This document shows, piece by piece, positions 1 through 52,198 of a stretch of DNA of 52,198 bases (position 1 is the first letter of the stretch; every line of letters begins with the position of its first letter). The translations under genes and the position numbers were made by a program. The notes under the pieces are model-generated. The model saw only the letters and a program-made list of their open reading frames with translations, was not told where the DNA came from and searched no databases. The DNA is from an uncultured Gammaproteobacteria bacterium. GTDB taxonomy: Bacteria > Patescibacteriota > Patescibacteriia > Patescibacteriales > UBA12465. Location of the stretch: the NCBI GenBank assembly GCA_964404515.1, contig CAYOKE010000002.1, positions 1-52,198 of the forward strand, in the 5' to 3' direction.

Positions 1-315
1 CAGTGTCTCAGTCCCAGTGAGTGGGGCCATGCTCTCGCACCCCATACCCGTCGTTGCCTTGGTGGGCCGTTACCTCACCAACTAGCTGATAGGACATAGG
101 CTCCTCCCTAAGCGCCGGAGCTTTACTTGAAGGGCTTGAGCCCTTCAAGGCTATCGAGTATTATTCTCGCTTTCGCAAGGTTATCCTCGTCTTAGGGGTA
201 GATTGCCAATGTGTTACTCTCCCGTTTGCCATGCGGTATTGCTACCGCATTCGACTTGCATGCCTTAGACACGCCGCCAGCATTCATCCTGAGCCAGGAT
301 CAAACTCTCTAAAAA
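1..315 (-). rRNA. rrs: 16S rRNA, 5' ~315 nt (partial, continues past window start)
   Basis: Reverse complement of 289-308 is AGAGTTTGATCCTGGCTCAG (universal 5' 16S site). Reverse complement of 1-19 is CACTGGGACTGAGACACTG (conserved 16S block near E. coli ~315-330). No credible ORF. 5' end approximate. Confidence 0.9.
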
Positions 316-543
316 TTTGATTGACTCGATGAAAGCTTAATGCTTTCGTATATAGTTCCGTTTGTGAAAACGGACAAAATTTGTTGTTATCCGAATTGAT
401 GCCAATTAGCATCAAAATATAACCATCACCATGATTGTTCACTATTAAATTTTTAAGGATCAGAAATAGACAGAAAAAAACAGAGATATACGAAATATCT
501 TGTTTTTCGCTAAGATATTTGGTTTTCTATTTTTAATAATCAT

Positions 544-572
544 ATTTTATACTAACTGGTTATCCGTGTCAA
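544..572 (-). promoter_or_regulatory. sigma70-like promoter for the rRNA gene
   Basis: Minus strand reads TTGACA (572-567), 17-nt spacer, TAAAAT (549-544). It lies about 220 nt upstream of the 16S 5' end. Confidence 0.6.
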
Positions 573-611
573 GGGGTCGTTTGGGGACAGTTTGTGCAAT
601 CTAGCGTCTAG

Positions 612-640
612 TTGACTGGCGGCGGTTTTTAAGATATAAA
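612..640 (+). promoter_or_regulatory. sigma70-like promoter upstream of infC
   Basis: TTGACT (612-617), 17-nt spacer, TATAAA (635-640). Lies 33 nt upstream of the infC ATG. Confidence 0.5.
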
Positions 641-672
641 TAATAGTATAAAATAAGGCTTAATAGAAAGAC

Positions 673-1227
673 ATGCGCATCAAATTTCATCGAGTAGAAA
701 GGAAAGAAGAAGTGGTTTTCCGAGCAAATAGCCAAATCCGCGTTCCGGAAGTTTTTGTGATTGATGAGAATGGCGAAGCTTTGGGGGTGATGGCGACAGC
801 CGAAGCCCTACAAAAGGCCCAAGAAGCAGACCTGGATCTGGTAGAAGTCAACCCTAAAGCTAGCCCGCCAGTGGTCAAAGTAGTCAATCTCGGGCAGCTT
901 AAATACGAGAAGGAAAAGCAGGTCCATAGGCAGAAGATGCAGCAGAAGAAGGTAGAAACTAAGAATATTCGGCTTTCTTTTCGTATCAGTGATCACGATT
1001 TGAGCATGCGTATCGCCCAGGCCGAGAAATTTCTAGCTAAGGATGATAAAGTTAAGATTGAGCTGATCTTAAGGGGGCGGGAAAGGCAATATCCGCAAAA
1101 GGCAGCTGAGATAGTCAATAGTTTTGTGGCCGAATTGAAAACCAACCAAGATTTATCTATCGAGATTGAACAACCCTTGACAAATCAGGGGGGAAGATTT
1201 ACTATTATATTGACCAATAAAAAGTAA
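673..1227 (+). CDS. infC: translation initiation factor IF-3
   Basis: IRVPEVFVIDENGEALGV and DLDLVEVNPKASPPVVKV motifs typical of IF-3. Conserved infC-rpmI-rplT order. In-frame TAG at 664-666 limits the start to ATG 673. Confidence 0.95.
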   Translation: MRIKFHRVERKEEVVFRANSQIRVPEVFVIDENGEALGVMATAEALQKAQEADLDLVEVNPKASPPVVKVVNLGQLKYEKEKQVHRQKMQQKKVETKNIRLSFRISDHDLSMRIAQAEKFLAKDDKVKIELILRGRERQYPQKAAEIVNSFVAELKTNQDLSIEIEQPLTNQGGRFTIILTNKK

Positions 1228-1272
1228 AGACCGTTAAATCCAGGTGTCTGCCTGTTTTTTTAATCTGATAAT

Positions 1273-1470
1273 ATGCCAAAAATAAAAACTCACCAAGCGA
1301 CCGTCAAGCGGTTCAAGAAGACGGCCAATAAGAAGCTTAAACAGCGCAAAGGCGGCCAAGATCATTTTAATTCTCGCGATACTGGCAATGCCACCCGCCG
1401 CAAACGTTTGGATATCTCAGCAACTAAGACATTAGCCAAGACTATTAAAATGTTAACCCCCTATAATTAA
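1273..1470 (+). CDS. rpmI: 50S ribosomal protein L35
   Basis: MPKIKTHQATVKRFKKT N-terminus, 65 aa basic protein, positioned between infC and rplT. Confidence 0.95.
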   Translation: MPKIKTHQATVKRFKKTANKKLKQRKGGQDHFNSRDTGNATRRKRLDISATKTLAKTIKMLTPYN

Positions 1471-1478
1471 TCATCAAT

Positions 1479-1826
1479 ATGCCAAGAGTAAAACGCGGCA
1501 CAAGCCATACCAAGAAAAGACGCAAGCTTCTAAAGGCCGTTAAGGGCTATAAATGGGGGCGTAAGAAGCTAATTAAGCTTGCTAAGACTGCTCGGACGCA
1601 TGCCGGGGCGCACGCTTATCGTGATCGCCGCAAGAAAAAGAGAAACATGCGCAGCCTATGGCAGATTAAGATTAATGCCTTCGTCAGGGAGCACGGATTA
1701 TCGTATTCCCGCTTCATCAACCTTTTGAAGGTTAACAATGTTTCCGTCGATCGGAAGATTTTAGCCGATTTAGCCGTAAATAATAAGGCGGTTTTGGAGG
1801 CTTTGGTTACTAAGATTAAGAAATAA
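1479..1826 (+). CDS. rplT: 50S ribosomal protein L20
   Basis: MPRVKRGTSHTKKRRKLLKAVKGY N-terminus characteristic of L20. Confidence 0.95.
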   Translation: MPRVKRGTSHTKKRRKLLKAVKGYKWGRKKLIKLAKTARTHAGAHAYRDRRKKKRNMRSLWQIKINAFVREHGLSYSRFINLLKVNNVSVDRKILADLAVNNKAVLEALVTKIKK

Positions 1827-1827
1827 T

Positions 1828-2049
1828 ATGTCATTTTGGCTTAAAATCGCGCAGCTTGCCATTGCTATTCTCTTGATGGCAGCTATTTTACTGCAGAATC
1901 GAGGGGCGGGTTTGGGCGGCGTGTTTGGCGGCACGGGCGGCGTTTATTTGACTAAGCGCGGCCTAGAAAAGAAACTTTTTATTGCTACAATAGTTCTGGC
2001 TATAATTTTTATACTACTCTCTTTGAGCACTTTTCTTATAAAAGCTTAA
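1828..2049 (+). CDS. secG: preprotein translocase subunit SecG (probable)
   Basis: 73 aa with two hydrophobic helices and an LLQNRGAGLGGVFGG glycine-rich loop typical of SecG. Confidence 0.75.
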   Translation: MSFWLKIAQLAIAILLMAAILLQNRGAGLGGVFGGTGGVYLTKRGLEKKLFIATIVLAIIFILLSLSTFLIKA

Positions 2050-2056
2050 TTAGCTT

Positions 2057-3832
2057 GTGGCCTCTCTAAAAAATAAAATTATTCTTATTTGGCAGAAAGT
2101 TAAGAAGACTTTATCTTTTTTTGTTGTGTTAAAAAAACAGTCTAGCCAAGAAGAAATTGATAAACGCCTAGTTTATGCCCTTTCCCCGCGCAAGATACCG
2201 ACCAGCGGGCAATTCAGACATCTGGCGAAGTTCCTAAACCCCAAGGAATACCTGGTCGTCAAGATTTGCGCCTTATTAATCTTGGTTAATGTCGTTTATT
2301 TGGGAATCGTCTTTATAAACAAGCACCTCGAATATCTGCCTGTAGCTGGCGGTGAATATACGGAGGGGGCCATCGGTTACCCTAAGACGATCAACCCACT
2401 TTATGCCATTAATCGGGATATCGATAGCGATTTAAGTCGATTAATCTATTCCGGCCTTTTCAAGTATGACCAGAACGGTCAGCTAGTTAATGACCTGGCG
2501 GAAAGTGTCGCTGTTGAATCTGCTGGCCGGTCTTATATTATAAAGATAAGGCCCGGAGTTCGTTGGCATAATGGCGGCGAAGTGACGGCCGATGATGTTG
2601 TTTTTACAGTCGGACTGATTAAGAATAAGGATTATCGTTCACCCCTGCAGGATGATTTTTCCTTAGTAAACATAGAGAAAATCGATAATCAGACGGTTAA
2701 ATTTACTTTGAGCCAGCCCTATGCCCCGTTTCCAGAACTACTGACCTTCGGAATATTGCCGAAGGACTTATGGGAAGAAGTCAGCCCTAGTTCAGCAGCC
2801 TTGAATGATTTAAACCTAAAACCGATCGGTTCCGGTCCCTATAAATTTAAATCATTGGTCAGGAACAACGCGGGCGATATCAAAGAGTACCATCTGGTGG
2901 TTAATGAAGATTACTATGGACAGAAACCATATCTAAAGAGTATCAATTTCAAGTTTTTTGTCGATTACCAGGAAGAAATTAAAGCCTTTAATGATAATCA
3001 GCTGGACGGCTTGAGCTACTTACCTTTGGCTTCTCGCCAAGAACTCCTGGCACCAGATTCAGTAGCCTTTCATGAGTTGTCTCGTCCGCAGATAGTAGCG
3101 ATATTCTTCAACCGCGATAAAGATAAGGCTTTAGGCGATAAGAATGTCCGCCTTGGCTTAGCAAAAGCCCTAGATCGGGATCAGGCTATAAAAGACGTAT
3201 TCGGCGGGGCTTATTCTAGAACAGATGGCCCGATATTGCCCAGCAGCTTCGCCTATAATCCTCAGCTGAAAAGATATGAATATTCTCCGGCTGAAGCTAT
3301 TGACCTATTGAAAGGGAAGCTGGCCTCAACGACTTTGACTGTTATTGACTCCGGCAATAATGTTATTCTGGCTGAAAAGATAAAAAGCTATTGGGAGCGT
3401 TCCGGCGTCCAGGTAGAGTTAAGGGTTATTTCCGGCGATCAGGCAGTAGAAACCGTAAAAAATCGTGATTTCGAGAGTTTGATATACGGAGAATCAGTTG
3501 GCGGCGATCCGGATGTCTATGCTTTTTGGCATTCTTCGCAGGTTGGTTCTAGAGGGTTGAATTTAGCTGGTTATAACAATCCAGAAGTCGATAAACTGTT
3601 AGCGGACGCGAGAGAGACGACTGATCGGAGTGAGAGACAGGTAAAATATCAGAAATTTCAGGAAATCCTGACAGACGATTTACCGGTCATCTTTCTCTAT
3701 TCCCCTTCTTATACTTATATTCAAAACAAGAAAGTCAAAGGCTTCAATGGCAATATGGTGATTGAGCCAGCTGACCGCTTTGCCAGCTTGGCCGATTGGC
3801 ATGTAAAGACAAAGAAAAAATTTACATGGTAG
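2057..3832 (+). CDS. ABC transporter substrate-binding protein, family 5 (peptide/nickel type), N-terminally membrane anchored
   Basis: GTG start. TM anchor, then an SBP_bac_5-like sequence (YTEGAIGYPKTINPL, RPGVRWHNG, PDVYAFWHSS). No permease or ATPase genes adjacent. Confidence 0.8.
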   Translation: MASLKNKIILIWQKVKKTLSFFVVLKKQSSQEEIDKRLVYALSPRKIPTSGQFRHLAKFLNPKEYLVVKICALLILVNVVYLGIVFINKHLEYLPVAGGEYTEGAIGYPKTINPLYAINRDIDSDLSRLIYSGLFKYDQNGQLVNDLAESVAVESAGRSYIIKIRPGVRWHNGGEVTADDVVFTVGLIKNKDYRSPLQDDFSLVNIEKIDNQTVKFTLSQPYAPFPELLTFGILPKDLWEEVSPSSAALNDLNLKPIGSGPYKFKSLVRNNAGDIKEYHLVVNEDYYGQKPYLKSINFKFFVDYQEEIKAFNDNQLDGLSYLPLASRQELLAPDSVAFHELSRPQIVAIFFNRDKDKALGDKNVRLGLAKALDRDQAIKDVFGGAYSRTDGPILPSSFAYNPQLKRYEYSPAEAIDLLKGKLASTTLTVIDSGNNVILAEKIKSYWERSGVQVELRVISGDQAVETVKNRDFESLIYGESVGGDPDVYAFWHSSQVGSRGLNLAGYNNPEVDKLLADARETTDRSERQVKYQKFQEILTDDLPVIFLYSPSYTYIQNKKVKGFNGNMVIEPADRFASLADWHVKTKKKFTW

Positions 3833-3891
3833 TCCCCTTTTGGGGTGTCGAGCCTTGTTAGTATAACTCATAAAACTTAATAAACAAAAAC

Positions 3892-5682
3892 ATGTTTGTA
3901 AAACAACCGGTCGCGCCGGCCACTTTTAGGAAAAATTTTACTGGACCGCGGCGCCACAGTTCCTATCGTCATGAAAAAGTCGATAAGAAGGAATTCGGTC
4001 CAGCTAGCAACCCGTTGCGAGTGATAGTTTTAGGCGGCTTAGAAGAAGTCGGTCGGAACATGACCCTCATCGAGTATAATAAGGAAATAATCATAATTGA
4101 TATGGGCTTGCAATTCCCAGAAGAGGATATGCCGGGTATCGATTATATTATCCCCAATGTTTCTTATTTAAAAGACAAGAAAAATTGGATCAAGGGTGTG
4201 ATTATCACCCATGGCCATTATGATCATATTGGCGGCATTCCTCATATTATGGGTGAAATTGGAAATCCGCCGATGTTTATGGGCAAAATGACCGCCGGCT
4301 TGGTGCGTAAGCGTCAACAGGAACACAAAACCGCCCCCCAACTCAAGATAAAGGAAATTGATGAAACTCACTCCCTCAAGTTAGGGGCGTCTTTTCATCT
4401 TGAGTTCCTGCGTGTCAATCATTCTATCCCCGATTGTTTTGCGGTTCTTATCAAAACTGACCTTGGCACAATCGTTCATACTGGCGATTTTAAAATTGAT
4501 TTTTCGCCGGTCAATGATAAGCCGGCCGACTTGAATAGGATCGCTCAAATTGGCGGCCAGGGAGTCTTGATGCTGATGGCCGACTCTACAGATGCAACGC
4601 ATCCCGGCTATCAGATTTCTGAATCGGCCATCGGAGAAGAGATGGGAAAGCTGTTTGAAAAGATCGAGGGTCGTATCATAATCGGTACTTTTGCTTCTCA
4701 GTTGAGTCGCGTACAGAAGATTTTCGAATTGGCAGAGAAATACGGCCGTCGAGTCAATCTCCAAGGGCGCAGCATGAACGATAACGTCGATGTCGCGCAT
4801 CAGATTGGCTATCTGAAATTCAATCCTCGAATTTTGGCTGACGACCGGGAAATCAGTCGCTTGCCGGATAATAAAATCATCATTATCGGTACCGGCGCCC
4901 AGGGCGAGAGCAATGCTTTCTTAATGCGCGTTGTCAATGGCGAGCATCGTAGCGTCCATCTCAAGGCTGGAGATACTGTTCTCTTCTCTTCCTCGGTCAT
5001 CCCCGGGAATGAACGGACAATCCAGAATTTGATGGATATGATTGTCCGCCAGGGAGCGAAGGTCATCCATTATAAAATGTTGGACATCCATGCCGGTGGT
5101 CACGCTAAACAGGAGGACTTGAAGTTGGCCATGCGACTTTTTAAGCCGGAATATTTCATGCCGATCGAAGCTAACCATTATATGTTACAAGCTAATGCTG
5201 ATTTAGCCGAAGCGGTCGGTATTCCAAATAGCCGGATATTCATCGCCGATAATGGGCAGGTAGTCGAATTTCATCATTCTAGCGGAAAGGTGCTTGGTTC
5301 CCTGACTAAGGAGAAAGTTCCGACCGATTATATCATGGTTGACGGTTTAGGGGTCGGCGACGTTTCAGAGATAGTCTTGCGTGATCGGAGGATGATGGCC
5401 GAGGACGGCATGATTGTCATTATCGCTACCATAGATTCTAAGACCGGATCGATAATTGGCAATCCTGATTTGATATCTCGCGGCTTTGTCTATATGAAGG
5501 AGAACCGCGACTTAATCGAAAAGACCAGGACGAAGGTCAAGAAAATCGTGAAAGACAAGAACCCGATGACTGCGGCCGATGATGATTATATAAAGAATAA
5601 GATCCGTAATGATATTGGGCAATTCTTATTTAATTCCACTAAACGCCGTCCGATGGTCTTGCCAGTGGTAATTAAGGTTTAA
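3892..5682 (+). CDS. rnj: ribonuclease J
   Basis: Metallo-beta-lactamase HGHYDHIGG motif plus beta-CASP and C-terminal domain. About 596 aa, typical RNase J length. Confidence 0.9.
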   Translation: MFVKQPVAPATFRKNFTGPRRHSSYRHEKVDKKEFGPASNPLRVIVLGGLEEVGRNMTLIEYNKEIIIIDMGLQFPEEDMPGIDYIIPNVSYLKDKKNWIKGVIITHGHYDHIGGIPHIMGEIGNPPMFMGKMTAGLVRKRQQEHKTAPQLKIKEIDETHSLKLGASFHLEFLRVNHSIPDCFAVLIKTDLGTIVHTGDFKIDFSPVNDKPADLNRIAQIGGQGVLMLMADSTDATHPGYQISESAIGEEMGKLFEKIEGRIIIGTFASQLSRVQKIFELAEKYGRRVNLQGRSMNDNVDVAHQIGYLKFNPRILADDREISRLPDNKIIIIGTGAQGESNAFLMRVVNGEHRSVHLKAGDTVLFSSSVIPGNERTIQNLMDMIVRQGAKVIHYKMLDIHAGGHAKQEDLKLAMRLFKPEYFMPIEANHYMLQANADLAEAVGIPNSRIFIADNGQVVEFHHSSGKVLGSLTKEKVPTDYIMVDGLGVGDVSEIVLRDRRMMAEDGMIVIIATIDSKTGSIIGNPDLISRGFVYMKENRDLIEKTRTKVKKIVKDKNPMTAADDDYIKNKIRNDIGQFLFNSTKRRPMVLPVVIKV

Positions 5683-5705
5683 TAATATTTAGCTAATATT
5701 AATAT

Positions 5706-5735
5706 AAAAAGACTCTAATAAATCAGAGTCTTTTT
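5706..5735 (+). terminator. rho-independent terminator after rnj
   Basis: AAAAAGACTCT / 8-nt loop / AGAGTCTTTTT perfect hairpin with T-run. Confidence 0.8.
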
Positions 5736-5762
5736 ATTGTGTTAAAATTGTGGATAACGTTA

Positions 5763-5791
5763 TTGACAATGATTATATAATATGATATAGT
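5763..5791 (+). promoter_or_regulatory. near-consensus sigma70 promoter with no downstream plus-strand CDS
   Basis: TTGACA (5763-5768), exactly 17-nt spacer, TATAGT (5786-5791). Confidence 0.6.
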
Positions 5792-5797
5792 GTTCAG

Positions 5798-5940
5798 TCA
5801 TTTGAAATAATCAATAAAGACCAGTTTGAACGGGTCAGGCACGACAAGCATGGGGATTTTCTTGCTAGGATTTTTCTGGCTCTACGCTCGAAAGTGCCTA
5901 GAAGAAATTTTCTTGCCTACCCGTTCAAGCTGGTCTTTTT
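5798..5940 (+). ncRNA. candidate structured small RNA (unknown family)
   Basis: Bounded by the promoter at 5763-5791 and a T-run at 5936-5940. An 18-bp closing stem (5818-5835 with 5919-5936, one G-U) is followed by a 5-bp stem (5837-5841/5914-5918) and an inner stem (5858-5869/5897-5907). No ORF. Confidence 0.45.
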
Positions 5941-5945
5941 GTTTG

Positions 5946-6683
5946 TCACTCGAATAATCTTTCTTTGCCGACGATTACACTGACCTTATCTTTCATGATC
6001 CCGACTTCTACCGGAGTCTCTATTTCGATTACGCCGTCGACTATTAATTTTTCTTTCGGGTTGGTAATGCGAATTTTATCGACGGTTAGGAAGGTCTGGT
6101 CTTTTTTCTTAGTCCGGATTAGGATTTCCAGCAAACCATCATGAGGGTTAGATTTTATCTTTTCTTTTTGGTCGCTTAGCAGATTTATGATCCGCGCTTC
6201 CCCTCTCTCGCTTATCTCTAAGGTGTAGTCGTTTATCTCAAGTTTAGTGCCTAGACTAGCAATCGTCGCCTGATTGAGAAAATAATGGTTGCCAACTAGA
6301 CCGAGGTCTATTTTTTCAACGCGGCGAGCTAGTAGTATATTGCAAGCTTCTTCTGCGTTTTTGATTCCGAAAGAAGCAGCAATCGAATTATCATCGCCGA
6401 TCGGGATTATTCCTAATAGGGTTTTTTTCTGGAAATCACCATAAATATCAGTGTCAATTATTGCTCCAATTATTTTATTGATGGTCTGGTTATTGCCGAC
6501 GGCAATTATGGTTTTAGCCCCGAGCTTGATTTCATTCTGGATAGTCCCTTTGATGTTCTTTATTCCCCCCAGACGGATTATTTTGCCGTTAAGGCCTAGA
6601 TCGGTTAGCCGGATTTCCGTTCGATTTATAATACGATTATATTTCCCCTTATCCAAATAGTCGTCGTAGATATAGACGTGCAT
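5946..6683 (-). CDS. diacylglycerol/lipid kinase catalytic-domain family protein (YegS/BmrU-like)
   Basis: Layout IIAVGNNQT...LGIIPIGDDNS resembles the DAGK_cat fold, with a degenerate GGDGT motif. Confidence 0.55.
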   Translation of the reverse strand: MHVYIYDDYLDKGKYNRIINRTEIRLTDLGLNGKIIRLGGIKNIKGTIQNEIKLGAKTIIAVGNNQTINKIIGAIIDTDIYGDFQKKTLLGIIPIGDDNSIAASFGIKNAEEACNILLARRVEKIDLGLVGNHYFLNQATIASLGTKLEINDYTLEISERGEARIINLLSDQKEKIKSNPHDGLLEILIRTKKKDQTFLTVDKIRITNPKEKLIVDGVIEIETPVEVGIMKDKVSVIVGKERLFE

Positions 6684-6700
6684 AAGGTTGCGAAGTAGGG

Positions 6701-7108
6701 CTATTTAGTCGTCTCTTCGGCCTGGCCAGAGCTTTTTTTCTCGCTGCGACGATGTTCCTCAGTCAACGCGAGGAGCTGGCCATTGATTATTGCGCCCTTT
6801 TCGACTGATATTTCCCCATATTGGATATCGCCGAAAATTTTGGCTGTGCCGCCAATCGCTAGGTAGCCCTTCGCTTTTAGATTGCCCCTGATTTCTCCGT
6901 TGATGATTGCGTCTTTAGCTTCGACGTTAGCTACGACTTGTGCCTTGTCACCGATGAATAAGTTTGAGTCGGTTTTAAGGGATCCCTCTAAAGCACCTTC
7001 GACGATTATATTTCCCTGCCCATGGAAATTCCCTTTTACTTTGGCTGAGGCGCCGATTATCGTTTCAGCGTCTTTGAATTTTTCTAATTTACCGTCTTTG
7101 TTGAACAT
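6701..7108 (-). CDS. bactofilin-family cytoskeletal protein
   Basis: Repetitive beta-helix sequence (KGNFHGQGNIIVEGALEGSL, GEIRGNLKAKGYLAIGGTAKIFGDI) typical of bactofilins, with an acidic/basic C-terminal tail. Confidence 0.85.
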   Translation of the reverse strand: MFNKDGKLEKFKDAETIIGASAKVKGNFHGQGNIIVEGALEGSLKTDSNLFIGDKAQVVANVEAKDAIINGEIRGNLKAKGYLAIGGTAKIFGDIQYGEISVEKGAIINGQLLALTEEHRRSEKKSSGQAEETTK

Positions 7109-7188
7109 ATGGTTCTATTTAATATGGCTAATAGGCGATCGACATCTTCATTTTAGGTTAGTTTAGCCTCGTTGTCAAAGAAAAAGGA

Positions 7189-7217
7189 TTGAAAAAAAAT
7201 AGACTTTATTATAGAAT
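7189..7217 (+). promoter_or_regulatory. sigma70-like promoter upstream of tRNA-Arg
   Basis: TTGAAA, 17 nt, TAGAAT. Confidence 0.45.
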
Positions 7218-7291
7218 TATGGGGTCGTATTGGCCGCCCCTTTCCTTTTAGATTAAACAAAATTAAGGGATATTAGAAAATAAAATTTATT

Positions 7292-7363
7292 GTCCCCGTA
7301 GTTCAACGGATAGAACGAGAATCTCCTAAGTTCTAGATCCAGGTTCAATTCCTGGCGGGGACA
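7292..7363 (+). tRNA. tRNA-Arg (CCU)
   Basis: Cloverleaf: acceptor GTCCCCG/CGGGGAC, anticodon stem AGAAT/GTTCT with loop CTCCTAA, T-arm CCAGG-TTCAATT-CCTGG. No encoded CCA. Confidence 0.9.
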
Positions 7364-7396
7364 CAATTATAATTAAAATGTATATTTGTCAATTAT

Positions 7397-7460
7397 TTGA
7401 CTTAAATCAATAAATATTGTATAAATATATACTTGACTTTTTTTATTTAGCTGTTATATA
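7397..7460 (+). promoter_or_regulatory. two tandem promoter-like elements upstream of tRNA-Ala
   Basis: TTGACT-17-TATAAA (7397-7425) and TTGACT-16-TATATA (7433-7460). The AT-rich context raises the false-positive risk. Confidence 0.4.
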
Positions 7461-7497
7461 CTAAGTATAGTTTTTGCTTTTATTAGTTGAATAAAAT

Positions 7498-7513
7498 TGT
7501 TCTTCAAAGAACA
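7498..7513. promoter_or_regulatory. 16-bp palindrome TGTTCTT-CA-AAGAACA (copy 1)
   Basis: Perfect 7-bp inverted arms. The exact reverse complement recurs at 8442-8457. Confidence 0.4.
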
Positions 7514-7517
7514 TTTT

Positions 7518-7591
7518 GGGCCATTAGCTCAGTTGGCTAGAGCGCTTCCATGGCATGGAAGAGGTCAAGGGTTCAAGTCCCTTATGGTCCA
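7518..7591 (+). tRNA. tRNA-Ala (GGC)
   Basis: Acceptor GGGCCAT/ATGGTCC gives the G3:U70 alanine identity pair. Anticodon loop ATGGCAT. T-loop GTTCAAGTC. Confidence 0.9.
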
Positions 7592-7665
7592 CACACTAGG
7601 GGCGTATAAGCCTCTTTTTATAGTATCAAGCTTTATAAAACAAAAAATCCCTAGTACTGTTTTTC

Positions 7666-8382
7666 CTAAGGATTTTTTCGGTCGAATCTCACCCTTAATA
7701 TGATGAGGATAGCCGTTATCAGAAAGGTTATCAGACTTGATATTATTAGCCCAGTTGTCTTTATTCCCCAGCCAGTAGATACTAATACACCATAAGCGAC
7801 CCAGGCTATTGAAGATATAGCAAATGCCATTAGATATTTCACCCCGATAATGCTGAAAGTCTTCCTTTTGATAACGTTAATAGCAAACGGGATCATCGCT
7901 ATGATAATTGTTATTAAGAAAGCGATAACCAGAGAATCACGATTTTTTATAGTCAGCAGGGAAGATAGTAATATTATAGATAGCAGGGAAGAGAATATTA
8001 GGTCCGTCTTCAGGCGTTTACACATTATCTTTTTCTTTCTAACTTCTATTTCCCTTGCAATATTCCCTACTTTATTCTTTATTAAGCTGATTACTATAAA
8101 TATCATGAAAAAGCCTGGCAAATTACTGATTATTATAGCAGCGCTATGGATATCGAGCCCATATACTACATAACTGCCAAAGTAAAAGAATTGGCAGATA
8201 AAGAAATAAATCGGCAACGCTTCTCTTGTTTCGTTTCGCCTTATCTTCTTGTCTTGGCTAATTATCCCCCATGTTTGGACGAGGAAGACTATGAAGGCAA
8301 CTGCGAGCCCGATAGTTAATGGATTGATTCCGTTTCGATTTTGGAATTCGACCGTTTCTCTTAAAAAATTTTCAAAGGACAT
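7666..8382 (-). CDS. 7-TM membrane protein with 3+1+3 helix layout (SWEET/PQ-loop-like, putative)
   Basis: Seven hydrophobic segments read from the translation. The two halves share W..YG-type motifs (FGSYVVYGL, IAWVAYGVL). Function not established. Confidence 0.4.
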   Translation of the reverse strand: MSFENFLRETVEFQNRNGINPLTIGLAVAFIVFLVQTWGIISQDKKIRRNETREALPIYFFICQFFYFGSYVVYGLDIHSAAIIISNLPGFFMIFIVISLIKNKVGNIAREIEVRKKKIMCKRLKTDLIFSSLLSIILLSSLLTIKNRDSLVIAFLITIIIAMIPFAINVIKRKTFSIIGVKYLMAFAISSIAWVAYGVLVSTGWGIKTTGLIISSLITFLITAILIILRVRFDRKNP

Positions 8383-8441
8383 TTTTCTGTTTTTTAACGG
8401 TTCATATTATTATAGGTTCAACTATTATCAAAGTCAAATAT

Positions 8442-8457
8442 TGTTCTTTGAAGAACA
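8442..8457. promoter_or_regulatory. 16-bp palindrome TGTTCTT-TG-AAGAACA (copy 2)
   Basis: Reverse complement of 7498-7513. Lies 60-75 nt upstream of the 7666..8382 gene start, in the divergent region shared with trxB. Confidence 0.4.
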
Positions 8458-8512
8458 TTTATTAACAAGGGCTGGGTTTAAGTCTACAAAAATGTGGACT
8501 TATTTATTTAAT

Positions 8513-8541
8513 TTGACTAATATTAAATAAAATATTATAAA
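8513..8541 (+). promoter_or_regulatory. promoter-like element upstream of trxB
   Basis: TTGACT-17-TATAAA, in a very AT-rich region. Confidence 0.35.
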
Positions 8542-8671
8542 AATAAACTGTGGAAAAACTGTTATAAACAACTTATTTTTTGGCTGATATTCATATTATT
8601 TAGGTTTGCTTTAAATATCAAAAAAAATTATAATTAAAACATAATTAACAGTATTAACTTTTATAAAAATT

Positions 8672-9604
8672 ATGTACGATCTAATTATTATCGGTTCTGG
8701 CCCGGCCGGCATGACGGCGGGTATCTACGCGGCGCGTCGAGAAATGAAGACTTTGATTATTGGCAAGGAGGTTGGCGGCCAGTTGATATGGGCCAATGAG
8801 ATAGATAATTACCCTGGGTTTGAGAAGATAAGTAGCTTCGAGCTGATTAGCAGAATAAAGAAGCAGACCCTAAGTTTCGGAGTGGAAATGAAGGATGATG
8901 AAGTAAAGAAGATTGAGAGAGCGGTCGATGGCCATTTTCGGCTGTATACTAACCGCGAAACTTTTGAGTCTAAGACAGTGATAATCGCCATGGGCCTGGA
9001 ACCGCGTCGCTTGGCTGTCCCTGGAGAGGTCGAATTCGGCGGCAAGGGCGTTTCCTATTGCGCTAATTGCGACGGCCCTTTCTATAAGAATAAGAACGTT
9101 TGCGTGGTCGGCGGCGGTAATTCAGCCCTCGACGCGGCCGAAGTTCTATCCAAGATTGCCACTCGTGTCTACTTGATTCATCGTAGCGAATCGTTTTGTG
9201 CTTTTGACGTCTTAGTTGAGGAAGTAAAGAGCCGTCAGAACATCGAAATTCTGATGGATACGGAGATAAAAGAGATAGCCGGGGGTCAGAAGGTTGAGAA
9301 AGTCAGGGCCCATAATAATAAGACCGGAGAAGATCGCGATTTAGCAGTCGAAGGAGTTTTTGTTGAAGTAGGACGGATTGCTAGCACAGACCTAGTCGCT
9401 GATCTAACTGAAAGAAACGACAAGAGGCAGATCATCGTTAATAGTAAGGCGGAGACCAATGTTCCGGGCCTATTCGCTGCTGGCGACGTGACTGATTGCG
9501 AATTCAAGCAAATCACGGTCGCCATGGGGCAAGCGACTATCGCCGCCCTTAACGCCTACCAATATATCCAAATGAAACTGGCAGGCGCGGAAAAGGTGGT
9601 TTAG
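8672..9604 (+). CDS. trxB: thioredoxin-disulfide reductase
   Basis: GSGPAG FAD motif, redox-active CANCDG, GGGNSA NADPH motif, GLFAAGD. Confidence 0.92.
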   Translation: MYDLIIIGSGPAGMTAGIYAARREMKTLIIGKEVGGQLIWANEIDNYPGFEKISSFELISRIKKQTLSFGVEMKDDEVKKIERAVDGHFRLYTNRETFESKTVIIAMGLEPRRLAVPGEVEFGGKGVSYCANCDGPFYKNKNVCVVGGGNSALDAAEVLSKIATRVYLIHRSESFCAFDVLVEEVKSRQNIEILMDTEIKEIAGGQKVEKVRAHNNKTGEDRDLAVEGVFVEVGRIASTDLVADLTERNDKRQIIVNSKAETNVPGLFAAGDVTDCEFKQITVAMGQATIAALNAYQYIQMKLAGAEKVV

Positions 9605-9632
9605 GATAGCCAATCTCTGCTATAATATAAAT

Positions 9633-10907
9633 ATGGGAGAGAAAAGGATAAATCTCGTCGCTGCTGACATGGGGTATGGGCATCAGAGGGCTGCCTATCC
9701 ACTTTTAGGTTTGAGTGGCGGAGAAATAATCACAATTAATGATTATAAAGGGATTCCGGATTGGGAAAAGAAATATTGGCTAAACAGCTTACGATCCTAT
9801 GAACGTATTTCCCGTCTGAAGAAAGTCCCGCTTTTAGGCAACGCCGTTTTCGCGGTCATGGATTATTTTCAGAAGATTCAGCCCTTTTATCCGTACCGTA
9901 ACTTATCGCGACCAACTACCCAGCAGAGATATTTCTATCGTTTTATAAAGAAGGGGCTGGGCAAGGCCTTAGTTGAGAAGCTGAACTCCATCGGCTTGCC
10001 ATATGTGACGACATTCTTCGTTGCTGCCTATATTGCGGAATACCATAATTACCAGGGTGATATATATTGTATTATTTGTGATACTGATGCCTCCCGCGCT
10101 TGGGCTCCGCTCGAACCGGCTAAGAGCCGGATAAAGTTCCTGGTGCCAAGCGATAAGGTTAAAGAAAGATTCTTGATGTACGGCGTAGCTGAGAAAAACA
10201 TCATCGTCTCCGGTTTCCCCTTGCCTAAGGAGAATATCGGCGTTCGAAAGGAGATCGCTAGCCACGACCTAGCCCAACGGGTGATAAATCTTGACCCGCA
10301 TGGCGCTTACTATTCCCAGTATAAGTCCCTCCTGGAGCCTTTAGCACCCGGGGTTTTAGGAATAAAAGCTCCCCAGCCAGTAACTATTACCTTTGCTGTC
10401 GGCGGCGCCGGCGCCCAAAAAGAAATCGGCCTATTGATTGTCGAGAAACTTAAGGATCGGATTAAACAAGGAGAAATAAAGATAAATTTAATAGCTGGCA
10501 GTCGGGCCGAAGTGAAAGAGTATTTTACGACAGGATTGAAGAATCTTGGCTTTAGAGACAACGATTCCGTCAGGATTGTTTTTGCTCCTGATAAGGTCGC
10601 CTATTTCAAGCTGTTCAATCAATGTTTGCGCACGACGGATATCCTTTGGACTAAGCCGTCGGAATTATCATTCTATTGTGCTTTAGGTCTGCCGATCATC
10701 ATGTCTACTCCGGTTGGCAGCCAGGAGGATTTCAACCGCGCCTGGCTTTTGAACGTTGGAGCCGGGGTGGATAGCCTGGATCCCAGCTATGTTGCCGAAT
10801 GGTTGTTTGATATTTTGGATTCCGGTCGTTTGGCTCGGGCAGCGATGGACGGATTCCTGAATGCTGAGCAAATGGGAACTTATAATATTGAAAAAATCGT
10901 CAGTTAA
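9633..10907 (+). CDS. putative glycosyltransferase (MGDG-synthase/UgtP-like N-terminus)
   Basis: N-terminal AADMGYGHQRAAYPL resembles the G-x-GH motif of GT28-type lipid glycosyltransferases. Assignment is tentative. Confidence 0.4.
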   Translation: MGEKRINLVAADMGYGHQRAAYPLLGLSGGEIITINDYKGIPDWEKKYWLNSLRSYERISRLKKVPLLGNAVFAVMDYFQKIQPFYPYRNLSRPTTQQRYFYRFIKKGLGKALVEKLNSIGLPYVTTFFVAAYIAEYHNYQGDIYCIICDTDASRAWAPLEPAKSRIKFLVPSDKVKERFLMYGVAEKNIIVSGFPLPKENIGVRKEIASHDLAQRVINLDPHGAYYSQYKSLLEPLAPGVLGIKAPQPVTITFAVGGAGAQKEIGLLIVEKLKDRIKQGEIKINLIAGSRAEVKEYFTTGLKNLGFRDNDSVRIVFAPDKVAYFKLFNQCLRTTDILWTKPSELSFYCALGLPIIMSTPVGSQEDFNRAWLLNVGAGVDSLDPSYVAEWLFDILDSGRLARAAMDGFLNAEQMGTYNIEKIVS

Positions 10908-10921
10908 TTTAAAACCCCACT

Positions 10922-11857
10922 ATGTCTTGGATTTTGGTGGCCGTTTCCGCTTATCTGTTGTTAGCGATCGCTAACTTATTAGATAAGTTTTTAGTCGATA
11001 ACGTCCTCAAGAACAGCAAGGCTTATGCCTTTATCGCCTGTTTTTTGGGGTCAGTCGTCTTTTTGGCTGCTCCTTGGTTTTTGCATTGGCCTGGTTGGCT
11101 AATGTTTTTTTATAATCTATTAATTGGCGCAGTGTTCGCCGTTGCCCTCTGGTTTCTTTATGAAGCCCTGCGGCGTGGCGAAGCTTCACGTATCCTGGTC
11201 TTTATCGGCGGCATGACTCCAGTTTTTTCCTTGTTGCTTTCCATTTGGTTTTTTAAGGAACATTTTTCTTCTGGCCAGTGGTTGGGAATTGCCACCCTCT
11301 TGGCCGGCGTTTTCATTATCGCCTTCTTGCCGACTTCCCGCAGTTTTTTGAAGCGGGTCATGGATAAGCTGAAATTGAGCCAATCTGTCGGGTCTGGTGG
11401 CCTCTGGTTCGCCTTATTTTCAGCCCTGGCTTATTCCCTATATTTTCTAGGGAGTAAGTATGGCTATAATAGCCAGCCGTTTGCTAGCGCTTTTATCTGG
11501 AATCGGCTAGGAGCAACGCTTTTCGTTCTGCTGTTTTTGATAAGGAAACAGGATCGGCGGGCGGTTATCGCCAATTTCAGGAAATCCAGCCCAAACAAGA
11601 ACAAATTATTAGTTATCTTTAACCAAGGGCTAGGCTCGATCGGCTTTATCCTCCAAAATTATGCCGTCTTTTTGGGGTCGGTCGCCCTGGTTAATGCCTT
11701 GCAGGGGGCACAATACGCCTTCTTGCTGATTATCAGTTCAATCTTGGCGATTATGTCGCCTCGTCTATTGAAGGAAACATTTTCCTGGCGGATTGTCCTG
11801 CAGAAATTATCCGCCGTCTTACTCATCGGCTGCGGATTGTATTTCCTGGCCATTTAA
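10922..11857 (+). CDS. EamA/DMT-like polytopic membrane protein
   Basis: About 10 hydrophobic segments in two similar halves. 311 aa. Confidence 0.5.
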   Translation: MSWILVAVSAYLLLAIANLLDKFLVDNVLKNSKAYAFIACFLGSVVFLAAPWFLHWPGWLMFFYNLLIGAVFAVALWFLYEALRRGEASRILVFIGGMTPVFSLLLSIWFFKEHFSSGQWLGIATLLAGVFIIAFLPTSRSFLKRVMDKLKLSQSVGSGGLWFALFSALAYSLYFLGSKYGYNSQPFASAFIWNRLGATLFVLLFLIRKQDRRAVIANFRKSSPNKNKLLVIFNQGLGSIGFILQNYAVFLGSVALVNALQGAQYAFLLIISSILAIMSPRLLKETFSWRIVLQKLSAVLLIGCGLYFLAI

Positions 11858-11859
11858 TT

Positions 11860-12915
11860 ATGTTATTTAAGCAAGAAAACAAACAGCCAAGGGAGGCAGA
11901 GAAGAGAAATCGTTTTTTTCGGCCGCGCCTCTGGCCGGCGTTGGCGCTACTACTAATCGTCTTGGCTTTCTATTTTTTCAAGATAGCCGATTATTATCCG
12001 GTCGTCATCGACTTGGAACACCGGCCTAATTTTTTTGGCGCCACCTTTTCTACTAAATTTTGCGATGAATTAGGGCTGGACTGGAAAGAGACATACCAGG
12101 CGATGTTGGACCAGTTGCGGGTCCGTTATATACGGATTCCTGTTTATTGGGATGAAATTGAAAAAGAAGAAGGGGTCTTCGACTTCAGTAAATATGATTA
12201 TCTATTGTCAGAGGGAGGGAAAAGGCATGCCCACTTTGTTATTAGCGTCGGCCGACGCGTGCCGCGTTGGCCAGAATGTCATAGCCCAGCTTGGTTAAAT
12301 CGGAAAGGAGAGATCGAGGAGCGTGTTGCGACCCTGAAGGCTATTAAAACGATTGTCGAGCGTTATCAGGACCAGATGAGTATTGATTATTGGCAGGTCG
12401 AAAATGAACCGTTCCTTGGGACATTCGGCGTTTGTCCGGATTTTGATGAAGGCTTCCTAAGGCAGGAAGTAGATTTAGTGAGAGGATTGGATAACCGTCC
12501 GATCATAGTCACAGGTTCAGGAGAATTGAGTCTCTGGCGTCGGGAGGCGAAAATAGGTGATATTTTTGGTAGCACCTTATACCGGATCGTATATAACTCC
12601 TGGTTCGGCTATGTCAAATACCCGATTCCGATTTCCTTATATCATCTTAAGGCTAGGTTAGCTGGCTTGAACCAGGGGCGCCTGATGATAATGGAATTGC
12701 AGGCAGAACCTTGGGTACCGAGTGGCAAAATGGTTTATTTGACAGAAGAGGAGATAAACCGGAGCATGAGCATTGAACAGTTCAAAGCTAATTTGCAGTA
12801 TGCGATTGATTTAGATTTTCAACAAGCCTATGTTTGGGGGGTAGAATGGTGGTATTGGCAAAAAAAATATGGCAACCCAGAATATTGGAATGTTGCCACT
12901 AGTCTTTTCTACTGA
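11860..12915 (+). CDS. membrane-anchored glycoside hydrolase, clan GH-A TIM-barrel-like
   Basis: N-terminal TM anchor. YWQVENEP contains the (N)EP acid/base motif of clan GH-A. IMELQAEPW is a plausible nucleophile region. Confidence 0.5.
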   Translation: MLFKQENKQPREAEKRNRFFRPRLWPALALLLIVLAFYFFKIADYYPVVIDLEHRPNFFGATFSTKFCDELGLDWKETYQAMLDQLRVRYIRIPVYWDEIEKEEGVFDFSKYDYLLSEGGKRHAHFVISVGRRVPRWPECHSPAWLNRKGEIEERVATLKAIKTIVERYQDQMSIDYWQVENEPFLGTFGVCPDFDEGFLRQEVDLVRGLDNRPIIVTGSGELSLWRREAKIGDIFGSTLYRIVYNSWFGYVKYPIPISLYHLKARLAGLNQGRLMIMELQAEPWVPSGKMVYLTEEEINRSMSIEQFKANLQYAIDLDFQQAYVWGVEWWYWQKKYGNPEYWNVATSLFY

Positions 12916-12922
12916 CAAAACC

Positions 12923-14017
12923 TTATTGTTTCCCTCCAGTCTCTAGGATAGAAATTATTTTATCATCGAAATTATCGACCCACTCCTTAAAAGAGCGTTT
13001 CGCTTCTGAGGAATGGGTTTTTGATATCGCCTCAGTTATTGCCGAAAGGTCGAAGGTATCAGTTTTGGTCGCTAATCCGACCCTTTCGGCATCGGCGGCA
13101 TTGCATTTCTGCTCGAAATGATTCCTGGTCGGGATCATCAAGATATCTTTTTGCAGATAAGCAGCTTCAGCTACCGAATCGAAACCGGCGGTGCAGGCAT
13201 AGGCTGAACAGCTAGCCAAGCGGTCGATGAATTTTTTCCGATCGAGGTAATGGAAGGTCAGATTATCGCCGATTCGTGTTTCCGGGCAACGGGAATCATC
13301 CCAGAAAGCCTCAACTTTCTGGGCGGGGTTTCTTCGGCACCAGTCTTTTATCTCTTCGCTGTAGCCGGCGTTGAGGAGGTAGGCGAGAAAGAAGCCCTTA
13401 TTGGAAGGAAGCTGTTCCTTTATTTCCCGCCTAATTAGCGGCGGGCAGACAAAGATATTATCTTCTGCCAGATCCGGTTCCAGTGAAAACGACAAAGCGA
13501 TTCGCCGTGCCTGACGCGGGGCAGTGAAAGAATTGAAGAAACGAAAAGAGGCCTTGGCCATCCAGTTGATGTCCGGGAACCGGAAAGAAGGATGGTTGAT
13601 AAAATATTGGTGGCCGATGCAGAACATCGGGCGCTTTTCCCGGTAAAGGCGGTAATAGTTCCCAGCCATCGATTCATAGAAGTTAACTAAAATATCGGGC
13701 TGGCTAGAAAGGACTATCTGACGGATTTTCCTCAAAGCTCTAGTGTAACGCGGCGTTTGCCAGACCGTAAATAGGCTGCTACGGAAGACCTTGATACCTT
13801 TATTTTCCTTGTCCGTTATGAAACGCGGGCTATCTATTTTAGTTATCAATTCGGCCGGAACCTGATCTTTGAAAAAGACGGGAAGCGGTTTCTTAACGTC
13901 GGCTCCGACGATAATCGATACTACAAAATGCCCCCTAGCTTCCAGTTTTTCTTTCAGGGTTAGGGCCTGGGAGAAATGGCCGCGACCCTCGCCTTGGATG
14001 AAGAAAAGATATTTCAT
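12923..14017 (-). CDS. glycosyltransferase (MJ1255/GT28 C-terminal-domain-like)
   Basis: N-terminal FFIQGEGRGHFSQALTL motif and a GT-B-like size (364 aa). Confidence 0.55.
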   Translation of the reverse strand: MKYLFFIQGEGRGHFSQALTLKEKLEARGHFVVSIIVGADVKKPLPVFFKDQVPAELITKIDSPRFITDKENKGIKVFRSSLFTVWQTPRYTRALRKIRQIVLSSQPDILVNFYESMAGNYYRLYREKRPMFCIGHQYFINHPSFRFPDINWMAKASFRFFNSFTAPRQARRIALSFSLEPDLAEDNIFVCPPLIRREIKEQLPSNKGFFLAYLLNAGYSEEIKDWCRRNPAQKVEAFWDDSRCPETRIGDNLTFHYLDRKKFIDRLASCSAYACTAGFDSVAEAAYLQKDILMIPTRNHFEQKCNAADAERVGLATKTDTFDLSAITEAISKTHSSEAKRSFKEWVDNFDDKIISILETGGKQ

Positions 14018-14206
14018 GTTGTAATTTTTGGTTTTATTATAGCCGACTGCCCCTACCTAAATAATAAATAGAGCGAAACGATTTTAATAATAATTTAATT
14101 ATAGAGATAATTAGGCAAAAAGGCAAAAGTAGCGATCAATATATAATGTTGATTAAAAAGAACTTTTTAGTTAGCATAATGCCATTGGAGATGATATAAT
14201 CATTTT

Positions 14207-15628
14207 ATGTCAAATAGTCTAAAAAATTTTTTTTGGCACCCTGATAATTGGTGTAAATTATTGGTATGGGCAGGGTTATTTGGCCTAACTATATTTTTCC
14301 ATTCTGATCATGGTTTTAACGGCGACGAGGGGATAATTTTAAATGGCGCCTGGAACTTGATTAATAAACGCCATCTGTATGGTGATTTTTTTGAGTTTAT
14401 ACCCCCGGGTAGTTTTTATTTGCTTTTTGGTGTCTGGAAGATTTTTGGTGTGAATTTTTTGGTCGCTAAAACATTAGCTATATTATTTTTGTTCCTCGGA
14501 GCGGTAGGTTTATATAAAATAGCGCGGTTAGTTATTAAAAATGAACTGGTAAATATTTTAGCCCCTCTAACTTTTGTCATAATGTCTGGCTGGTGGTGGA
14601 TTATTAACCATAATATCTTTAATTTGACGTTTTTAATCTGGTCTAGCTATTTCTTTGTCCGAGGATTGGATAATTTTAAAAAAACAGATTTTGTGGCCAG
14701 TGGTTTTTTGGCTGGTGTGGCGATTTTATTTCTTCAACAGAAGGGCTTGGCTTTTTTTGGCGCTTCATTTCTATTCCTAATAATTTTAGCAATTTTAAAA
14801 AAACGGGCCGTATACTTAAGATCTATTGGGTTATTTGTTGTATCTAGTTTTCCGCCCTTGCTATCATTGTGTTTTTGGCCGTTGAAATTAATTTTTTATA
14901 ATCTTGTCCAGTATCCATTTTTAGGATATATAGTCGTCAATAGAAGATCTTATGGCTTATTAATCGCCAGTTTGATTTTGTGGTTGGTTTCCCTTTTAAT
15001 ATTATTAGCCACCAAAGAGAAGGCAAAAAAAATTTATTTTTTGCTCTTTCTGCAACTATTTTTTTTGCTGTCGGCTTATCCTCTGCCAGATTTTTATCAT
15101 ATTAGTTTGGTGTTTTTTCCATTTTTGCTAATAATTTTTTATTTAGCCACTAGGATATTTAACATTTATCGGCATAAATTTATTAAAATTTATTTTATTA
15201 TAATCCTGGTGATAGTTTTGTCAATCCTAACCGTGTTTAATTTATTTGTTAATTCGCCAGCTTTTAGTTTGGAAGAAAACAATAATCATCAACTGATAGA
15301 TTTTGTTGATATTAATTGTCCGGGAAGATATTTATACTCTGGTCCATTTTCCCCAAATATTTATTTTGAAACTAGAAAATTAAACGCTACGCCATATAGT
15401 TTTCTGATAACACGACAAGCAACGTCAGAGCAGTTTGTTGATGCTTTACGTAATTTTAGGGAATATCAACCAACTTGCGCCATCCTGTTATATCCCGAGT
15501 CATTTTCTAAGTTCAAACATGATAGAAATAATATATTAGAAACATATATTAGAGATAGGTATAGTTTAATTTATCAGTCATTAAAGGGAGATTTATTTGT
15601 TTATAAAAATTTAGAAGATAGTAAATAA
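14207..15628 (+). CDS. GT-C fold membrane glycosyltransferase (ArnT/PMT-like), putative
   Basis: More than 10 TM segments with an acidic first-loop motif (FNGDEG) and a soluble C-terminal domain. AT-rich gene. Confidence 0.5.
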   Translation: MSNSLKNFFWHPDNWCKLLVWAGLFGLTIFFHSDHGFNGDEGIILNGAWNLINKRHLYGDFFEFIPPGSFYLLFGVWKIFGVNFLVAKTLAILFLFLGAVGLYKIARLVIKNELVNILAPLTFVIMSGWWWIINHNIFNLTFLIWSSYFFVRGLDNFKKTDFVASGFLAGVAILFLQQKGLAFFGASFLFLIILAILKKRAVYLRSIGLFVVSSFPPLLSLCFWPLKLIFYNLVQYPFLGYIVVNRRSYGLLIASLILWLVSLLILLATKEKAKKIYFLLFLQLFFLLSAYPLPDFYHISLVFFPFLLIIFYLATRIFNIYRHKFIKIYFIIILVIVLSILTVFNLFVNSPAFSLEENNNHQLIDFVDINCPGRYLYSGPFSPNIYFETRKLNATPYSFLITRQATSEQFVDALRNFREYQPTCAILLYPESFSKFKHDRNNILETYIRDRYSLIYQSLKGDLFVYKNLEDSK

Positions 15629-15732
15629 TAATTGTCTGATTGCCAGATTAATTATAGATAATGAGGCGGGTCTCAGTTAGCAACCAAAACCTTTATTTAA
15701 ATAAAAAATAGCCTTTTTCGAGACTATTTTTG

Positions 15733-15804
15733 AGCGGGTAAGCGGAATCGAACCGCCATCTTCAGCTTGGAAGGCTGACATAATAACCATTATACGATAC
15801 CCGC
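15733..15804 (-). tRNA. tRNA-Gly (UCC)
   Basis: Reverse complement is GCGGGTATCGTATAATGG...TCAGC-CTTCCAA-GCTGA...GGCGG-TTCGATT-CCGCT-TACCCGC. Confidence 0.9.
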
Positions 15805-15867
15805 GATAAAGGCGGGGTTACCCCGCCGATAATCATTAATATTATATAATTTTAGCCCTAAAGTCAA

Positions 15868-17046
15868 TTATTTCGTATCTTTGAGGGAGAGGACGAATCC
15901 TAGGCCAGCGATAGTTACGATCGCCATAATGAGGAAGAGGTAGTTGAGCGGGAAGAAACTAGTAACCAAGATAGCCAAAATCGGTCCGATAATATAGCCT
16001 AAAGGTATGGTTGTCCGGAAAATGTTGATGCAGCCGATATCCTTAGCTCCGACTAGCTTGAAAAAATAGGTTTCCCTCATCGCTTCGACTAAGGCCGCCC
16101 CGACCCGGCTAGCGAATAGGACGGCAGCCCAGAGCCAGGCTGTCGGCGTTTCAATCAAATAGAATAAAAATAAGGAGACAGATATGATGAAGATGCCGAT
16201 GAACATTATCTCTTTCTCTCCGATATATTTGTCAGCGATTATTCCGGCCGGGATTTCGAAAATCAGGAAGGGGACGAGCATCAAGGAAAAGATGACACCT
16301 AATACCCCCCAATCCATACCAAGGTTCTGGTGCAGGTAGATGGGGATATAGACGACAGCCGAGCTGTAGAAAATCTGAAGCAATAAAGCGATGGAGAAGA
16401 TGCCGCGTAGGTTCTTGTTTCTCCACATCTTCTTGATCGTTGAGGCAATCTTTTCCTTAGAATATTTAATATCATCCTTTAGGCTACGTCCCTGGTATAA
16501 GAATATGAGGAAAGCGGGGACGACCAGCAAGGCCGCGACCAAGAAAGTCAGAGTATATTCCCCATTGCTAATCAACCAGCTGGCTAATGACGGAGAAATA
16601 ATCCAACCGAGGTTAATAAAAGTGAAATAAATCGTCCTAGTTTCTCCGACAGACGAATTTTTAGAAAAATATTCCACCAGGACATCCATATTAATCCATA
16701 GTAAGTTGGTGGCGATAGTGTACAGGATAATCGCCAGGAGTGCGCCTAAGCCGTTATCAGCCGCTGTCAGCCCTAAGAGGGAGATGAGATAGACTACGAG
16801 GACCACTTTGGTCATGAAGTAGTTGGTTAGCCGCTTTATCCATCGTGGGTAGAATATAATAACTAAGACTGTTAAGAGGTTGGAGATTATGAAAAATATG
16901 CTGACTAGCTTGAGGCTGACGAATTGTCCCAGGAAGTTAGATTGGAGATAGGCGGGTAGGGCGTTAGAAATGGCCAGGAGCAAACCCAAGACGTATAAGA
17001 TGGAGAGCTGGAAGTTATAGTTTTTCTTCGTTTTTTTTCCAGGCAT
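15868..17046 (-). CDS. MFS transporter
   Basis: About 12 TM segments. 392 aa. Confidence 0.7.
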   Translation of the reverse strand: MPGKKTKKNYNFQLSILYVLGLLLAISNALPAYLQSNFLGQFVSLKLVSIFFIISNLLTVLVIIFYPRWIKRLTNYFMTKVVLVVYLISLLGLTAADNGLGALLAIILYTIATNLLWINMDVLVEYFSKNSSVGETRTIYFTFINLGWIISPSLASWLISNGEYTLTFLVAALLVVPAFLIFLYQGRSLKDDIKYSKEKIASTIKKMWRNKNLRGIFSIALLLQIFYSSAVVYIPIYLHQNLGMDWGVLGVIFSLMLVPFLIFEIPAGIIADKYIGEKEIMFIGIFIISVSLFLFYLIETPTAWLWAAVLFASRVGAALVEAMRETYFFKLVGAKDIGCINIFRTTIPLGYIIGPILAILVTSFFPLNYLFLIMAIVTIAGLGFVLSLKDTK

Positions 17047-17845
17047 GGGAGTGGAAGATTATGATTAATGAAGAAATAATTATGATTGCTAAACTAATTA
17101 TTTGCGGCCATCTGAGGCCGAAACAGGCCGGTGTCCGGTCAAGGCGGATATATTCCAAGAAGAATCGCAATATAGAGTATAATATCATATAAAGAGCGGT
17201 TAACAAAGCGAAAAAATGGCTATTTAGCTTATCCTTCTTTGATGCATAAGAAATAGCTAATAGCAGGATGATAAATATCAGCAAATCGCCCAAACTTTCA
17301 TATAGGAAAGTGGGCTGAAAATATTGATAGGGGGCGTAATCTGCCGGGCGGTTCATCGGGTTGATGAATATGCCCCAGGGCTTTTCAGTCGGTAGGCCAA
17401 AAAGCTCCTGGTTGAAGTAGTTTCCCCAGCGGCCAATCGCTTGGGCTAGAGCCAGGCCAGGGACGACAGAAGCAGTTAAGCGCCAAAAACCTATCCTATG
17501 CTTCCAGCTGAAGGCCAGGATGGTCGCTAGCCCGGCGATGACGGCGCCATGGATCGCCAAGCCGCCCCGCCAGATTGCTAATATCTGCCCGGGGTGGGCA
17601 AGATAATAAGGAAGTTCGAGACAGACGTCATAAAGCCTGGCGCCAATCAGACCGAAGATAATCAGCCAGAAAGCTAAATCGAATAATTCCTGGCTGGCGA
17701 TACCGAATCTTTTCGCTAACCGGCAGGAAACGGCGATAGCTGCTAAGATGCCCAAAACCATGAACAAGCCGTACCAATATATATTAACCAGTCCTAAAGA
17801 AACGAGGATCGGCTGCGGCTCGAAATTATGGAGAAGGTTGAACAT
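17015..17845 (-). CDS. lgt: prolipoprotein diacylglyceryl transferase
   Basis: GGLAIHGAVIAG and GRWGNYFNQELFG Lgt signatures. Start moved to the MFNLLHNF Met because the longer ORF (to 17878) overlaps tRNA-Leu. Confidence 0.9.
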   Translation of the reverse strand: MFNLLHNFEPQPILVSLGLVNIYWYGLFMVLGILAAIAVSCRLAKRFGIASQELFDLAFWLIIFGLIGARLYDVCLELPYYLAHPGQILAIWRGGLAIHGAVIAGLATILAFSWKHRIGFWRLTASVVPGLALAQAIGRWGNYFNQELFGLPTEKPWGIFINPMNRPADYAPYQYFQPTFLYESLGDLLIFIILLLAISYASKKDKLNSHFFALLTALYMILYSILRFFLEYIRLDRTPACFGLRWPQIISLAIIIISSLIIIFHSHAWKKNEEKL

Positions 17846-17851
17846 AATATG

Positions 17852-17933
17852 TGCGGACGGAGAGACTCGAACTCTCAAGGGTCGCCCCGCTAGCTCCTAA
17901 GGCTAGTGCGTCTACCAGTTTCGCCACGTCCGC
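17852..17933 (-). tRNA. tRNA-Leu (UAG)
   Basis: Reverse complement has acceptor GCGGACG/CGTCCGC, anticodon stem CTAGC/GCTAG with loop CTTAGGA, and a long variable arm. Confidence 0.9.
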
Positions 17934-18044
17934 TTCTTCGCAGCTCTAATCGGCGTATTTTTATCTTAAAGGATTATTTTTATAAAGTAAAGAATGTGCT
18001 ATAATAGGAAAGTAAAATATTTTTTCATTTATCTTTGACTATCT

Positions 18045-20456
18045 ATGTTAAAAAATAAATTCGTTCGTTTCTTCAAGGAGCTCTCGATTAAGAACGTGCC
18101 GCAAGTCGGCGGCAAGAACGCCTCTCTCGGCGAGATGTATTGCCAGCTAGCCAGGAGAGGAATCAAAGTTCCTAACGGTTTTGCTACGACGGCAGCTGCC
18201 TATGAATATTTTTTAGAATCGACCGGCTTAAAAAAGGATATCAAAGCAATTCTTAGGGATCTGGACACTAAGGATATCCCAGATTTGATGAGGCGGGGAG
18301 CCTTGATTAGGAAAAAAATAATCGCTACCCAGTTGCCCGTTGATTTTTCCCGGGCTATCGTCAAAGCCTATCAGGAGCTATCGGCCAGCTATAAGGTTAA
18401 GAATTTGGACGTTGCCGTCCGTTCAAGCGCGACCGCCGAAGATCTCCCAGATGCTTCATTCGCTGGCCAGCAGGAAACCTTCCTGAATGTTACTGGCGAG
18501 AAAGATCTTCTTTTAGCTGTTAAGAAATGTATCGCTTCGCTATTTACGGACCGCGCTATCTCCTATCGGGTCGATAAGAAATTTGACCATTTTTCCATCG
18601 CTCTATCAGTCGGGGTCCAGAAGATGGTTCGTTCCGACCTAGGTTCTTCCGGTGTTATGTTTACGATCGATACGGAATCCGGCTTCAGGAACGCCATCCT
18701 GATAAATTCCATCTTCGGCTTAGGGGAGAATATCGTCCAGGGGCATGTCACTCCGGATGAATTCTATTTCTTCAAGCCGACCCAGAAGATAATTTCTCGC
18801 AGCTTTGGCCGCAAAGATATAAAGATGGTTTATAGCTCCCAGGGCGGCCGGCCGGTGAAAAACGTCAAGATCGCTGCTAATGAGCAATTAAAGCCGTCCC
18901 TGACCGATCGGCAGGTGGTCCAGCTGGCTAAATGGGGGATGTTGATCGAGGAACATTATAGACGGCCCATGGATATAGAATTTGCCCTGGATGGCCGTAA
19001 TAATGAACTGTATATCATTCAGGCCCGGCCGGAGACGGTCCAAAGCGTGAAGAATCGGAACGTGATCGAGCATTATAAGCTAGCCAAGAAAGGCCGGGTT
19101 ATAATTTCCGGCCAGAGCGTCGGCAATAAAATCGGCGCCGGTGAAGCCAACCGGATAATGGAGGTAAGGCATATTAGCAGCTTTAAAGCCGGCCAGGTCC
19201 TAGTAACCGACATGACGGATCCGGATTGGGAGCCGATCATGAAGATTGCTTCGGCAATCGTGACTGACAAAGGCGGCCGGACTTGCCATGCGGCTATCGT
19301 TTCCCGGGAACTGGGCGTTCCATGTATCGTTGGCACTAGACAGGCCTCCAGGCTGATAAAGACCGGCCAGAAAGTGACTGTCTCTTGCGCTGAAGGGGAA
19401 ACGGGCCATGTCTATGAAGGCCAACTGCCTTTCAAGGTCGAAGAGACTGATATTAAGAATCTAAAAAGGCCGAAGACCAAGATTATGCTCAATATCGGTG
19501 AGCCCGATTTGGCTTTCGGTTCCTCGTTTATCCCGAACGACGGCGTCGGGCTTGCCCGCCTAGAATTTATAATTAATAATTATATCAAGATCCATCCCCT
19601 AGCCCTGGTAAATTATGGCCGCCTAAAGGATCGGAAAGTCAGGCAGCAGATTGATAAGCTGACGGTGGGTTATAAGAATAAGCCCCAATATTTCATTGAT
19701 CGCTTGGCACAGGGGATCGCTATGATTGCCGCCGCTTTTTATCCTAAAGACGTCATCCTGCGTTTGAGCGACTTCAAGACGAATGAATACGCTAATTTGA
19801 TTGGAGGCCGGGATTACGAGCCGACTGAAGCCAACCCGATGATTGGTTGGCGCGGAGCCAGCCGGTATTATTCTCCTCAATTTCTGCCGGCCTTCGAATT
19901 AGAATGCCGGGCGATCAAGAAAGTCAGGGAAGAGATGGGTCTAAAGAACCTCAAGGTGATGATTCCGTTCTGTCGGACGGTCGAGGAGGGTAAGAAGGTC
20001 CAGCAGGTAATGGCGGAGAACGGTTTACGCCGAGGGCAGGAAGGGCTAGAGGTATATGTGATGGCCGAAATTCCCTCCAATATCATATTAGCAGAAAAGT
20101 TCTGCCATATCTTTGACGGGTTTTCTATCGGCTCCAATGACCTAACGCAGTTAGCGCTTGGCATCGATCGCGATTCTGGCGGTACGCTATCGGTCGCCGG
20201 CGTAGCAAACGAAAAGAATGAAGCAGTTAAGGAATTGATTAAGAATCTTATCAAGATTGCTAAGAAATACCGGCGCAAAGTCGGCATTTGCGGCCAAGGC
20301 CCGAGTGATTTCCCTGATTTCGCCGAATTTTTGGTCGAAGAGGGGATAGATAGTATTTCCCTTAACCCAGATACGACCGTTTCCACCACCCTGGCGATTG
20401 CTAACCATGAAAGGAAGCTCCGCCGCAGTCGGGGGATACTGAGTCTATTCTTCTAA
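18045..20456 (+). CDS. ppsA: phosphoenolpyruvate synthase
   Basis: 803 aa. ATP-grasp N-domain, swivel His motif GGRTCHAAIVSRELGVPCIVG, and a PEP-utilizer C-domain (GFSIGSNDLTQL). Confidence 0.95.
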   Translation: MLKNKFVRFFKELSIKNVPQVGGKNASLGEMYCQLARRGIKVPNGFATTAAAYEYFLESTGLKKDIKAILRDLDTKDIPDLMRRGALIRKKIIATQLPVDFSRAIVKAYQELSASYKVKNLDVAVRSSATAEDLPDASFAGQQETFLNVTGEKDLLLAVKKCIASLFTDRAISYRVDKKFDHFSIALSVGVQKMVRSDLGSSGVMFTIDTESGFRNAILINSIFGLGENIVQGHVTPDEFYFFKPTQKIISRSFGRKDIKMVYSSQGGRPVKNVKIAANEQLKPSLTDRQVVQLAKWGMLIEEHYRRPMDIEFALDGRNNELYIIQARPETVQSVKNRNVIEHYKLAKKGRVIISGQSVGNKIGAGEANRIMEVRHISSFKAGQVLVTDMTDPDWEPIMKIASAIVTDKGGRTCHAAIVSRELGVPCIVGTRQASRLIKTGQKVTVSCAEGETGHVYEGQLPFKVEETDIKNLKRPKTKIMLNIGEPDLAFGSSFIPNDGVGLARLEFIINNYIKIHPLALVNYGRLKDRKVRQQIDKLTVGYKNKPQYFIDRLAQGIAMIAAAFYPKDVILRLSDFKTNEYANLIGGRDYEPTEANPMIGWRGASRYYSPQFLPAFELECRAIKKVREEMGLKNLKVMIPFCRTVEEGKKVQQVMAENGLRRGQEGLEVYVMAEIPSNIILAEKFCHIFDGFSIGSNDLTQLALGIDRDSGGTLSVAGVANEKNEAVKELIKNLIKIAKKYRRKVGICGQGPSDFPDFAEFLVEEGIDSISLNPDTTVSTTLAIANHERKLRRSRGILSLFF

Positions 20457-20474
20457 GAAAGAATATTCGTTTAT

Positions 20475-20505
20475 AAAAAACACTCCCGGAAGGGAGTGTT
20501 TTTTA
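20475..20505. terminator. bidirectional rho-independent terminator
   Basis: AAAAAA-CACTCCC-GGAA-GGGAGTG-TTTTTT, between convergent genes. Confidence 0.85.
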
Positions 20506-20519
20506 TATATAGACTATGC

Positions 20520-21074
20520 TTATTCTATGACTTGGATTTTAGCGACTTTGACTCCGAAGTGGATAGCATCATCATAATCTTTCATCCAGACATCAACCCG
20601 GTTAGCATGGCGCCGGTTCATCCGGTCACGGACAACAAATACTTTCTCGCCGAACAGTTCCGGAATCATTACTTTAGCCCCGAAGGGAAGGAAGTTGGCG
20701 GCAATAGTATCTTCTTTTCCTGACCGGCAGACATTGAAGCCGTTAGCCGTAGTGCAGGGGTCGCTATCAGTCTGAGCAACGTCAGAGTTGTAGGCCGTGA
20801 TAGTATGGGTGCTGGTGCTGAGGATTTTTATAGGTTTAGGCTCGGGCCGGTTGACGACAGGGCCAGAGGTGACCCTTGGAGCCATAATTGGCGCCTGGTC
20901 AGCCTGGTCAGCCGCCGTTTCCTGGTTTTCTGCTTGCTTTACAGCGTCGTCAGCCAGGGCCGGGGCATAAAATAGGGCAAATTGAAAGATACAGGCAACC
21001 AATATCAATAAAATTAGGTTCTGTCGGCTATTAAGGGGCACGACTTCTTCCTTGATAATTTGGAGTATTTTCAT
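20520..21074 (-). CDS. secreted/anchored 3D-domain protein (lytic transglycosylase-like cell-wall hydrolase)
   Basis: N-terminal TM/signal segment, Pro/Ala linker, and a C-terminal 3D-domain-like sequence (TAYNSDVAQTDSDPCTTANG ... RMNRRHANRVDVWM). Confidence 0.7.
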   Translation of the reverse strand: MKILQIIKEEVVPLNSRQNLILLILVACIFQFALFYAPALADDAVKQAENQETAADQADQAPIMAPRVTSGPVVNRPEPKPIKILSTSTHTITAYNSDVAQTDSDPCTTANGFNVCRSGKEDTIAANFLPFGAKVMIPELFGEKVFVVRDRMNRRHANRVDVWMKDYDDAIHFGVKVAKIQVIE

Positions 21075-21205
21075 ATTTGTTTAATATTAGCCTAATTAAA
21101 AAATCCCTACTCTATCATATTCATGATATTGAAGCAGGGATTTTCTTGACCGATTAACTTAGCATGGCTAAGGATAAAAGTCAACTGTCTGGTGGGGATA
21201 AGTTA

Positions 21206-21234
21206 TTGACAGATTTTATCAATTGTGATATAAT
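21206..21234 (+). promoter_or_regulatory. perfect consensus sigma70 promoter
   Basis: TTGACA (21206-21211), 17-nt spacer, TATAAT (21229-21234). Lies 87 nt upstream of the ATG at 21321. Confidence 0.7.
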
Positions 21235-21320
21235 TACCTAACAATTAAATAGTTATTCAACCACCAACGGATGGGATTTTCCGTTCATTTAAAACCGAAA
21301 AAGTAACAAAAACGAATATA

Positions 21321-22190
21321 ATGAAAAAGTCAGTCATTATTATGGTGATGTTGGTCGTTTCGACCGTTTCCGCCATCAGTTTGAGCGCCCAACCTACGAA
21401 ACAGGAGCGCAAACAGCTTGAATCCTTGGATCGTGAGATCCGGAAGCTTGACTTCCAGATCAATCGTCTGGAACTCAAGATATACTCCAGCGGCTATTCC
21501 CATATTGATTATTTAGGGGAAATAAAGATCCTAAAGGCCAAGGTTGACTCTTTGGCCAGATTCAAACCTAAGAACGTAGTCGAGATGGCCCAGCGCGACG
21601 CCCAGATCACCAAGCTGGATAGTATGATCCAGCACGATTATCAGCAGCTGGCCAAACAGCCCGATGTTCGCAACCTTGTCCAGGACCTGAACTGGAAATG
21701 GCAGCACCTTGAAAAGTTAATCAAGATTCGAGATGTAATTTATGACCACGTGTACACCTCCAACCAAATCCCCAAAGAGATGGGCAATGTGACTGTACAT
21801 CGCCGTCTAAATTCCAATGTTGTCCGTCGCCAGGAAATGGTGATTGGCAAGATTGAGAACAACCTCAACGGGACTTCGGTGTCGGTCGCACCGACCGACA
21901 CTGGCATGATCACCTCTGCTGGTTACAAGGTAATATTCCACAACTATTACTACGACAATGTCAATTTTAGGGTTGAGCCACTTAATGGCGGAGACCGGAC
22001 ATCCTACACGCTTAAGTCGGGAGGTAAGGAAGTCCATTATCTTATCCCTGGGTCATACCTAATACACTATTACAGCGCCGGGACTGAACTCTGCTCGCCT
22101 CAGATTATGACCATCGACGGTCAGGTGCGATCTTATGAGGGTGAACCATGCTACAATTTCGCCTATATGCCGAATTCCATCAGGCGTTAA
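21321..22190 (+). CDS. secreted hypothetical protein (coiled-coil N-half, beta-rich C-half)
   Basis: Signal peptide MKKSVIIMVMLVVSTVSAISLSAQ. No recognisable domain. Confidence 0.7.
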   Translation: MKKSVIIMVMLVVSTVSAISLSAQPTKQERKQLESLDREIRKLDFQINRLELKIYSSGYSHIDYLGEIKILKAKVDSLARFKPKNVVEMAQRDAQITKLDSMIQHDYQQLAKQPDVRNLVQDLNWKWQHLEKLIKIRDVIYDHVYTSNQIPKEMGNVTVHRRLNSNVVRRQEMVIGKIENNLNGTSVSVAPTDTGMITSAGYKVIFHNYYYDNVNFRVEPLNGGDRTSYTLKSGGKEVHYLIPGSYLIHYYSAGTELCSPQIMTIDGQVRSYEGEPCYNFAYMPNSIRR

Positions 22191-22242
22191 GATCGGATCT
22201 GCCGGTGAGTAATCACTAAAACTTTCATTCGTATCACAAAAT

Positions 22243-22279
22243 AAAGGGGAGATCGCTTTCATTGAGCTTTCTCCCCTTT
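22243..22279. terminator. bidirectional terminator hairpin
   Basis: AAAGGGGAGA (22243-22252) pairs with TCTCCCCTTT (22270-22279), between convergent genes. Confidence 0.7.
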
Positions 22280-22306
22280 AAAATTGTTTAAATATTGATA
22301 GGTTTT

Positions 22307-22723
22307 TTATCCACCAGTAAAGCCCTGCGGTTTGACTGATCCGCCTCCGAAAGGTAGAACCTTGAAGATGAAATAAGTGATAGCGAAAGCCGCTAAGACT
22401 ACCACTAGGCCAATAACGGCCATGGTTATAGTTTTAGTGGCTTTTTTTACTTGTTCTTCATTTCCGCCCGCTGTCATCCAGCGGAAGCCGGAGAAAAGCA
22501 CGAGGACTAGGAAAATGACGGCCAGGAAGCCGAGGGCCGTTTGAATTATGACCGCTACTAAGTGTCCGATGGTGGTTCGGCCGTAGTTGGCCGTCTTAGC
22601 GACCTCATCAGTCATCATATTCAGTTCTTCCAGTCCTTCCGTATCGATCAATTGGGCAGAGGCACCGTGAGAAGCAAAGACGATGATAAGCAGTGACCAG
22701 GCTAGAAGAAGATATTTTTTCAT
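22307..22723 (-). CDS. VirB2/TrbC-like pilin-family small membrane protein, paralog 1
   Basis: Signal peptide, variable segment, TM helix, loop FRWMTAGGNEEQVKKA, second TM helix. Confidence 0.75.
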   Translation of the reverse strand: MKKYLLLAWSLLIIVFASHGASAQLIDTEGLEELNMMTDEVAKTANYGRTTIGHLVAVIIQTALGFLAVIFLVLVLFSGFRWMTAGGNEEQVKKATKTITMAVIGLVVVLAAFAITYFIFKVLPFGGGSVKPQGFTGG

Positions 22724-22724
22724 A

Positions 22725-23126
22725 TTATCCCTTGAGTATTAGATTTTGTAAGACAAAATTCCAAAGCGTCCAGGCCGAAACGGCTACGATTAAGCCGATT
22801 ACAGCCTGTTTGATGGTGTTCATGGCTTTTTTTACTTGTTCTTCGTTTCCGCCCGCTGTCATCCAGCTGTATCCGGCTAAGATCATGAGGATTATGAAGA
22901 CTACGCCGAGGAGGCTCAGAAATAGCCCGACGACTGTACCGATGATTATCGGCGTCGAAACAGATGAACTGGTATTATAGCCGCCAGCCGTCCCGACCGC
23001 CGTCAGCATTTTTAAGAGATGGTTAGATTCCGTGCTCGATTCGGCTTGAGAGCCCTCCGCCGAAACGCTAGCCGGAATTATCATTAGGGAAGCCGCTAAA
23101 ATTAAGGCAAAGATTATTTTTTTCAT
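22725..23126 (-). CDS. VirB2/TrbC-like pilin-family protein, paralog 2
   Basis: Same architecture, with loop YSWMTAGGNEEQVKKA. 1-nt gap to paralog 1. Confidence 0.75.
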   Translation of the reverse strand: MKKIIFALILAASLMIIPASVSAEGSQAESSTESNHLLKMLTAVGTAGGYNTSSSVSTPIIIGTVVGLFLSLLGVVFIILMILAGYSWMTAGGNEEQVKKAMNTIKQAVIGLIVAVSAWTLWNFVLQNLILKG

Positions 23127-23135
23127 ATTTTCTGA

Positions 23136-23534
23136 TTATTTAGAAGCAGACGTTAGGAGCAGACGAGAGAATACGCTCCCCAGGAAAGAGCTCATTAGAT
23201 AGGCGGCGAGTATAAGGCAGAGCCCGATTAGGAGATTGCGGATGGTGGCTTTAGCCTTCTTCGTCTTCTCTTCGTTGCCAGCGGCTTGCATCCAATTATT
23301 TCCAGCTATGAAAGCCAGGACTAAGAATATGGCCCCGACTAGGCTTAAGGCGAGGCGGATTATGGTACCGATCAGGTTCGCCAAGTTAGCATCCTTATTA
23401 TAGCCGTCGCCCGCCAGATTATTCAGATTATTGTTATATTCAAGCAGTTTATTGTCGTTCAAGAGGCCTGCTTGGGCGAAATTAAAAGCCAGGAGGGAGA
23501 TGAGGACTGCGATAATAGCGATTATCTTCTTCAT
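23136..23534 (-). CDS. VirB2/TrbC-like pilin-family protein, paralog 3
   Basis: Loop NNWMQAAGNEEKTKKA. Signal peptide ends AQA. Confidence 0.75.
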   Translation of the reverse strand: MKKIIAIIAVLISLLAFNFAQAGLLNDNKLLEYNNNLNNLAGDGYNKDANLANLIGTIIRLALSLVGAIFLVLAFIAGNNWMQAAGNEEKTKKAKATIRNLLIGLCLILAAYLMSSFLGSVFSRLLLTSASK

Positions 23535-23547
23535 ATTTATATCTTTA

Positions 23548-23943
23548 TTAGCCCCCTAAGCGCTTCAGGATGAAATAGCTGATGACGTAAGCGGATAAGA
23601 CTATTATCAGTCCGAACACAGAAGACATCAGTATGCCATTAGCCTTTTTGACTTTCTCCTCGTTGCCGCCGGCTGTCATCCAGATGAAACCGCCGTAAAT
23701 CAGGAGAACCATGAAAATTACGCCGACAAATCCCAGGACGCTATAAATTACATTGCCAATTAGCTGTTCTGGCGTAGTGGCATCACCGTCTGTAGCATAG
23801 CCGCTAACTTCGGCCGTTTTGTTCAAGCCGCTTTTTTCTTTAAAGGTGTAGGTGTCTTCAGCCAGGGCCGGAAGGGAGAAACAAAGGCTGATAATTAAAA
23901 ACGCTAGGATGATTATTGATTTTGAGAAGAAATTCTTTTTCAT
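23548..23943 (-). CDS. VirB2/TrbC-like pilin-family protein, paralog 4
   Basis: Loop FIWMTAGGNEEKVKKA. Signal peptide ends ALA. Confidence 0.75.
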   Translation of the reverse strand: MKKNFFSKSIIILAFLIISLCFSLPALAEDTYTFKEKSGLNKTAEVSGYATDGDATTPEQLIGNVIYSVLGFVGVIFMVLLIYGGFIWMTAGGNEEKVKKANGILMSSVFGLIIVLSAYVISYFILKRLGG

Positions 23944-24332
23944 TATATTAAAGCTTCACCCAAGAAAGACGTCAAAGCATAGGCGGCCAAGACGATGATA
24001 ATCCCTATGATAGCATCTCTTAGTAGCGTCTTAGCTTTAGAAATTTGTTGTTCATTGCCCTGGGATACCATCCACAAGACTCCAGCGTATATCATTAGAA
24101 CGAAGAAAAGAACGCCCACGAAGGATAGGACAGTGCCGATCAGTTGTCCGGCCTTAGTTTGTAGGAAACTTTCTGGTTTTAAGGGGTCTATTTGACTTTT
24201 ATAAGCGTCGACCGCATTAGCGGTCGAATTGAGACCTTCTAAGGTCGGGTCCACATTGTCCGCCCAGGTTGGCGATAGAGAGAAGAGACTTAGGGCCAAA
24301 AGGAAGAAGATAGAAAATATTTTTTTCTTCAT
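23943..24332 (-). CDS. VirB2/TrbC-like pilin-family protein, paralog 5
   Basis: Loop VLWMVSQGNEQQISKA. TAATG stop/start overlap with paralog 4. Confidence 0.75.
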   Translation of the reverse strand: MKKKIFSIFFLLALSLFSLSPTWADNVDPTLEGLNSTANAVDAYKSQIDPLKPESFLQTKAGQLIGTVLSFVGVLFFVLMIYAGVLWMVSQGNEQQISKAKTLLRDAIIGIIIVLAAYALTSFLGEALI

Positions 24333-24343
24333 AGAGATTTATT

Positions 24344-24384
24344 CACTGGCCTAAACATAAGCCCAGCTTACGCTTAGGCCAGTG
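24344..24384. other. 11-bp perfect hairpin between pilin paralogs 6 and 5
   Basis: CACTGGCCTAA (24344-24354) pairs with TTAGGCCAGTG (24374-24384), with a 19-nt loop. There is no U-run on the minus strand, so it is not a canonical terminator. Confidence 0.5.
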
Positions 24385-24428
24385 GCACTCATCAGGCGAT
24401 GAGAGTCACTGGGTAGTTTATTATTCCG

Positions 24429-24806
24429 CTACGTCATGTTAGTAGCACTGTTAAGGGAGTTGAATATGAATGTGGCTATCGCCCAGGCCATCAAGATGAT
24501 AACCAGGCCGATAACGCCTGCTCCCATCAATTTTTTAGCTTCGGAAGCCTTTTCTTCGTTCCCTCCGGACGTCATCCATTTGAAACCAGCCAGTATGATA
24601 ATGACCACTGCGATTACGCCCAAGAAACCGAGCGCGATAGTGATTATCCGACCGATGACGGTTCTCGGGTCTTCTACGGTCATGGAGCCGTTGATCCCAT
24701 TGTTGATTTCCCCAATACCGTAGTTAACTTGTGCCATGGCTAGCATGGGCAGAGTCAGCAAAGAGATAATCGCGAGAGACAGTAAGTATTTTGAGAATTT
24801 TTGCAT
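24429..24806 (-). CDS. VirB2/TrbC-like pilin-family protein, paralog 6 (duplicate A)
   Basis: Loop FKWMTSGGNEEKASEA. Residues 1-116 are nearly identical to paralog 7, with a shorter C-terminus (..SATNMT). Confidence 0.75.
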   Translation of the reverse strand: MQKFSKYLLSLAIISLLTLPMLAMAQVNYGIGEINNGINGSMTVEDPRTVIGRIITIALGFLGVIAVVIIILAGFKWMTSGGNEEKASEAKKLMGAGVIGLVIILMAWAIATFIFNSLNSATNMT

Positions 24807-24911
24807 ATTTCACCACCTTTCTAGTTTTTATTTTTTTAGCTTACGTTTCTAATTCTAATAAAATTCTTTATGCTAGAATAGGGGCAGGAGGCTTGTTTTA
24901 TTGGCTATTTT

Positions 24912-25017
24912 ATGGCAAAAATCAAAAAGCTTAAATTTATCTGGTTTTTGGACTTTTTTTCTATATTTCTTTGTTTGGGCTGCCCTTGAATAACTCTTTC
25001 AGCTACCTGGACCCTGG
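24912..25017 (+). pseudogene. truncated, frameshifted 5' remnant of the 25564..27150 gene
   Basis: Starts with the same ATGGCAAAAATCAAAAAGCTTAAATTTATCTGG. The T-run is 7 nt rather than 8 (24954-24960 vs 25606-25613), giving a TGA at 24987-24989. Homology ends at ~25016. Confidence 0.85.
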
Positions 25018-25050
25018 CTGGCGATGAGAGTCACTACATGTAGTTCACTA

Positions 25051-25458
25051 TTATTTCGGCGGTTCCGACGGTGCGGTGTTTCCCCCCATTCCAGTAGCAC
25101 TGTTAAGGGAATCGAATATGAATGTGGCTATCGCCCAGGCCATCAAGATAATAACCAGGCCGATAACGCCTGCTCCCATCAATTTTTTAGCTTCGGAAAC
25201 CTTTTCTTCGTTCCCTCCGGCCGTCATCCATTTGAAACCAGCCAGTATGATAATGACCACTGCGATTACGCCCAAGAAACCGAGCGCGATAGTGATTATC
25301 CGACCGATGACGGTTCTCGGGTCTTCTACGGTCATGGAGCCGTTGATCCCATTGTTGATTTCCCCAATACCGTAGTTAACTTGTGCCATGGCTAGCATGG
25401 GCAGAGTCAGCAAAGAGATAATCGCGAGAGACAGTAAGTATTTTGAGAATTTTTGCAT
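25051..25458 (-). CDS. VirB2/TrbC-like pilin-family protein, paralog 7 (duplicate B)
   Basis: Loop FKWMTAGGNEEKVSEA. C-terminal extension GMGGNTAPSEPPK. Strong SD (AAAGGTGGTGA) upstream. Confidence 0.75.
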   Translation of the reverse strand: MQKFSKYLLSLAIISLLTLPMLAMAQVNYGIGEINNGINGSMTVEDPRTVIGRIITIALGFLGVIAVVIIILAGFKWMTAGGNEEKVSEAKKLMGAGVIGLVIILMAWAIATFIFDSLNSATGMGGNTAPSEPPK

Positions 25459-25563
25459 ATTTCACCACCTTTCTAGTTTTTATTTTTTTAGCTTACGTTT
25501 CTAATTCTAATAAAATTCTTTATGCTAGAATAGGGGCAGGAGGCTTGTTTTATTGGCTATTTT

Positions 25564-27150
25564 ATGGCAAAAATCAAAAAGCTTAAATTTATCTGGTTTT
25601 TGGGCTTTTTTTTCTATATTTCTTTGTTTGGGCTGCTCTTGAATAACTCTTTCAGCTATCTCGATCCTGATTTTGGATGGCATCTGAGGGTCGGCCAGGA
25701 AATCGCTCAGACCGGTTCTGTCCCGCATGACAATCTTTATAACTATACTTTCACCGGGCATTGGGTCGACCATGAATGGCTAAGTAATTTTCTAGTTTAT
25801 CAAGTCTATTCTCATTTTGGCTATGTGGTCCTTAGCGTCATGTTCGCTTTCCTTATTATCGTTGTTTTGCTGATATTAGCTTCTCGGGCCCGCTTTATGT
25901 TTCCTGACAAGTTTTCTCCCTTTCTCCTGGCTTTTTTACAGCTGGTTGGGGTAGCAGCTTGCCTGCCGCATCTTGGTATCAGGATTCAGGAAGTAGCCTG
26001 GCTATTTTTACTGATCCTGTTAATCGGTCTACATTCCTATAATAAATCAAAGGATTGGCGTTGGCTTGTATTCTTCCCGTTTTGGTTGTATCTTTGGGCA
26101 AATCTCCATGCCAGTTTCTTGATAGGTTTTTTTCTGTTTTTCGCTTTCATAGCCGTCAAATCCTTAGAAAAGTTGATTGCTGGTTTCCGTTGTTCCAATT
26201 GGCTGGACAAGTCCCGGTTTATAGGTTGGAATAACATATGTTTATTAGCAGTTAGCCTCGCCGTATCCTTATTATTCGCCTTCTTTACTCCCTATCGGGG
26301 CGAACTATTCTCTTTTTTGGGCGGTTATGGCAATACGGTCTATTTTTCCTATATCGAAGAATGGCTATCACAATTTTCCTATCCTTTCCTATATCGTCAA
26401 TTGTTTTATTTGGCGATAGTATTCCTGGCCATTCTAGTCTATCTTTATGAAGTTTATCGTCGGCAGAGGAAATTAGATCTCTGGACGTTATGCGTCGTCA
26501 GCCTTTTTTTCCTTCTGGCTTTCAAGTCGCGTCGGCACTTTCCTTTGCTCTTCGTGAGCTCTTTTTTCTTCCTGGTAGAAGTCTATACCCCGTATTTTTA
26601 TATAGAATCAGGCAAACAGCGGCAGAAAAGCACGGTTTGGTTGAACGTCTATTTGCTATTAGCGATCATCCTTTTGACTGTTTCACAATTTTTTCAGATT
26701 CGTTGGATAACTGATCCTTTCACTGGCTTTTGCCGGTCTTTTCCTTGTGGAGCCGTAGAATTTCTCAAATCAAGACCAGATGCCGGGAATATCTTCAACC
26801 ATTATTGCTGGGGAGGATACCTGATTGCCGTCTGGCCGGAAAAAAAGATCTTTATCGATGGTCGTTTGCCGCAAGTCGAATATGCTGGGCATACTTTCAT
26901 AGAGGAATATATGGCTTTTTATAAGGCAGAAGATAGTCCTAAAAAATTAGCGGAATATGATATCAGGATGGTTATCTTGCCTGCTAAAGATTCGAGCTTG
27001 AAGATACATAACTGGGAAAGGCTTATATTTATGATTAGGGAAAAAGAATTGGATAGTGTTAACCCCCTCCGTGGTTATCTGATGTCGGCGCCAGATTGGC
27101 AACGCGTTTATTACGATCCCGTAGCAGCTGTCTTTATAAAGAGAGAATAA
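25564..27150 (+). CDS. polytopic membrane protein, GT-C-like glycosyltransferase (putative)
   Basis: About 12 TM segments, an acidic first-loop motif (YLDPDFGWHLRVG) and a soluble C-terminal domain. Immediately followed by a GT2 gene. Confidence 0.45.
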   Translation: MAKIKKLKFIWFLGFFFYISLFGLLLNNSFSYLDPDFGWHLRVGQEIAQTGSVPHDNLYNYTFTGHWVDHEWLSNFLVYQVYSHFGYVVLSVMFAFLIIVVLLILASRARFMFPDKFSPFLLAFLQLVGVAACLPHLGIRIQEVAWLFLLILLIGLHSYNKSKDWRWLVFFPFWLYLWANLHASFLIGFFLFFAFIAVKSLEKLIAGFRCSNWLDKSRFIGWNNICLLAVSLAVSLLFAFFTPYRGELFSFLGGYGNTVYFSYIEEWLSQFSYPFLYRQLFYLAIVFLAILVYLYEVYRRQRKLDLWTLCVVSLFFLLAFKSRRHFPLLFVSSFFFLVEVYTPYFYIESGKQRQKSTVWLNVYLLLAIILLTVSQFFQIRWITDPFTGFCRSFPCGAVEFLKSRPDAGNIFNHYCWGGYLIAVWPEKKIFIDGRLPQVEYAGHTFIEEYMAFYKAEDSPKKLAEYDIRMVILPAKDSSLKIHNWERLIFMIREKELDSVNPLRGYLMSAPDWQRVYYDPVAAVFIKRE

Positions 27151-27156
27151 TGACTT

Positions 27157-27909
27157 ATGCTAATAGAATTTTGCCTGCCGATAAAAAATGAAGAAAAGAT
27201 ACTGGGCGCTAGCCTGGAAAAGCTGTTGTCTTTCTGCCAGCAAGCCGGTTTTGACTTTGATTGGCGTATCGTTGGCGTAGTGAACGGCTCGACTGATAGC
27301 TCGGCCGCAATTTGCCGGGAGTTTAAGCGCCTTTTCTCGGGCCGGGTAGATTGTTTCGAGGTATCCGAGCCAGGACGCGGACGGGCACTAAAAAAATATT
27401 GGCAAACCAGCCGGGCGGATATCTGCGCCTATATGGATGCAGATTTGGCTGTCGACCTGAGGTTCCTGCGGCCGTTGATCGAGCCGCTTATCAGAAATGA
27501 AGCGGATTTGGCTATCGGTTCCCGGCTTTTGGGCGATTCCCAGACTAAGCGTTCTAGCTGGCGGGAATTAATTTCTCATGGTTACAACCTTTTTATCCGT
27601 TTTCTTCTCCAACAGAAGGTCTCTGACCTGCAATGCGGTTTCAAGGCGATTAGGCGTCCGGCCTTCGAAGCACTGAGCCCGTATTTTTTGCCGCCACACC
27701 GTTTCTACGATTATAATTGGTTCTTCGACACAGAACTTGTAATTTTGTCTGAGAGGCTGGGTTACCGAGTCAAAGAGGTGGCGGTTGATTGGCAGGAGAA
27801 TCGTTTCCAGAAACGGAAGACCAAGGTAAAATTCCTCCACGATATTCGCCTGTTCATGCTTAATGCCTGGGCCCTCAGAAGACATTTGCGGAAGCTGAAA
27901 AAGAGATAG
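27157..27909 (+). CDS. family 2 glycosyltransferase (polyprenyl-phosphate sugar synthase-like, Dpm1/GtrB/ArnC type)
   Basis: Small GT-A with a DXD motif (YMDADLAVD). 250 aa. Confidence 0.7.
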   Translation: MLIEFCLPIKNEEKILGASLEKLLSFCQQAGFDFDWRIVGVVNGSTDSSAAICREFKRLFSGRVDCFEVSEPGRGRALKKYWQTSRADICAYMDADLAVDLRFLRPLIEPLIRNEADLAIGSRLLGDSQTKRSSWRELISHGYNLFIRFLLQQKVSDLQCGFKAIRRPAFEALSPYFLPPHRFYDYNWFFDTELVILSERLGYRVKEVAVDWQENRFQKRKTKVKFLHDIRLFMLNAWALRRHLRKLKKR

Positions 27910-27914
27910 ACGAA

Positions 27915-27950
27915 TCTAAAAATCCCTCCAGAGTAGGAGGGATTTTTAGA
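27915..27950. terminator. bidirectional terminator
   Basis: TCTAAAAATCCCTCC / AGAGTA / GGAGGGATTTTTAGA, a perfect 15-bp hairpin. Confidence 0.85.
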
Positions 27951-27969
27951 TTATGTCTGTTGGGCTTCT

Positions 27970-28353
27970 TTATGGCAGGTATTTTTTCCTGGCCAGTTCT
28001 TCTTCCCGCTGCTTTTTTTGGGTCGGGATTGCTTTCAAGCTCCTAAGGATGGTGATTAACCAGGCAATCATGATTATGACCCAGAGGCCTAGCCAGAAAC
28101 GGGCAGAGAAAAAAGGCACTAATTCATAGTTGAAGAAGAGCAAGATTAGGCCGATTAGGGCGTTAGACAAGGAAAAAGTATAAAGGCGGTTCAGGAAACC
28201 GCGATAAATCCCGCCCTTCCTCTTGATTAGGGCGATAACCACGGCTAAGGCAGCCAGGAAGATGATAAAAGCGATGAACAGCTTTTGAGCCAGAGGAATC
28301 AGCGATTCTGGCCGTAGGCTGAACCAATAGCTGAGAGTTAAGAGGTTTTTCAT
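27970..28353 (-). CDS. small membrane protein (4 predicted TM), unknown function
   Basis: Hydrophobic segments, basic C-terminal tail. Confidence 0.6.
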   Translation of the reverse strand: MKNLLTLSYWFSLRPESLIPLAQKLFIAFIIFLAALAVVIALIKRKGGIYRGFLNRLYTFSLSNALIGLILLFFNYELVPFFSARFWLGLWVIIMIAWLITILRSLKAIPTQKKQREEELARKKYLP

Positions 28354-28358
28354 AGTTT

Positions 28359-28910
28359 TTATAGTTTCGTAAGAATTAATCCGTAGTGATATGGTCCGGC
28401 GTCGAATTCCTCAAGGATGCCTAGCCCGACTTTAGGAGCGGCACTCTTCAAGGCTTCTGTCTTGACGCGCTTCTCCGGTTGCGGCCCCAAGGGGGAATCT
28501 ATATTCTTCCATTCTACTATCAGCAGGCGGCCGCCTCTTTTGAGTAGCCGGATCGCTTCCCTCAAAATCTCGATCTTCTTATCCGATTGGTGCAGGACAT
28601 TTACTAATAAAGCGCCATCCAAGCTACTAGTCTCTATCTTAGCGCCCTTGAAGATTTCTAAATTGCTCCAAACGGTTTCAATCTGTGGCAAATTTTCTTT
28701 CTTAGCCCTAGCTTTTATCTCCTCCAGCGTCGGCTTCAGGATATCAACAGCAAAGACTTTTCCTTGGCGTCCGACCAGGCGGGCCAAGGGGAAGACAAAG
28801 AAGCCGAAATTGCCACAGCCCAGTTCTGCCAGATGTTGTTTTTCTGATACCATTATTTTACGCAAAATGGAATCGATGTCAAATAAGACAGTCTTTTTTA
28901 TCTCTAACAT
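28359..28910 (-). CDS. class I SAM-dependent methyltransferase
   Basis: Motif I LAELGCGNFGF and post-I acidic residue. 183 aa. Confidence 0.75.
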   Translation of the reverse strand: MLEIKKTVLFDIDSILRKIMVSEKQHLAELGCGNFGFFVFPLARLVGRQGKVFAVDILKPTLEEIKARAKKENLPQIETVWSNLEIFKGAKIETSSLDGALLVNVLHQSDKKIEILREAIRLLKRGGRLLIVEWKNIDSPLGPQPEKRVKTEALKSAAPKVGLGILEEFDAGPYHYGLILTKL

Positions 28911-28920
28911 ATATTTTTAT

Positions 28921-29583
28921 TTAATCTTCGACTAAAATTTGCCTGGTAACTGAATTTTCCCGGCTATATTTTTTCTTAGCTGTGATGGTCATCTCGTTTA
29001 ATCCTTTCTTCAGATTGATGGTCTGGGAAAAAGAACCTCCATGATTGTTTAGGACAATTTCGCCATTGATTCTGACCTCAGCCTCTTTTTCCGTTTGGCC
29101 GTTGACCGTTAGGGCAGTTACCTTAGTCACGAGGTTCTTATCAGGTTGCAGTATCTCTAGGTAGGGCGGAGTGGTTATCTGGCGGAAATAGAAGCTCAAG
29201 TAAAGGAAGCAGGTTATCACCGCCATCGCGATCAAAGCATTCCTGATGATTCGCGGGAAGATTATGAATCTGCTCTTTTTGACGATCTTTTGCGAGAAAG
29301 GATCCTGTTTCGAGCTGTCATCTGTTAATGGTAGGAAATTTCTCAGCAGCTCGCGTGGTGGTAGACCTAAGAAGGAAGCATATTCGGTTAGGAATTTTTT
29401 CCCGTATAATCCGGCCGGCAATCTCTCTAAGTCCTCTTCTTCTAGGGCAATTAAATAATCGGTCCGAATACCAATTTTTCTAGAGACATCATCAATCTTC
29501 AAACCTTTGGTTAGCCTGGCTTGGCGCAGCCTTTCGCCGCTGTTTTCCTCTTGGTATAGCTTTTTAGGAGTAAAGGTGATCAT
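28921..29583 (-). CDS. RodZ-like HTH domain membrane protein
   Basis: N-terminal HTH (GERLRQARLTKGLKIDDVSRKIGIRTDYLIALEE), a single TM, and a C-terminal beta-rich domain. Confidence 0.7.
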   Translation of the reverse strand: MITFTPKKLYQEENSGERLRQARLTKGLKIDDVSRKIGIRTDYLIALEEEDLERLPAGLYGKKFLTEYASFLGLPPRELLRNFLPLTDDSSKQDPFSQKIVKKSRFIIFPRIIRNALIAMAVITCFLYLSFYFRQITTPPYLEILQPDKNLVTKVTALTVNGQTEKEAEVRINGEIVLNNHGGSFSQTINLKKGLNEMTITAKKKYSRENSVTRQILVED

Positions 29584-29603
29584 GGTGGAACCGCTAGTTG
29601 GTT

Positions 29604-30026
29604 CTATTTTTCTTCTACTAGCCCCTGGGTGGTGAGGTCCATCTTTTTTCCGTTCCAGTCGATGCCCATGCTTTTCAAGACAAATTTGATGATTAGGAAG
29701 CTGGAAAAGACGATTACTAGGCCGACAACCGCAGCAATCAGTATCTTTTTAGCCTTGTCGATGCTCTGGCTATTGCCGGCTGATATCAAAAACATCAGAC
29801 CGCCGTAGACGAACATCAGGAGGGATAAGGAGCCGACGACTCCTAACACCCAGTTCGAGGCTCTGATGGCTAGGATGGTGAAATCATCAAGGACATAGTT
29901 ACCTTCCTGATAGGCGCTATCAGTTGTGTCGACAATCGAGTTTTGCACTTGAGCGTGCGATAGCGGCAGTCCGATAGTCAGGGTTAGGCCAACAAGGAAA
30001 GAAGTAATGATTATTTTTTTAGTCAT
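29604..30026 (-). CDS. VirB2/TrbC-like pilin-family protein, divergent paralog 8
   Basis: Signal peptide (..PLSHAQ), TM, loop LMFLISAGNSQSIDKA, TM, and a longer C-terminal tail. Confidence 0.65.
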   Translation of the reverse strand: MTKKIIITSFLVGLTLTIGLPLSHAQVQNSIVDTTDSAYQEGNYVLDDFTILAIRASNWVLGVVGSLSLLMFVYGGLMFLISAGNSQSIDKAKKILIAAVVGLVIVFSSFLIIKFVLKSMGIDWNGKKMDLTTQGLVEEK

Positions 30027-30033
30027 AAGATGA

Positions 30034-31404
30034 TTAATTAATTGTCTGTTGGACTTTTGAGGCGGCCTGGTTGATTATATTTTGCAGGCGTTCGCCGGTA
30101 TTTTCGACTACCGCGTCAATCATCTCCTTAATCGCTTCTTCGGCGGCGGCAACGTTCTTACCCTTATACCAGCTTTTGGCTGTCAAGACTTGGCTGGCAA
30201 AAACACTTAACTCGTCATTATTTCTACTGCCGTTTACTAGGGAACGCAGGGCTGGTGGGCGCTTGGTCTTCTCCAGATAGGTCCTAGCTTGTTCTTCTTT
30301 GGTAATGAATTGGATGAAGTCCCAAGCTTCGTTCGTATGGGCACTTTTTTTAGAGACAACCTCTACCCAGTAATTGGCGAAATTAACTGGCGGGTTTCCC
30401 TCGATTTGCGGGAGAGTGGCAACGGAGAAGTTGAGTTTTGGTGCTTGGGCCTTGATAGTCGGGAGGTCATAGGAATAGCTGAGCATCATTGCTAAGTTAC
30501 CGCTGATAAACATGCTGAGCGAGTCAGGCAGTTCGCTATTCCAGGAATAGGCTTCAGTCGTCGGGTTGGTGAAATCAGTATAGAAGATCAAGGCTTGCAG
30601 GCCGGGGTTATAATTGGTGTTTCGGTTGTTCTCCGGCACAGCATTGAAAGCTACCCGGTTGCCTTCAAACATGACGGCACCGTTCTGCATCATGAGGACC
30701 GAAAGTATGTCGCTGAAACGATTGACGTTGCTGCTCCCGCCTAAGGCCACGCCGGACTGGATGATACCCTTTTTCGAGTCCTGTTTGGTCATTTTTTTGA
30801 CGGCCTGGAAGAAATCTGCGTTCCAATATTTCGGTACTTGGCTGATGCCGGCGTTATTGAACAGGTCTTTATTATAAAAAAGCGCCAGGGTATCAACGGA
30901 TAGGGGTAGGCCATAGACTTGGTTATTGTCTAAGATGACATCATAACCGACAACGTCGACAAAATTATCCCTTATTTCTTTGAGCGATAAGCTGTTAGTC
31001 GTCCGGAGCTGGTTGACCACCTGTTTCTTTACCGTTCCGGTCGTCACTGGGTATACCATAGTGATGGTTGCCGGCATAGGTGTTAGCTTGGATTGGTATT
31101 TCTTTAGCCAGGTATTGTGGATTGAGAAAATATCCGGGCCACGATCTTCCGCCAAGGCATTGAGCAACTCTTTTTCGTATTCGTCATAACGCAGTTTCCG
31201 GTAGTCAATCTTGACATACGGGTGCAGGGCTTGGTATTTCGTAATTATTTCTTGGAAAGAGTCAGAATCATCGAAGACTCGCCAGTAGGTCAAGGTAACC
31301 GGCTTCATAGCTTCTTCGGTCGCTTTATTGGTGAGCTTGCAGCCAAAGCCTGCGGTTAAGACAAAAACGGCCAGTAAGGATAAGATCGTTATTTTTTTGA
31401 GCAT
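30034..31404 (-). CDS. extracellular solute-binding protein, family 1 (sugar-type), probable lipoprotein
   Basis: N-terminal LTAGFGC lipobox-like motif. SBP_bac_1-like sequence. No transporter partners adjacent. Confidence 0.75.
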   Translation of the reverse strand: MLKKITILSLLAVFVLTAGFGCKLTNKATEEAMKPVTLTYWRVFDDSDSFQEIITKYQALHPYVKIDYRKLRYDEYEKELLNALAEDRGPDIFSIHNTWLKKYQSKLTPMPATITMVYPVTTGTVKKQVVNQLRTTNSLSLKEIRDNFVDVVGYDVILDNNQVYGLPLSVDTLALFYNKDLFNNAGISQVPKYWNADFFQAVKKMTKQDSKKGIIQSGVALGGSSNVNRFSDILSVLMMQNGAVMFEGNRVAFNAVPENNRNTNYNPGLQALIFYTDFTNPTTEAYSWNSELPDSLSMFISGNLAMMLSYSYDLPTIKAQAPKLNFSVATLPQIEGNPPVNFANYWVEVVSKKSAHTNEAWDFIQFITKEEQARTYLEKTKRPPALRSLVNGSRNNDELSVFASQVLTAKSWYKGKNVAAAEEAIKEMIDAVVENTGERLQNIINQAASKVQQTIN

Positions 31405-31539
31405 ATTTTTATTTTTTATTTCCGCTTTTATTATAACAAAAATAACTTGATTATTCCAATTTTCCCTCGGGTTTGCCAGAGACGGATAAAGACCGCTCGG
31501 AAGCGGTCTTTATCGTGTTTTTGGCAGTCTGGAAATAGC

Positions 31540-34278
31540 TTATTTCTTTATATCTTCCAGCTTGACGCTTAGCAGTTTGCTGACGCCATCTGATTCCATT
31601 GTTACGCCGTAGAGGACGCTGGCCCGACGCATGGAGGCGCGGTTGTGGGTGATGACGATGAATTGTGTTTTATTAGACAAATCATCTAATATCTTGGCCA
31701 AACGTTCCGAGTTAGCTTCGTCCAGGGCAGCATCAACTTCATCCAAGACTACGAAGGGAGAGGGGTTAGCGCTGATGATGGCGCAGATTAGCGCGATAGC
31801 CGTTAAGGCGCGTTCACCGCCAGAGAGCATAGAAACGGCCTGGATCTTCTTGCCTGGAGGCGTTGCTTGGATATCGATGCCGGCTAGGCCGACGGCATTA
31901 TGTTTCTTGAGGAAGCGCAGGCGTTTCAGCTTTTCATCGGTTTCATTCTTAGCCTCTGTTTCTGCCGCCGTCAGGCCGCCAATCGGTTGGTTTTCTGCTG
32001 CCGGAGCGGCTGTTTTCCCCTGGTTAGCCGCCGCTTCTTTTTCCAGGTCCTCGATCATGACCTTGGAGATCTTGGCCTGCCCGCCGTTGAAAAGGATCTT
32101 GAAGTAATCGTTGAATTTTTCGGATATGACCTTGAATTCCTGGTCGAAACGACTTTTAATATTCACATCCAGCTCATAGATTATTTTTTCCAGTGATTCG
32201 ATTGCCTGGCTGAGGTCAGCGGTCTGCTGGCTCAGGAAGTCGTATCGTTCTTTGGTTTCGCGATATTCTTTTTCTGTTTCCGGGTCGATGCCACCAATCA
32301 GCTCCAATTGGTTCTTATACTCCCCGATTTTATTGCTGAGACGCTCTAGATCAATCATCTCCTCGGTTAGTTGGTGCTTTTGAATAGCAGTTATTTCCAA
32401 CCCATCGTTGCGGATATTGGCTTCTAGGTCTTCTAATTTGGTTTCCTGGCGCGTAGATTGGACCTTGAGTTCGTTCAATTCATCATTCAGACCGTTAAGC
32501 TCTTGCTGCAAGTCTTGTAGATGTCGCTGGTAATCGAAAATTAAGGATTTCTCTTGGTCTTTAGCAGCATTAAATTTATCCAGCTCGGCAGTCAGGTTCC
32601 GGATTTGTGAATTTATTGTCTCAAGCTTCTTTTCTAACTCATGCTTTTCCGCTTGGGTCTTGGCCGTCTCGGCTGGCGCTGATTTTTTCCTAATTTGTCC
32701 CCGGATATTATCTAGACTCTGTTGTGAACGCCCTTCCTGGTCCTTTAAGATACGTAGGCGTTCTTCATACAAGGAAATTTTATGACGCTCTTCGCTTAAT
32801 TTTGTAGAAATTTCCTGCTTTTTTTCATTCAAGCTGATAATTTCATCTTGGATTTCTTTGATTGCCTGGAATTTTTCCAGGTTATCTTCAGCCAGGAAAC
32901 CCTTGATCTTTTTCTTAAAATCTTCTTTCGCCGCTTGCAGCTGTTCTTTTAAGTCGGCCAAGTCTTCTCGGCTGGCGATTTCTTCCAGGCGCTCCAGGAA
33001 TTCGGTGATAAGCCGGTTTATCTCATTCCGGTTCTGTCGCGGCTCTTGCCCGGAAGGCAGTTCCTGGCTAGCTGCCCGGAGCTTGTCGTTAGCTGTTTTT
33101 AGTTCCTTGTTCAAGCGTTCTAAGCTTTCTGCTAGCATTCTCTCTCCTTCTCGGTTGCGATTCTTTTCTAAGGCGCCTATTTCCAAGATAATCTTCTCAT
33201 GCTCCGCCTCCAATTCGCTCGCCTTGCTGTTCAGCCAGGAAAGGTCGAATTGGCCTTGAGATTCTAGGCCAATCTCTAGCTCCGCTTGGATCTTGGCTAG
33301 CTGTTTCTGGAGCAGATTCTTAGCATTATTTAATTCCTGGAGTTTGGGTTGTAGGTCGCTTATTTCTCGATTGTTATCGGTCGCCCTTATTTTATTGAGC
33401 TCTTCGTTCAGCTTGGCAAATTTTTTTTCGCGGTCTAGTTTCACCTTTTCCCGTTCCAAATAGCGCTTGTTATATTCTTCCAGTTTGGCGTCGATACTTT
33501 GCCAGATTTCATGGTAGTAGTCGAGCTGGCTAGTTTTTAAATTGGTTTCGATCTGACTGCGTTTGTTAAGTTTTTCCACTTGTCGCGTCAAGCTCCTGAG
33601 CCGGGGTTTAATCTCAAGGAGCAGCATATCGACCTGTTGCAAGTTTTCATAGCTCGATTCTAGCTTATTCAAGGCGGCATCGCGTTTGATCTGGAATTGC
33701 TTGACGCCGGTTGCCTCGTCGAAAAAATCTTTCCGTTCGGCCGTCGAGGTGTTCAAGAAATTCTCGACCAAGCCTTGGCCGATAACGCTATATGTCTTTT
33801 GGCCGAAATTGGCTTTGGCTAAGAGCATCTGGATGTCAGCCAGCCGGACTCGGCTGTTATTGAGCAGGTATTCGCTTTCGCCGCTCCGGAAGATGCGGCG
33901 CGTGATATCTATTTCCGGACAATTCAGGATTATCTTTTCCAGGTCGCTTTCGTTTTCGATGGTTTCCGGCATCCTACCCTTATTCTTGCTGGCTTCTGCA
34001 TTATTGAGATGCAGAGAAACCTCAGCCATGCCTAATTGTCCCTTTTGGTCGGAACCGGAAAAGATGACATCTTCGCTCTTTTTGCCGCGCAGGGTTTTTA
34101 GGCTCTGTTCTCCGAGCGCCCAGCGGACGGAATCGGCGACATTGGACTTCCCGGAGCCGTTTGGACCGACGATGGCAGTCAGTCCGCGCTTTTGGCCATC
34201 GATCAGGCCGGGGAAGACGAGCTTATTCTTATTGGCGAACGACTTGAAACCTTTGATTTCCAGCTTTTCTAGATACAT
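31540..34278 (-). CDS. smc: SMC-family chromosome segregation ATPase, short form without recognisable hinge
   Basis: N-head LEIKGFKSF + GPNGSGKSN. C-head LSGGERALTAIAL + VLDEVDAALD. The middle ~550 aa is continuous charged heptad-like sequence. Confidence 0.85.
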   Translation of the reverse strand: MYLEKLEIKGFKSFANKNKLVFPGLIDGQKRGLTAIVGPNGSGKSNVADSVRWALGEQSLKTLRGKKSEDVIFSGSDQKGQLGMAEVSLHLNNAEASKNKGRMPETIENESDLEKIILNCPEIDITRRIFRSGESEYLLNNSRVRLADIQMLLAKANFGQKTYSVIGQGLVENFLNTSTAERKDFFDEATGVKQFQIKRDAALNKLESSYENLQQVDMLLLEIKPRLRSLTRQVEKLNKRSQIETNLKTSQLDYYHEIWQSIDAKLEEYNKRYLEREKVKLDREKKFAKLNEELNKIRATDNNREISDLQPKLQELNNAKNLLQKQLAKIQAELEIGLESQGQFDLSWLNSKASELEAEHEKIILEIGALEKNRNREGERMLAESLERLNKELKTANDKLRAASQELPSGQEPRQNRNEINRLITEFLERLEEIASREDLADLKEQLQAAKEDFKKKIKGFLAEDNLEKFQAIKEIQDEIISLNEKKQEISTKLSEERHKISLYEERLRILKDQEGRSQQSLDNIRGQIRKKSAPAETAKTQAEKHELEKKLETINSQIRNLTAELDKFNAAKDQEKSLIFDYQRHLQDLQQELNGLNDELNELKVQSTRQETKLEDLEANIRNDGLEITAIQKHQLTEEMIDLERLSNKIGEYKNQLELIGGIDPETEKEYRETKERYDFLSQQTADLSQAIESLEKIIYELDVNIKSRFDQEFKVISEKFNDYFKILFNGGQAKISKVMIEDLEKEAAANQGKTAAPAAENQPIGGLTAAETEAKNETDEKLKRLRFLKKHNAVGLAGIDIQATPPGKKIQAVSMLSGGERALTAIALICAIISANPSPFVVLDEVDAALDEANSERLAKILDDLSNKTQFIVITHNRASMRRASVLYGVTMESDGVSKLLSVKLEDIKK

Positions 34279-34355
34279 AGGGCCGCTATTTGATTTAAAT
34301 GGTTTGATATATAATAATATAATAAAGGTTTATTTTTAAAAAGACAACTAAAATT

Positions 34356-34928
34356 ATGATAATTTCTCTAAGCGGCGCGCTCGGTTCCGGCAAGAGCACG
34401 ATTGCCCAGATGCTGGCAGAAAAATTAGGCTGGCCGCGCTATTATATGGGTGGTTTGCGCCGGGAAGCGGCCAAGAAAATGGGCTTGACCTTGGAAGAGT
34501 ATAATAAACTGGGGGAGAATGACCCGACGACCGACCTGGAAGTCGATGAGAAGCTCCAGAAGAGACTGGCTGAGGCCGTGCCTGATTTCATTATCGAGGG
34601 CCGGACTGCCTGGTATTTCCTGCCCCAATCCCTTAAAATCTATTTAGATGTTGACAAAGAAGAAGGTGCTAAACGTATTTTCTCTAATCTTCAACAAAAA
34701 AATGATAGAAATGAAGCTAAGGGGCTAGATAGCTGGCAAGCCGTTTTAAAAAGCAACCTGAAGCGGGTAGAAAGCGATAGGGCCAGATATGGCAAGTATT
34801 ATGGTATCGATGTCTATGATACCAATCATTATGATTTTTGCTTTGATACCACGGGCGTGCCCCTAGAGAAGGTTTTCGAAGCGGTCTGGGGTTTCGTAGA
34901 AAGCCATCTTGACAAGAAGAAAATTTAA
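34356..34928 (+). CDS. cytidylate kinase-like P-loop kinase
   Basis: IISLSGALGSGKSTIAQMLAEKLGW P-loop. About 190 aa, archaeal-type (d)CMP kinase-like. Confidence 0.65.
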   Translation: MIISLSGALGSGKSTIAQMLAEKLGWPRYYMGGLRREAAKKMGLTLEEYNKLGENDPTTDLEVDEKLQKRLAEAVPDFIIEGRTAWYFLPQSLKIYLDVDKEEGAKRIFSNLQQKNDRNEAKGLDSWQAVLKSNLKRVESDRARYGKYYGIDVYDTNHYDFCFDTTGVPLEKVFEAVWGFVESHLDKKKI

Positions 34929-35012
34929 TTATAATATTAGACAAGATTTATCTAGATAAAAAGAAATTTTAAACGAGATTTTGCCAATCTCGTTTATATA
35001 ATTAAAAACCAT

Positions 35013-35339
35013 ATGGTTGAGACAAAATTAGAATTAAAGCCCGGGATGACTATCAGGGTCTATCAAAAAATTAAGGAATTGAACTCTAAGGGTGAAGAGA
35101 AAGAGAGAATTCAATACTTTGAAGGGTTGATAATTGCTCGTAAGCATAATAAGGAGAAGGGCGCGACGATTACCGTCCGCAAGGTTTCTGACGGCATCGG
35201 CGTCGAGAAGATCTTCCCCTTGAACTTACCGACTATCACCAAAATCGAGATCAAGAAGGAAGCCAAGGTCAAACGGGCCAAATTATATTATCTGCGAGGC
35301 GAATACAAGAAGAGGTTAAAGGAAAAAGTCGTCAAATAA
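35013..35339 (+). CDS. rplS: 50S ribosomal protein L19
   Basis: [31 protein letters not shown] and [11 protein letters not shown] motifs. Confidence 0.95.
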
Positions 35340-35356
35340 GACGGCTTTTTCTGGTT

Positions 35357-35438
35357 GCGCGAGTGCTGTAATTGGTAGCCAGGCTGGCTTGAGGTGCCAG
35401 TGCCGCAAGGCGTGGAGGTTCGAGTCCTCTCTCGCGCA
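35357..35438 (+). tRNA. tRNA-Leu (GAG)
   Basis: Acceptor GCGCGAG/CTCGCGC. Anticodon stem CTGGC/GCCAG with loop TTGAGGT. Long variable arm. Confidence 0.9.
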
Positions 35439-35444
35439 CAGGTC

Positions 35445-35518
35445 GGGCGCATAGCTCAGCTGGTTAGAGCACTTCGTTTACACCGAAGGGGTCCAGGGTT
35501 CGAATCCTTGTGCGCCCA
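35445..35518 (+). tRNA. tRNA-Val (UAC)
   Basis: Acceptor GGGCGCA/TGCGCCC. Anticodon stem CTTCG/CGAAG with loop TTTACAC. Confidence 0.9.
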
Positions 35519-35528
35519 CCCCTAAGAG

Positions 35529-35566
35529 AAAAGGCTTCCGGGGATTACCGAAAGCCTTTTTTCGAA
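35529..35566. terminator. terminator hairpin after the tRNA pair
   Basis: AAAAGGCTT ... AAGCCTTTT followed by a T-run. Confidence 0.65.
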
Positions 35567-35575
35567 TCAGCTGGC

Positions 35576-36082
35576 TCAGTCAGTTGGCTGGGTCAAGAGG
35601 GCAAGATATAGTGCCCTTACCAGTCTTTCATTGAAGAAACGGATTTCCGCCCTAGACATCGGCCGGAACCGTTCTGTAGTCAAGAAGACGGAGCCGAGGA
35701 CTAAATAGCCGTCAGGATCGTTCTTATAATATCCGCCGTTACCATCCCGGTTTTCCCAGTAGATATATTTCTCGTCTTCCAATAAAATGGAGACAGAGAA
35801 ATTTTTCCGTTTAAGCCGGTAGTTGTCGATCAAGATCTGGAGATGGAATCGCGGCTGGCTGATGAGGCAGAGATTATCGCCTTGATCGATGACTGAGAAA
35901 TTATCCTTAGTTATCCGGTCGCATGATTTTTTCAAGACATCCTTGAATTCATAACAGAGATCATAAGGATTGATCTCGTCGAGAGAAGCCAGGTTGGCGG
36001 CCAGGAGGGAGTCGGGCTGGCTGGTCTGCGCGGAGGCTCCGAGCATGAACCAACATAATAGAAACGGGATGATTTTTTTCAT
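35576..36082 (-). CDS. secreted hypothetical protein
   Basis: Start placed at MKKIIPFLLCWFMLGASAQ (signal peptide). The longer ORF to 36166 adds an implausible leader. Confidence 0.6.
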   Translation of the reverse strand: MKKIIPFLLCWFMLGASAQTSQPDSLLAANLASLDEINPYDLCYEFKDVLKKSCDRITKDNFSVIDQGDNLCLISQPRFHLQILIDNYRLKRKNFSVSILLEDEKYIYWENRDGNGGYYKNDPDGYLVLGSVFLTTERFRPMSRAEIRFFNERLVRALYLALLTQPTD

Positions 36083-36186
36083 GGTTAATAGTTTGTATAA
36101 GGTGCTAATGGAATATATAGATCTCTTCGGGATTAGAGTCAAGAGTTCGACTTTATCTTTTACCATAAATTAGTTAAGCTTTAAAT

Positions 36187-36615
36187 ATGAAGAAGATTAT
36201 TTCCAGAAACGAGGAAGAAACAGTTAATTTTGGAATAAAGCTAGCCAAAAAGATGAAAGGCGGCGAAGTCTTGGCCTTCAGTGGGAACCTAGGAGCAGGC
36301 AAGACCAAGCTTATCCAGGGCCTAGCCAAAGGCTTGGGCGTCCCTGGCCGGGTGAACAGCCCGACTTTCAATATCCTGAAGATGTATAGGATAAACCGAC
36401 CGGGGAAGATAAAAGCTTTCTGCCATATCGATGCTTATCGCCTTAATTCTGGGAAGGATTTAACCGTCTTGGGCATTGAAGAGCTTTTCGGCCGTTTGGA
36501 GGTGGTTACTGCTATCGAATGGGCAGAGAAGGTAAAAGAGATATTGCCCCTGAAAGCGTTAAAGATAAATATTGATTATTTTAGCGAAAATAAAAGAAAA
36601 ATAAGCTTGAAATAA
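36187..36615 (+). CDS. tsaE: tRNA t6A biosynthesis ATPase TsaE
   Basis: FSGNLGAGKTKLIQGLAKGLG P-loop and SPTFNI motif. Confidence 0.85.
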   Translation: MKKIISRNEEETVNFGIKLAKKMKGGEVLAFSGNLGAGKTKLIQGLAKGLGVPGRVNSPTFNILKMYRINRPGKIKAFCHIDAYRLNSGKDLTVLGIEELFGRLEVVTAIEWAEKVKEILPLKALKINIDYFSENKRKISLK

Positions 36616-36624
36616 AAGGCTGTA

Positions 36625-37002
36625 TTGGCTATTGACATTTTTAGCTTAATTTATTATAGTATAGTCCCAATACAAAACCACGAAGAGATGTTAAACCAAA
36701 AAAGGCCAGATCTTGATGAAAGATTCTTAAATGGCCAGTACCTTAGAATCCAAGCAAGAATAGGCAAATATACCAGCGTCCAGAGGATCGAAGATGAACT
36801 TTTATCCGGCAATGTTTCCCCGTATACTCTTTATAAGCAGCGGGCCTTAATCCCAATCCTTAATAAAGTGTTAAACCTCATCGCGACGGGTGAATATGGT
36901 ATATGCAAAAGTTGCGGTAAACCGATAGAAACTAAAAGGTTAAAAATAGTTCCTGCGGCTACTGAATGCCTAGAGTGCATAAAAAAGGCGCCTCATCGAT
37001 GA
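36625..37002 (+). CDS. TraR/DksA-family C4 zinc-finger protein
   Basis: C-terminal CKSCGKPIE...ATECLEC four-Cys motif. Start uncertain (TTG 36625 or ATG 36688). Confidence 0.65.
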   Translation: MAIDIFSLIYYSIVPIQNHEEMLNQKRPDLDERFLNGQYLRIQARIGKYTSVQRIEDELLSGNVSPYTLYKQRALIPILNKVLNLIATGEYGICKSCGKPIETKRLKIVPAATECLECIKKAPHR

Positions 37003-37032
37003 AGAAGAAGCGCCTTTTAAAAAAGTAAAAAT

Positions 37033-37749
37033 CTACTTTTTGAAACTGAAAGCCCGAAATATCTGCGTTGGTTTCTCCTTTCTTTCTTCCTCGGTTAAGT
37101 TTTCTTCTGGGAAATAGTTAGCCGCCATGCGCACAATTATGAATTCTAGATCTTCTCTCCCGATTTCCCCGGAAACGATGCGTACGGCCTCACGGGTAAT
37201 ATCCCCAACTTTCATTAATCTGTCTTCCGGTTCTTCAAGTCGGCTATTTTTAGGATTATGTCGGGCAGCTAGTATGGTCACTAAGGGGCCGGCCATCCCG
37301 CGTCCTTCCAAAAAAGAGTTTTTTATCCCGGCAACCGGATTTGATCCGTATGGCCAAATAGCGCAATTGGCATATTTATCGCCTCGGTCACCGGTAACTT
37401 TAGGATCAAAAGATAGGTCGACCGCCATTCCGGCGGCTAGCCCGGCGGTTTTTTCTGGATCTTCACGCCGGACTATCAAAGGTTCTTGGTTAGCCTGCCG
37501 GTGATATGACCTATAAATTTCATTGACATCCACGATGAAGTTTCCCCCCTGAGAAATGAAAAACGAGGCCATGTCCTTGTAAGCCTGGTGGCATCTCTTC
37601 CGATATTCTTCCGGATTTTCCTTGGCTTTATCCTTGTTTTTCAAGAATCTTAAATTGCCCCAGAGCAAGGCTAGGTTTTCCGGGATTTCTTTGTTCTCTT
37701 TCTTCGCCGATATTTTTGGCTCGCTAACCAGCACTTCTATATTAGACAT
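37033..37749 (-). CDS. hypothetical protein
   Basis: 238-aa ORF with an 8-nt overlap to the lspA stop. No recognisable motif. Confidence 0.6.
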   Translation of the reverse strand: MSNIEVLVSEPKISAKKENKEIPENLALLWGNLRFLKNKDKAKENPEEYRKRCHQAYKDMASFFISQGGNFIVDVNEIYRSYHRQANQEPLIVRREDPEKTAGLAAGMAVDLSFDPKVTGDRGDKYANCAIWPYGSNPVAGIKNSFLEGRGMAGPLVTILAARHNPKNSRLEEPEDRLMKVGDITREAVRIVSGEIGREDLEFIIVRMAANYFPEENLTEEERKEKPTQIFRAFSFKK

Positions 37750-38218
37750 ATTTTTCCCTCTTAAAATTTAGGAGGAGGATGGCTATCACGCCTAAGCTAA
37801 TCATGGCATCAGCCAGGTTGAAAGTCGCGAAGTATCTTAGTTCTAAGTAATCCACGACATATCCGAAGACTAATCGGTCTATTATATTACTTATAGCACC
37901 AAAAGTCACGAAAGTTAATAGGGCCGTTGTTATGTAATATTTGCCTTGGCTTATGAAGCGGAAAATCGCGAAAATAAAACAGGCGATTATCGTTAGGATG
38001 ATGATATTCAATATCCACCCCCCTATTGGCAAGGAGAAGGCGATATAGTAATTAGGCGTGAAATTAAAAAGGAAGAAATCACCCACTAACTTGATTGGCG
38101 ATTTAAGCGATTGGTCCAGGGCTAGCATTTTCAAGTAACGGTCGGCAATAAAAAATATAGCTATCAGCAAGATAATAGCTATATTTTTGAAGTTTATTTT
38201 AAACAATGGTTTATTCAT
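37742..38218 (-). CDS. lspA: lipoprotein signal peptidase II
   Basis: Four TM segments, with NIIDRLVFGYVVDY and FNLADAMISLG motifs. Start set at MNKPLFK, giving a short overlap with the upstream zinc-finger gene. Confidence 0.85.
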   Translation of the reverse strand: MNKPLFKINFKNIAIILLIAIFFIADRYLKMLALDQSLKSPIKLVGDFFLFNFTPNYYIAFSLPIGGWILNIIILTIIACFIFAIFRFISQGKYYITTALLTFVTFGAISNIIDRLVFGYVVDYLELRYFATFNLADAMISLGVIAILLLNFKREKYV

Positions 38219-38603
38219 TTTCTTGTAATTCAGTCTTGCAAGTGACGCAAGAACTGGCTGTCGGCCGGGCGAGCAGGCGTTTTTCAGCGATCGGTTTGCC
38301 GCAATATTTACAGGTGCCATAGGTCCCTTTCTTTATTCGATCTAGGGCTTTATTAATATCTTCCAAGCTCTTTTCCAAGACTTTTTCGGCTATGACACTT
38401 GTCGAATAATCAGTTATTTCTTGAGCATTCTCATCGGGTTTGTCACCGTACTCCGGGAATTTAGCTGTCCGATCATCAGCTTCGTGTTCGTCTAAGCGCG
38501 ATAAATTCTGCAGATCGTTCATAATCCGCTTCTTCTGGCCTAGGAGTTGGGCCTCGATTTCTTTTATTGTCTGAGGGTTGATTGATTTATCCATATTAGC
38601 CAT
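38211..38603 (-). CDS. DksA/TraR-family C4 zinc-finger protein
   Basis: Coiled-coil N-part plus CKYCGKPI...ASSCVTC. Confidence 0.75.
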   Translation of the reverse strand: MANMDKSINPQTIKEIEAQLLGQKKRIMNDLQNLSRLDEHEADDRTAKFPEYGDKPDENAQEITDYSTSVIAEKVLEKSLEDINKALDRIKKGTYGTCKYCGKPIAEKRLLARPTASSCVTCKTELQENE

Positions 38604-38786
38604 TATTATCGTAAATTAAAAAAACTATATGGCAACTAGTTTTCATGCCTAAATTATAGCTTATTACGCGTTTTTTAGCAAGATATGGATGTTCAGCCGC
38701 CCTTTGACAAGGAGAAATGTTTCTGCTATGATTTTTTTGTGGCTGGGTGGGAAATGGCCATTTTTTAACACGTCGAAGAATAAAAT

Positions 38787-38863
38787 GGAGTGGTAGCTCA
38801 GTTGGTTAGAGCGCCTGCCTGTCACGCAGGAGGTCGCGGGTTCGAGCCCCGTCCATTCCGCCA
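38787..38863 (+). tRNA. tRNA-Asp (GUC), CCA encoded
   Basis: Acceptor GGAGTGG/CCATTCC. Anticodon stem CCTGC/GCAGG with loop CTGTCAC. 3' GCCA. Confidence 0.9.
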
Positions 38864-38864
38864 A

Positions 38865-38900
38865 TAAAAAACAACCTGGTTAGCGTCAGGTTATTTTTTT
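38865..38900. terminator. bidirectional terminator between convergent tRNAs
   Basis: AAAAAAC-AACCTG-8 nt-CAGGTT-ATTTTTTT. Confidence 0.7.
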
Positions 38901-38902
38901 GT

Positions 38903-38977
38903 TGGTGCCTCCAGGGGGAATCGAACCCTCATCTTGAGCTCCGGAAGCTCACGTTCTATCCGTTGAACTATGGAGAC
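38903..38977 (-). tRNA. tRNA-Arg (CCG), CCA encoded
   Basis: Reverse complement has acceptor GTCTCCA/TGGAGGC and anticodon stem TGAGC/GCTCA with loop TTCCGGA. Confidence 0.9.
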
Positions 38978-39543
38978 ATTGTTTTTCTTCGGGCAATAAG
39001 GAAGACAACTAAAGCCAGATTGGTGACGATCAGGGTCAGAGAATAGAATAAAGTCGTGAAATTGTAGGCCGCCAAAGCGCCGATCGAGGCAAGGAAGGCC
39101 AAGGCGGAGAATAGGTAGGATGACCAGGGTTCAGAATAAGGTTGGGAATAGGATTTGCGGAAGGTCGGGATGAATCCTAAACTGTCGATGAGCGCAGCTA
39201 AGATCACCGATATTATAGCGTTTTTCGTGAAAATGTAAAATACAGTTATTACCATAGCGCCAGCAAAGACTATTTGGTCGCTACGAGTGATATTTTTCTT
39301 TTTTTGCAGCAGAGCGCAGAGGGCAATCACGAAACAAAAGAAGGACTCCAGGGCGAAGATCCAGGCGCCTTCGCCGCCACCGCTGGTAAGGGATAGGATA
39401 AAACCTAGGCCAATCAGTATGCCCCAGGTAAGCCAGGAAAAGACGTGCGGAGAGGCTTCTTTCTTGGCTAAGGCCCGAAAATAAGGGACATAGATCAGAA
39501 AGCCCAAGATAAGAGAGATGATTGCCAAGATATCTTTTGTCAT
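38968..39543 (-). CDS. 7-TM PQ-loop/SWEET-like membrane protein (putative)
   Basis: Seven hydrophobic segments, with repeated motifs YVPYFRALAKKE and FIPTFRKSYSQ after helices 1 and 5. The last 10 nt overlap tRNA-Arg. Confidence 0.45.
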   Translation of the reverse strand: MTKDILAIISLILGFLIYVPYFRALAKKEASPHVFSWLTWGILIGLGFILSLTSGGGEGAWIFALESFFCFVIALCALLQKKKNITRSDQIVFAGAMVITVFYIFTKNAIISVILAALIDSLGFIPTFRKSYSQPYSEPWSSYLFSALAFLASIGALAAYNFTTLFYSLTLIVTNLALVVFLIARRKTMSP

Positions 39544-41111
39544 ATGAAACGGATGAAATATTCTTTCGGCACCAATTCAGCTTTGACAGTCGTCCCCCAG
39601 GTCGGTTCAGCTTCAGATAGGCGTTTCCGTCCCCTATCGTCTTGGAAATAAGGATCCACGGCCCTCGATTTCAGAGAAACACGGACGTCATATTTTTCCG
39701 GATCGAGACAGAAATCAATCTTGGAATTCATCTGGACGAAAAGCCGGGCCGCTTCCTGGTCGCTATCATTATATCTCCTCACCTTTTCTAGAACTTCAGC
39801 ATCGGTCGTATAAAGGTCATCCCAGGCTAGATATTTTCGGGATAGGGCATAACGGAAATAGGCACCGGTCCGAGCATAGATGACGGCGGCCAGAGCATGG
39901 GAATAGTAATCACGGTTAAGATCCAGGAAGAGTCGGGCATAGTCTGCGGCTGAGTCGCGATTAGAGAATAGCCAGCATCCATTTTCAGTTTGCAAATTAT
40001 CTAATAAAAAAGCTAACTGTTCTAGGGTCTTCTTCTTGCTCGTGAGAGCCAGGCGCAAGGAATAGTCCAGACGGTCGGCGCAGAGATTGGGAAGAGGGGA
40101 TTCTTTGAGTGGGAAGTTGTTATCATCTAGTATATAGTCTAGCTTGAAGCCATATCTTTCCAAGACGGCTGGTATACGTGAATTCTTTACAAAATTAACA
40201 AAGATCTTGTCTTGATGGTTCTGGCGGGCACCGTCACCTTCCTCAACGATGTAATCGATGCAATGGGAGAAGGCAGAATGAGAAACGTCGTGGATTAGGC
40301 CGGCAACTCGCTCCGCCAAGGGAGCATTGAAGCGGCGCAGGAGGAAATAGACGCCGAGTGAATGTTCGAAGCGGCTGAAATCCAGCTCTTGGCTCAGGAA
40401 AGCGTGCTGGCTCACTCCCTTCAGGCGCTGCATTTCCGGCAAAGCGATCAGTTCCAGGATGACGGGTTCATCGATCTTCTCCTTGCCGTATAGGCGGTCG
40501 AGAAAGGTGAGGGGATTTTTGGCTAGTTCTGTTTCCCGCTTTCTCGCCATCATTAATTCGCCAAAGAGAGCGCTGGTCTCCGGAGAACAGAAAGGACGAC
40601 GGACGAGCTTCTCGTCTTTCAGCCAAAAATCATACATTTCATCTGGGGAGAGTCCCATAGATTCGCCGTGGTGTCTGAAGGCCTGCCAGCTCGATTGGGC
40701 ATAGAGGAAATCCAGGTCGTTAAAGAAAGCCAAAAGGAGTGAATCTTTATAGGGTTGGTCGTCGCCGAAGGCCCAGTTGTCATGGACGGAGACCAAATAG
40801 ACAATCTGGCGTGACAGTTCCGGGTCATAATCAGCTTCTTCTAATATCTTTTTTGCTGCCTTAGCGCCCTCTTCAAGGTGGAGGCGCTTGGTTCCTTGGT
40901 CTTTGATATGAGGATTGCGGCTATCGACGAATGCATAGCCGATATCATGCAGGATGATGAGGGGTAGTAGGATCTTCTCATTTAGCCCGAGCTTGTTAGC
41001 TAAACGTTCAGCCTGCTTTAGCATCCAATCTATCTGGTCAAGATCATAAACACACCCCTTTTCGTAATAGGGGCGAGCAAGATTGAGGATTTCCTGGTAG
41101 ATGGGCTGCAT
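39540..41111 (-). CDS. tandem HD-domain phosphohydrolase (C-terminal half SAMHD1/COG1078-like)
   Basis: LILHDIGY in the N-half. FEHSLGVYFL ... GLIHDVSHSAFSH ... DRLDY in the C-half. Confidence 0.65.
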   Translation of the reverse strand: MQPIYQEILNLARPYYEKGCVYDLDQIDWMLKQAERLANKLGLNEKILLPLIILHDIGYAFVDSRNPHIKDQGTKRLHLEEGAKAAKKILEEADYDPELSRQIVYLVSVHDNWAFGDDQPYKDSLLLAFFNDLDFLYAQSSWQAFRHHGESMGLSPDEMYDFWLKDEKLVRRPFCSPETSALFGELMMARKRETELAKNPLTFLDRLYGKEKIDEPVILELIALPEMQRLKGVSQHAFLSQELDFSRFEHSLGVYFLLRRFNAPLAERVAGLIHDVSHSAFSHCIDYIVEEGDGARQNHQDKIFVNFVKNSRIPAVLERYGFKLDYILDDNNFPLKESPLPNLCADRLDYSLRLALTSKKKTLEQLAFLLDNLQTENGCWLFSNRDSAADYARLFLDLNRDYYSHALAAVIYARTGAYFRYALSRKYLAWDDLYTTDAEVLEKVRRYNDSDQEAARLFVQMNSKIDFCLDPEKYDVRVSLKSRAVDPYFQDDRGRKRLSEAEPTWGTTVKAELVPKEYFIRFI

Positions 41112-41116
41112 ATTAA

Positions 41117-41776
41117 CTAGATTATCTTAGCAGAGTCTTCTGTTAGTAATTCGGCTATTCCTGCCCCCATCTTCTTGATGTCTTCAGGGAATTGATCGGT
41201 TGAAAATTCCAAGGCTGTCATGGCATCTAATCCTAATCCGTATTTTGCGCCGGTTTCCCGCATGTCTTTAATAAGTAGACCGCGGCGGTTGCGCTGGGTG
41301 TAGTGCGGTTCGATAACGGCATCTTTTATCAGTCCCAACCCCTTAGCCATCTGGCTATTTTCATCGCTGCCCTTGACGCGGAAAGAGGTAGCCAGGATTT
41401 TGGCGCCCGCCGATTCTCCTATTATGCACTCTGCTTTAGTAATCAATTCCTGGAGGCGCTGGCTTTCTGATATCTTTTTTATCAGGTTTAAGTTATCTCT
41501 CCCGCCGCTCAAAAAAAGTAGCGGCCGCTCGGCCTTATCCAAATCTCCTTCCTGTTCAGCATTGAGATACTCTATTCCCTCAGCCAGCTTGATATTGCGA
41601 TTGAAATAGTCGCCTTCCCACTCTTCCCACGCGGTTTCGGTGCGGGCGTAAGGAATATGGAGGACTTGCTTCGGCTTTAAGTTATTTATGACTTCGCCAA
41701 TCATTTTTAGCTCGTCTGGCGCTTGACCAAATTCGGCGCCGCCGAAAAGGATGATTTTTTGAGAGGGTTGGTTCAT
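41117..41776 (-). CDS. peptidase S51 / type 1 glutamine amidotransferase-like protein
   Basis: LFLSGGRDN and IGESAGAKIL (GxSAG nucleophile) motifs. Confidence 0.65.
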   Translation of the reverse strand: MNQPSQKIILFGGAEFGQAPDELKMIGEVINNLKPKQVLHIPYARTETAWEEWEGDYFNRNIKLAEGIEYLNAEQEGDLDKAERPLLFLSGGRDNLNLIKKISESQRLQELITKAECIIGESAGAKILATSFRVKGSDENSQMAKGLGLIKDAVIEPHYTQRNRRGLLIKDMRETGAKYGLGLDAMTALEFSTDQFPEDIKKMGAGIAELLTEDSAKII

Positions 41777-42333
41777 AGCAAGGGTTTTAATTTTTCTAGC
41801 AATTGCGGGAATTCGGTATAGCCTGCCTTCTTGTTGAAATGGCCGGCGTTGGGGACGAAGGATAGCTCGATACCTAGATTCTTGGCCAATTCTTGACCGT
41901 TGCCGAGAGATACAAAGGGGTCATCATCAGAATGGAAGACGATGAAGCTAGCGGCATTAGATTTTATCTTTTGCCAATCAAAAGAAAAACCACTGAAACT
42001 AGAGTCGCGGTCGTAGTTCAATAGAGGCCGGATGCCTATCGGTGTGCCAGTGAGAGCCGCTATCCGGATTGGTTTTTCCAGCTTCTCTAGGACCCGCAGG
42101 GCGAATACGCCGCCTAGGCTATGTCCGATGATAATAGTATCTTCGTCGATATACTGCCGATATTTATCTAAGACAGTGAACCATTCATTAATTTTGGCCG
42201 GGACGACCGGTGGGGTCGGGAATTGGGGGACCATAACCCTATGTCCTAACCCCTCCAGCTTTTCTTTAAGCCAAGGAAACCAGTTTTCCTCAGGGTAGCC
42301 TTCAGTGCCGTGGAAGATGAAGATGTTGGACAT
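41773..42333 (-). CDS. alpha/beta hydrolase (YdeN/RBBP9-like serine hydrolase)
   Basis: IIGHSLGG nucleophile elbow. HSDDDPFV and NAGHF complete a plausible triad. Confidence 0.7.
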   Translation of the reverse strand: MSNIFIFHGTEGYPEENWFPWLKEKLEGLGHRVMVPQFPTPPVVPAKINEWFTVLDKYRQYIDEDTIIIGHSLGGVFALRVLEKLEKPIRIAALTGTPIGIRPLLNYDRDSSFSGFSFDWQKIKSNAASFIVFHSDDDPFVSLGNGQELAKNLGIELSFVPNAGHFNKKAGYTEFPQLLEKLKPLL

Positions 42334-42337
42334 AATA

Positions 42338-42841
42338 TTATATTTTATCTTTCGCCGCTTTTAACAAGGCGGTGTCTCTCGGGACGATGTAGCCTCGGCC
42401 TTCCATATCAGTCGCCTGGCTTTCGCTGATTAGCCTCAGAGCATCTGCATATGACGTCCAGATTTGTTCAAAACCACTTGTTGTTTCTTCGTCCGTAAAA
42501 TGTGGTTCGCCTTTCTGACCCCGTATCTTGGTTAGGTAGCAATAGGAAATTTGCTTGATGCCGGACATTTTTCGATATTCAACAATTGATCCGACTTCTT
42601 CTAATACTTCCACGGCGCAGCCGATTTCTTCTTCGCATTCTCGTTGTAAAGCGAGCAGATGGTTTTCCTCACCTTCTATGCCGCCGCCGGGCAGCTTATA
42701 GTACCCCTTATTGGATACATGGAGGACAGCGATCTTGTCCTCGTCATCCAGAACTATCGCTCGTACTGCTTCGCGGATGGGATAACTCTTAGCTTCCACT
42801 TCAGAGACATTTTCGGGGTTAATGAGCAATAGCTGTTTCAT
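42338..42841 (-). CDS. NUDIX hydrolase
   Basis: Nudix box GGGIEGEENHLLALQRECEEEIGC. Confidence 0.85.
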   Translation of the reverse strand: MKQLLLINPENVSEVEAKSYPIREAVRAIVLDDEDKIAVLHVSNKGYYKLPGGGIEGEENHLLALQRECEEEIGCAVEVLEEVGSIVEYRKMSGIKQISYCYLTKIRGQKGEPHFTDEETTSGFEQIWTSYADALRLISESQATDMEGRGYIVPRDTALLKAAKDKI

Positions 42842-42854
42842 ATAGTTTTAAGTA

Positions 42855-43301
42855 TTATTTTTGCCCCCAATCGATAAGTTCCGTGAATCTCAGATAGAAT
42901 CCGAACGGATCGACTAGGCGGAAATCCTTCCAAACATGGCCGTGATCTTCTAGTTCTTTCAGCTCCCGAACAATATCATCTTTTAAATTATCGGAGACTA
43001 CTTTGTATAATCCCTCGATATCATCCGTTACTATAGTAATCCCAGTAGCGTAGCCCCGTTTCGTGTCTTTGGGGAATTGCTTGAAAAAGGCTTGATTGTA
43101 GATTCGCCCATCTCCGCCATAAAAGTTGAGTATAGTATTGCCCGCCCTATCTCCTCTAGTCATGGTTAGGTAGCCAAGATTTTTTTCGTTTAATTTATCA
43201 TCCAAACTTACCTCAAAGCCTAGTTTTGAATAAAACTCCTTGATTATCTCCAGATCCGGAACGTGGAGTTCGATTATTAGGTTGTTTCTTATCGGTTGCA
43301 T
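42855..43301 (-). CDS. VOC/glyoxalase-bleomycin-resistance family protein (putative)
   Basis: About 148 aa, with a beta-alpha-beta-beta-beta-like pattern (ELHVPDLEIIKEFYSKLGFEV). Confidence 0.45.
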   Translation of the reverse strand: MQPIRNNLIIELHVPDLEIIKEFYSKLGFEVSLDDKLNEKNLGYLTMTRGDRAGNTILNFYGGDGRIYNQAFFKQFPKDTKRGYATGITIVTDDIEGLYKVVSDNLKDDIVRELKELEDHGHVWKDFRLVDPFGFYLRFTELIDWGQK

Positions 43302-43321
43302 AGTTTTATCATGATTCTAGC

Positions 43322-43873
43322 TTATTTATGCCCTTCTAGGGCTTTAATCCATCTTTCGTAATTTTCCTTGGCGAATTTTTTCCGCTCTTCTGAACCGATG
43401 CGATTATACATCCAGTCTAATTTTTCTTTTATTTTGCCACAACCTTCAAGTGGCGCTTTTTCTTGGACGAATTTTTGAGCGTTAGTTTCAAAGAAGCTGA
43501 CCGAATCCGCATCCCGGAGAGAATTTTGTTCCTCATCGCCTCCGATTTCGTGGCAACTGATAAGATTGCGAACTTTTTCTATAAGCGTGTCCGGCGCTTG
43601 TTCGGATTTCAAGAATTTAGCCATAAACGAAGCCCCTTTTTCCTGATGATTTTTCATGAATACCGGATCAAGGTAGTTTTTTGGTACAAGTTTATTTTTG
43701 TCCCTAAAAGCTCGTTCAATATCATGGCTGTAGGCGGCAATCCGGTGAGCCTCGGTCGTTTCCGGCCAGAATTTTTCCATCCAGAAAACCGTCCTCTCGA
43801 AATGCGGTTCACGTTCGACCCTAAATGATTGATTAACGTATTCTACGGTTTTTGCGTATAAGTCGTCCGCCAT
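43322..43873 (-). CDS. HD-superfamily protein (putative)
   Basis: AHRIAAYSHDIERAF His...His-Asp motif. Confidence 0.45.
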   Translation of the reverse strand: MADDLYAKTVEYVNQSFRVEREPHFERTVFWMEKFWPETTEAHRIAAYSHDIERAFRDKNKLVPKNYLDPVFMKNHQEKGASFMAKFLKSEQAPDTLIEKVRNLISCHEIGGDEEQNSLRDADSVSFFETNAQKFVQEKAPLEGCGKIKEKLDWMYNRIGSEERKKFAKENYERWIKALEGHK

Positions 43874-43878
43874 GGCGA

Positions 43879-44271
43879 TTAGAGGTTATCTTTTAGGAAA
43901 TTAGCTAATTCTATAAGCGGTTGCTTTTTGCTGTCCCAATGATAGGTTTTGATGCTGGCCGACTGGGCGCTCGCCACAGCTTCGGGGCTATGCTCAAAAT
44001 AGATGGCTTCCTCGGGTTTCAGGCCAAAATGATTAAGCATTTGGCGGTAATATTCCGGGTTGGTTTTATTCGGATTGTGTTTGAGGGTAAAGACTTTGTA
44101 TGGCGCCTTATCCAAGCCGAATTTTAGGAGCTGTTCGCCATTGGCATTAGTAAGGATGATTTTTTGGTTTGGAAAGTCGTCGAGCATTTTCTGGAGAGGC
44201 GTAAAAATCTTGAAATCATTTGCGATTTCAATAACCAAGGTACCGACCGCGTCGACGAGGATAGTTTTCAT
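43879..44271 (-). CDS. HAD-like hydrolase (small)
   Basis: N-terminal motif I-like ILVDAVGTLV. 130 aa. Confidence 0.5.
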   Translation of the reverse strand: MKTILVDAVGTLVIEIANDFKIFTPLQKMLDDFPNQKIILTNANGEQLLKFGLDKAPYKVFTLKHNPNKTNPEYYRQMLNHFGLKPEEAIYFEHSPEAVASAQSASIKTYHWDSKKQPLIELANFLKDNL

Positions 44272-44810
44272 ATTTGATTAATTATATCCATTAATTCCGT
44301 AGTAGCAAAATGCAAGACATAAGGAATAAACCTGGTTTTTTCTTCATCGGTCAAATTCAGTAATTTATTGAGCGTCCAAACTTCAAACCCCAAAGCCTTA
44401 CCTGCTTCAATCTTCAAATCCTTAACATCTCCTTTATAAATATAGACGTATCTGGCATTAAAAACATTATTTATTTTATTAGCGGTCTTATCTTCAGAAT
44501 ATTTTTTTATCTTGTTTATCAAAATTAAATCACTAGATTTAATTTTTACGCCAGTTTCTTCCCCAGTTTCTTTAATGGCGGTTTCTTCATAACTATCGCC
44601 TATCTCAACATGTCCGCCGACGGTGGCGTCTAATAAATTAGGATAGACATCCTTGTCTTTTGCTTGATGTTGAAAGATAATCTCCTTGTTTGGAGTAATA
44701 AAATAAACATGTATTTCTCGGTGAAGCAAACCATTTTTATGAATATTTTCTCTGGTTTCTTCGCTGATTATTTCGTCATGGTCATTAACGATATTTAATA
44801 TTTTTTTCAT
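44268..44810 (-). CDS. NUDIX hydrolase (IDI-like)
   Basis: Nudix box GGHVEIGDSYEETAIKETGEETGV. Start set at MKKILNIV to avoid a 41-nt overlap. Confidence 0.8.
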   Translation of the reverse strand: MKKILNIVNDHDEIISEETRENIHKNGLLHREIHVYFITPNKEIIFQHQAKDKDVYPNLLDATVGGHVEIGDSYEETAIKETGEETGVKIKSSDLILINKIKKYSEDKTANKINNVFNARYVYIYKGDVKDLKIEAGKALGFEVWTLNKLLNLTDEEKTRFIPYVLHFATTELMDIINQI

Positions 44811-44814
44811 ATGG

Positions 44815-45771
44815 TTAATAAGCCGTCGTTCTGGTCCTATGATAAGGCTTATCATCGGGAAATTTTTCTTGAGTAGCTAGCCATAAATGATCATTAATCT
44901 CGCTAGACATGATTTTATGATCCCCCCTGGCCACTATTTGCTTAATAAATTCTATTGCCCAGATAGTATTTGCCCTAATCTCAATTTCTTCATTCGAATT
45001 ATGTTCCAGTTCTATTTTATTATCAATTTTTTCGGCCAGTTCTTCAGAATAAACAAAAATACCAAACTTTCTTAAAATTTGTGGTAATTTATAATCAGCA
45101 CAAGCCGTTATAGACTCGATGCCTTTTAATTCCCCAAAACCACGGCCGTTAAATATTTGATAAATATCGGAAACTAACAATTGCGCTCTCTTATTAAAAA
45201 ATATTGTTTGTCCATTATAGGCAGATTCGTCTTTAAAAACTGGAAAATCGCTGATAACCAAATTCAACAGTTTTTGTGAATCCTTATTAGCCGCTTTTAC
45301 TAGATTATCTAAATGGCCGTTATATTTTTCTTGAGCAATCCGTCCGATTTCGTTAATAATCCCCAGTCTTTCTTTAAATAGCGGGATTTCTGTATTGGCT
45401 TTTAAAATATTGTCAAAGTCTTCGGCTGATAAATTGGCACAATAGTTAAAATTTAATATATTATAGCCCTCCTGTATTGCTCGTCCCAGAGCCATAATCA
45501 TTCCCCAGGCCCCATCATGTGATTTTCCCTCAAAGTCAATAGTCCATTTCGGCTCGCCCCAATAACAAAAACTCAAAGCGTTAAAAACAAATAAAAAATG
45601 CAGTTTATCTTCATCAGAAAAATGAAAAAAATTAAAAGGAGCTTCGCTTAACCAATGATGAACAGAGCCGTGTTCAAAGGTGCTGGCGAAATCAGTAAGC
45701 CTATCCATGTCTATTTTTACGGATTGTGAATTATCTACGACAAATTTTGTTGTTTCTAAAATTTTATTCAT
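44815..45771 (-). CDS. queuosine salvage family protein (DUF2419/Qng1-like), putative
   Basis: 318 aa. The FVFNALSFCYWGEPKW segment resembles the family signature as I recall it. Needs an HMM check. Confidence 0.5.
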   Translation of the reverse strand: MNKILETTKFVVDNSQSVKIDMDRLTDFASTFEHGSVHHWLSEAPFNFFHFSDEDKLHFLFVFNALSFCYWGEPKWTIDFEGKSHDGAWGMIMALGRAIQEGYNILNFNYCANLSAEDFDNILKANTEIPLFKERLGIINEIGRIAQEKYNGHLDNLVKAANKDSQKLLNLVISDFPVFKDESAYNGQTIFFNKRAQLLVSDIYQIFNGRGFGELKGIESITACADYKLPQILRKFGIFVYSEELAEKIDNKIELEHNSNEEIEIRANTIWAIEFIKQIVARGDHKIMSSEINDHLWLATQEKFPDDKPYHRTRTTAY

Positions 45772-45920
45772 AAAAACGCTATCTCATTTCAGCCGCTTGC
45801 AATGTAGCGGCAATCTTCGATAACGAATTCGCCTTATGATGTTCCGTCTAAAATTGAAAATAAAAGCAATTTTTCTTCAGTGCGGAGAGGGTGGGACGCA
45901 CTTAGAACGGTTTTGATTAA

Positions 45921-46796
45921 TTATCCAAGAGGAACTACGTCAGAAATATTGATTTGATCCGGAAATTCATTACGCAATTTTTCAATATCTTCTTTTTCCA
46001 TATTCCACCCAATAGCCCCTAGGTTTTCCTTTAGATGTTCTAAACTACGAGTTTTAGACAGAGTTACCACGTTTGATTGTGATATGAGCCAATTTATTGA
46101 AATTTGAGCAAAAGTTTTATTGTATTTTTTGCACATATCTTCAATAATCTTCGGGGTTGTTTCAAACAATTTAGATTTTTCCGTTGGCCTATAAGCTACA
46201 ATCATCACGTCATTTTCTTGGCAGTATTTTAGAAGTCCGCTTTGCTCAACCTCTCTCACCCTTAGATTATAGTGGACTTGATTGCAAACGATGGGATATT
46301 TGCTATAACTCTGCGCTTCTTTTAGATGCTCAACATTAAAGTTTGAGACCCCAATATTTTTAACTAACCCCTTATCTTTTAATTCAACAAGAGCCTTCAT
46401 AGTTTCTTCCAAAGAAAAATCTTTTGGAAATTGGTGTAATAGGTATAAATCTAGATAATCCACGTCTAATCTTTCCAAACTTTTTTTGCAGGCATTTATT
46501 ACGCCTTCGTATCCTTGATTACTTCCATGCACTTTTGAAACGATAAACAAATCTTCTCTCTTTATATTATTTTCTTTTAGAGCTTGGGCGATTATTTCTT
46601 CCGAGTGCCCATTAGCATATGATTCGGCAGTATCAATATGGATAATTCCTTCTTTTATAGCTGAATTTATTGCCTCAATATCAGTCTTGTCGTCATTTAG
46701 AAAGTCTCTCTCATTTCTTCCTCCCATCTGCCACGTACCCAGTCCGTACTCTGGAATCTCAAAACCATTTTTAAGTTTTTTAGTTGGAATATTCAT
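45921..46796 (-). CDS. aldo/keto reductase
   Basis: GLGTWQMG, IDTAESYAN, VSKVH and IGVSNF motifs. Confidence 0.9.
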   Translation of the reverse strand: MNIPTKKLKNGFEIPEYGLGTWQMGGRNERDFLNDDKTDIEAINSAIKEGIIHIDTAESYANGHSEEIIAQALKENNIKREDLFIVSKVHGSNQGYEGVINACKKSLERLDVDYLDLYLLHQFPKDFSLEETMKALVELKDKGLVKNIGVSNFNVEHLKEAQSYSKYPIVCNQVHYNLRVREVEQSGLLKYCQENDVMIVAYRPTEKSKLFETTPKIIEDMCKKYNKTFAQISINWLISQSNVVTLSKTRSLEHLKENLGAIGWNMEKEDIEKLRNEFPDQINISDVVPLG

Positions 46797-46860
46797 AATT
46801 TTACTTTAAGAATTTTTTGTTAATTGTCTTGGCAAATAGGGTGAGATGTAGCTGAAACGC

Positions 46861-47457
46861 TTATTGCTCAATAACAACAAAATCGCCCTCCTCTAAGGCA
46901 TAAATTGGCAAAGATTTATCACCATATTCAACAAGCTCATCATAAGCCTTCTGCCAATCTATTGCGCCCCTAGGGTCGCTACTGCCGAATCCAGATTTAT
47001 AATGGGGTATAAATCTGATAGGCAATATTCCTAACCCGTCAAAACATTGCCGCCAATCGCACGTCCAAAAATGTTTAGATAAAGCATTTGAGCTGGCCGA
47101 GCTAGTCGCCACGACTTTATCTTTCCAAATTTCCGGTAAGTTATACTGTTTGAGCCAATACAATAATAAAAAATCATCCCCTCCCGATAGAGTAATAACA
47201 TCATTATTTTTTATTTGTTCAACAAATTTGTCAGGTAAAGCCATTTCAAATTTAGGCTTAATGTCGTTACCGATTAATTGTGAAAACAGAGACTTATATG
47301 ATTCAAATTTTTCCTCCCAATTTTCTCGTTTTTCCGCAAAAGAACAAGATAAAATTCGAGGCTCCTTGCCTAAGTCTTTAATCATTTCCTTAAAAAATAG
47401 AGCAGCTTTTTCTAAATTATTTTTTGTGCCGCCAGAATTAAGAATATATTTTGTCAT
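46861..47457 (-). CDS. peptidase S51 / GATase1-like protein
   Basis: ITLSGGDDFLL and ATSSASSNAL motifs. ATGA overlap with the upstream repeat-protein gene. Confidence 0.55.
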   Translation of the reverse strand: MTKYILNSGGTKNNLEKAALFFKEMIKDLGKEPRILSCSFAEKRENWEEKFESYKSLFSQLIGNDIKPKFEMALPDKFVEQIKNNDVITLSGGDDFLLLYWLKQYNLPEIWKDKVVATSSASSNALSKHFWTCDWRQCFDGLGILPIRFIPHYKSGFGSSDPRGAIDWQKAYDELVEYGDKSLPIYALEEGDFVVIEQ

Positions 47458-47804
47458 ATCGAAAAATTATAATAAGAAGATTCCCCGTAGTCATAAAGAC
47501 TTATACCATTGCCATTAACATTTCCAGAAAAGTGTGCTGAATCGTCATAGTCATAGCCGCTAAATTTGTTACTATTTATCTTTAATGAAATATGGCTACT
47601 ATTACCATAATGATATAGGTTTGGTAAATTGCCGCTTATATGGCAGTTCTCTGAATAGTCATAAATAGACACTCTTTCCAAACTTACGGAGCCACTAAAA
47701 GAATGATACTGAGAGGATGAATAGTCATAAACAGCACTTTTATTTTGTGCTGTTATTATTCTGCCAACAATGTAAGCAATGGCTCTACGAGTTTGTGGTT
47801 TCAT
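47454..47804 (-). CDS. small Y-D-Y repeat protein, unknown family
   Basis: Five copies of h-Y-(D/H)-Y-x-x-(S/N)-x-(H/Y)-h-S-(G), starting at residues 25, 47, 63, 83 and 103 of 116. Confidence 0.7.
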   Translation of the reverse strand: MKPQTRRAIAYIVGRIITAQNKSAVYDYSSSQYHSFSGSVSLERVSIYDYSENCHISGNLPNLYHYGNSSHISLKINSNKFSGYDYDDSAHFSGNVNGNGISLYDYGESSYYNFSI

Positions 47805-47815
47805 ATAGATTTTGG

Positions 47816-48352
47816 CTACTTGGTAAACAAATCATGTAAAACCAATAAATTAGTTTGCACTATTTGCACACTACTAAAAATCTCCCTTAATTTATGGTCT
47901 TTTAGTTTATGAGCCTCACATTTAAAATGATTCTTAAAATTTGCTTTGCATTTTTCTCTAAAATTCTTTTTATCGGTGCTACAAACTTGTTTTTTTCCAG
48001 CTATTGCTAGTATCATCCCTTCGGTATTTGGATCACATAATTGAACCAAATTCCTTTTTTCTAAAATAAATTTTTTTATTTCTTCTGAATCATCTAAATC
48101 ATTATCTATGATAAACAAAAAATTAACATGCGCATAATCTTTTTTTGGCCTCAAATCATTCGCTTTACATAGTTTATTATATTTTCTTTTAAATTCAGCA
48201 AAATCTCTAACTCCTCCCATATCCTGCGGCCTTCCAAATCTTATTTTTTTATTCCAATATAATATTTTTAAAAAATTAAAAACATGAATCTCGGTTTCAC
48301 CCTCACAAAAAGGGATAATTAAATCTTTCTGTTTTATCTTATTTCTCCTCAT
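47816..48352 (-). CDS. RloB-like (AbiLii-like, TOPRIM-type) protein
   Basis: IIPFCEGETEIHVFNFLK (compare the RloB CEGE-TE motif), FLFIIDNDLDD and LCDPNTEGMILAI. 4-nt overlap with the ATPase gene. Confidence 0.6.
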   Translation of the reverse strand: MRRNKIKQKDLIIPFCEGETEIHVFNFLKILYWNKKIRFGRPQDMGGVRDFAEFKRKYNKLCKANDLRPKKDYAHVNFLFIIDNDLDDSEEIKKFILEKRNLVQLCDPNTEGMILAIAGKKQVCSTDKKNFREKCKANFKNHFKCEAHKLKDHKLREIFSSVQIVQTNLLVLHDLFTK

Positions 48353-49584
48353 AACAACTGCTTTAATTTGTAATCAAATACCGAAATGTCTGGAACACCT
48401 CCGAACATGCCGAGCCTATATTTTTTCTTGATATTGTCTCGACTTTTAACATCTTCGATTTCCGACAATTTATAGACAACGGACGAGGAATTTTCTTTTT
48501 CCACAATAAACGTTTGATCTATATCTAGCAAATCCATGGTATCGTGGTTATGAGAAGCAAAAAATAACTGCGCGTTCTTTGTATTAAATTCTTTATTCTT
48601 AAAGAGTGAAAGTAGTGCCAACTCAATATCCGGATGAAAGTAACGATTAGTTTCGTCATAAATTACAGTACCACCATTTTTAAACGCAGTTAAAATATCA
48701 TAAATATGGCAAAATAATTCCCTGGTGCCAGCCGATTCTTCTAATATTTCAATACTGTCGGCAAAGTCTTTATGCTTAACCTTAATAGACATACTGCTAT
48801 TGTTCTCGGTATTTATTTCTAAATTCTCGATGGTATCATCAAAACAACTAATTATCTCTTTTGTGAGCTTTAAGGCTTCATCTTTTTTCTCTTTGTCAAA
48901 TGAATTAATTTTAAAGGCATTCATAAAAATTGCCGCAGGAATCGGCATGCCAATGTCAAACCCATCGGTTTTAAGAAAACCTGGATTCTGTTTCCTATAA
49001 TTTATAAAGTCTATTACCGCCTTAGCCCCAACATTATTTATCAGATGAGAAATAAAAGTTTGATATTCTTGAACATTGGCAATAGACAAATAATCTTCAT
49101 GATCCTTATAGTCCGGGCCAAAATTAACGCCCTTAACAGTCCTGGTAAAAATCTCTTTTGGTTTTGCGGAAACTTTATCAAGTGTCGTAATAAATAATTT
49201 TTCGCCAATAATACTATCACCATTTTTTATCTCTATATCGTACTTATAATAATTATTATTTATAAGAAAATCTATGCCTAATTTTGTTGACTTATCTTTG
49301 AATTTCTTATACATGTTGGGGCGACATAACAAAATTTTACTAACAGTATCCTTAGGCGTATTTATATTATAAATAAGCCTAATTAATGTAACCATTGCTT
49401 TTAGTACATTACTTTTACCACTTGCATTGGCTCCAAAGAAACCATTAATTAGCGATATCTTTTCCAATTTTTCATGTTGAAAATAACCTCCATTTTTTTC
49501 GGTCTTTTTCCCGCCTTTTATAAACTCTAACTCCATTTTTTCTCCAATAGAATAAAAGTTGCTAATTCTCACTTTTGTTATCAT
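48349..49584 (-). CDS. AAA_15/AAA_21-type ATPase (RloA/AbiLi-like)
   Basis: ISNFYSIGE N-terminus, Walker A GANASGKSN, Walker B VIYDETNRYFHP, and FFASHNHD. Confidence 0.85.
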   Translation of the reverse strand: MITKVRISNFYSIGEKMELEFIKGGKKTEKNGGYFQHEKLEKISLINGFFGANASGKSNVLKAMVTLIRLIYNINTPKDTVSKILLCRPNMYKKFKDKSTKLGIDFLINNNYYKYDIEIKNGDSIIGEKLFITTLDKVSAKPKEIFTRTVKGVNFGPDYKDHEDYLSIANVQEYQTFISHLINNVGAKAVIDFINYRKQNPGFLKTDGFDIGMPIPAAIFMNAFKINSFDKEKKDEALKLTKEIISCFDDTIENLEINTENNSSMSIKVKHKDFADSIEILEESAGTRELFCHIYDILTAFKNGGTVIYDETNRYFHPDIELALLSLFKNKEFNTKNAQLFFASHNHDTMDLLDIDQTFIVEKENSSSVVYKLSEIEDVKSRDNIKKKYRLGMFGGVPDISVFDYKLKQLL

Positions 49585-49654
49585 ATAGATAATATTACAA
49601 TAAATTGTTATATTTCAATTATAGTATATTAAAAAAATGATGTCAAGTCTTATT

Positions 49655-49674
49655 TTTTACATTTTAATGTAAAA
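49655..49674. promoter_or_regulatory. 9-bp perfect inverted repeat in a divergent promoter region
   Basis: TTTTACATT-TT-AATGTAAAA. Confidence 0.35.
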
Positions 49675-49755
49675 TATTAAAAATAATAAATTTAACAAAA
49701 CAAACTAAAATTAGCTCAAATTGTTATTAGTCTTTATTTGTGCCAAAATAAGACT

Positions 49756-50574
49756 ATGGCAACCCACGAAATCAAACAAAAAATTGAGATTCTGCTCGAT
49801 AAATATCAGAAAAATTCAGGCACCGTTAAGGGTTTTGACGTTCTTTTTGAATACGTTGATTTTTTAAAGAGCGAGCCATATACTGTCAATCTGTTAAAGT
49901 CTCAATTTGACTATGCCAAAGACCAAGTGGCCCAACTGGACGAATATATAGCTAAGAATAACTGCTTTAAAGAAATTCCTAATCCGCATAAAATAATGGA
50001 GTTTAAAGATGTCTCCGATGTTCCTATGCATAAGGATATGTTAGCGGTCGGCCTGGAACAGCGGAAAAATCAGGAACACGCCAATATGTCACAAATGCTC
50101 CCCATGGCCATAACTCAACTGGTTATGCTTTACGAGGGTATGGGCAGAATTAAAGAACAGTTAAAGAATAAAGAAGAAATAGACGACAAATTAAATATTC
50201 TCCAGGAACTGCCAACATCTACATTAAGAGTTAAAGTCGGTGAAGAATTAAACAGCATACCTTTTGCGGTTTTTGCTAAAACAAACTTGCTCATCTCCGC
50301 TAAATACATTTTGGATAAAATTGATATTGAAGAATTGTCCGAGGAAACTAAAAAAGAACCCTGGTTTGATAAGGTTAATAGCGTTCTATATTTTCAAAAC
50401 AAGCAGATAAAAATAACTCTCAAAAATGATAAGCCTCTGGATCATTATATTCTTGAGGCAATATTTTCTAAAAACGATTTAAACAAACTGATTTTGTTGA
50501 AATTGCCGAGGATATTCTCAAAGAAGAATATAACGGCAAATGGGAACGGTTCCGCCACGCTTGCGATAAACTGA
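49756..50574 (+). CDS. hypothetical protein, apparently frameshifted (coding signal continues in the -1 frame to 50675)
   Basis: ATG at 49756 (the track start 49738 is TTG). The -1 frame opens at 50472 and reads ..DFVEIAEDILKEEYNGKWERFRHACDKLNQKIFKATDNQISDFIEYTTGKTGWCKVNQKYQ, stopping at 50673-50675 just before a strong terminator. Confidence 0.6.
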   Translation: MATHEIKQKIEILLDKYQKNSGTVKGFDVLFEYVDFLKSEPYTVNLLKSQFDYAKDQVAQLDEYIAKNNCFKEIPNPHKIMEFKDVSDVPMHKDMLAVGLEQRKNQEHANMSQMLPMAITQLVMLYEGMGRIKEQLKNKEEIDDKLNILQELPTSTLRVKVGEELNSIPFAVFAKTNLLISAKYILDKIDIEELSEETKKEPWFDKVNSVLYFQNKQIKITLKNDKPLDHYILEAIFSKNDLNKLILLKLPRIFSKKNITANGNGSATLAIN

Positions 50575-50694
50575 ATCAAAAAATCTTTAAAGCAACTGAT
50601 AACCAGATTAGCGACTTCATAGAATACACGACCGGAAAGACAGGTTGGTGCAAAGTTAATCAAAAATACCAATAAAAACAATTAAATAGACTTT

Positions 50695-50730
50695 AGGCCT
50701 TGCATGCAAAATGGTGCAAGGCCTTTTTTG
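50695..50730 (+). terminator. rho-independent terminator
   Basis: AGGCCTTGCA / 10-nt loop / TGCAAGGCCT followed by TTTTTT. Confidence 0.85.
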
Positions 50731-50742
50731 TATGCTTAAGTC

Positions 50743-50889
50743 ATGATTCAACATTATGACGAACAATTAATATCAGAAACCCAAGAATATTTTAGCGGAT
50801 TGTATGGGCGAGCCATAACTCCCGATGAGGCGGAATCTTTTTTGAAATCTTTAGTTAATTTATACGATTCTCTTTCTAATAAGGATTAA
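50743..50889 (+). CDS. 48-aa ORF below the ORF-track cutoff, hypothetical
   Basis: Translates as MIQHYDEQLISETQEYFSGLYGRAITPDEAESFLKSLVNLYDSLSNKD. Sits between a terminator and the long hairpin upstream of Rep. Confidence 0.35.
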   Translation: MIQHYDEQLISETQEYFSGLYGRAITPDEAESFLKSLVNLYDSLSNKD

Positions 50890-50950
50890 CTCTTTTTTTT
50901 CTTTTCGGCGGCTACCCCTTGGGGGAGCCGAAAAGAAAAAAGTTATCCTT
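50881..50950. repeat. ~70-nt long imperfect inverted repeat (candidate origin or terminator)
   Basis: Arms 50881-50909 and 50927-50950 pair over about 24 bp: AAGGAT(T)AAC/GTTATCCTT, T-run/A-run, CTTTTCGGC/GCCGAAAAG. The apex is a CCCC-TTG-GGGG mini-hairpin. Confidence 0.7.
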
Positions 50951-50991
50951 GTTAAAAGAACTTCTAATTAGAAATAGATAATAACAAATAT

Positions 50992-51933
50992 ATGGAACAA
51001 CAAGATAATAAATACCTATCTAATCGCAAACTAGTTAAATCTGGCTCGCTTTTGGAGATATATCAATTCGGCCGAGATATTAATCTAGGTAGAAAAATCA
51101 GACGTATTAAGACTGAAGAAGAAAAGGCCTTGCAGACTGATAGACCGAAAGCCAGTGCCGAGGAAAAACTAAAGTCCTCCGCTCGTCGGGCGAGAAGGAT
51201 GATTAAACGGCTTATTATGGCTAATTGCTTTCTGTGGTTTAAAGAAAAGGGCAAACCATATTTACCGATTACGCTCACCCTGACTTTTGCTAAGAATATT
51301 ACTAACTTAAAAAAGGCTAATTATGAATTTACTAAATTTATCAGACGGCTTAATTACGAAACTAACGCCATTGAGGGGAAAGATTTAAAGCAAAGTAATT
51401 TAAAATACCTGGCGGTCTTTGAACTGCAGAAAAGAAAGGCGATTCACTATCATATGATTTTCTTTAATCTCCCTTATATCAAAGATGTTTATCGAAAGAT
51501 GTATAAAATTTGGGGACAGGGTCGTATAATGGTCGGCGGAAAAGATAGGAATTTTAATAAAGTTAAAGATCAGGTTCAACTTAAAAAAATAATTTTTTAC
51601 TTTATCAAATACATTCAAAAATCGGTCTTTGAAAATGACTTCCCTCGGCAAAAGAAATATATCGCCAGTAAAGGACTGCTCAAACCGCAAGAAAATTCAT
51701 TTGTTGAAGTCGTGTCGCTCGTGGAATCTAAATTATCGGATAAGCAACTGGTCTATAAGTATGACGGCGAAACGGAATATAACAATAGCGATATTAGAGA
51801 TACCGTCGGGCAACCGCAAAACTTCTTACGTTGGTTTAATTATCAGCAATATGATTTATCTGATAACCCCGAATTATATAGTGATATTACTCGGCTACTA
51901 AACGGCCTATCGATAGACGATATTGATTTTTAG
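50992..51933 (+). CDS. HUH-superfamily rolling-circle replication initiator (Rep)
   Basis: Three motifs in canonical order: ITLTLTF (motif 1), AIHYHMIFF (HUH motif 2), FYFIKYIQK (Y-x-x-x-Y motif 3, as in phiX174 gpA YVAKY). Confidence 0.75.
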   Translation: MEQQDNKYLSNRKLVKSGSLLEIYQFGRDINLGRKIRRIKTEEEKALQTDRPKASAEEKLKSSARRARRMIKRLIMANCFLWFKEKGKPYLPITLTLTFAKNITNLKKANYEFTKFIRRLNYETNAIEGKDLKQSNLKYLAVFELQKRKAIHYHMIFFNLPYIKDVYRKMYKIWGQGRIMVGGKDRNFNKVKDQVQLKKIIFYFIKYIQKSVFENDFPRQKKYIASKGLLKPQENSFVEVVSLVESKLSDKQLVYKYDGETEYNNSDIRDTVGQPQNFLRWFNYQQYDLSDNPELYSDITRLLNGLSIDDIDF

Positions 51934-51958
51934 CTTGTTCTTTAGTATATTAATAGTA

Positions 51959-52094
51959 TTCACCTAACATAATAAACAGACATGCCCAGGGTATTTTTTT
52001 AACAAATACCTTTGTCGCTCGAAATGGGCAGTTCTGCCAAACGATAAATTAACCTTTGGGCTAGTTTGTTATGTTGGGTGAATCAGGACTGCCC
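51959..52094 (+). other. highly structured intergenic region (candidate single-strand origin, att site or ncRNA)
   Basis: 19-bp long-range stem 51959-51977 / 52064-82 (two G-T pairs). Inner hairpins GGTATTT/AAATACC (51990-52010) and GGCA-GTTC-TGCC (52027-52038). GGGCAGT/ACTGCCC (52026-32 / 52088-94) followed by TTTTT. Confidence 0.5.
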
Positions 52095-52119
52095 TTTTTG
52101 ATTATTAAAATATAATTAT

Positions 52120-52198
52120 ATGAACGACAAAAACGAAACAATTAAATATGCCCTCTACTGCCGAAAGTCTACCGAGGACAGCAGTCGGCAAATTCTTT
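52120..52198 (+). CDS. serine recombinase, N-terminal 26 codons (partial, runs off the window)
   Basis: MNDKNETIKYALYCRKSTEDSSRQIL matches the Y-x-R-x-S-(T/S)-x-x-Q catalytic-serine N-terminus of the resolvase/invertase/large serine recombinase family. Confidence 0.55.
   Translation, partial: MNDKNETIKYALYCRKSTEDSSRQIL

What the first reader, a model, noticed from the sequence alone, without database searches (positions are those of the whole stretch)
22307..25458. Seven tandem VirB2/TrbC-like pilin paralogs with an invariant W-M-T-A-G-G-N-E-E loop, hypervariable exposed segments and no secretion machinery nearby
Seven consecutive minus-strand genes encode 125-138 aa proteins with one shared architecture:
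- a signal peptide (MKK..., ending A-x-A);
- a 30-50 aa segment that cannot be aligned between paralogs and is often S/T/N/G-rich;
- a hydrophobic helix;
- the loop W-M-(T/Q/V)-(A/S)-(G/Q)-G-N-E-(E/Q)-x-x-x-K-A;
- a second hydrophobic helix.

This helix-loop-helix hairpin after a signal peptide is the topology of conjugative VirB2/TrbC pilins. I recall a Pfam family named T4SS_pilin for such proteins in candidate-phyla bacteria.

Paralogs 5 to 1 are packed with 1-13 nt spacers or a TAATG overlap, so they form one operon.

At the DNA level the loop-coding segment is 44 nt with a single mismatch between 22439-22482 and 22824-22867. That is a ready substrate for recombination or gene conversion.

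None of the 52 kb encodes VirB4, VirB6, VirB8-11, VirD4, a relaxase or a type IV pilus ATPase.

Conserved membrane cores with diversified exposed parts, in many tandem copies, suggest a variable surface filament or adhesin repertoire. In an episymbiont this could mediate host contact. The assembly pathway is not evident.
Basis: partly seen in the sequence, partly recalled or inferred. Interest (0 to 1): 0.75.

Follow-up and report, generated by a model that had tools for sequence, protein, structure and literature searches.

The report
Patescibacterial VirB2-like pilin gene array
This is a chromosomal row of seven small secretion-system "pilin" genes in an ultra-small (Patescibacteria, class ABY1) bacterium; such arrays are already described, but here it proves to be a fixed, anciently inherited set of six distinct genes, not a shuffling surface repertoire.

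Summary
Seven tandem minus-strand genes (22307-25458) and an eighth copy (29604-30026) all pass the Pfam gathering score for PF18895 (T4SS_pilin). Each has a signal peptide, an acidic 22-35 aa ectodomain and a confidently modelled two-helix hairpin. No T4SS machinery was found in the 52 kb.

The kind is already published: 441 VirB2-like arrays of 2-11 genes in Patescibacteria, often far from virB4 (PMC12102498), and an essential array in Southlakia (PMC10633639).

The "variable adhesin repertoire" reading is not supported. In 83 related species-level loci the modal state is exactly six tandem genes plus one solo gene. Best hits keep their array position in 83.5% of comparisons. The seventh gene is a recent ~652-nt duplication of gene 1. 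The 44-nt identity between p1 and p2 is a lineage-specific gene-conversion footprint.

Related ABY1 genomes with these arrays are listed as VirB4-positive, so the machinery is probably encoded elsewhere.

New side observations:
- a conserved, covarying tandem-hairpin RNA after the first pilin gene;
- a divergently transcribed, unannotated GT-C-fold glycosyltransferase plus a GT2;
- an orphan solute-binding lipoprotein gene immediately upstream of the solo or first pilin gene.

The parts
25051..25458 (-). p7: first gene of the array (orthogroup a1), 135 aa. Upstream copy of the recent duplication.
   Evidence: PF18895 42.2 bits. Best hit is position a1 in 36 of 36 genomes.
24429..24806 (-). p6: second copy of orthogroup a1, 125 aa. 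It has its own identical copy of the upstream region and keeps the downstream RNA hairpins.
   Evidence: PF18895 42.8 bits. 98% nucleotide identity to p7 over 300 nt. Junctions shown.
24436..25016 (.). Copy A of the ~652-nt tandem duplication (copy B is about 25088-25669). It holds most of the a1 gene, the 105-nt intergenic regulatory region and a dead copy of the first ~105 nt of the GT-C gene (24912-25016).
   Evidence: Five independent Logan assemblies stop at 24491, which is 30 nt past the last p6-specific variant. This is a k=31 graph branch.
24328..24418 (-). Conserved tandem-hairpin RNA element in the a1-a2 spacer. It is a candidate attenuator, processing site or 3' stabiliser that uncouples expression of a1 from a2-a6.
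   Evidence: MFE -39.7, z -7.0. 27 pairs, 16 with compensatory changes. 93.4% of cells paired against 81.7% in shuffles, 0/500. The covariance model scores 72.7 bits here and hits once per locus in about 56 loci. No Rfam match.
23943..24332 (-). p5 (orthogroup a2), 129 aa
   Evidence: PF18895 30.6 bits. 73% identical to L007 a2.
23548..23943 (-). p4 (orthogroup a3), 131 aa. This is the protein modelled by AlphaFold2.
   Evidence: PF18895 42.2 bits. pLDDT 83.9, helices 58-89 and 95-129.
23136..23534 (-). p3 (orthogroup a4, the least stable position), 132 aa
   Evidence: PF18895 37.1 bits. Positional concordance only 40%.
22725..23126 (-). p2 (orthogroup a5), 133 aa
   Evidence: PF18895 44.8 bits.
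22307..22723 (-). p1 (orthogroup a6), 138 aa
   Evidence: PF18895 42.1 bits.
22439..22482 (.). Gene-conversion tract in p1. Its partner is 22824-22867 in p2.
   Evidence: 1 mismatch in 44 nt. The tract runs 45 nt with at most 1 mismatch, against at most 18 nt in the other 14 paralog pairs. 11 of 12 synonymous codons are identical against a 37% background, P=1.6e-4. It is absent from the a5/a6 pairs of three other genomes.
25459..25563 (.). 105-nt divergent intergenic region between the array and the GT-C gene. It was duplicated intact upstream of p6.
   Evidence: No sigma-70 consensus match was found here.
25564..27150 (+). 528-aa polytopic membrane protein with a GT-C fold, divergent from the array. 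It is a conserved neighbour, and a functional link to the pilins is inferred only.
   Evidence: No Pfam, NCBIfam or PDB-sequence hit. AF2 pLDDT 88.8. The top 32 Foldseek hits are all GT-C enzymes. D34 and D36 are invariant. Present in 46 of 83 loci.
27157..27909 (+). GT2 glycosyltransferase, 7 nt downstream of the GT-C gene. It weakly resembles polyprenyl-phosphate sugar synthases.
   Evidence: PF00535 at 1.8e-23. Weak NCBIfam hits to AglJ, ArnC and dolichyl-phosphate hexose transferase.
29604..30026 (-). p8: solo eighth pilin paralog, 140 aa, with loop L-I-S-A-G-N-S-Q-S
   Evidence: PF18895 34.3 bits. 64% identical to the L007 solo gene.
30034..31404 (-). Orphan SBP_bac_1 solute-binding protein, a probable lipoprotein, 7 nt upstream of p8. 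No ABC permease is nearby.
   Evidence: PF01547 at 2.7e-32. N-terminus ...LTAGFGC. An SBP lies immediately upstream of the first or solo pilin gene in 55 of 83 loci, in both architectures.

Best explanation
The region is a chromosomal, vertically inherited operon of VirB2-like pilin paralogs of Pfam family PF18895. It belongs to a Patescibacteria (CPR) bacterium of GTDB class ABY1, Falkowbacteria-like.

Shown here:
- Each gene encodes a pre-protein with a basic N-terminus, a hydrophobic signal peptide and an A-x-A type cleavage site.
- The mature protein is about 100-115 aa. It has an acidic, paralog-specific ectodomain of 22-35 aa followed by two ~30-residue hydrophobic helices.
- The helices are joined by a tight, K-rich turn, W-M-x-x-x-G-N-E.
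- The array is an ordered set of six distinct orthogroups (a1-a6) plus a solo seventh gene 4 kb away. Both are conserved across dozens of species.
- The window has seven array genes only because a1 was recently duplicated together with its upstream region.

Inferred:
- By the positive-inside rule the N- and C-termini lie outside the membrane and the conserved turn lies inside. This is the VirB2/TrbC topology.
- The proteins are exported by Sec, cleaved by signal peptidase I and held as a membrane pool.
- A T4SS encoded elsewhere in the genome (VirB4, VirB6-like, PrgI-like; monoderm MPF-FATA type) extracts them and assembles a pilus-like or conduit structure used in contact with a host cell.
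- This follows the essential pilin series within the Southlakia T4SS cluster.
- The fixed six-gene composition, and the conserved tandem-hairpin RNA after a1 only, suggest one abundant (major) subunit and five lower-abundance specialised subunits.
- They do not suggest interchangeable variants.
For: - Family membership: all eight proteins exceed the PF18895 gathering score. Four of seven also exceed the cut-off of NCBIfam NF045849, 'Mbov_0395 family pilin-like conjugal transfer protein'.
- Weak, in-register similarity to TrbC/VirB2: PF04956 up to 23.9 bits over profile positions 11-98 of 98. hhalign against real VirB2 aligns TM1-WM-loop-TM2.
- Fold: AF2 pLDDT is 96-98 across a two-helix hairpin.
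- Topology heuristics agree across all seven proteins.
- Conservation: 51 of 83 loci have exactly six tandem genes, and 39 have seven per locus.
- Same-position orthology holds, and positional concordance is 83.5%.
- The peptide pattern WMT[AS]GGNE matches at least 598 places in GTDB species representatives.
- Machinery elsewhere: ABY1 assemblies ADurb.Bin115 (L034, same architecture as the window), GW2011_GWF2_45_11 (L064), Gr01-1014_13 (L086) and HGW-Kuenenbacteria-1 are listed with 'Presence of VirB4 = Yes'.
- VirB4 is present in 2,417 of 3,035 assemblies. Pilin genes are near virB4 in only 1,135 of 1,948.
- Function by analogy: the predicted pilin subunits in the Southlakia T4SS cluster are essential. 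A review describes them as six divergent VirB2-like pilins.
- Differential expression: the a1-a2 spacer has a median of 93 nt, against 2-9 nt for the other spacers. It carries a covarying double hairpin.
Against: - No T4SS gene lies on this contig or within +-10 kb of the array in any of the 83 related loci. The link to a T4SS here rests on family annotation and on published presence/absence tables for relatives.
- Homology to canonical VirB2/TrbC is not established. PF04956 is below threshold, and hhalign gives only 19% probability.
- Foldseek is non-diagnostic for the pilin. Nothing reaches E<=0.001, and ATP-synthase subunit c scores as well as an archaeal conjugative pilin.
- No pilus has been visualised for any patescibacterial T4SS in the papers I could search.
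- The major/minor reading of a1 versus a2-a6 is inference from gene order, the RNA structure and conservation. There are no expression data.
Confidence: 0.7

Rival explanations
1. Variable surface or adhesin repertoire. The tandem copies would be interchangeable variants whose exposed parts diversify by duplication and gene conversion. This would vary host specificity or evade recognition, as proposed for Bartonella Trw and Anaplasma VirB2 paralogs.
For: - Ectodomains are only about 16% identical between paralogs, against 45% for the helical core.
- There is a real gene-conversion footprint between p1 and p2.
- There is a recent duplication of a1.
- Position a4 shows turnover, with only 40% concordance.
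- The survey paper also raises this idea.
Against: - One-to-one positional orthology holds across at least 36 species-level genomes (83.5% concordance, with a1, a2 and a6 at 95% or more).
- Copy number is fixed at six in 51 of 83 loci.
- Ectodomains are conserved among orthologs (43-65% against L007).
- All copies are intact and tightly packed in one operon, so there are no silent cassettes.
- The converted tract lies in the conserved loop, not in the exposed segment.
Confidence: 0.12
2. Membrane-resident T4SS (or other envelope) components that never form an extracellular filament. The hairpins would act within the membrane as part of a channel or stalk. Many T4SSs need VirB2 but show no pilus.
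For: - Two long hydrophobic helices with a short turn.
- The PDB fold search scores membrane hairpins such as ATP-synthase subunit c about as well as a conjugative pilin.
- No pilus has been observed in the literature searched.
Against: - Seven distinct, conserved and acidic ectodomains are hard to explain for a purely intramembrane role.
- The family is annotated and discussed as pilins.
Confidence: 0.15
3. T4SS-independent small secreted membrane proteins. Their conserved partners would be their genomic neighbours: the orphan SBP lipoprotein and/or the GT-C/GT2 pair. An example would be a glycosylated envelope or uptake-associated complex unrelated to type IV secretion.
For: - An SBP gene lies immediately upstream of the first or solo pilin gene in 55 of 83 loci, in both architectures.
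- The GT-C gene is divergent from the array in 45 of the 46 loci that have it.
- No T4SS genes lie nearby in any locus.
Against: - The whole neighbourhood is syntenic (PPDK-like enzyme, Lgt, MFS transporter), so adjacency alone is weak evidence.
- Type-B arrays lack the GT-C neighbour.
- PF18895 members sit inside the essential T4SS cluster in Southlakia, and next to virB4 in 1,135 assemblies.
Confidence: 0.05

Closest known systems
Patescibacterial VirB2-like pilin arrays (Quinonero-Coronel et al. 2025, PMC12102498)
   Same: - Same Pfam family, PF18895.
- Tandem arrays of 2-11 genes with low identity between members (published mean 25%, maximum 54%; here about 27-38% overall).
- Chromosomal location, often not adjacent to virB4, with no relaxase.
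   Different: [quoted passage not shown] This one is in ABY1.
- As far as I could read, it does not report the fixed six-orthogroup order, the SBP linkage, the GT-C/GT2 neighbour or the intercistronic RNA element.
- The p6/p7 pair (96% identical in the core) exceeds the published 54% maximum.
Essential pilin series in the Southlakia epibionticum ML1 T4SS cluster, SEML1_0006-0019 (Wang et al. 2023, PMC10633639; review PMC12857230)
   Same: - A series of sequence-divergent, structurally conserved VirB2-like pilins in a patescibacterium. The review counts six.
- No recognisable coupling protein or relaxase.
   Different: - There the pilin genes lie inside the T4SS cluster and are shown to be essential by Tn-seq.
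- Here the array is detached from any T4SS gene, and nothing is known about essentiality.
- Orthology between the two sets was not tested.
VirB2/TrbC conjugative pilins (Pfam PF04956; Agrobacterium T-pilus, RP4)
   Same: - Signal peptide followed by a two-helix hydrophobic hairpin, with a W-M at the end of helix 1.
- Predicted N-out, loop-in, C-out topology.
- Weak, in-register sequence similarity.
   Different: - Scores are below the PF04956 threshold, and hhalign gives only 19% probability.
- The ectodomain is much longer and acidic.
- There is no adjacent virB1, virB3 or virB4.
- The host is a monoderm.
- There are many paralogs rather than one major pilin.
Bartonella Trw (multiple TrwL/TrwJ copies) and Anaplasma VirB2 paralog arrays
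   Same: Tandem amplification of sequence-variable VirB2-type pilin genes in a host-associated bacterium whose T4SS is not used for conjugation.
   Different: Those copies are lineage-specific amplifications thought to broaden host binding or provide antigenic variation. Here the copies are ancient, ordered orthogroups conserved across many species.
Mollicutes ICE pilin-like protein (NCBIfam NF045849, Mbov_0395 family)
   Same: Four of the seven proteins exceed this model's cut-off (42-43 bits against 40). It is a small pilin-like hairpin protein of a monoderm MPF-FATA-type system.
   Different: That family is a single-copy gene on a mobile conjugative element. Here the genes form a multi-copy chromosomal array among housekeeping genes.

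Membership tests
Pfam PF18895 T4SS_pilin | HMM score at or above the gathering cut-off (26.6 bits) | tested here: met
   The seven array proteins score 30.6-44.8 bits. The eighth scores 34.3 bits.
Pfam PF18895 T4SS_pilin | Signal peptide followed by a two-helix hydrophobic hairpin | tested here: met
   The AF2 model has helices 58-89 and 95-129 with pLDDT 96-98. Hydropathy and A-x-A cleavage-site heuristics agree for all seven. SignalP and TMHMM were not available.
Pfam PF18895 T4SS_pilin | Encoded in a genome that has a T4SS (VirB4) | not testable with these tools
   The window is a whole 52-kb contig with no T4SS genes. Four ABY1 assemblies carrying these arrays are listed as VirB4-positive.
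Patescibacterial VirB2 array (PMC12102498) | At least 2 pilin genes in tandem, or separated by one non-pilin gene | tested here: met
   Seven consecutive genes with spacers of -1 to 244 nt.
Patescibacterial VirB2 array (PMC12102498) | High divergence between array members (published mean 25%, maximum 54%) | tested here: met
   Mean identity between paralogs is 45% in the core and 16% in the ectodomain. The exception is the recent p6/p7 duplicate, 96% identical in the core.
TrbC/VirB2 pilin (Pfam PF04956) | HMM score at or above the gathering cut-off (27.9 bits) | tested here: not met
   The best scores are 23.9 (p6), 22.9 (p7) and 16.6 (p2) bits.
TrbC/VirB2 pilin (Pfam PF04956) | Profile-profile homology to bona fide VirB2/TrbC | tested here: inconclusive
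   hhalign of A1 against seven real plasmid VirB2/TrbC proteins gives probability 19% and E 0.0012. The alignment is in the correct register.
TrbC/VirB2 pilin (Pfam PF04956) | Gene adjacent to virB3/virB4 within a T4SS operon | tested here: not met
   No such genes lie in the window or within +-10 kb in the 83 related loci.
TrbC/VirB2 pilin (Pfam PF04956) | Structural match to solved conjugative pilins | tested here: inconclusive
   No Foldseek hit reaches E<=0.001. The A. pernix conjugative pilin 8dfu ranks 29th with TMt 0.61, no better than other helical hairpins.
NCBIfam NF045849 (Mbov_0395 pilin-like conjugal transfer protein) | Score at or above the 40-bit cut-off | tested here: inconclusive
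   p1, p2, p6 and p7 pass at 42.1-43.2 bits. p3, p4 and p5 do not, at 28.9-36.4 bits.
GT-C glycosyltransferases (for the neighbour at 25564-27150) | GT-C fold: a multi-pass N-terminal module with acidic residues in the first extracytoplasmic loop | tested here: met
   The top 32 Foldseek hits are all GT-C enzymes, with E down to 3e-6. D34 and D36 are invariant in 40 homologues.
STT3/AglB/PglB oligosaccharyltransferases (for the neighbour at 25564-27150) | WWDYG motif and Pfam STT3 match | tested here: not met
   There is no Pfam hit. The corresponding conserved stretch reads W-G-G-Y. N-x-S/T sequons are not enriched in the pilin ectodomains.

The most novel reading that the evidence does not exclude
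The array may encode an obligately heteromeric T4SS-type pilus in a monoderm, with three features.
- One major subunit (a1) and five conserved minor or specialised subunits (a2-a6), plus a seventh subunit encoded with an orphan substrate-binding lipoprotein.
- Subunit stoichiometry set by a previously undescribed tandem-hairpin RNA after a1.
- Exposed acidic, S/T-rich segments glycosylated by the divergently transcribed GT-C/GT2 pair.

No known conjugative-type pilus is built from six or seven distinct VirB2-like subunits.
Probability: 0.15. Interest if true: 0.8.

Novelty: new member of a known kind. Interest (0 to 1): 0.42.

Why it matters
Patescibacteria make up a large share of uncultured bacterial diversity and appear to live attached to host cells. 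Their T4SS and its pilin series are the only such system shown to be essential for the bacterium that carries it. Whether a pilus is built, and from what, remains open.

This locus adds no new kind of system, but it sharpens the question in three ways:
- In ABY1 the pilin set is a fixed, ordered group of six plus one distinct proteins. This points towards a defined multi-subunit structure and away from antigenic variation.
- The conserved RNA element after the first gene gives a concrete, testable handle on subunit stoichiometry.
- The adjacent unannotated GT-C enzyme family (at least 653 homologues, all labelled 'hypothetical') gives a testable candidate for pilin modification.

Tried and rejected
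- A profile search of PDB sequences with the pilin alignment gave only spurious repeated 3.5-bit matches to designed 'Pizza' propellers.
- Foldseek of the pilin model against the PDB had no discriminating power.
- hhalign against real VirB2/TrbC was inconclusive at 19% probability.
- The first genome contigs attempt, with the 52-sequence alignment, failed because no stretch was conserved enough. A tighter alignment worked.
- The hunt for a patescibacterial VirB4 seed next to more distant pilin homologues failed. L092 is an 8-pilin array beside an SBP gene, and L093 is a pilin pair near type IV pilus genes. I therefore could not locate virB4 on the 911-kb or 896-kb relatives directly and used the published Table S1 instead.
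- Exact-product look-ups for p6 and p7 found nothing. The duplication was validated from the end points of the Logan contigs instead.
- Pfam, NCBIfam and PDB-sequence searches of the 528-aa neighbour found nothing. Only the fold comparison identified it.
- N-glycosylation sequon enrichment in the ectodomains was negative: 75 observed against 68.4 expected. The G-L-N-x-T-A motif tolerates D or E in place of N.
- The sigma-70 and terminator consensus scans gave fewer or no more sites than shuffled sequence and were uninformative.
- The idea that the hairpin is a dispersed REP-like repeat was rejected. It occurs once per locus, always after a1.

Full report
**1. Observation**

The seven minus-strand ORFs exist at the stated coordinates, with lengths 138, 133, 132, 131, 129, 125 and 135 aa. 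The spacers are 1, 9, 13, -1, 96 and 244 nt. All seven exceed the Pfam gathering score for PF18895 T4SS_pilin, at 30.6-44.8 bits against a 26.6-bit cut-off. Four of them also exceed the cut-off of NCBIfam NF045849, 'Mbov_0395 family pilin-like conjugal transfer protein'.

An eighth member lies at 29604-30026(-). An HMM built from the eight finds no further copy in the window. The 44-nt identity has exactly one mismatch.

The loop is less invariant than the title says. W-M-T-A-G-G-N-E-E is shared by four of the seven proteins. Only W, M, G6, N, E and A14 are invariant.

Pfam scans of about 57 further ORFs show housekeeping genes: IF3, L20, RNase J, a PPDK-like enzyme, SMC, Lgt, LspA, solute-binding proteins, glycosyltransferases, TsaE and L19. 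No T4SS or type IV pilus ATPase genes appear. The contig also carries the 5' part of a 16S rRNA gene and eight tRNA genes. The window is the whole contig.

**2. Protein anatomy**

An AlphaFold2 model of p4, built from a 52-sequence alignment, has a mean pLDDT of 83.9. Two long helices (58-89 and 95-129) have pLDDT 96-98 and are joined by the turn T-A-G-G-N. A short helix lies in the ectodomain.

Simple hydropathy and cleavage-site heuristics give the same picture for all seven proteins:
- a basic n-region and an A-x-A type cleavage site;
- an acidic ectodomain of 22-35 aa, with net charge -2 to -4 and an S/T/N/G fraction of 0.27-0.50;
- two ~30-residue hydrophobic segments;
- a loop with net charge 0 to +2.

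By the positive-inside rule (established knowledge) this places the N- and C-termini outside and the conserved loop inside. That is the topology of VirB2.

Direct homology to canonical VirB2/TrbC is only suggested:
- PF04956 scores reach 23.9 bits, below its 27.9-bit cut-off.
- hhalign against seven real plasmid VirB2/TrbC proteins aligns TM1, W-M, loop and TM2 in register, but at 19% probability.
- Foldseek cannot discriminate a bare helical hairpin.

**3. Already known**

Quinonero-Coronel et al. 2025 searched 3,035 patescibacterial genomes with PF18895 and PF04956.
- They found VirB2-like pilins in 1,948 VirB4-positive assemblies.
- The pilin gene was near virB4 in only 1,135 of those.

Wang et al. 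[quoted passage not shown] A 2025 review describes these as six divergent VirB2-like pilins and treats pilus formation as an open possibility.

**4. Comparative genomics changes the interpretation**

The locus is syntenic in relatives, including a 911-kb contig. A scan of GTDB species representatives with the peptide pattern WMT[AS]GGNE hit at least 598 places. The 80 best loci are mostly labelled Falkowbacteria or Patescibacteria.

Across 83 loci, 51 have a tandem run of exactly six pilin genes and 39 have seven per locus. Each window protein is 61-73% identical to the same-position gene in L007, but only 17-40% identical to genes at other positions.

Across 36 complete type-A loci the best hit in another genome lies at the same position in 83.5% of 9,144 comparisons. 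By position the figures are: a1 100%, a2 95%, a3 84%, a4 40%, a5 85%, a6 95% and solo 86%.

Ectodomains are about 16% identical between paralogs but 43-65% identical between W and L007 orthologs. The array is therefore a fixed, ordered set of differentiated subunits and not a shuffling repertoire.

**5. Lineage-specific events in the window**

(a) p6 and p7 result from a ~652-nt tandem duplication. The unit comprises most of a1, the entire 105-nt upstream intergenic region and the first ~105 nt of the divergent neighbour gene. Five independent Logan assemblies match the window with no mismatches and all stop at position 24491. That is exactly 30 nt past the last p6-specific variant, which is the signature of a k=31 graph branch. 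Both copies therefore co-occur in those samples.

(b) The p1/p2 tract runs 45 nt with at most one mismatch, against at most 18 nt for the other 14 paralog pairs. Eleven of twelve synonymous codons are identical against a 37% background (P=1.6e-4). The tract is absent from the orthologous pairs of three other genomes. It is best read as the footprint of a short gene conversion within the conserved loop.

**6. Where the machinery is**

None of the 83 loci has a VirB4-like neighbour. The recurrent neighbours are the SBP (55 loci), a ~530-aa membrane protein (46), the PPDK-like enzyme (44), Lgt (44) and an MFS transporter (42).

Table S1 of PMC12102498 lists four array-bearing assemblies as class ABY1 with 'Presence of VirB4 = Yes':
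- ADurb.Bin115 (my L034, same architecture as the window);
- GW2011_GWF2_45_11 (L064);
- Gr01-1014_13 (L086);
- HGW-Kuenenbacteria-1.

That paper also states that in ABY1 the T4SS loci lie near comF, recG and radA. The most likely situation is a T4SS encoded elsewhere in the genome. I could not test this for the window's own genome.

**7. New features of the surroundings**

(i) RNA element. The a1-a2 spacer has a median of 93 nt, against 2-9 nt for the other four spacers. It folds into two tandem hairpins with a median z of -5.9.
- RNAalifold predicts 27 pairs, 16 of them with compensatory changes.
- 93.4% of cells are paired, against 81.7% in shuffles and 36-49% when partners are slid.
- There are 70 double-change cells against 22.6 expected, with 0 of 500 shuffles reaching that value.
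- The element matches no Rfam family.
- Its HP1 motif occurs once per locus, always after a1.
- A covariance model finds it on the coding strand in about 56 loci, 39 of them outside the training set. It is not found in type-B arrays.
- No U-tract follows the second stem, so it is not a canonical intrinsic terminator.
- I infer an attenuator, processing site or 3'-stabiliser role that raises a1 relative to a2-a6.

The duplication breakpoint lies inside hairpin 1, so p7 lacks the element and p6 keeps it.

(ii) GT-C enzyme. The divergent 528-aa gene (25564-27150) has no Pfam, NCBIfam or PDB-sequence match. At least 653 homologues exist, and those that carry a name are all called hypothetical. Its AF2 model (pLDDT 88.8) matches only GT-C glycosyltransferases in the top 32 Foldseek hits. 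Those are DPY19, STT3, AglB, PglB, AftA, ALG9, AftD, Emb and Pmt4. D34 and D36 are invariant.

The next gene is a GT2 that weakly resembles polyprenyl-phosphate sugar synthases. Pilin glycosylation is a hypothesis only, for three reasons:
- the whole neighbourhood is syntenic;
- type-B arrays lack this neighbour;
- N-x-S/T sequons are not enriched.

(iii) Orphan SBP. An SBP_bac_1 lipoprotein gene lies immediately upstream of, and co-directional with, the solo or first pilin gene in both architectures.

**8. Verdict**

The kind of system is already described, and the 'variable repertoire' interpretation is not supported.

The best explanation is a conserved multi-subunit set of VirB2-like pilins served by a T4SS encoded elsewhere. 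Confidence in identity is high. Confidence in pilus formation and in the major/minor model is moderate to low.

Noticed in passing
window 24328-24418 (-); also once per locus in about 56 related loci (e.g. L007 9520-9611, L008 9512-9601): A conserved ~90-nt tandem-hairpin RNA element lies in the spacer after the first pilin gene. It shows strong covariation, has no Rfam match and has no U-tract after the second stem. It is absent from type-B arrays.
   Followed up: yes
window 25564-27150 (+) and 27157-27909 (+): An unannotated 528-aa family (at least 653 homologues, those named all 'hypothetical') has a GT-C glycosyltransferase fold closest to DPY19, STT3 and AglB. It forms an operon with a GT2 resembling polyprenyl-phosphate sugar synthases and is transcribed divergently from the pilin array.
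   Followed up: yes
window 30034-31404 (-): An orphan SBP_bac_1 solute-binding lipoprotein with no ABC permease nearby lies 7 nt upstream of the solo pilin. An SBP precedes the first or solo pilin gene in 55 of 83 related loci, in both architectures.
   Followed up: partly
window 24912-25016: A dead copy of the first ~105 nt of the GT-C gene is carried along by the a1 duplication. The duplication breakpoint falls inside hairpin 1 of the RNA element.
   Followed up: yes
window about 44000-52198: A low-GC stretch (30-35% against about 45% elsewhere) ends with a rolling-circle-type Rep gene (PF23343, 50992-51933). It also holds an AAA_21 ATPase (48349-49584) with a 178-aa partner of unknown function. 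It may be an integrated element or a defence island.
   Followed up: no
window 14001-16000: A second low-GC island (32.6%) holds a PMT_2-type GT-C glycosyltransferase (14207-15628) next to tRNA-Gly.
   Followed up: no
L093 9555-10501 and 12444-16981: In a Kuenenbacteria-like contig a two-gene PF18895 pair lies about 2 kb from type IV pilus genes (T2SSF and two T2SSE ATPases).
   Followed up: no
L092 7026-11959; L064 8150-14297: Type-B arrays of 8-10 pilin genes follow the SBP directly. Some members are much longer (171-288 aa). Two homologues (P0009, P0013) carry an extra Pfam domain, PF27259.
   Followed up: no
window 21321-22190 (+): A 289-aa secreted protein of unknown function, with a predicted signal peptide and a coiled-coil-like N-terminus, converges on the 3' end of the array. 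It is conserved in 20 related loci.
   Followed up: no
locus titles: Many GTDB representative MAGs carrying this clearly patescibacterial locus are titled 'uncultured Gammaproteobacteria bacterium' (binchicken TPA assemblies). Others are titled Bacillota, Binatia or Nanoarchaeia. These record titles appear to be placeholders or mislabels.
   Followed up: no

Follow-up and report, generated by a model that had tools for sequence, protein, structure and literature searches.

Four genes packed on one strand near the end of the window (the whole 52,198 nt stretch of DNA analysed here) raise the question of whether an AbiL-type ATPase, a small Toprim-like partner, a repeat protein with YDY motifs and a Peptidase S51-like protein form a single defence system, as an earlier note on this DNA had proposed, or an ATPase/partner pair followed by unrelated genes. 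The reading we prefer, with a probability of about 0.65, is that a two-gene AbiL module is carried as mobile cargo, that the later genes were acquired separately and that the repeat protein is autonomous.

Gene layout and expression signals

In the sequence itself, the ATPase and partner genes overlap by 4 nt (ATGA), the partner and repeat genes are joined by TAG, 11 nt and ATG, and the repeat and S51 genes again share an ATGA overlap. The four co-directional ORFs (Table 1), these junctions and the protein motifs quoted in the earlier note were all found as it had stated. A promoter scan placed its best-scoring site in the region upstream of the ATPase gene, but with 23 promoter-like sites in total where 24.3 would be expected there is no general enrichment, and its function as a promoter can be regarded as putative only. 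No terminator-like site was detected by a terminator scan in the gaps between the four genes; three weak terminator-like hairpins all lie within the ATPase and S51 coding sequences, and the regional count of such sites (4) is close to that expected by chance (3.4). Given this tight packing, with overlaps and one 11 nt gap, and the lack of terminator-like sites between them, the four genes are, judging from the sequence, almost certainly co-expressed in this genome. Such co-expression of four packed genes is compatible with a lineage-specific functional link and to that extent counts against regarding the later genes as cargo. In the gap between the S51 gene and the aldo/keto reductase gene that follows it, the scan again gave no terminator-like site; the S51 gene itself has a weak one at its 3′ end. 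The locus lies in an AT-rich block (GC3 0.22–0.40 from position 44268 to the window end, against 0.43–0.53 just before it); an Rfam scan of positions 43000–52198 gave no RNA family, and a scan for DNA repeats gave nothing notable.

Table 1. Position and strand of the features discussed, in window coordinates.
Feature	Position	Strand	Remarks
33 bp element	45881..45913	.	97% identical to L119 6903-6935; bounds the variable cargo block
Aldo/keto reductase gene	45921..46796	-	64 nt downstream of S51 gene; Pfam Aldo_ket_red 5e-66
S51 gene	46861..47457	-	198 aa
YDY repeat gene	47454..47804	-	116 aa
Toprim-like partner gene	47816..48352	-	178 aa
ATPase gene	48349..49584	-	411 aa
Candidate sigma-70-type promoter	49618..49646	-	TTGACA-17-TATAAT, 12/12 matches; upstream of ATPase gene
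278 aa protein gene (element backbone)	49738..50574	+	divergent from ATPase gene
Rolling-circle-type replication initiator gene	50992..51933	+	Pfam REP_ORF2-G2P 9.9e-16
Serine recombinase gene, 5′ end	52121..52198	+	last ~80 nt, cut by window end

The ATPase/partner pair, its element and the S51 gene

The 411 aa protein is a predicted AbiLi-type ABC/SMC-like ATPase. It matches the PADLOC AbiLi profile PDLC02335 at 7.5e-60, with weaker scores against the AriA profile (5.8e-15) and Pfam AAA_21 (1.4e-14), and carries a Walker A motif (GANASGKSN at 51), an ABC-signature-like sequence (SAGTRE at 284), a Walker B motif (VIYDE at 307) and an H-loop (ASHNHD at 343). Its match to solved structures is weak (OLD nuclease 6P74, E 0.004). 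The partner has the motifs CEGETE at 16, IIDND at 81 and DPNTEG at 107, and across its family of 20 sequences, Patescibacteria MAG proteins among them, CEGExE, DND and PNxE are invariant. The description of this protein as RloB-like held only in part: the window partner does not match Pfam RloB (PF13707) at E≤0.1, and none of the family of 20 does so at E≤1, but the PADLOC AbiLii models do match, weakly. The window protein itself reaches only E=0.008 against them, and in the family PDLC02338 is matched by 12/20 members and PDLC02337 by 10/20 (best E 4.5e-6). Neither DUF4435 nor AriB profiles matched the partner. Its AlphaFold2 model (pLDDT 89) has alternating strands and helices; a Foldseek search of the PDB with this model gave nothing significant (topoisomerase II E 0.05, OLD 6P74 E 0.13), and the family profile found nothing among PDB sequences. 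An OLD-family nuclease was considered and rejected, as ATPase and Toprim are here two separate ORFs and the ATPase match to 6P74 is only weak. Taken with the AbiLi score and the invariant motifs, these results uphold the proposal that the first two genes are an AbiL/RloAB-type pair of ATPase and small Toprim-like protein, the partner being a predicted divergent AbiLii/RloB-like member of the Toprim-like proteins. As it is divergent enough to escape Pfam RloB, surveys based on that model may under-count such systems.

Six further independent contexts (L113-L124) contain this pair, with gene order and the 4 nt overlap kept. At five of these loci a full-length ATPase homolog, 79–96% identical, stands beside the same partner, and in the sixth the ATPase is truncated (77% identity over the C-terminal 132 aa). 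Among these contexts is a sister element, L119, which is 86% identical to the window over 4308 nt of DNA and shares with it the recombinase, the Rep (91%), the 278 aa protein (90%), the ATPase (96%) and the partner (79%). This homology stops at window position 47812, 4 nt beyond the partner stop codon, and past the breakpoint L119 carries genes for a 2-hydroxyacid dehydrogenase and a cupin. The shared 33 bp element (a single copy in the window, where chance predicts 0, and elsewhere only in L119/L120) marks the far side of the variable block, and the aldo/keto reductase gene sits between the breakpoint and this element. The recombinase fragment, MNDKNETIKYALYCRKSTEDSSRQIL, matches the N-terminus of the Resolvase/Recombinase protein of L119. 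With the GC3 values and the Pfam match of the Rep, it bears out the earlier statement that the pair stands in an AT-rich block beside a rolling-circle Rep and a serine recombinase. The 278 aa protein has no family match in Pfam, NCBIfam or PADLOC, and is 29% identical to the protein at the same position in L121/L122. IMG/VR contained no relatives of the pair or of the Rep. By the genes it travels with, the pair is cargo of what appears to be a small integrative element with a serine recombinase and a rolling-circle Rep.

The S51 protein matches Pfam Peptidase_S51 along residues 5–197 (6.8e-13; 49.2 bits against a curated cut-off of 23.9), which confirms gene 4 as S51-like, and scores 33 bits against NCBIfam PepE, for which the cut-off is 156. 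Candidate catalytic-residue motifs are TSSASS (118), IPHY (150) and LEEGD (188); a phmmer search of the PDB with this protein found no solved S51 structure. In a second lineage (L115/L116) an S51-family gene also lies behind the pair, after a 12 nt gap, which would not be expected from pure chance and so counts against the cargo reading. The L115 copy is a pseudogene, with a frameshift and an in-frame TAG, while the adjacent pair is intact. The window and L115 S51 proteins are about 35% identical over 60 aa, whereas the corresponding ATPases are 79% identical, so the S51 genes do not appear to have been co-inherited with the pair. An ancestral third component was therefore considered unlikely for S51, given this far greater divergence and the pseudogene. 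The protein is probably a divergent Peptidase_S51-family member carried as island cargo, and to our knowledge S51 peptidases have no link to defence.

These comparisons bear directly on the proposal of a true four-gene system, with joint action of ATPase, RloB-like nuclease, repeat protein and S51 peptidase, a proposal that we now consider very improbable. The tight packing, the gaps without a terminator-like site and the S51-family gene after the pair in L115/L116 would all suit it. However, in no other examined locus are the four genes combined: the repeat-family HMM found the repeat gene in 0/6 of the other pair contexts (six-frame translations of L113-L124), and 0 of about 110 other repeat-gene loci have the pair or an S51 homolog within four genes. 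In a Pfam scan of 49 downstream neighbours of the repeat gene, Peptidase_S51 was likewise not among the 25 most frequent families. Together with the divergence of the S51 proteins, the pseudogene beside an intact pair and the loss of sister-element homology at the partner stop codon, this comparative genomic evidence largely refutes the four-gene variant proposed in the earlier note. In compact genomes, tight packing and stop/start overlaps alone do not define a system.

The YDY repeat family and its neighbourhoods

The 116 aa repeat protein contains four YDY motifs and one YHY (residues 26, 48, 64, 84 and 104). Its 145 homologs, and a family of 926 clusters at 50% identity (E≤1e-3), establish gene 3 as a genuine, conserved repeat protein. 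Almost all clusters are stand-alone proteins of about 116–121 aa; fusions of the repeat domain were sought among the 926 and discounted, the longer proteins being upstream-start artefacts or read-throughs. The protein has no curated Pfam domain, and nothing of use came from Pfam, NCBIfam or PADLOC, the only signal being a weak DUF5334 match to the last hairpin in 35/53 family members. The AlphaFold2 model (pLDDT 98) has an N-terminal helix and 10 strands in five hairpins, and on this model the protein is predicted to be a five-hairpin small beta-barrel, a member of a large uncharacterized family. With Foldseek it has no match at E≤0.001 in the PDB or BFVD; weak PDB resemblances (TM below 0.5) are to LolA, FABP and lipocalins, which are lipid- or ligand-binding barrels, and no Tubby structure is among the top 50 PDB matches. 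None of 53 family members matched PF21784, PF21785 or PF21786 at E≤10, and hhalign of the family against a neighbour protein chosen by eye as a Bflower (PF21784) match gave a probability of 0.2%.

Loci of the family were found with a 12-sequence alignment. Its commonest home is an operon of the form hsdR-hsdM-SduA-[repeat]-hsdS, with reading frames overlapping by 4 nt (13 loci). Among 50 non-redundant immediate upstream neighbours on the same strand, SduA_C occurs 12 times, AAA_15 with OLD Toprim four times and HEPN three times, with single occurrences of DUF4435, PIN7, RE_AlwI and TIR_2; at least 24 of the 50 are recognizable defence effectors, a share far above any genomic background. An anti-restriction function was considered and rejected: the gene is embedded in host Type I R-M operons, and its product, whose net charge is about −1, cannot be regarded as an acidic DNA mimic. 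The same-strand upstream gene is within 60 nt at 46/101 loci, and at 26 loci the upstream neighbour is on the opposite strand. On 11 IMG/VR contigs, predicted prophages, the repeat gene lies, mostly by itself, with genes for terminase, portal and antiterminator proteins around it; in L109-L112 an OLD gene has overwritten its 5′ half. There was no match to the repeat protein in 50,697 cultured-phage records, and plasmids gave only three distant matches (sphingomonad, 22–24% identity), in inositol and other metabolic contexts. The metabolic setting of these plasmid homologs counts against autonomy linked to defence. As neighbourhoods in a taxonomically broad genome sample are heterogeneous, housekeeping genes included, the defence link of the family is statistical and not universal.

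The earlier note had held that the adjacency in the window would be fortuitous if repeat homologs never stood beside ATPase/RloB pairs. This particular pair is indeed absent, since phmmer found no homolog of the window's ATPase, partner or S51 protein within four genes of the repeat gene at about 110 other loci, and about 120 in all lack the pair and any S51 gene, but a PARIS-type pair of AAA_15/21 ATPase and DUF4435 protein (L004, a Bacteroidetes MAG) and four OLD-type neighbours are present. As homologs follow these other ATPase/Toprim systems and many nucleases, the adjacency appears non-random but not AbiL-specific. One alternative is that the repeat protein serves, as an accessory subunit (a regulator, an inhibitor or antitoxin-like protein, or a sensor adaptor), whichever nuclease effector lies just upstream, here the Toprim-like partner; the window would then contain a working three-component AbiL variant. 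In favour of this are its place just behind effector nucleases that differ widely in fold, often with 4 nt overlaps or gaps below 60 nt, the 11 nt gap in the window, which leaves no room for a promoter, and the occurrence behind an ATPase/DUF4435 pair and OLD proteins, the mechanistic class of AbiL. Nevertheless, specific binding of PD-(D/E)xK, Toprim, HEPN, PIN and TIR proteins by one small barrel is unlikely, the opposite-strand neighbours and mostly stand-alone prophage copies do not fit, and the truncation by OLD genes is unlike the fate of a required partner. All six further pair contexts are without this gene, so the pair can do without it. We therefore regard an accessory role as unlikely. 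The preferred slot after a nuclease gene, as an observation in itself, also fits such a role and counts against the reading of the repeat gene as cargo.

Slightly less credible again is that the protein has nothing to do with defence and is a structural or ligand-binding barrel drifting through variable regions and prophage moron slots. The heterogeneous neighbourhoods, the metabolic contexts of the distant plasmid homologs and the weak resemblance to lipid- and ligand-binding barrels alone would permit this; the number of defence effectors among upstream neighbours and the embedding in Type I R-M operons with overlapping frames argue against it. Most likely, then, the repeat protein would be an autonomous defence-island gene, for example a single-gene anti-phage or defence-modulating factor, and not an AbiL subunit. 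A wider claim, which we put forward only tentatively, is that the YDY family (at least 900 clusters at 50% identity, in more than ten phyla including CPR, and in prophages) represents a new autonomous anti-phage or defence-modulating gene with a fold lacking a solved relative and with a preferred slot downstream of nuclease effectors (Shedu, OLD, PARIS-like, AbiL-like, HEPN, PIN and TIR) and inside Type I R-M operons.

Proposed mode of action and comparison with known systems

In the two-gene module carried as cargo, transcription would probably be driven from the candidate promoter at 49646..49618, with the ATPase and its Toprim-like nuclease partner translationally coupled. By analogy with PARIS, the nuclease would be kept inactive by the ATPase until a phage cue is sensed and the ATPase frees or activates it; cleavage of nucleic acid would then halt infection. 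The repeat, S51 and aldo/keto reductase genes would constitute a variable cargo block, acquired separately behind the partner stop codon and read through in this genome but with no conserved place in the module. The repeat gene would be self-contained, landing recurrently just downstream of unrelated nuclease effectors and also alone in prophages. The locus offers a clear mobile module of predicted AbiL type in a lineage whose closest relatives are among Patescibacteria/CPR genomes. It also brings to light an extensive family of small proteins, modelled with very high confidence in a fold that has no match and encoded mostly in the neighbourhood of immune nucleases. Should these proteins act in defence, whether by themselves or as a general accessory, they would be a component of defence islands that is widespread but has so far been missed, and one that is cheap to study by experiment (116 aa, one gene).

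AbiL (AbiLi/AbiLii) is known from Lactococcus and RloA/RloB from Type I R-M loci of Campylobacter. The window pair resembles both in having an ATPase gene overlapping a following gene for a small, putatively Toprim-type protein, and resembles AbiL in its mobile setting, an element here and a plasmid there. It differs in its shorter partner (178 aa), which fails Pfam RloB and belongs to its own small family of 20, and in the two extra genes, almost certainly co-expressed, behind the pair. With PARIS (AriA/AriB) it shares the logic of an ABC ATPase and a predicted Toprim nuclease and a detectable AriA match, but AbiLi is a much better match for the ATPase, and the partner is not a DUF4435 protein and is far smaller than AriB. 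In a 2026 review, AbiL and RloAB stand with PARIS in one group of ATPase + TOPRIM/OLD systems, and whether AbiL and RloAB act like PARIS is there said to need further work (PMC13064643).

For the S51 protein the nearest comparison is Peptidase S51 (the dipeptidase E/cyanophycinase family), whose Pfam threshold it passes over its full length; unlike PepE it scores only 33 bits against 156, with 198 aa against a profile of 233 positions. Shedu has been described as a single-gene system without a small partner. The repeat family most often occurs beside its SduA within a Type I R-M operon, although no Shedu or hsd gene lies near the four genes of the window. The repeat protein is also like Cernunnos, a single-gene anti-phage protein of CL0395, in being small, stand-alone and found in defence contexts. 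Its model, with ten short antiparallel strands, five similar hairpins and one hydrophobic helix, would fit the published description of a five-fold beta-flower (PMC10584680) among the beta-flower/Tubby-like folds (CL0395), but its helix is N-terminal and not C-terminal and the family does not match PF21784-PF21786.

The ATPase/Toprim-like pair and its mobile element

ORF calling in the window returned four genes on the minus strand exactly where the earlier note had placed them, and the junctions and motifs that it quoted were likewise found in the sequence: an ATGA overlap joins the ATPase stop to the start of the 178-aa partner ORF, the latter ends in TAG with the 116-aa repeat ORF starting 11 nt further on, and a second ATGA overlap links the repeat ORF to the 198-aa S51-like ORF. 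A promoter scan placed a perfect TTGACA-17-TATAAT sequence upstream of the ATPase gene, and no terminator-like site was placed in any of the gaps that separate these ORFs; the weak hairpins listed lie within coding sequence.

The ATPase matched the PADLOC AbiLi profile at 7.5e-60, with much weaker matches to the AriA, HEC-01A and PtuA profiles, and also matched Pfam AAA_21. Its partner had been called RloB-like in the earlier note, but it has no match to Pfam RloB, nor has any of the 20 members of its family even at E<=1. Among 5.8 billion sequences this small family has 20, of which one is labelled as coming from a Patescibacteria MAG; the AbiLii profiles PDLC02338 and PDLC02337 were matched by 12 and 10 of the 20, respectively (best 4.5e-6), the motifs CEGExE, DND and PNxE are invariant, and in the AF2 model of the partner (pLDDT 89) strands and helices alternate as in a Toprim core. 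Taken together, these profile matches, motifs and predicted topology suggest that the partner is probably a divergent AbiLii-like Toprim protein. A Foldseek search of the PDB with this model gave nothing significant, with OLD nuclease and the Toprim of topoisomerase II only at E 0.05-0.13. Given the strength of the ATPase match and the gene architecture, on which the class rests, the pair is AbiL/RloAB-like and a divergent addition to that kind, so that this part of the earlier proposal stands.

The AT-rich block in which the pair had been placed is real (GC3 0.22-0.40, compared with 0.43-0.53 in the genes that immediately precede it) and its edge falls at a 4-nt ORF overlap, so that the island boundary coincides with overlapping reading frames. 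The rolling-circle Rep (a REP_ORF2-G2P protein by Pfam) and the serine recombinase, whose N-terminus is encoded by the final ~80 nt of the window, do lie near the pair. The block also holds the aldo/keto reductase gene and, downstream of it, Q_salvage and NUDIX-like genes as metabolic cargo; the remainder of the window is ordinary chromosome (RNase J, PPDK, SMC, eight tRNAs).

Features of the window and its low-GC island
Feature	Position	Strand	Remarks
Higher-GC ORF	43879..44271		130 aa
Island edge	44268-44271		GC3 jump
Low-GC block	~44268 to window end
NUDIX-like ORF	44268-44855	minus	195 aa, low GC; assigned by eye
Queuosine-salvage (Q_salvage) gene	44815-45771	minus	in low-GC island
33-bp element	45881-45913		AAACCGTTCYAAGTGCGTCCCACCCTCTCCGCA
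Aldo/keto reductase	45921..46796	minus
S51 gene	46861..47457	minus	198 aa
Repeat gene	47454..47804	minus	116 aa
Partner gene	47816..48352	minus	178 aa
ATPase gene	48349..49584	minus	411 aa
Promoter-like sequence	49646..49618	minus
278-aa protein	49738..50574	plus
Rep	50992..51933	plus
Conserved element	47812-52198		shared with L119

A metagenomic contig, L119, carries a sister element (positions 1-5541) which has in common with the window the recombinase, the Rep (91% identity), the 278-aa protein (90%), the ATPase (96%) and the partner (79%), with 86% DNA identity over 4308 nt; an extra 212-aa gene lies between recombinase and Rep in L119 and is missing from the window. A conserved, overlapping ATPase + Toprim-like pair is carried on a mobile element.

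Variable genes behind the pair

Homology between the window and L119 stops at window position 47812, 4 nt past the partner stop codon, beyond which L119 has 2-hydroxyacid dehydrogenase and cupin genes. A 33-bp element recurs in both (L119 6903-6935, 97% identity), 3' of the aldo/keto reductase in the window and 3' of the cupin gene in L119, in each case beyond the final gene of the non-homologous cargo downstream of the Toprim-like partner, and is a possible boundary of cargo exchange or attachment. From this breakpoint, the different genes of L119 and the recurring element, repeat + S51 + reductase and dehydrogenase + cupin look like alternative cargo sets of one variable slot.

Six other independent contexts of the pair (L113-L124) were compared.

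Other contexts of the pair, with identities relative to the window proteins
Loci	ATPase	Partner	After the pair
L119/L120	96%	79%	2-hydroxyacid dehydrogenase, cupin
L113/L114	94%	76%	small ORF, NUDIX
L121/L122	82%	68%	127 aa, 153 aa, Mrr_cat
L115/L116	79%	63%	S51 pseudogene
L123/L124	79%	58%	114 aa, 254 aa
L117/L118	gene truncated (77% over C-terminal 132 aa)	56%	transposase

A search of six-frame translations of L113-L124 with the repeat-family HMM found nothing, and with the repeat gene absent from all six contexts the four-gene defence system put forward in the earlier note is not borne out. Gene 4 is, as had been proposed, S51-like (a divergent Peptidase_S51 protein above the Pfam threshold and far below the PepE equivalog cut-off), but it does not go with the repeat family elsewhere: none of the ~110 repeat-gene loci analysed has an S51 homolog four genes or fewer away. 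The S51 pseudogene of L115 (5556-6184; also in L116) follows the pair after a 12-nt gap in a different lineage, and carries a frameshift in an A-run and an in-frame TAG. It shows only ~35% identity over 60 residues to the window protein while the ATPases share 79%, so joint inheritance with the pair does not account for the two S51 genes, and the fact that one S51 copy has decayed while its pair is intact speaks against an essential role. The earlier interpretation is therefore partly supported, in that the pair stands and the four-gene system does not; its packing together with the repeat and S51 genes is lineage-specific.

The repeat gene as a probable independent unit

The repeat family is real and widespread, with 145 homologs at E<=0.01 and, at 50% identity, 926 clusters (E<=1e-3) or 705 (E<=1e-10). 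Members are almost all stand-alone proteins of 112-125 aa; longer versions were rejected as start-codon artefacts. They come from CPR bacteria (Adlerbacteria, Portnoybacteria, Paceibacterota) and from Flavobacteria, Pedobacter, Acidobacteriota, Geobacter, Paenibacillus, Clostridia, Nitrospirota, Opitutales, Gammaproteobacteria including Rahnella, and Myxococcota.

ORFs were called anew in the ~110 neighbourhoods, and 50 non-redundant same-strand upstream neighbours were searched with Pfam and PADLOC. Shedu SduA accounted for 12 of these, AAA_15 + OLD Toprim for four and HEPN for three, with DUF4435, PIN7, AlwI REase, TIR_2, UvrD_C and SocA_Panacea found once each; HsdS, DUF3800, methyltransferases and Mrr occur downstream. 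The commonest order is hsdR-hsdM-SduA-(repeat)-hsdS (13 loci, with 4-nt overlaps on either side), the closest homolog (59% identity) lies in a Type I R-M operon behind two unknown genes, and in a Bacteroidetes MAG an AAA_15/21 + DUF4435 pair is followed by the repeat gene. The family is thus strongly, not exclusively, associated with defence effectors of unrelated folds. The placing of SduA_C and the repeat gene between hsdM and hsdS (L002, L003, L017, L034-L036, L042, L044, L046, L047, L051, L077 and L094) is itself a recurrent nesting of one defence system, Shedu, within another. Small beta-rich proteins lie directly 3' of the repeat gene in L052 (7408-7707) and L035 (1659-1868), and resemble by eye the 4-fold beta-flower (PF21784) and KTSC matches of the downstream scan, which carried no locus labels.

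The upstream neighbour is on the opposite strand at 26 loci, the gene stands alone between transposase genes in Corallococcus, and in 11 IMG/VR contigs it mostly stands by itself amid terminase, portal, head-protease and antiterminator genes, a prophage-moron position. In L109-L112 (e.g. L110 5707-6066) the repeat gene has lost its 5' half to the 3' terminus of a 667-aa OLD-type gene and is nearly identical to an intact copy (L041 3531-3893) over its 3' half, a trace of defence genes replacing one another at the slot. A taxonomically broad genome sample gave mixed neighbourhoods, and three distant plasmid homologs have metabolic contexts. Taken together, these observations suggest that the repeat gene behaves like an independent unit with no fixed partner. 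Two of these plasmid homologs (22-24% identity, ~137 aa) are on Sphingomonas (NZ_CP155753.1, L136) and Novosphingobium (NZ_CP140001.1, L137) plasmids, in metabolic surroundings (e.g. directly after iolE), so that the wider superfamily is not confined to defence islands.

Comparison with known systems

A review of 2026 puts AbiL, RloAB and PARIS together as ATPase + TOPRIM/OLD systems and considers that more work is needed on whether AbiL and RloAB work like PARIS (PMC13064643). By analogy with the PARIS/OLD/AbiL class, the ATPase would sense a phage cue and control its putative nuclease partner, and the genes after the pair would be read through from the same promoter.

The AF2 model of the repeat protein is extremely confident (pLDDT 98, pTM 0.91) and predicts an N-terminal helix and ten strands, with a YDY/YHY motif starting each of five hairpins. 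It had no match in the PDB or BFVD at E<=0.001, the nearest shapes being LolA-, FABP- and lipocalin-type barrels (TM <0.5). Weak matches to Pfam DUF5334 in 35 of 53 family members (best E 1.5e-4) hint at a hairpin unit common to the family and this uncharacterised domain; in the window protein, the sole member with its matched stretch displayed, this is residues 96-115, the last hairpin only. The family is a lead worth following up. Its predicted architecture resembles the published description of a five-fold beta-flower (PMC10584680), although there is no sequence link to the beta-flower Pfam families and the helix is at the opposite end. A role as a promiscuous accessory to the varied effectors beside it comes second to an autonomous role in defence islands, which we favour on the precedent of Cernunnos, a single-gene beta-flower protein.
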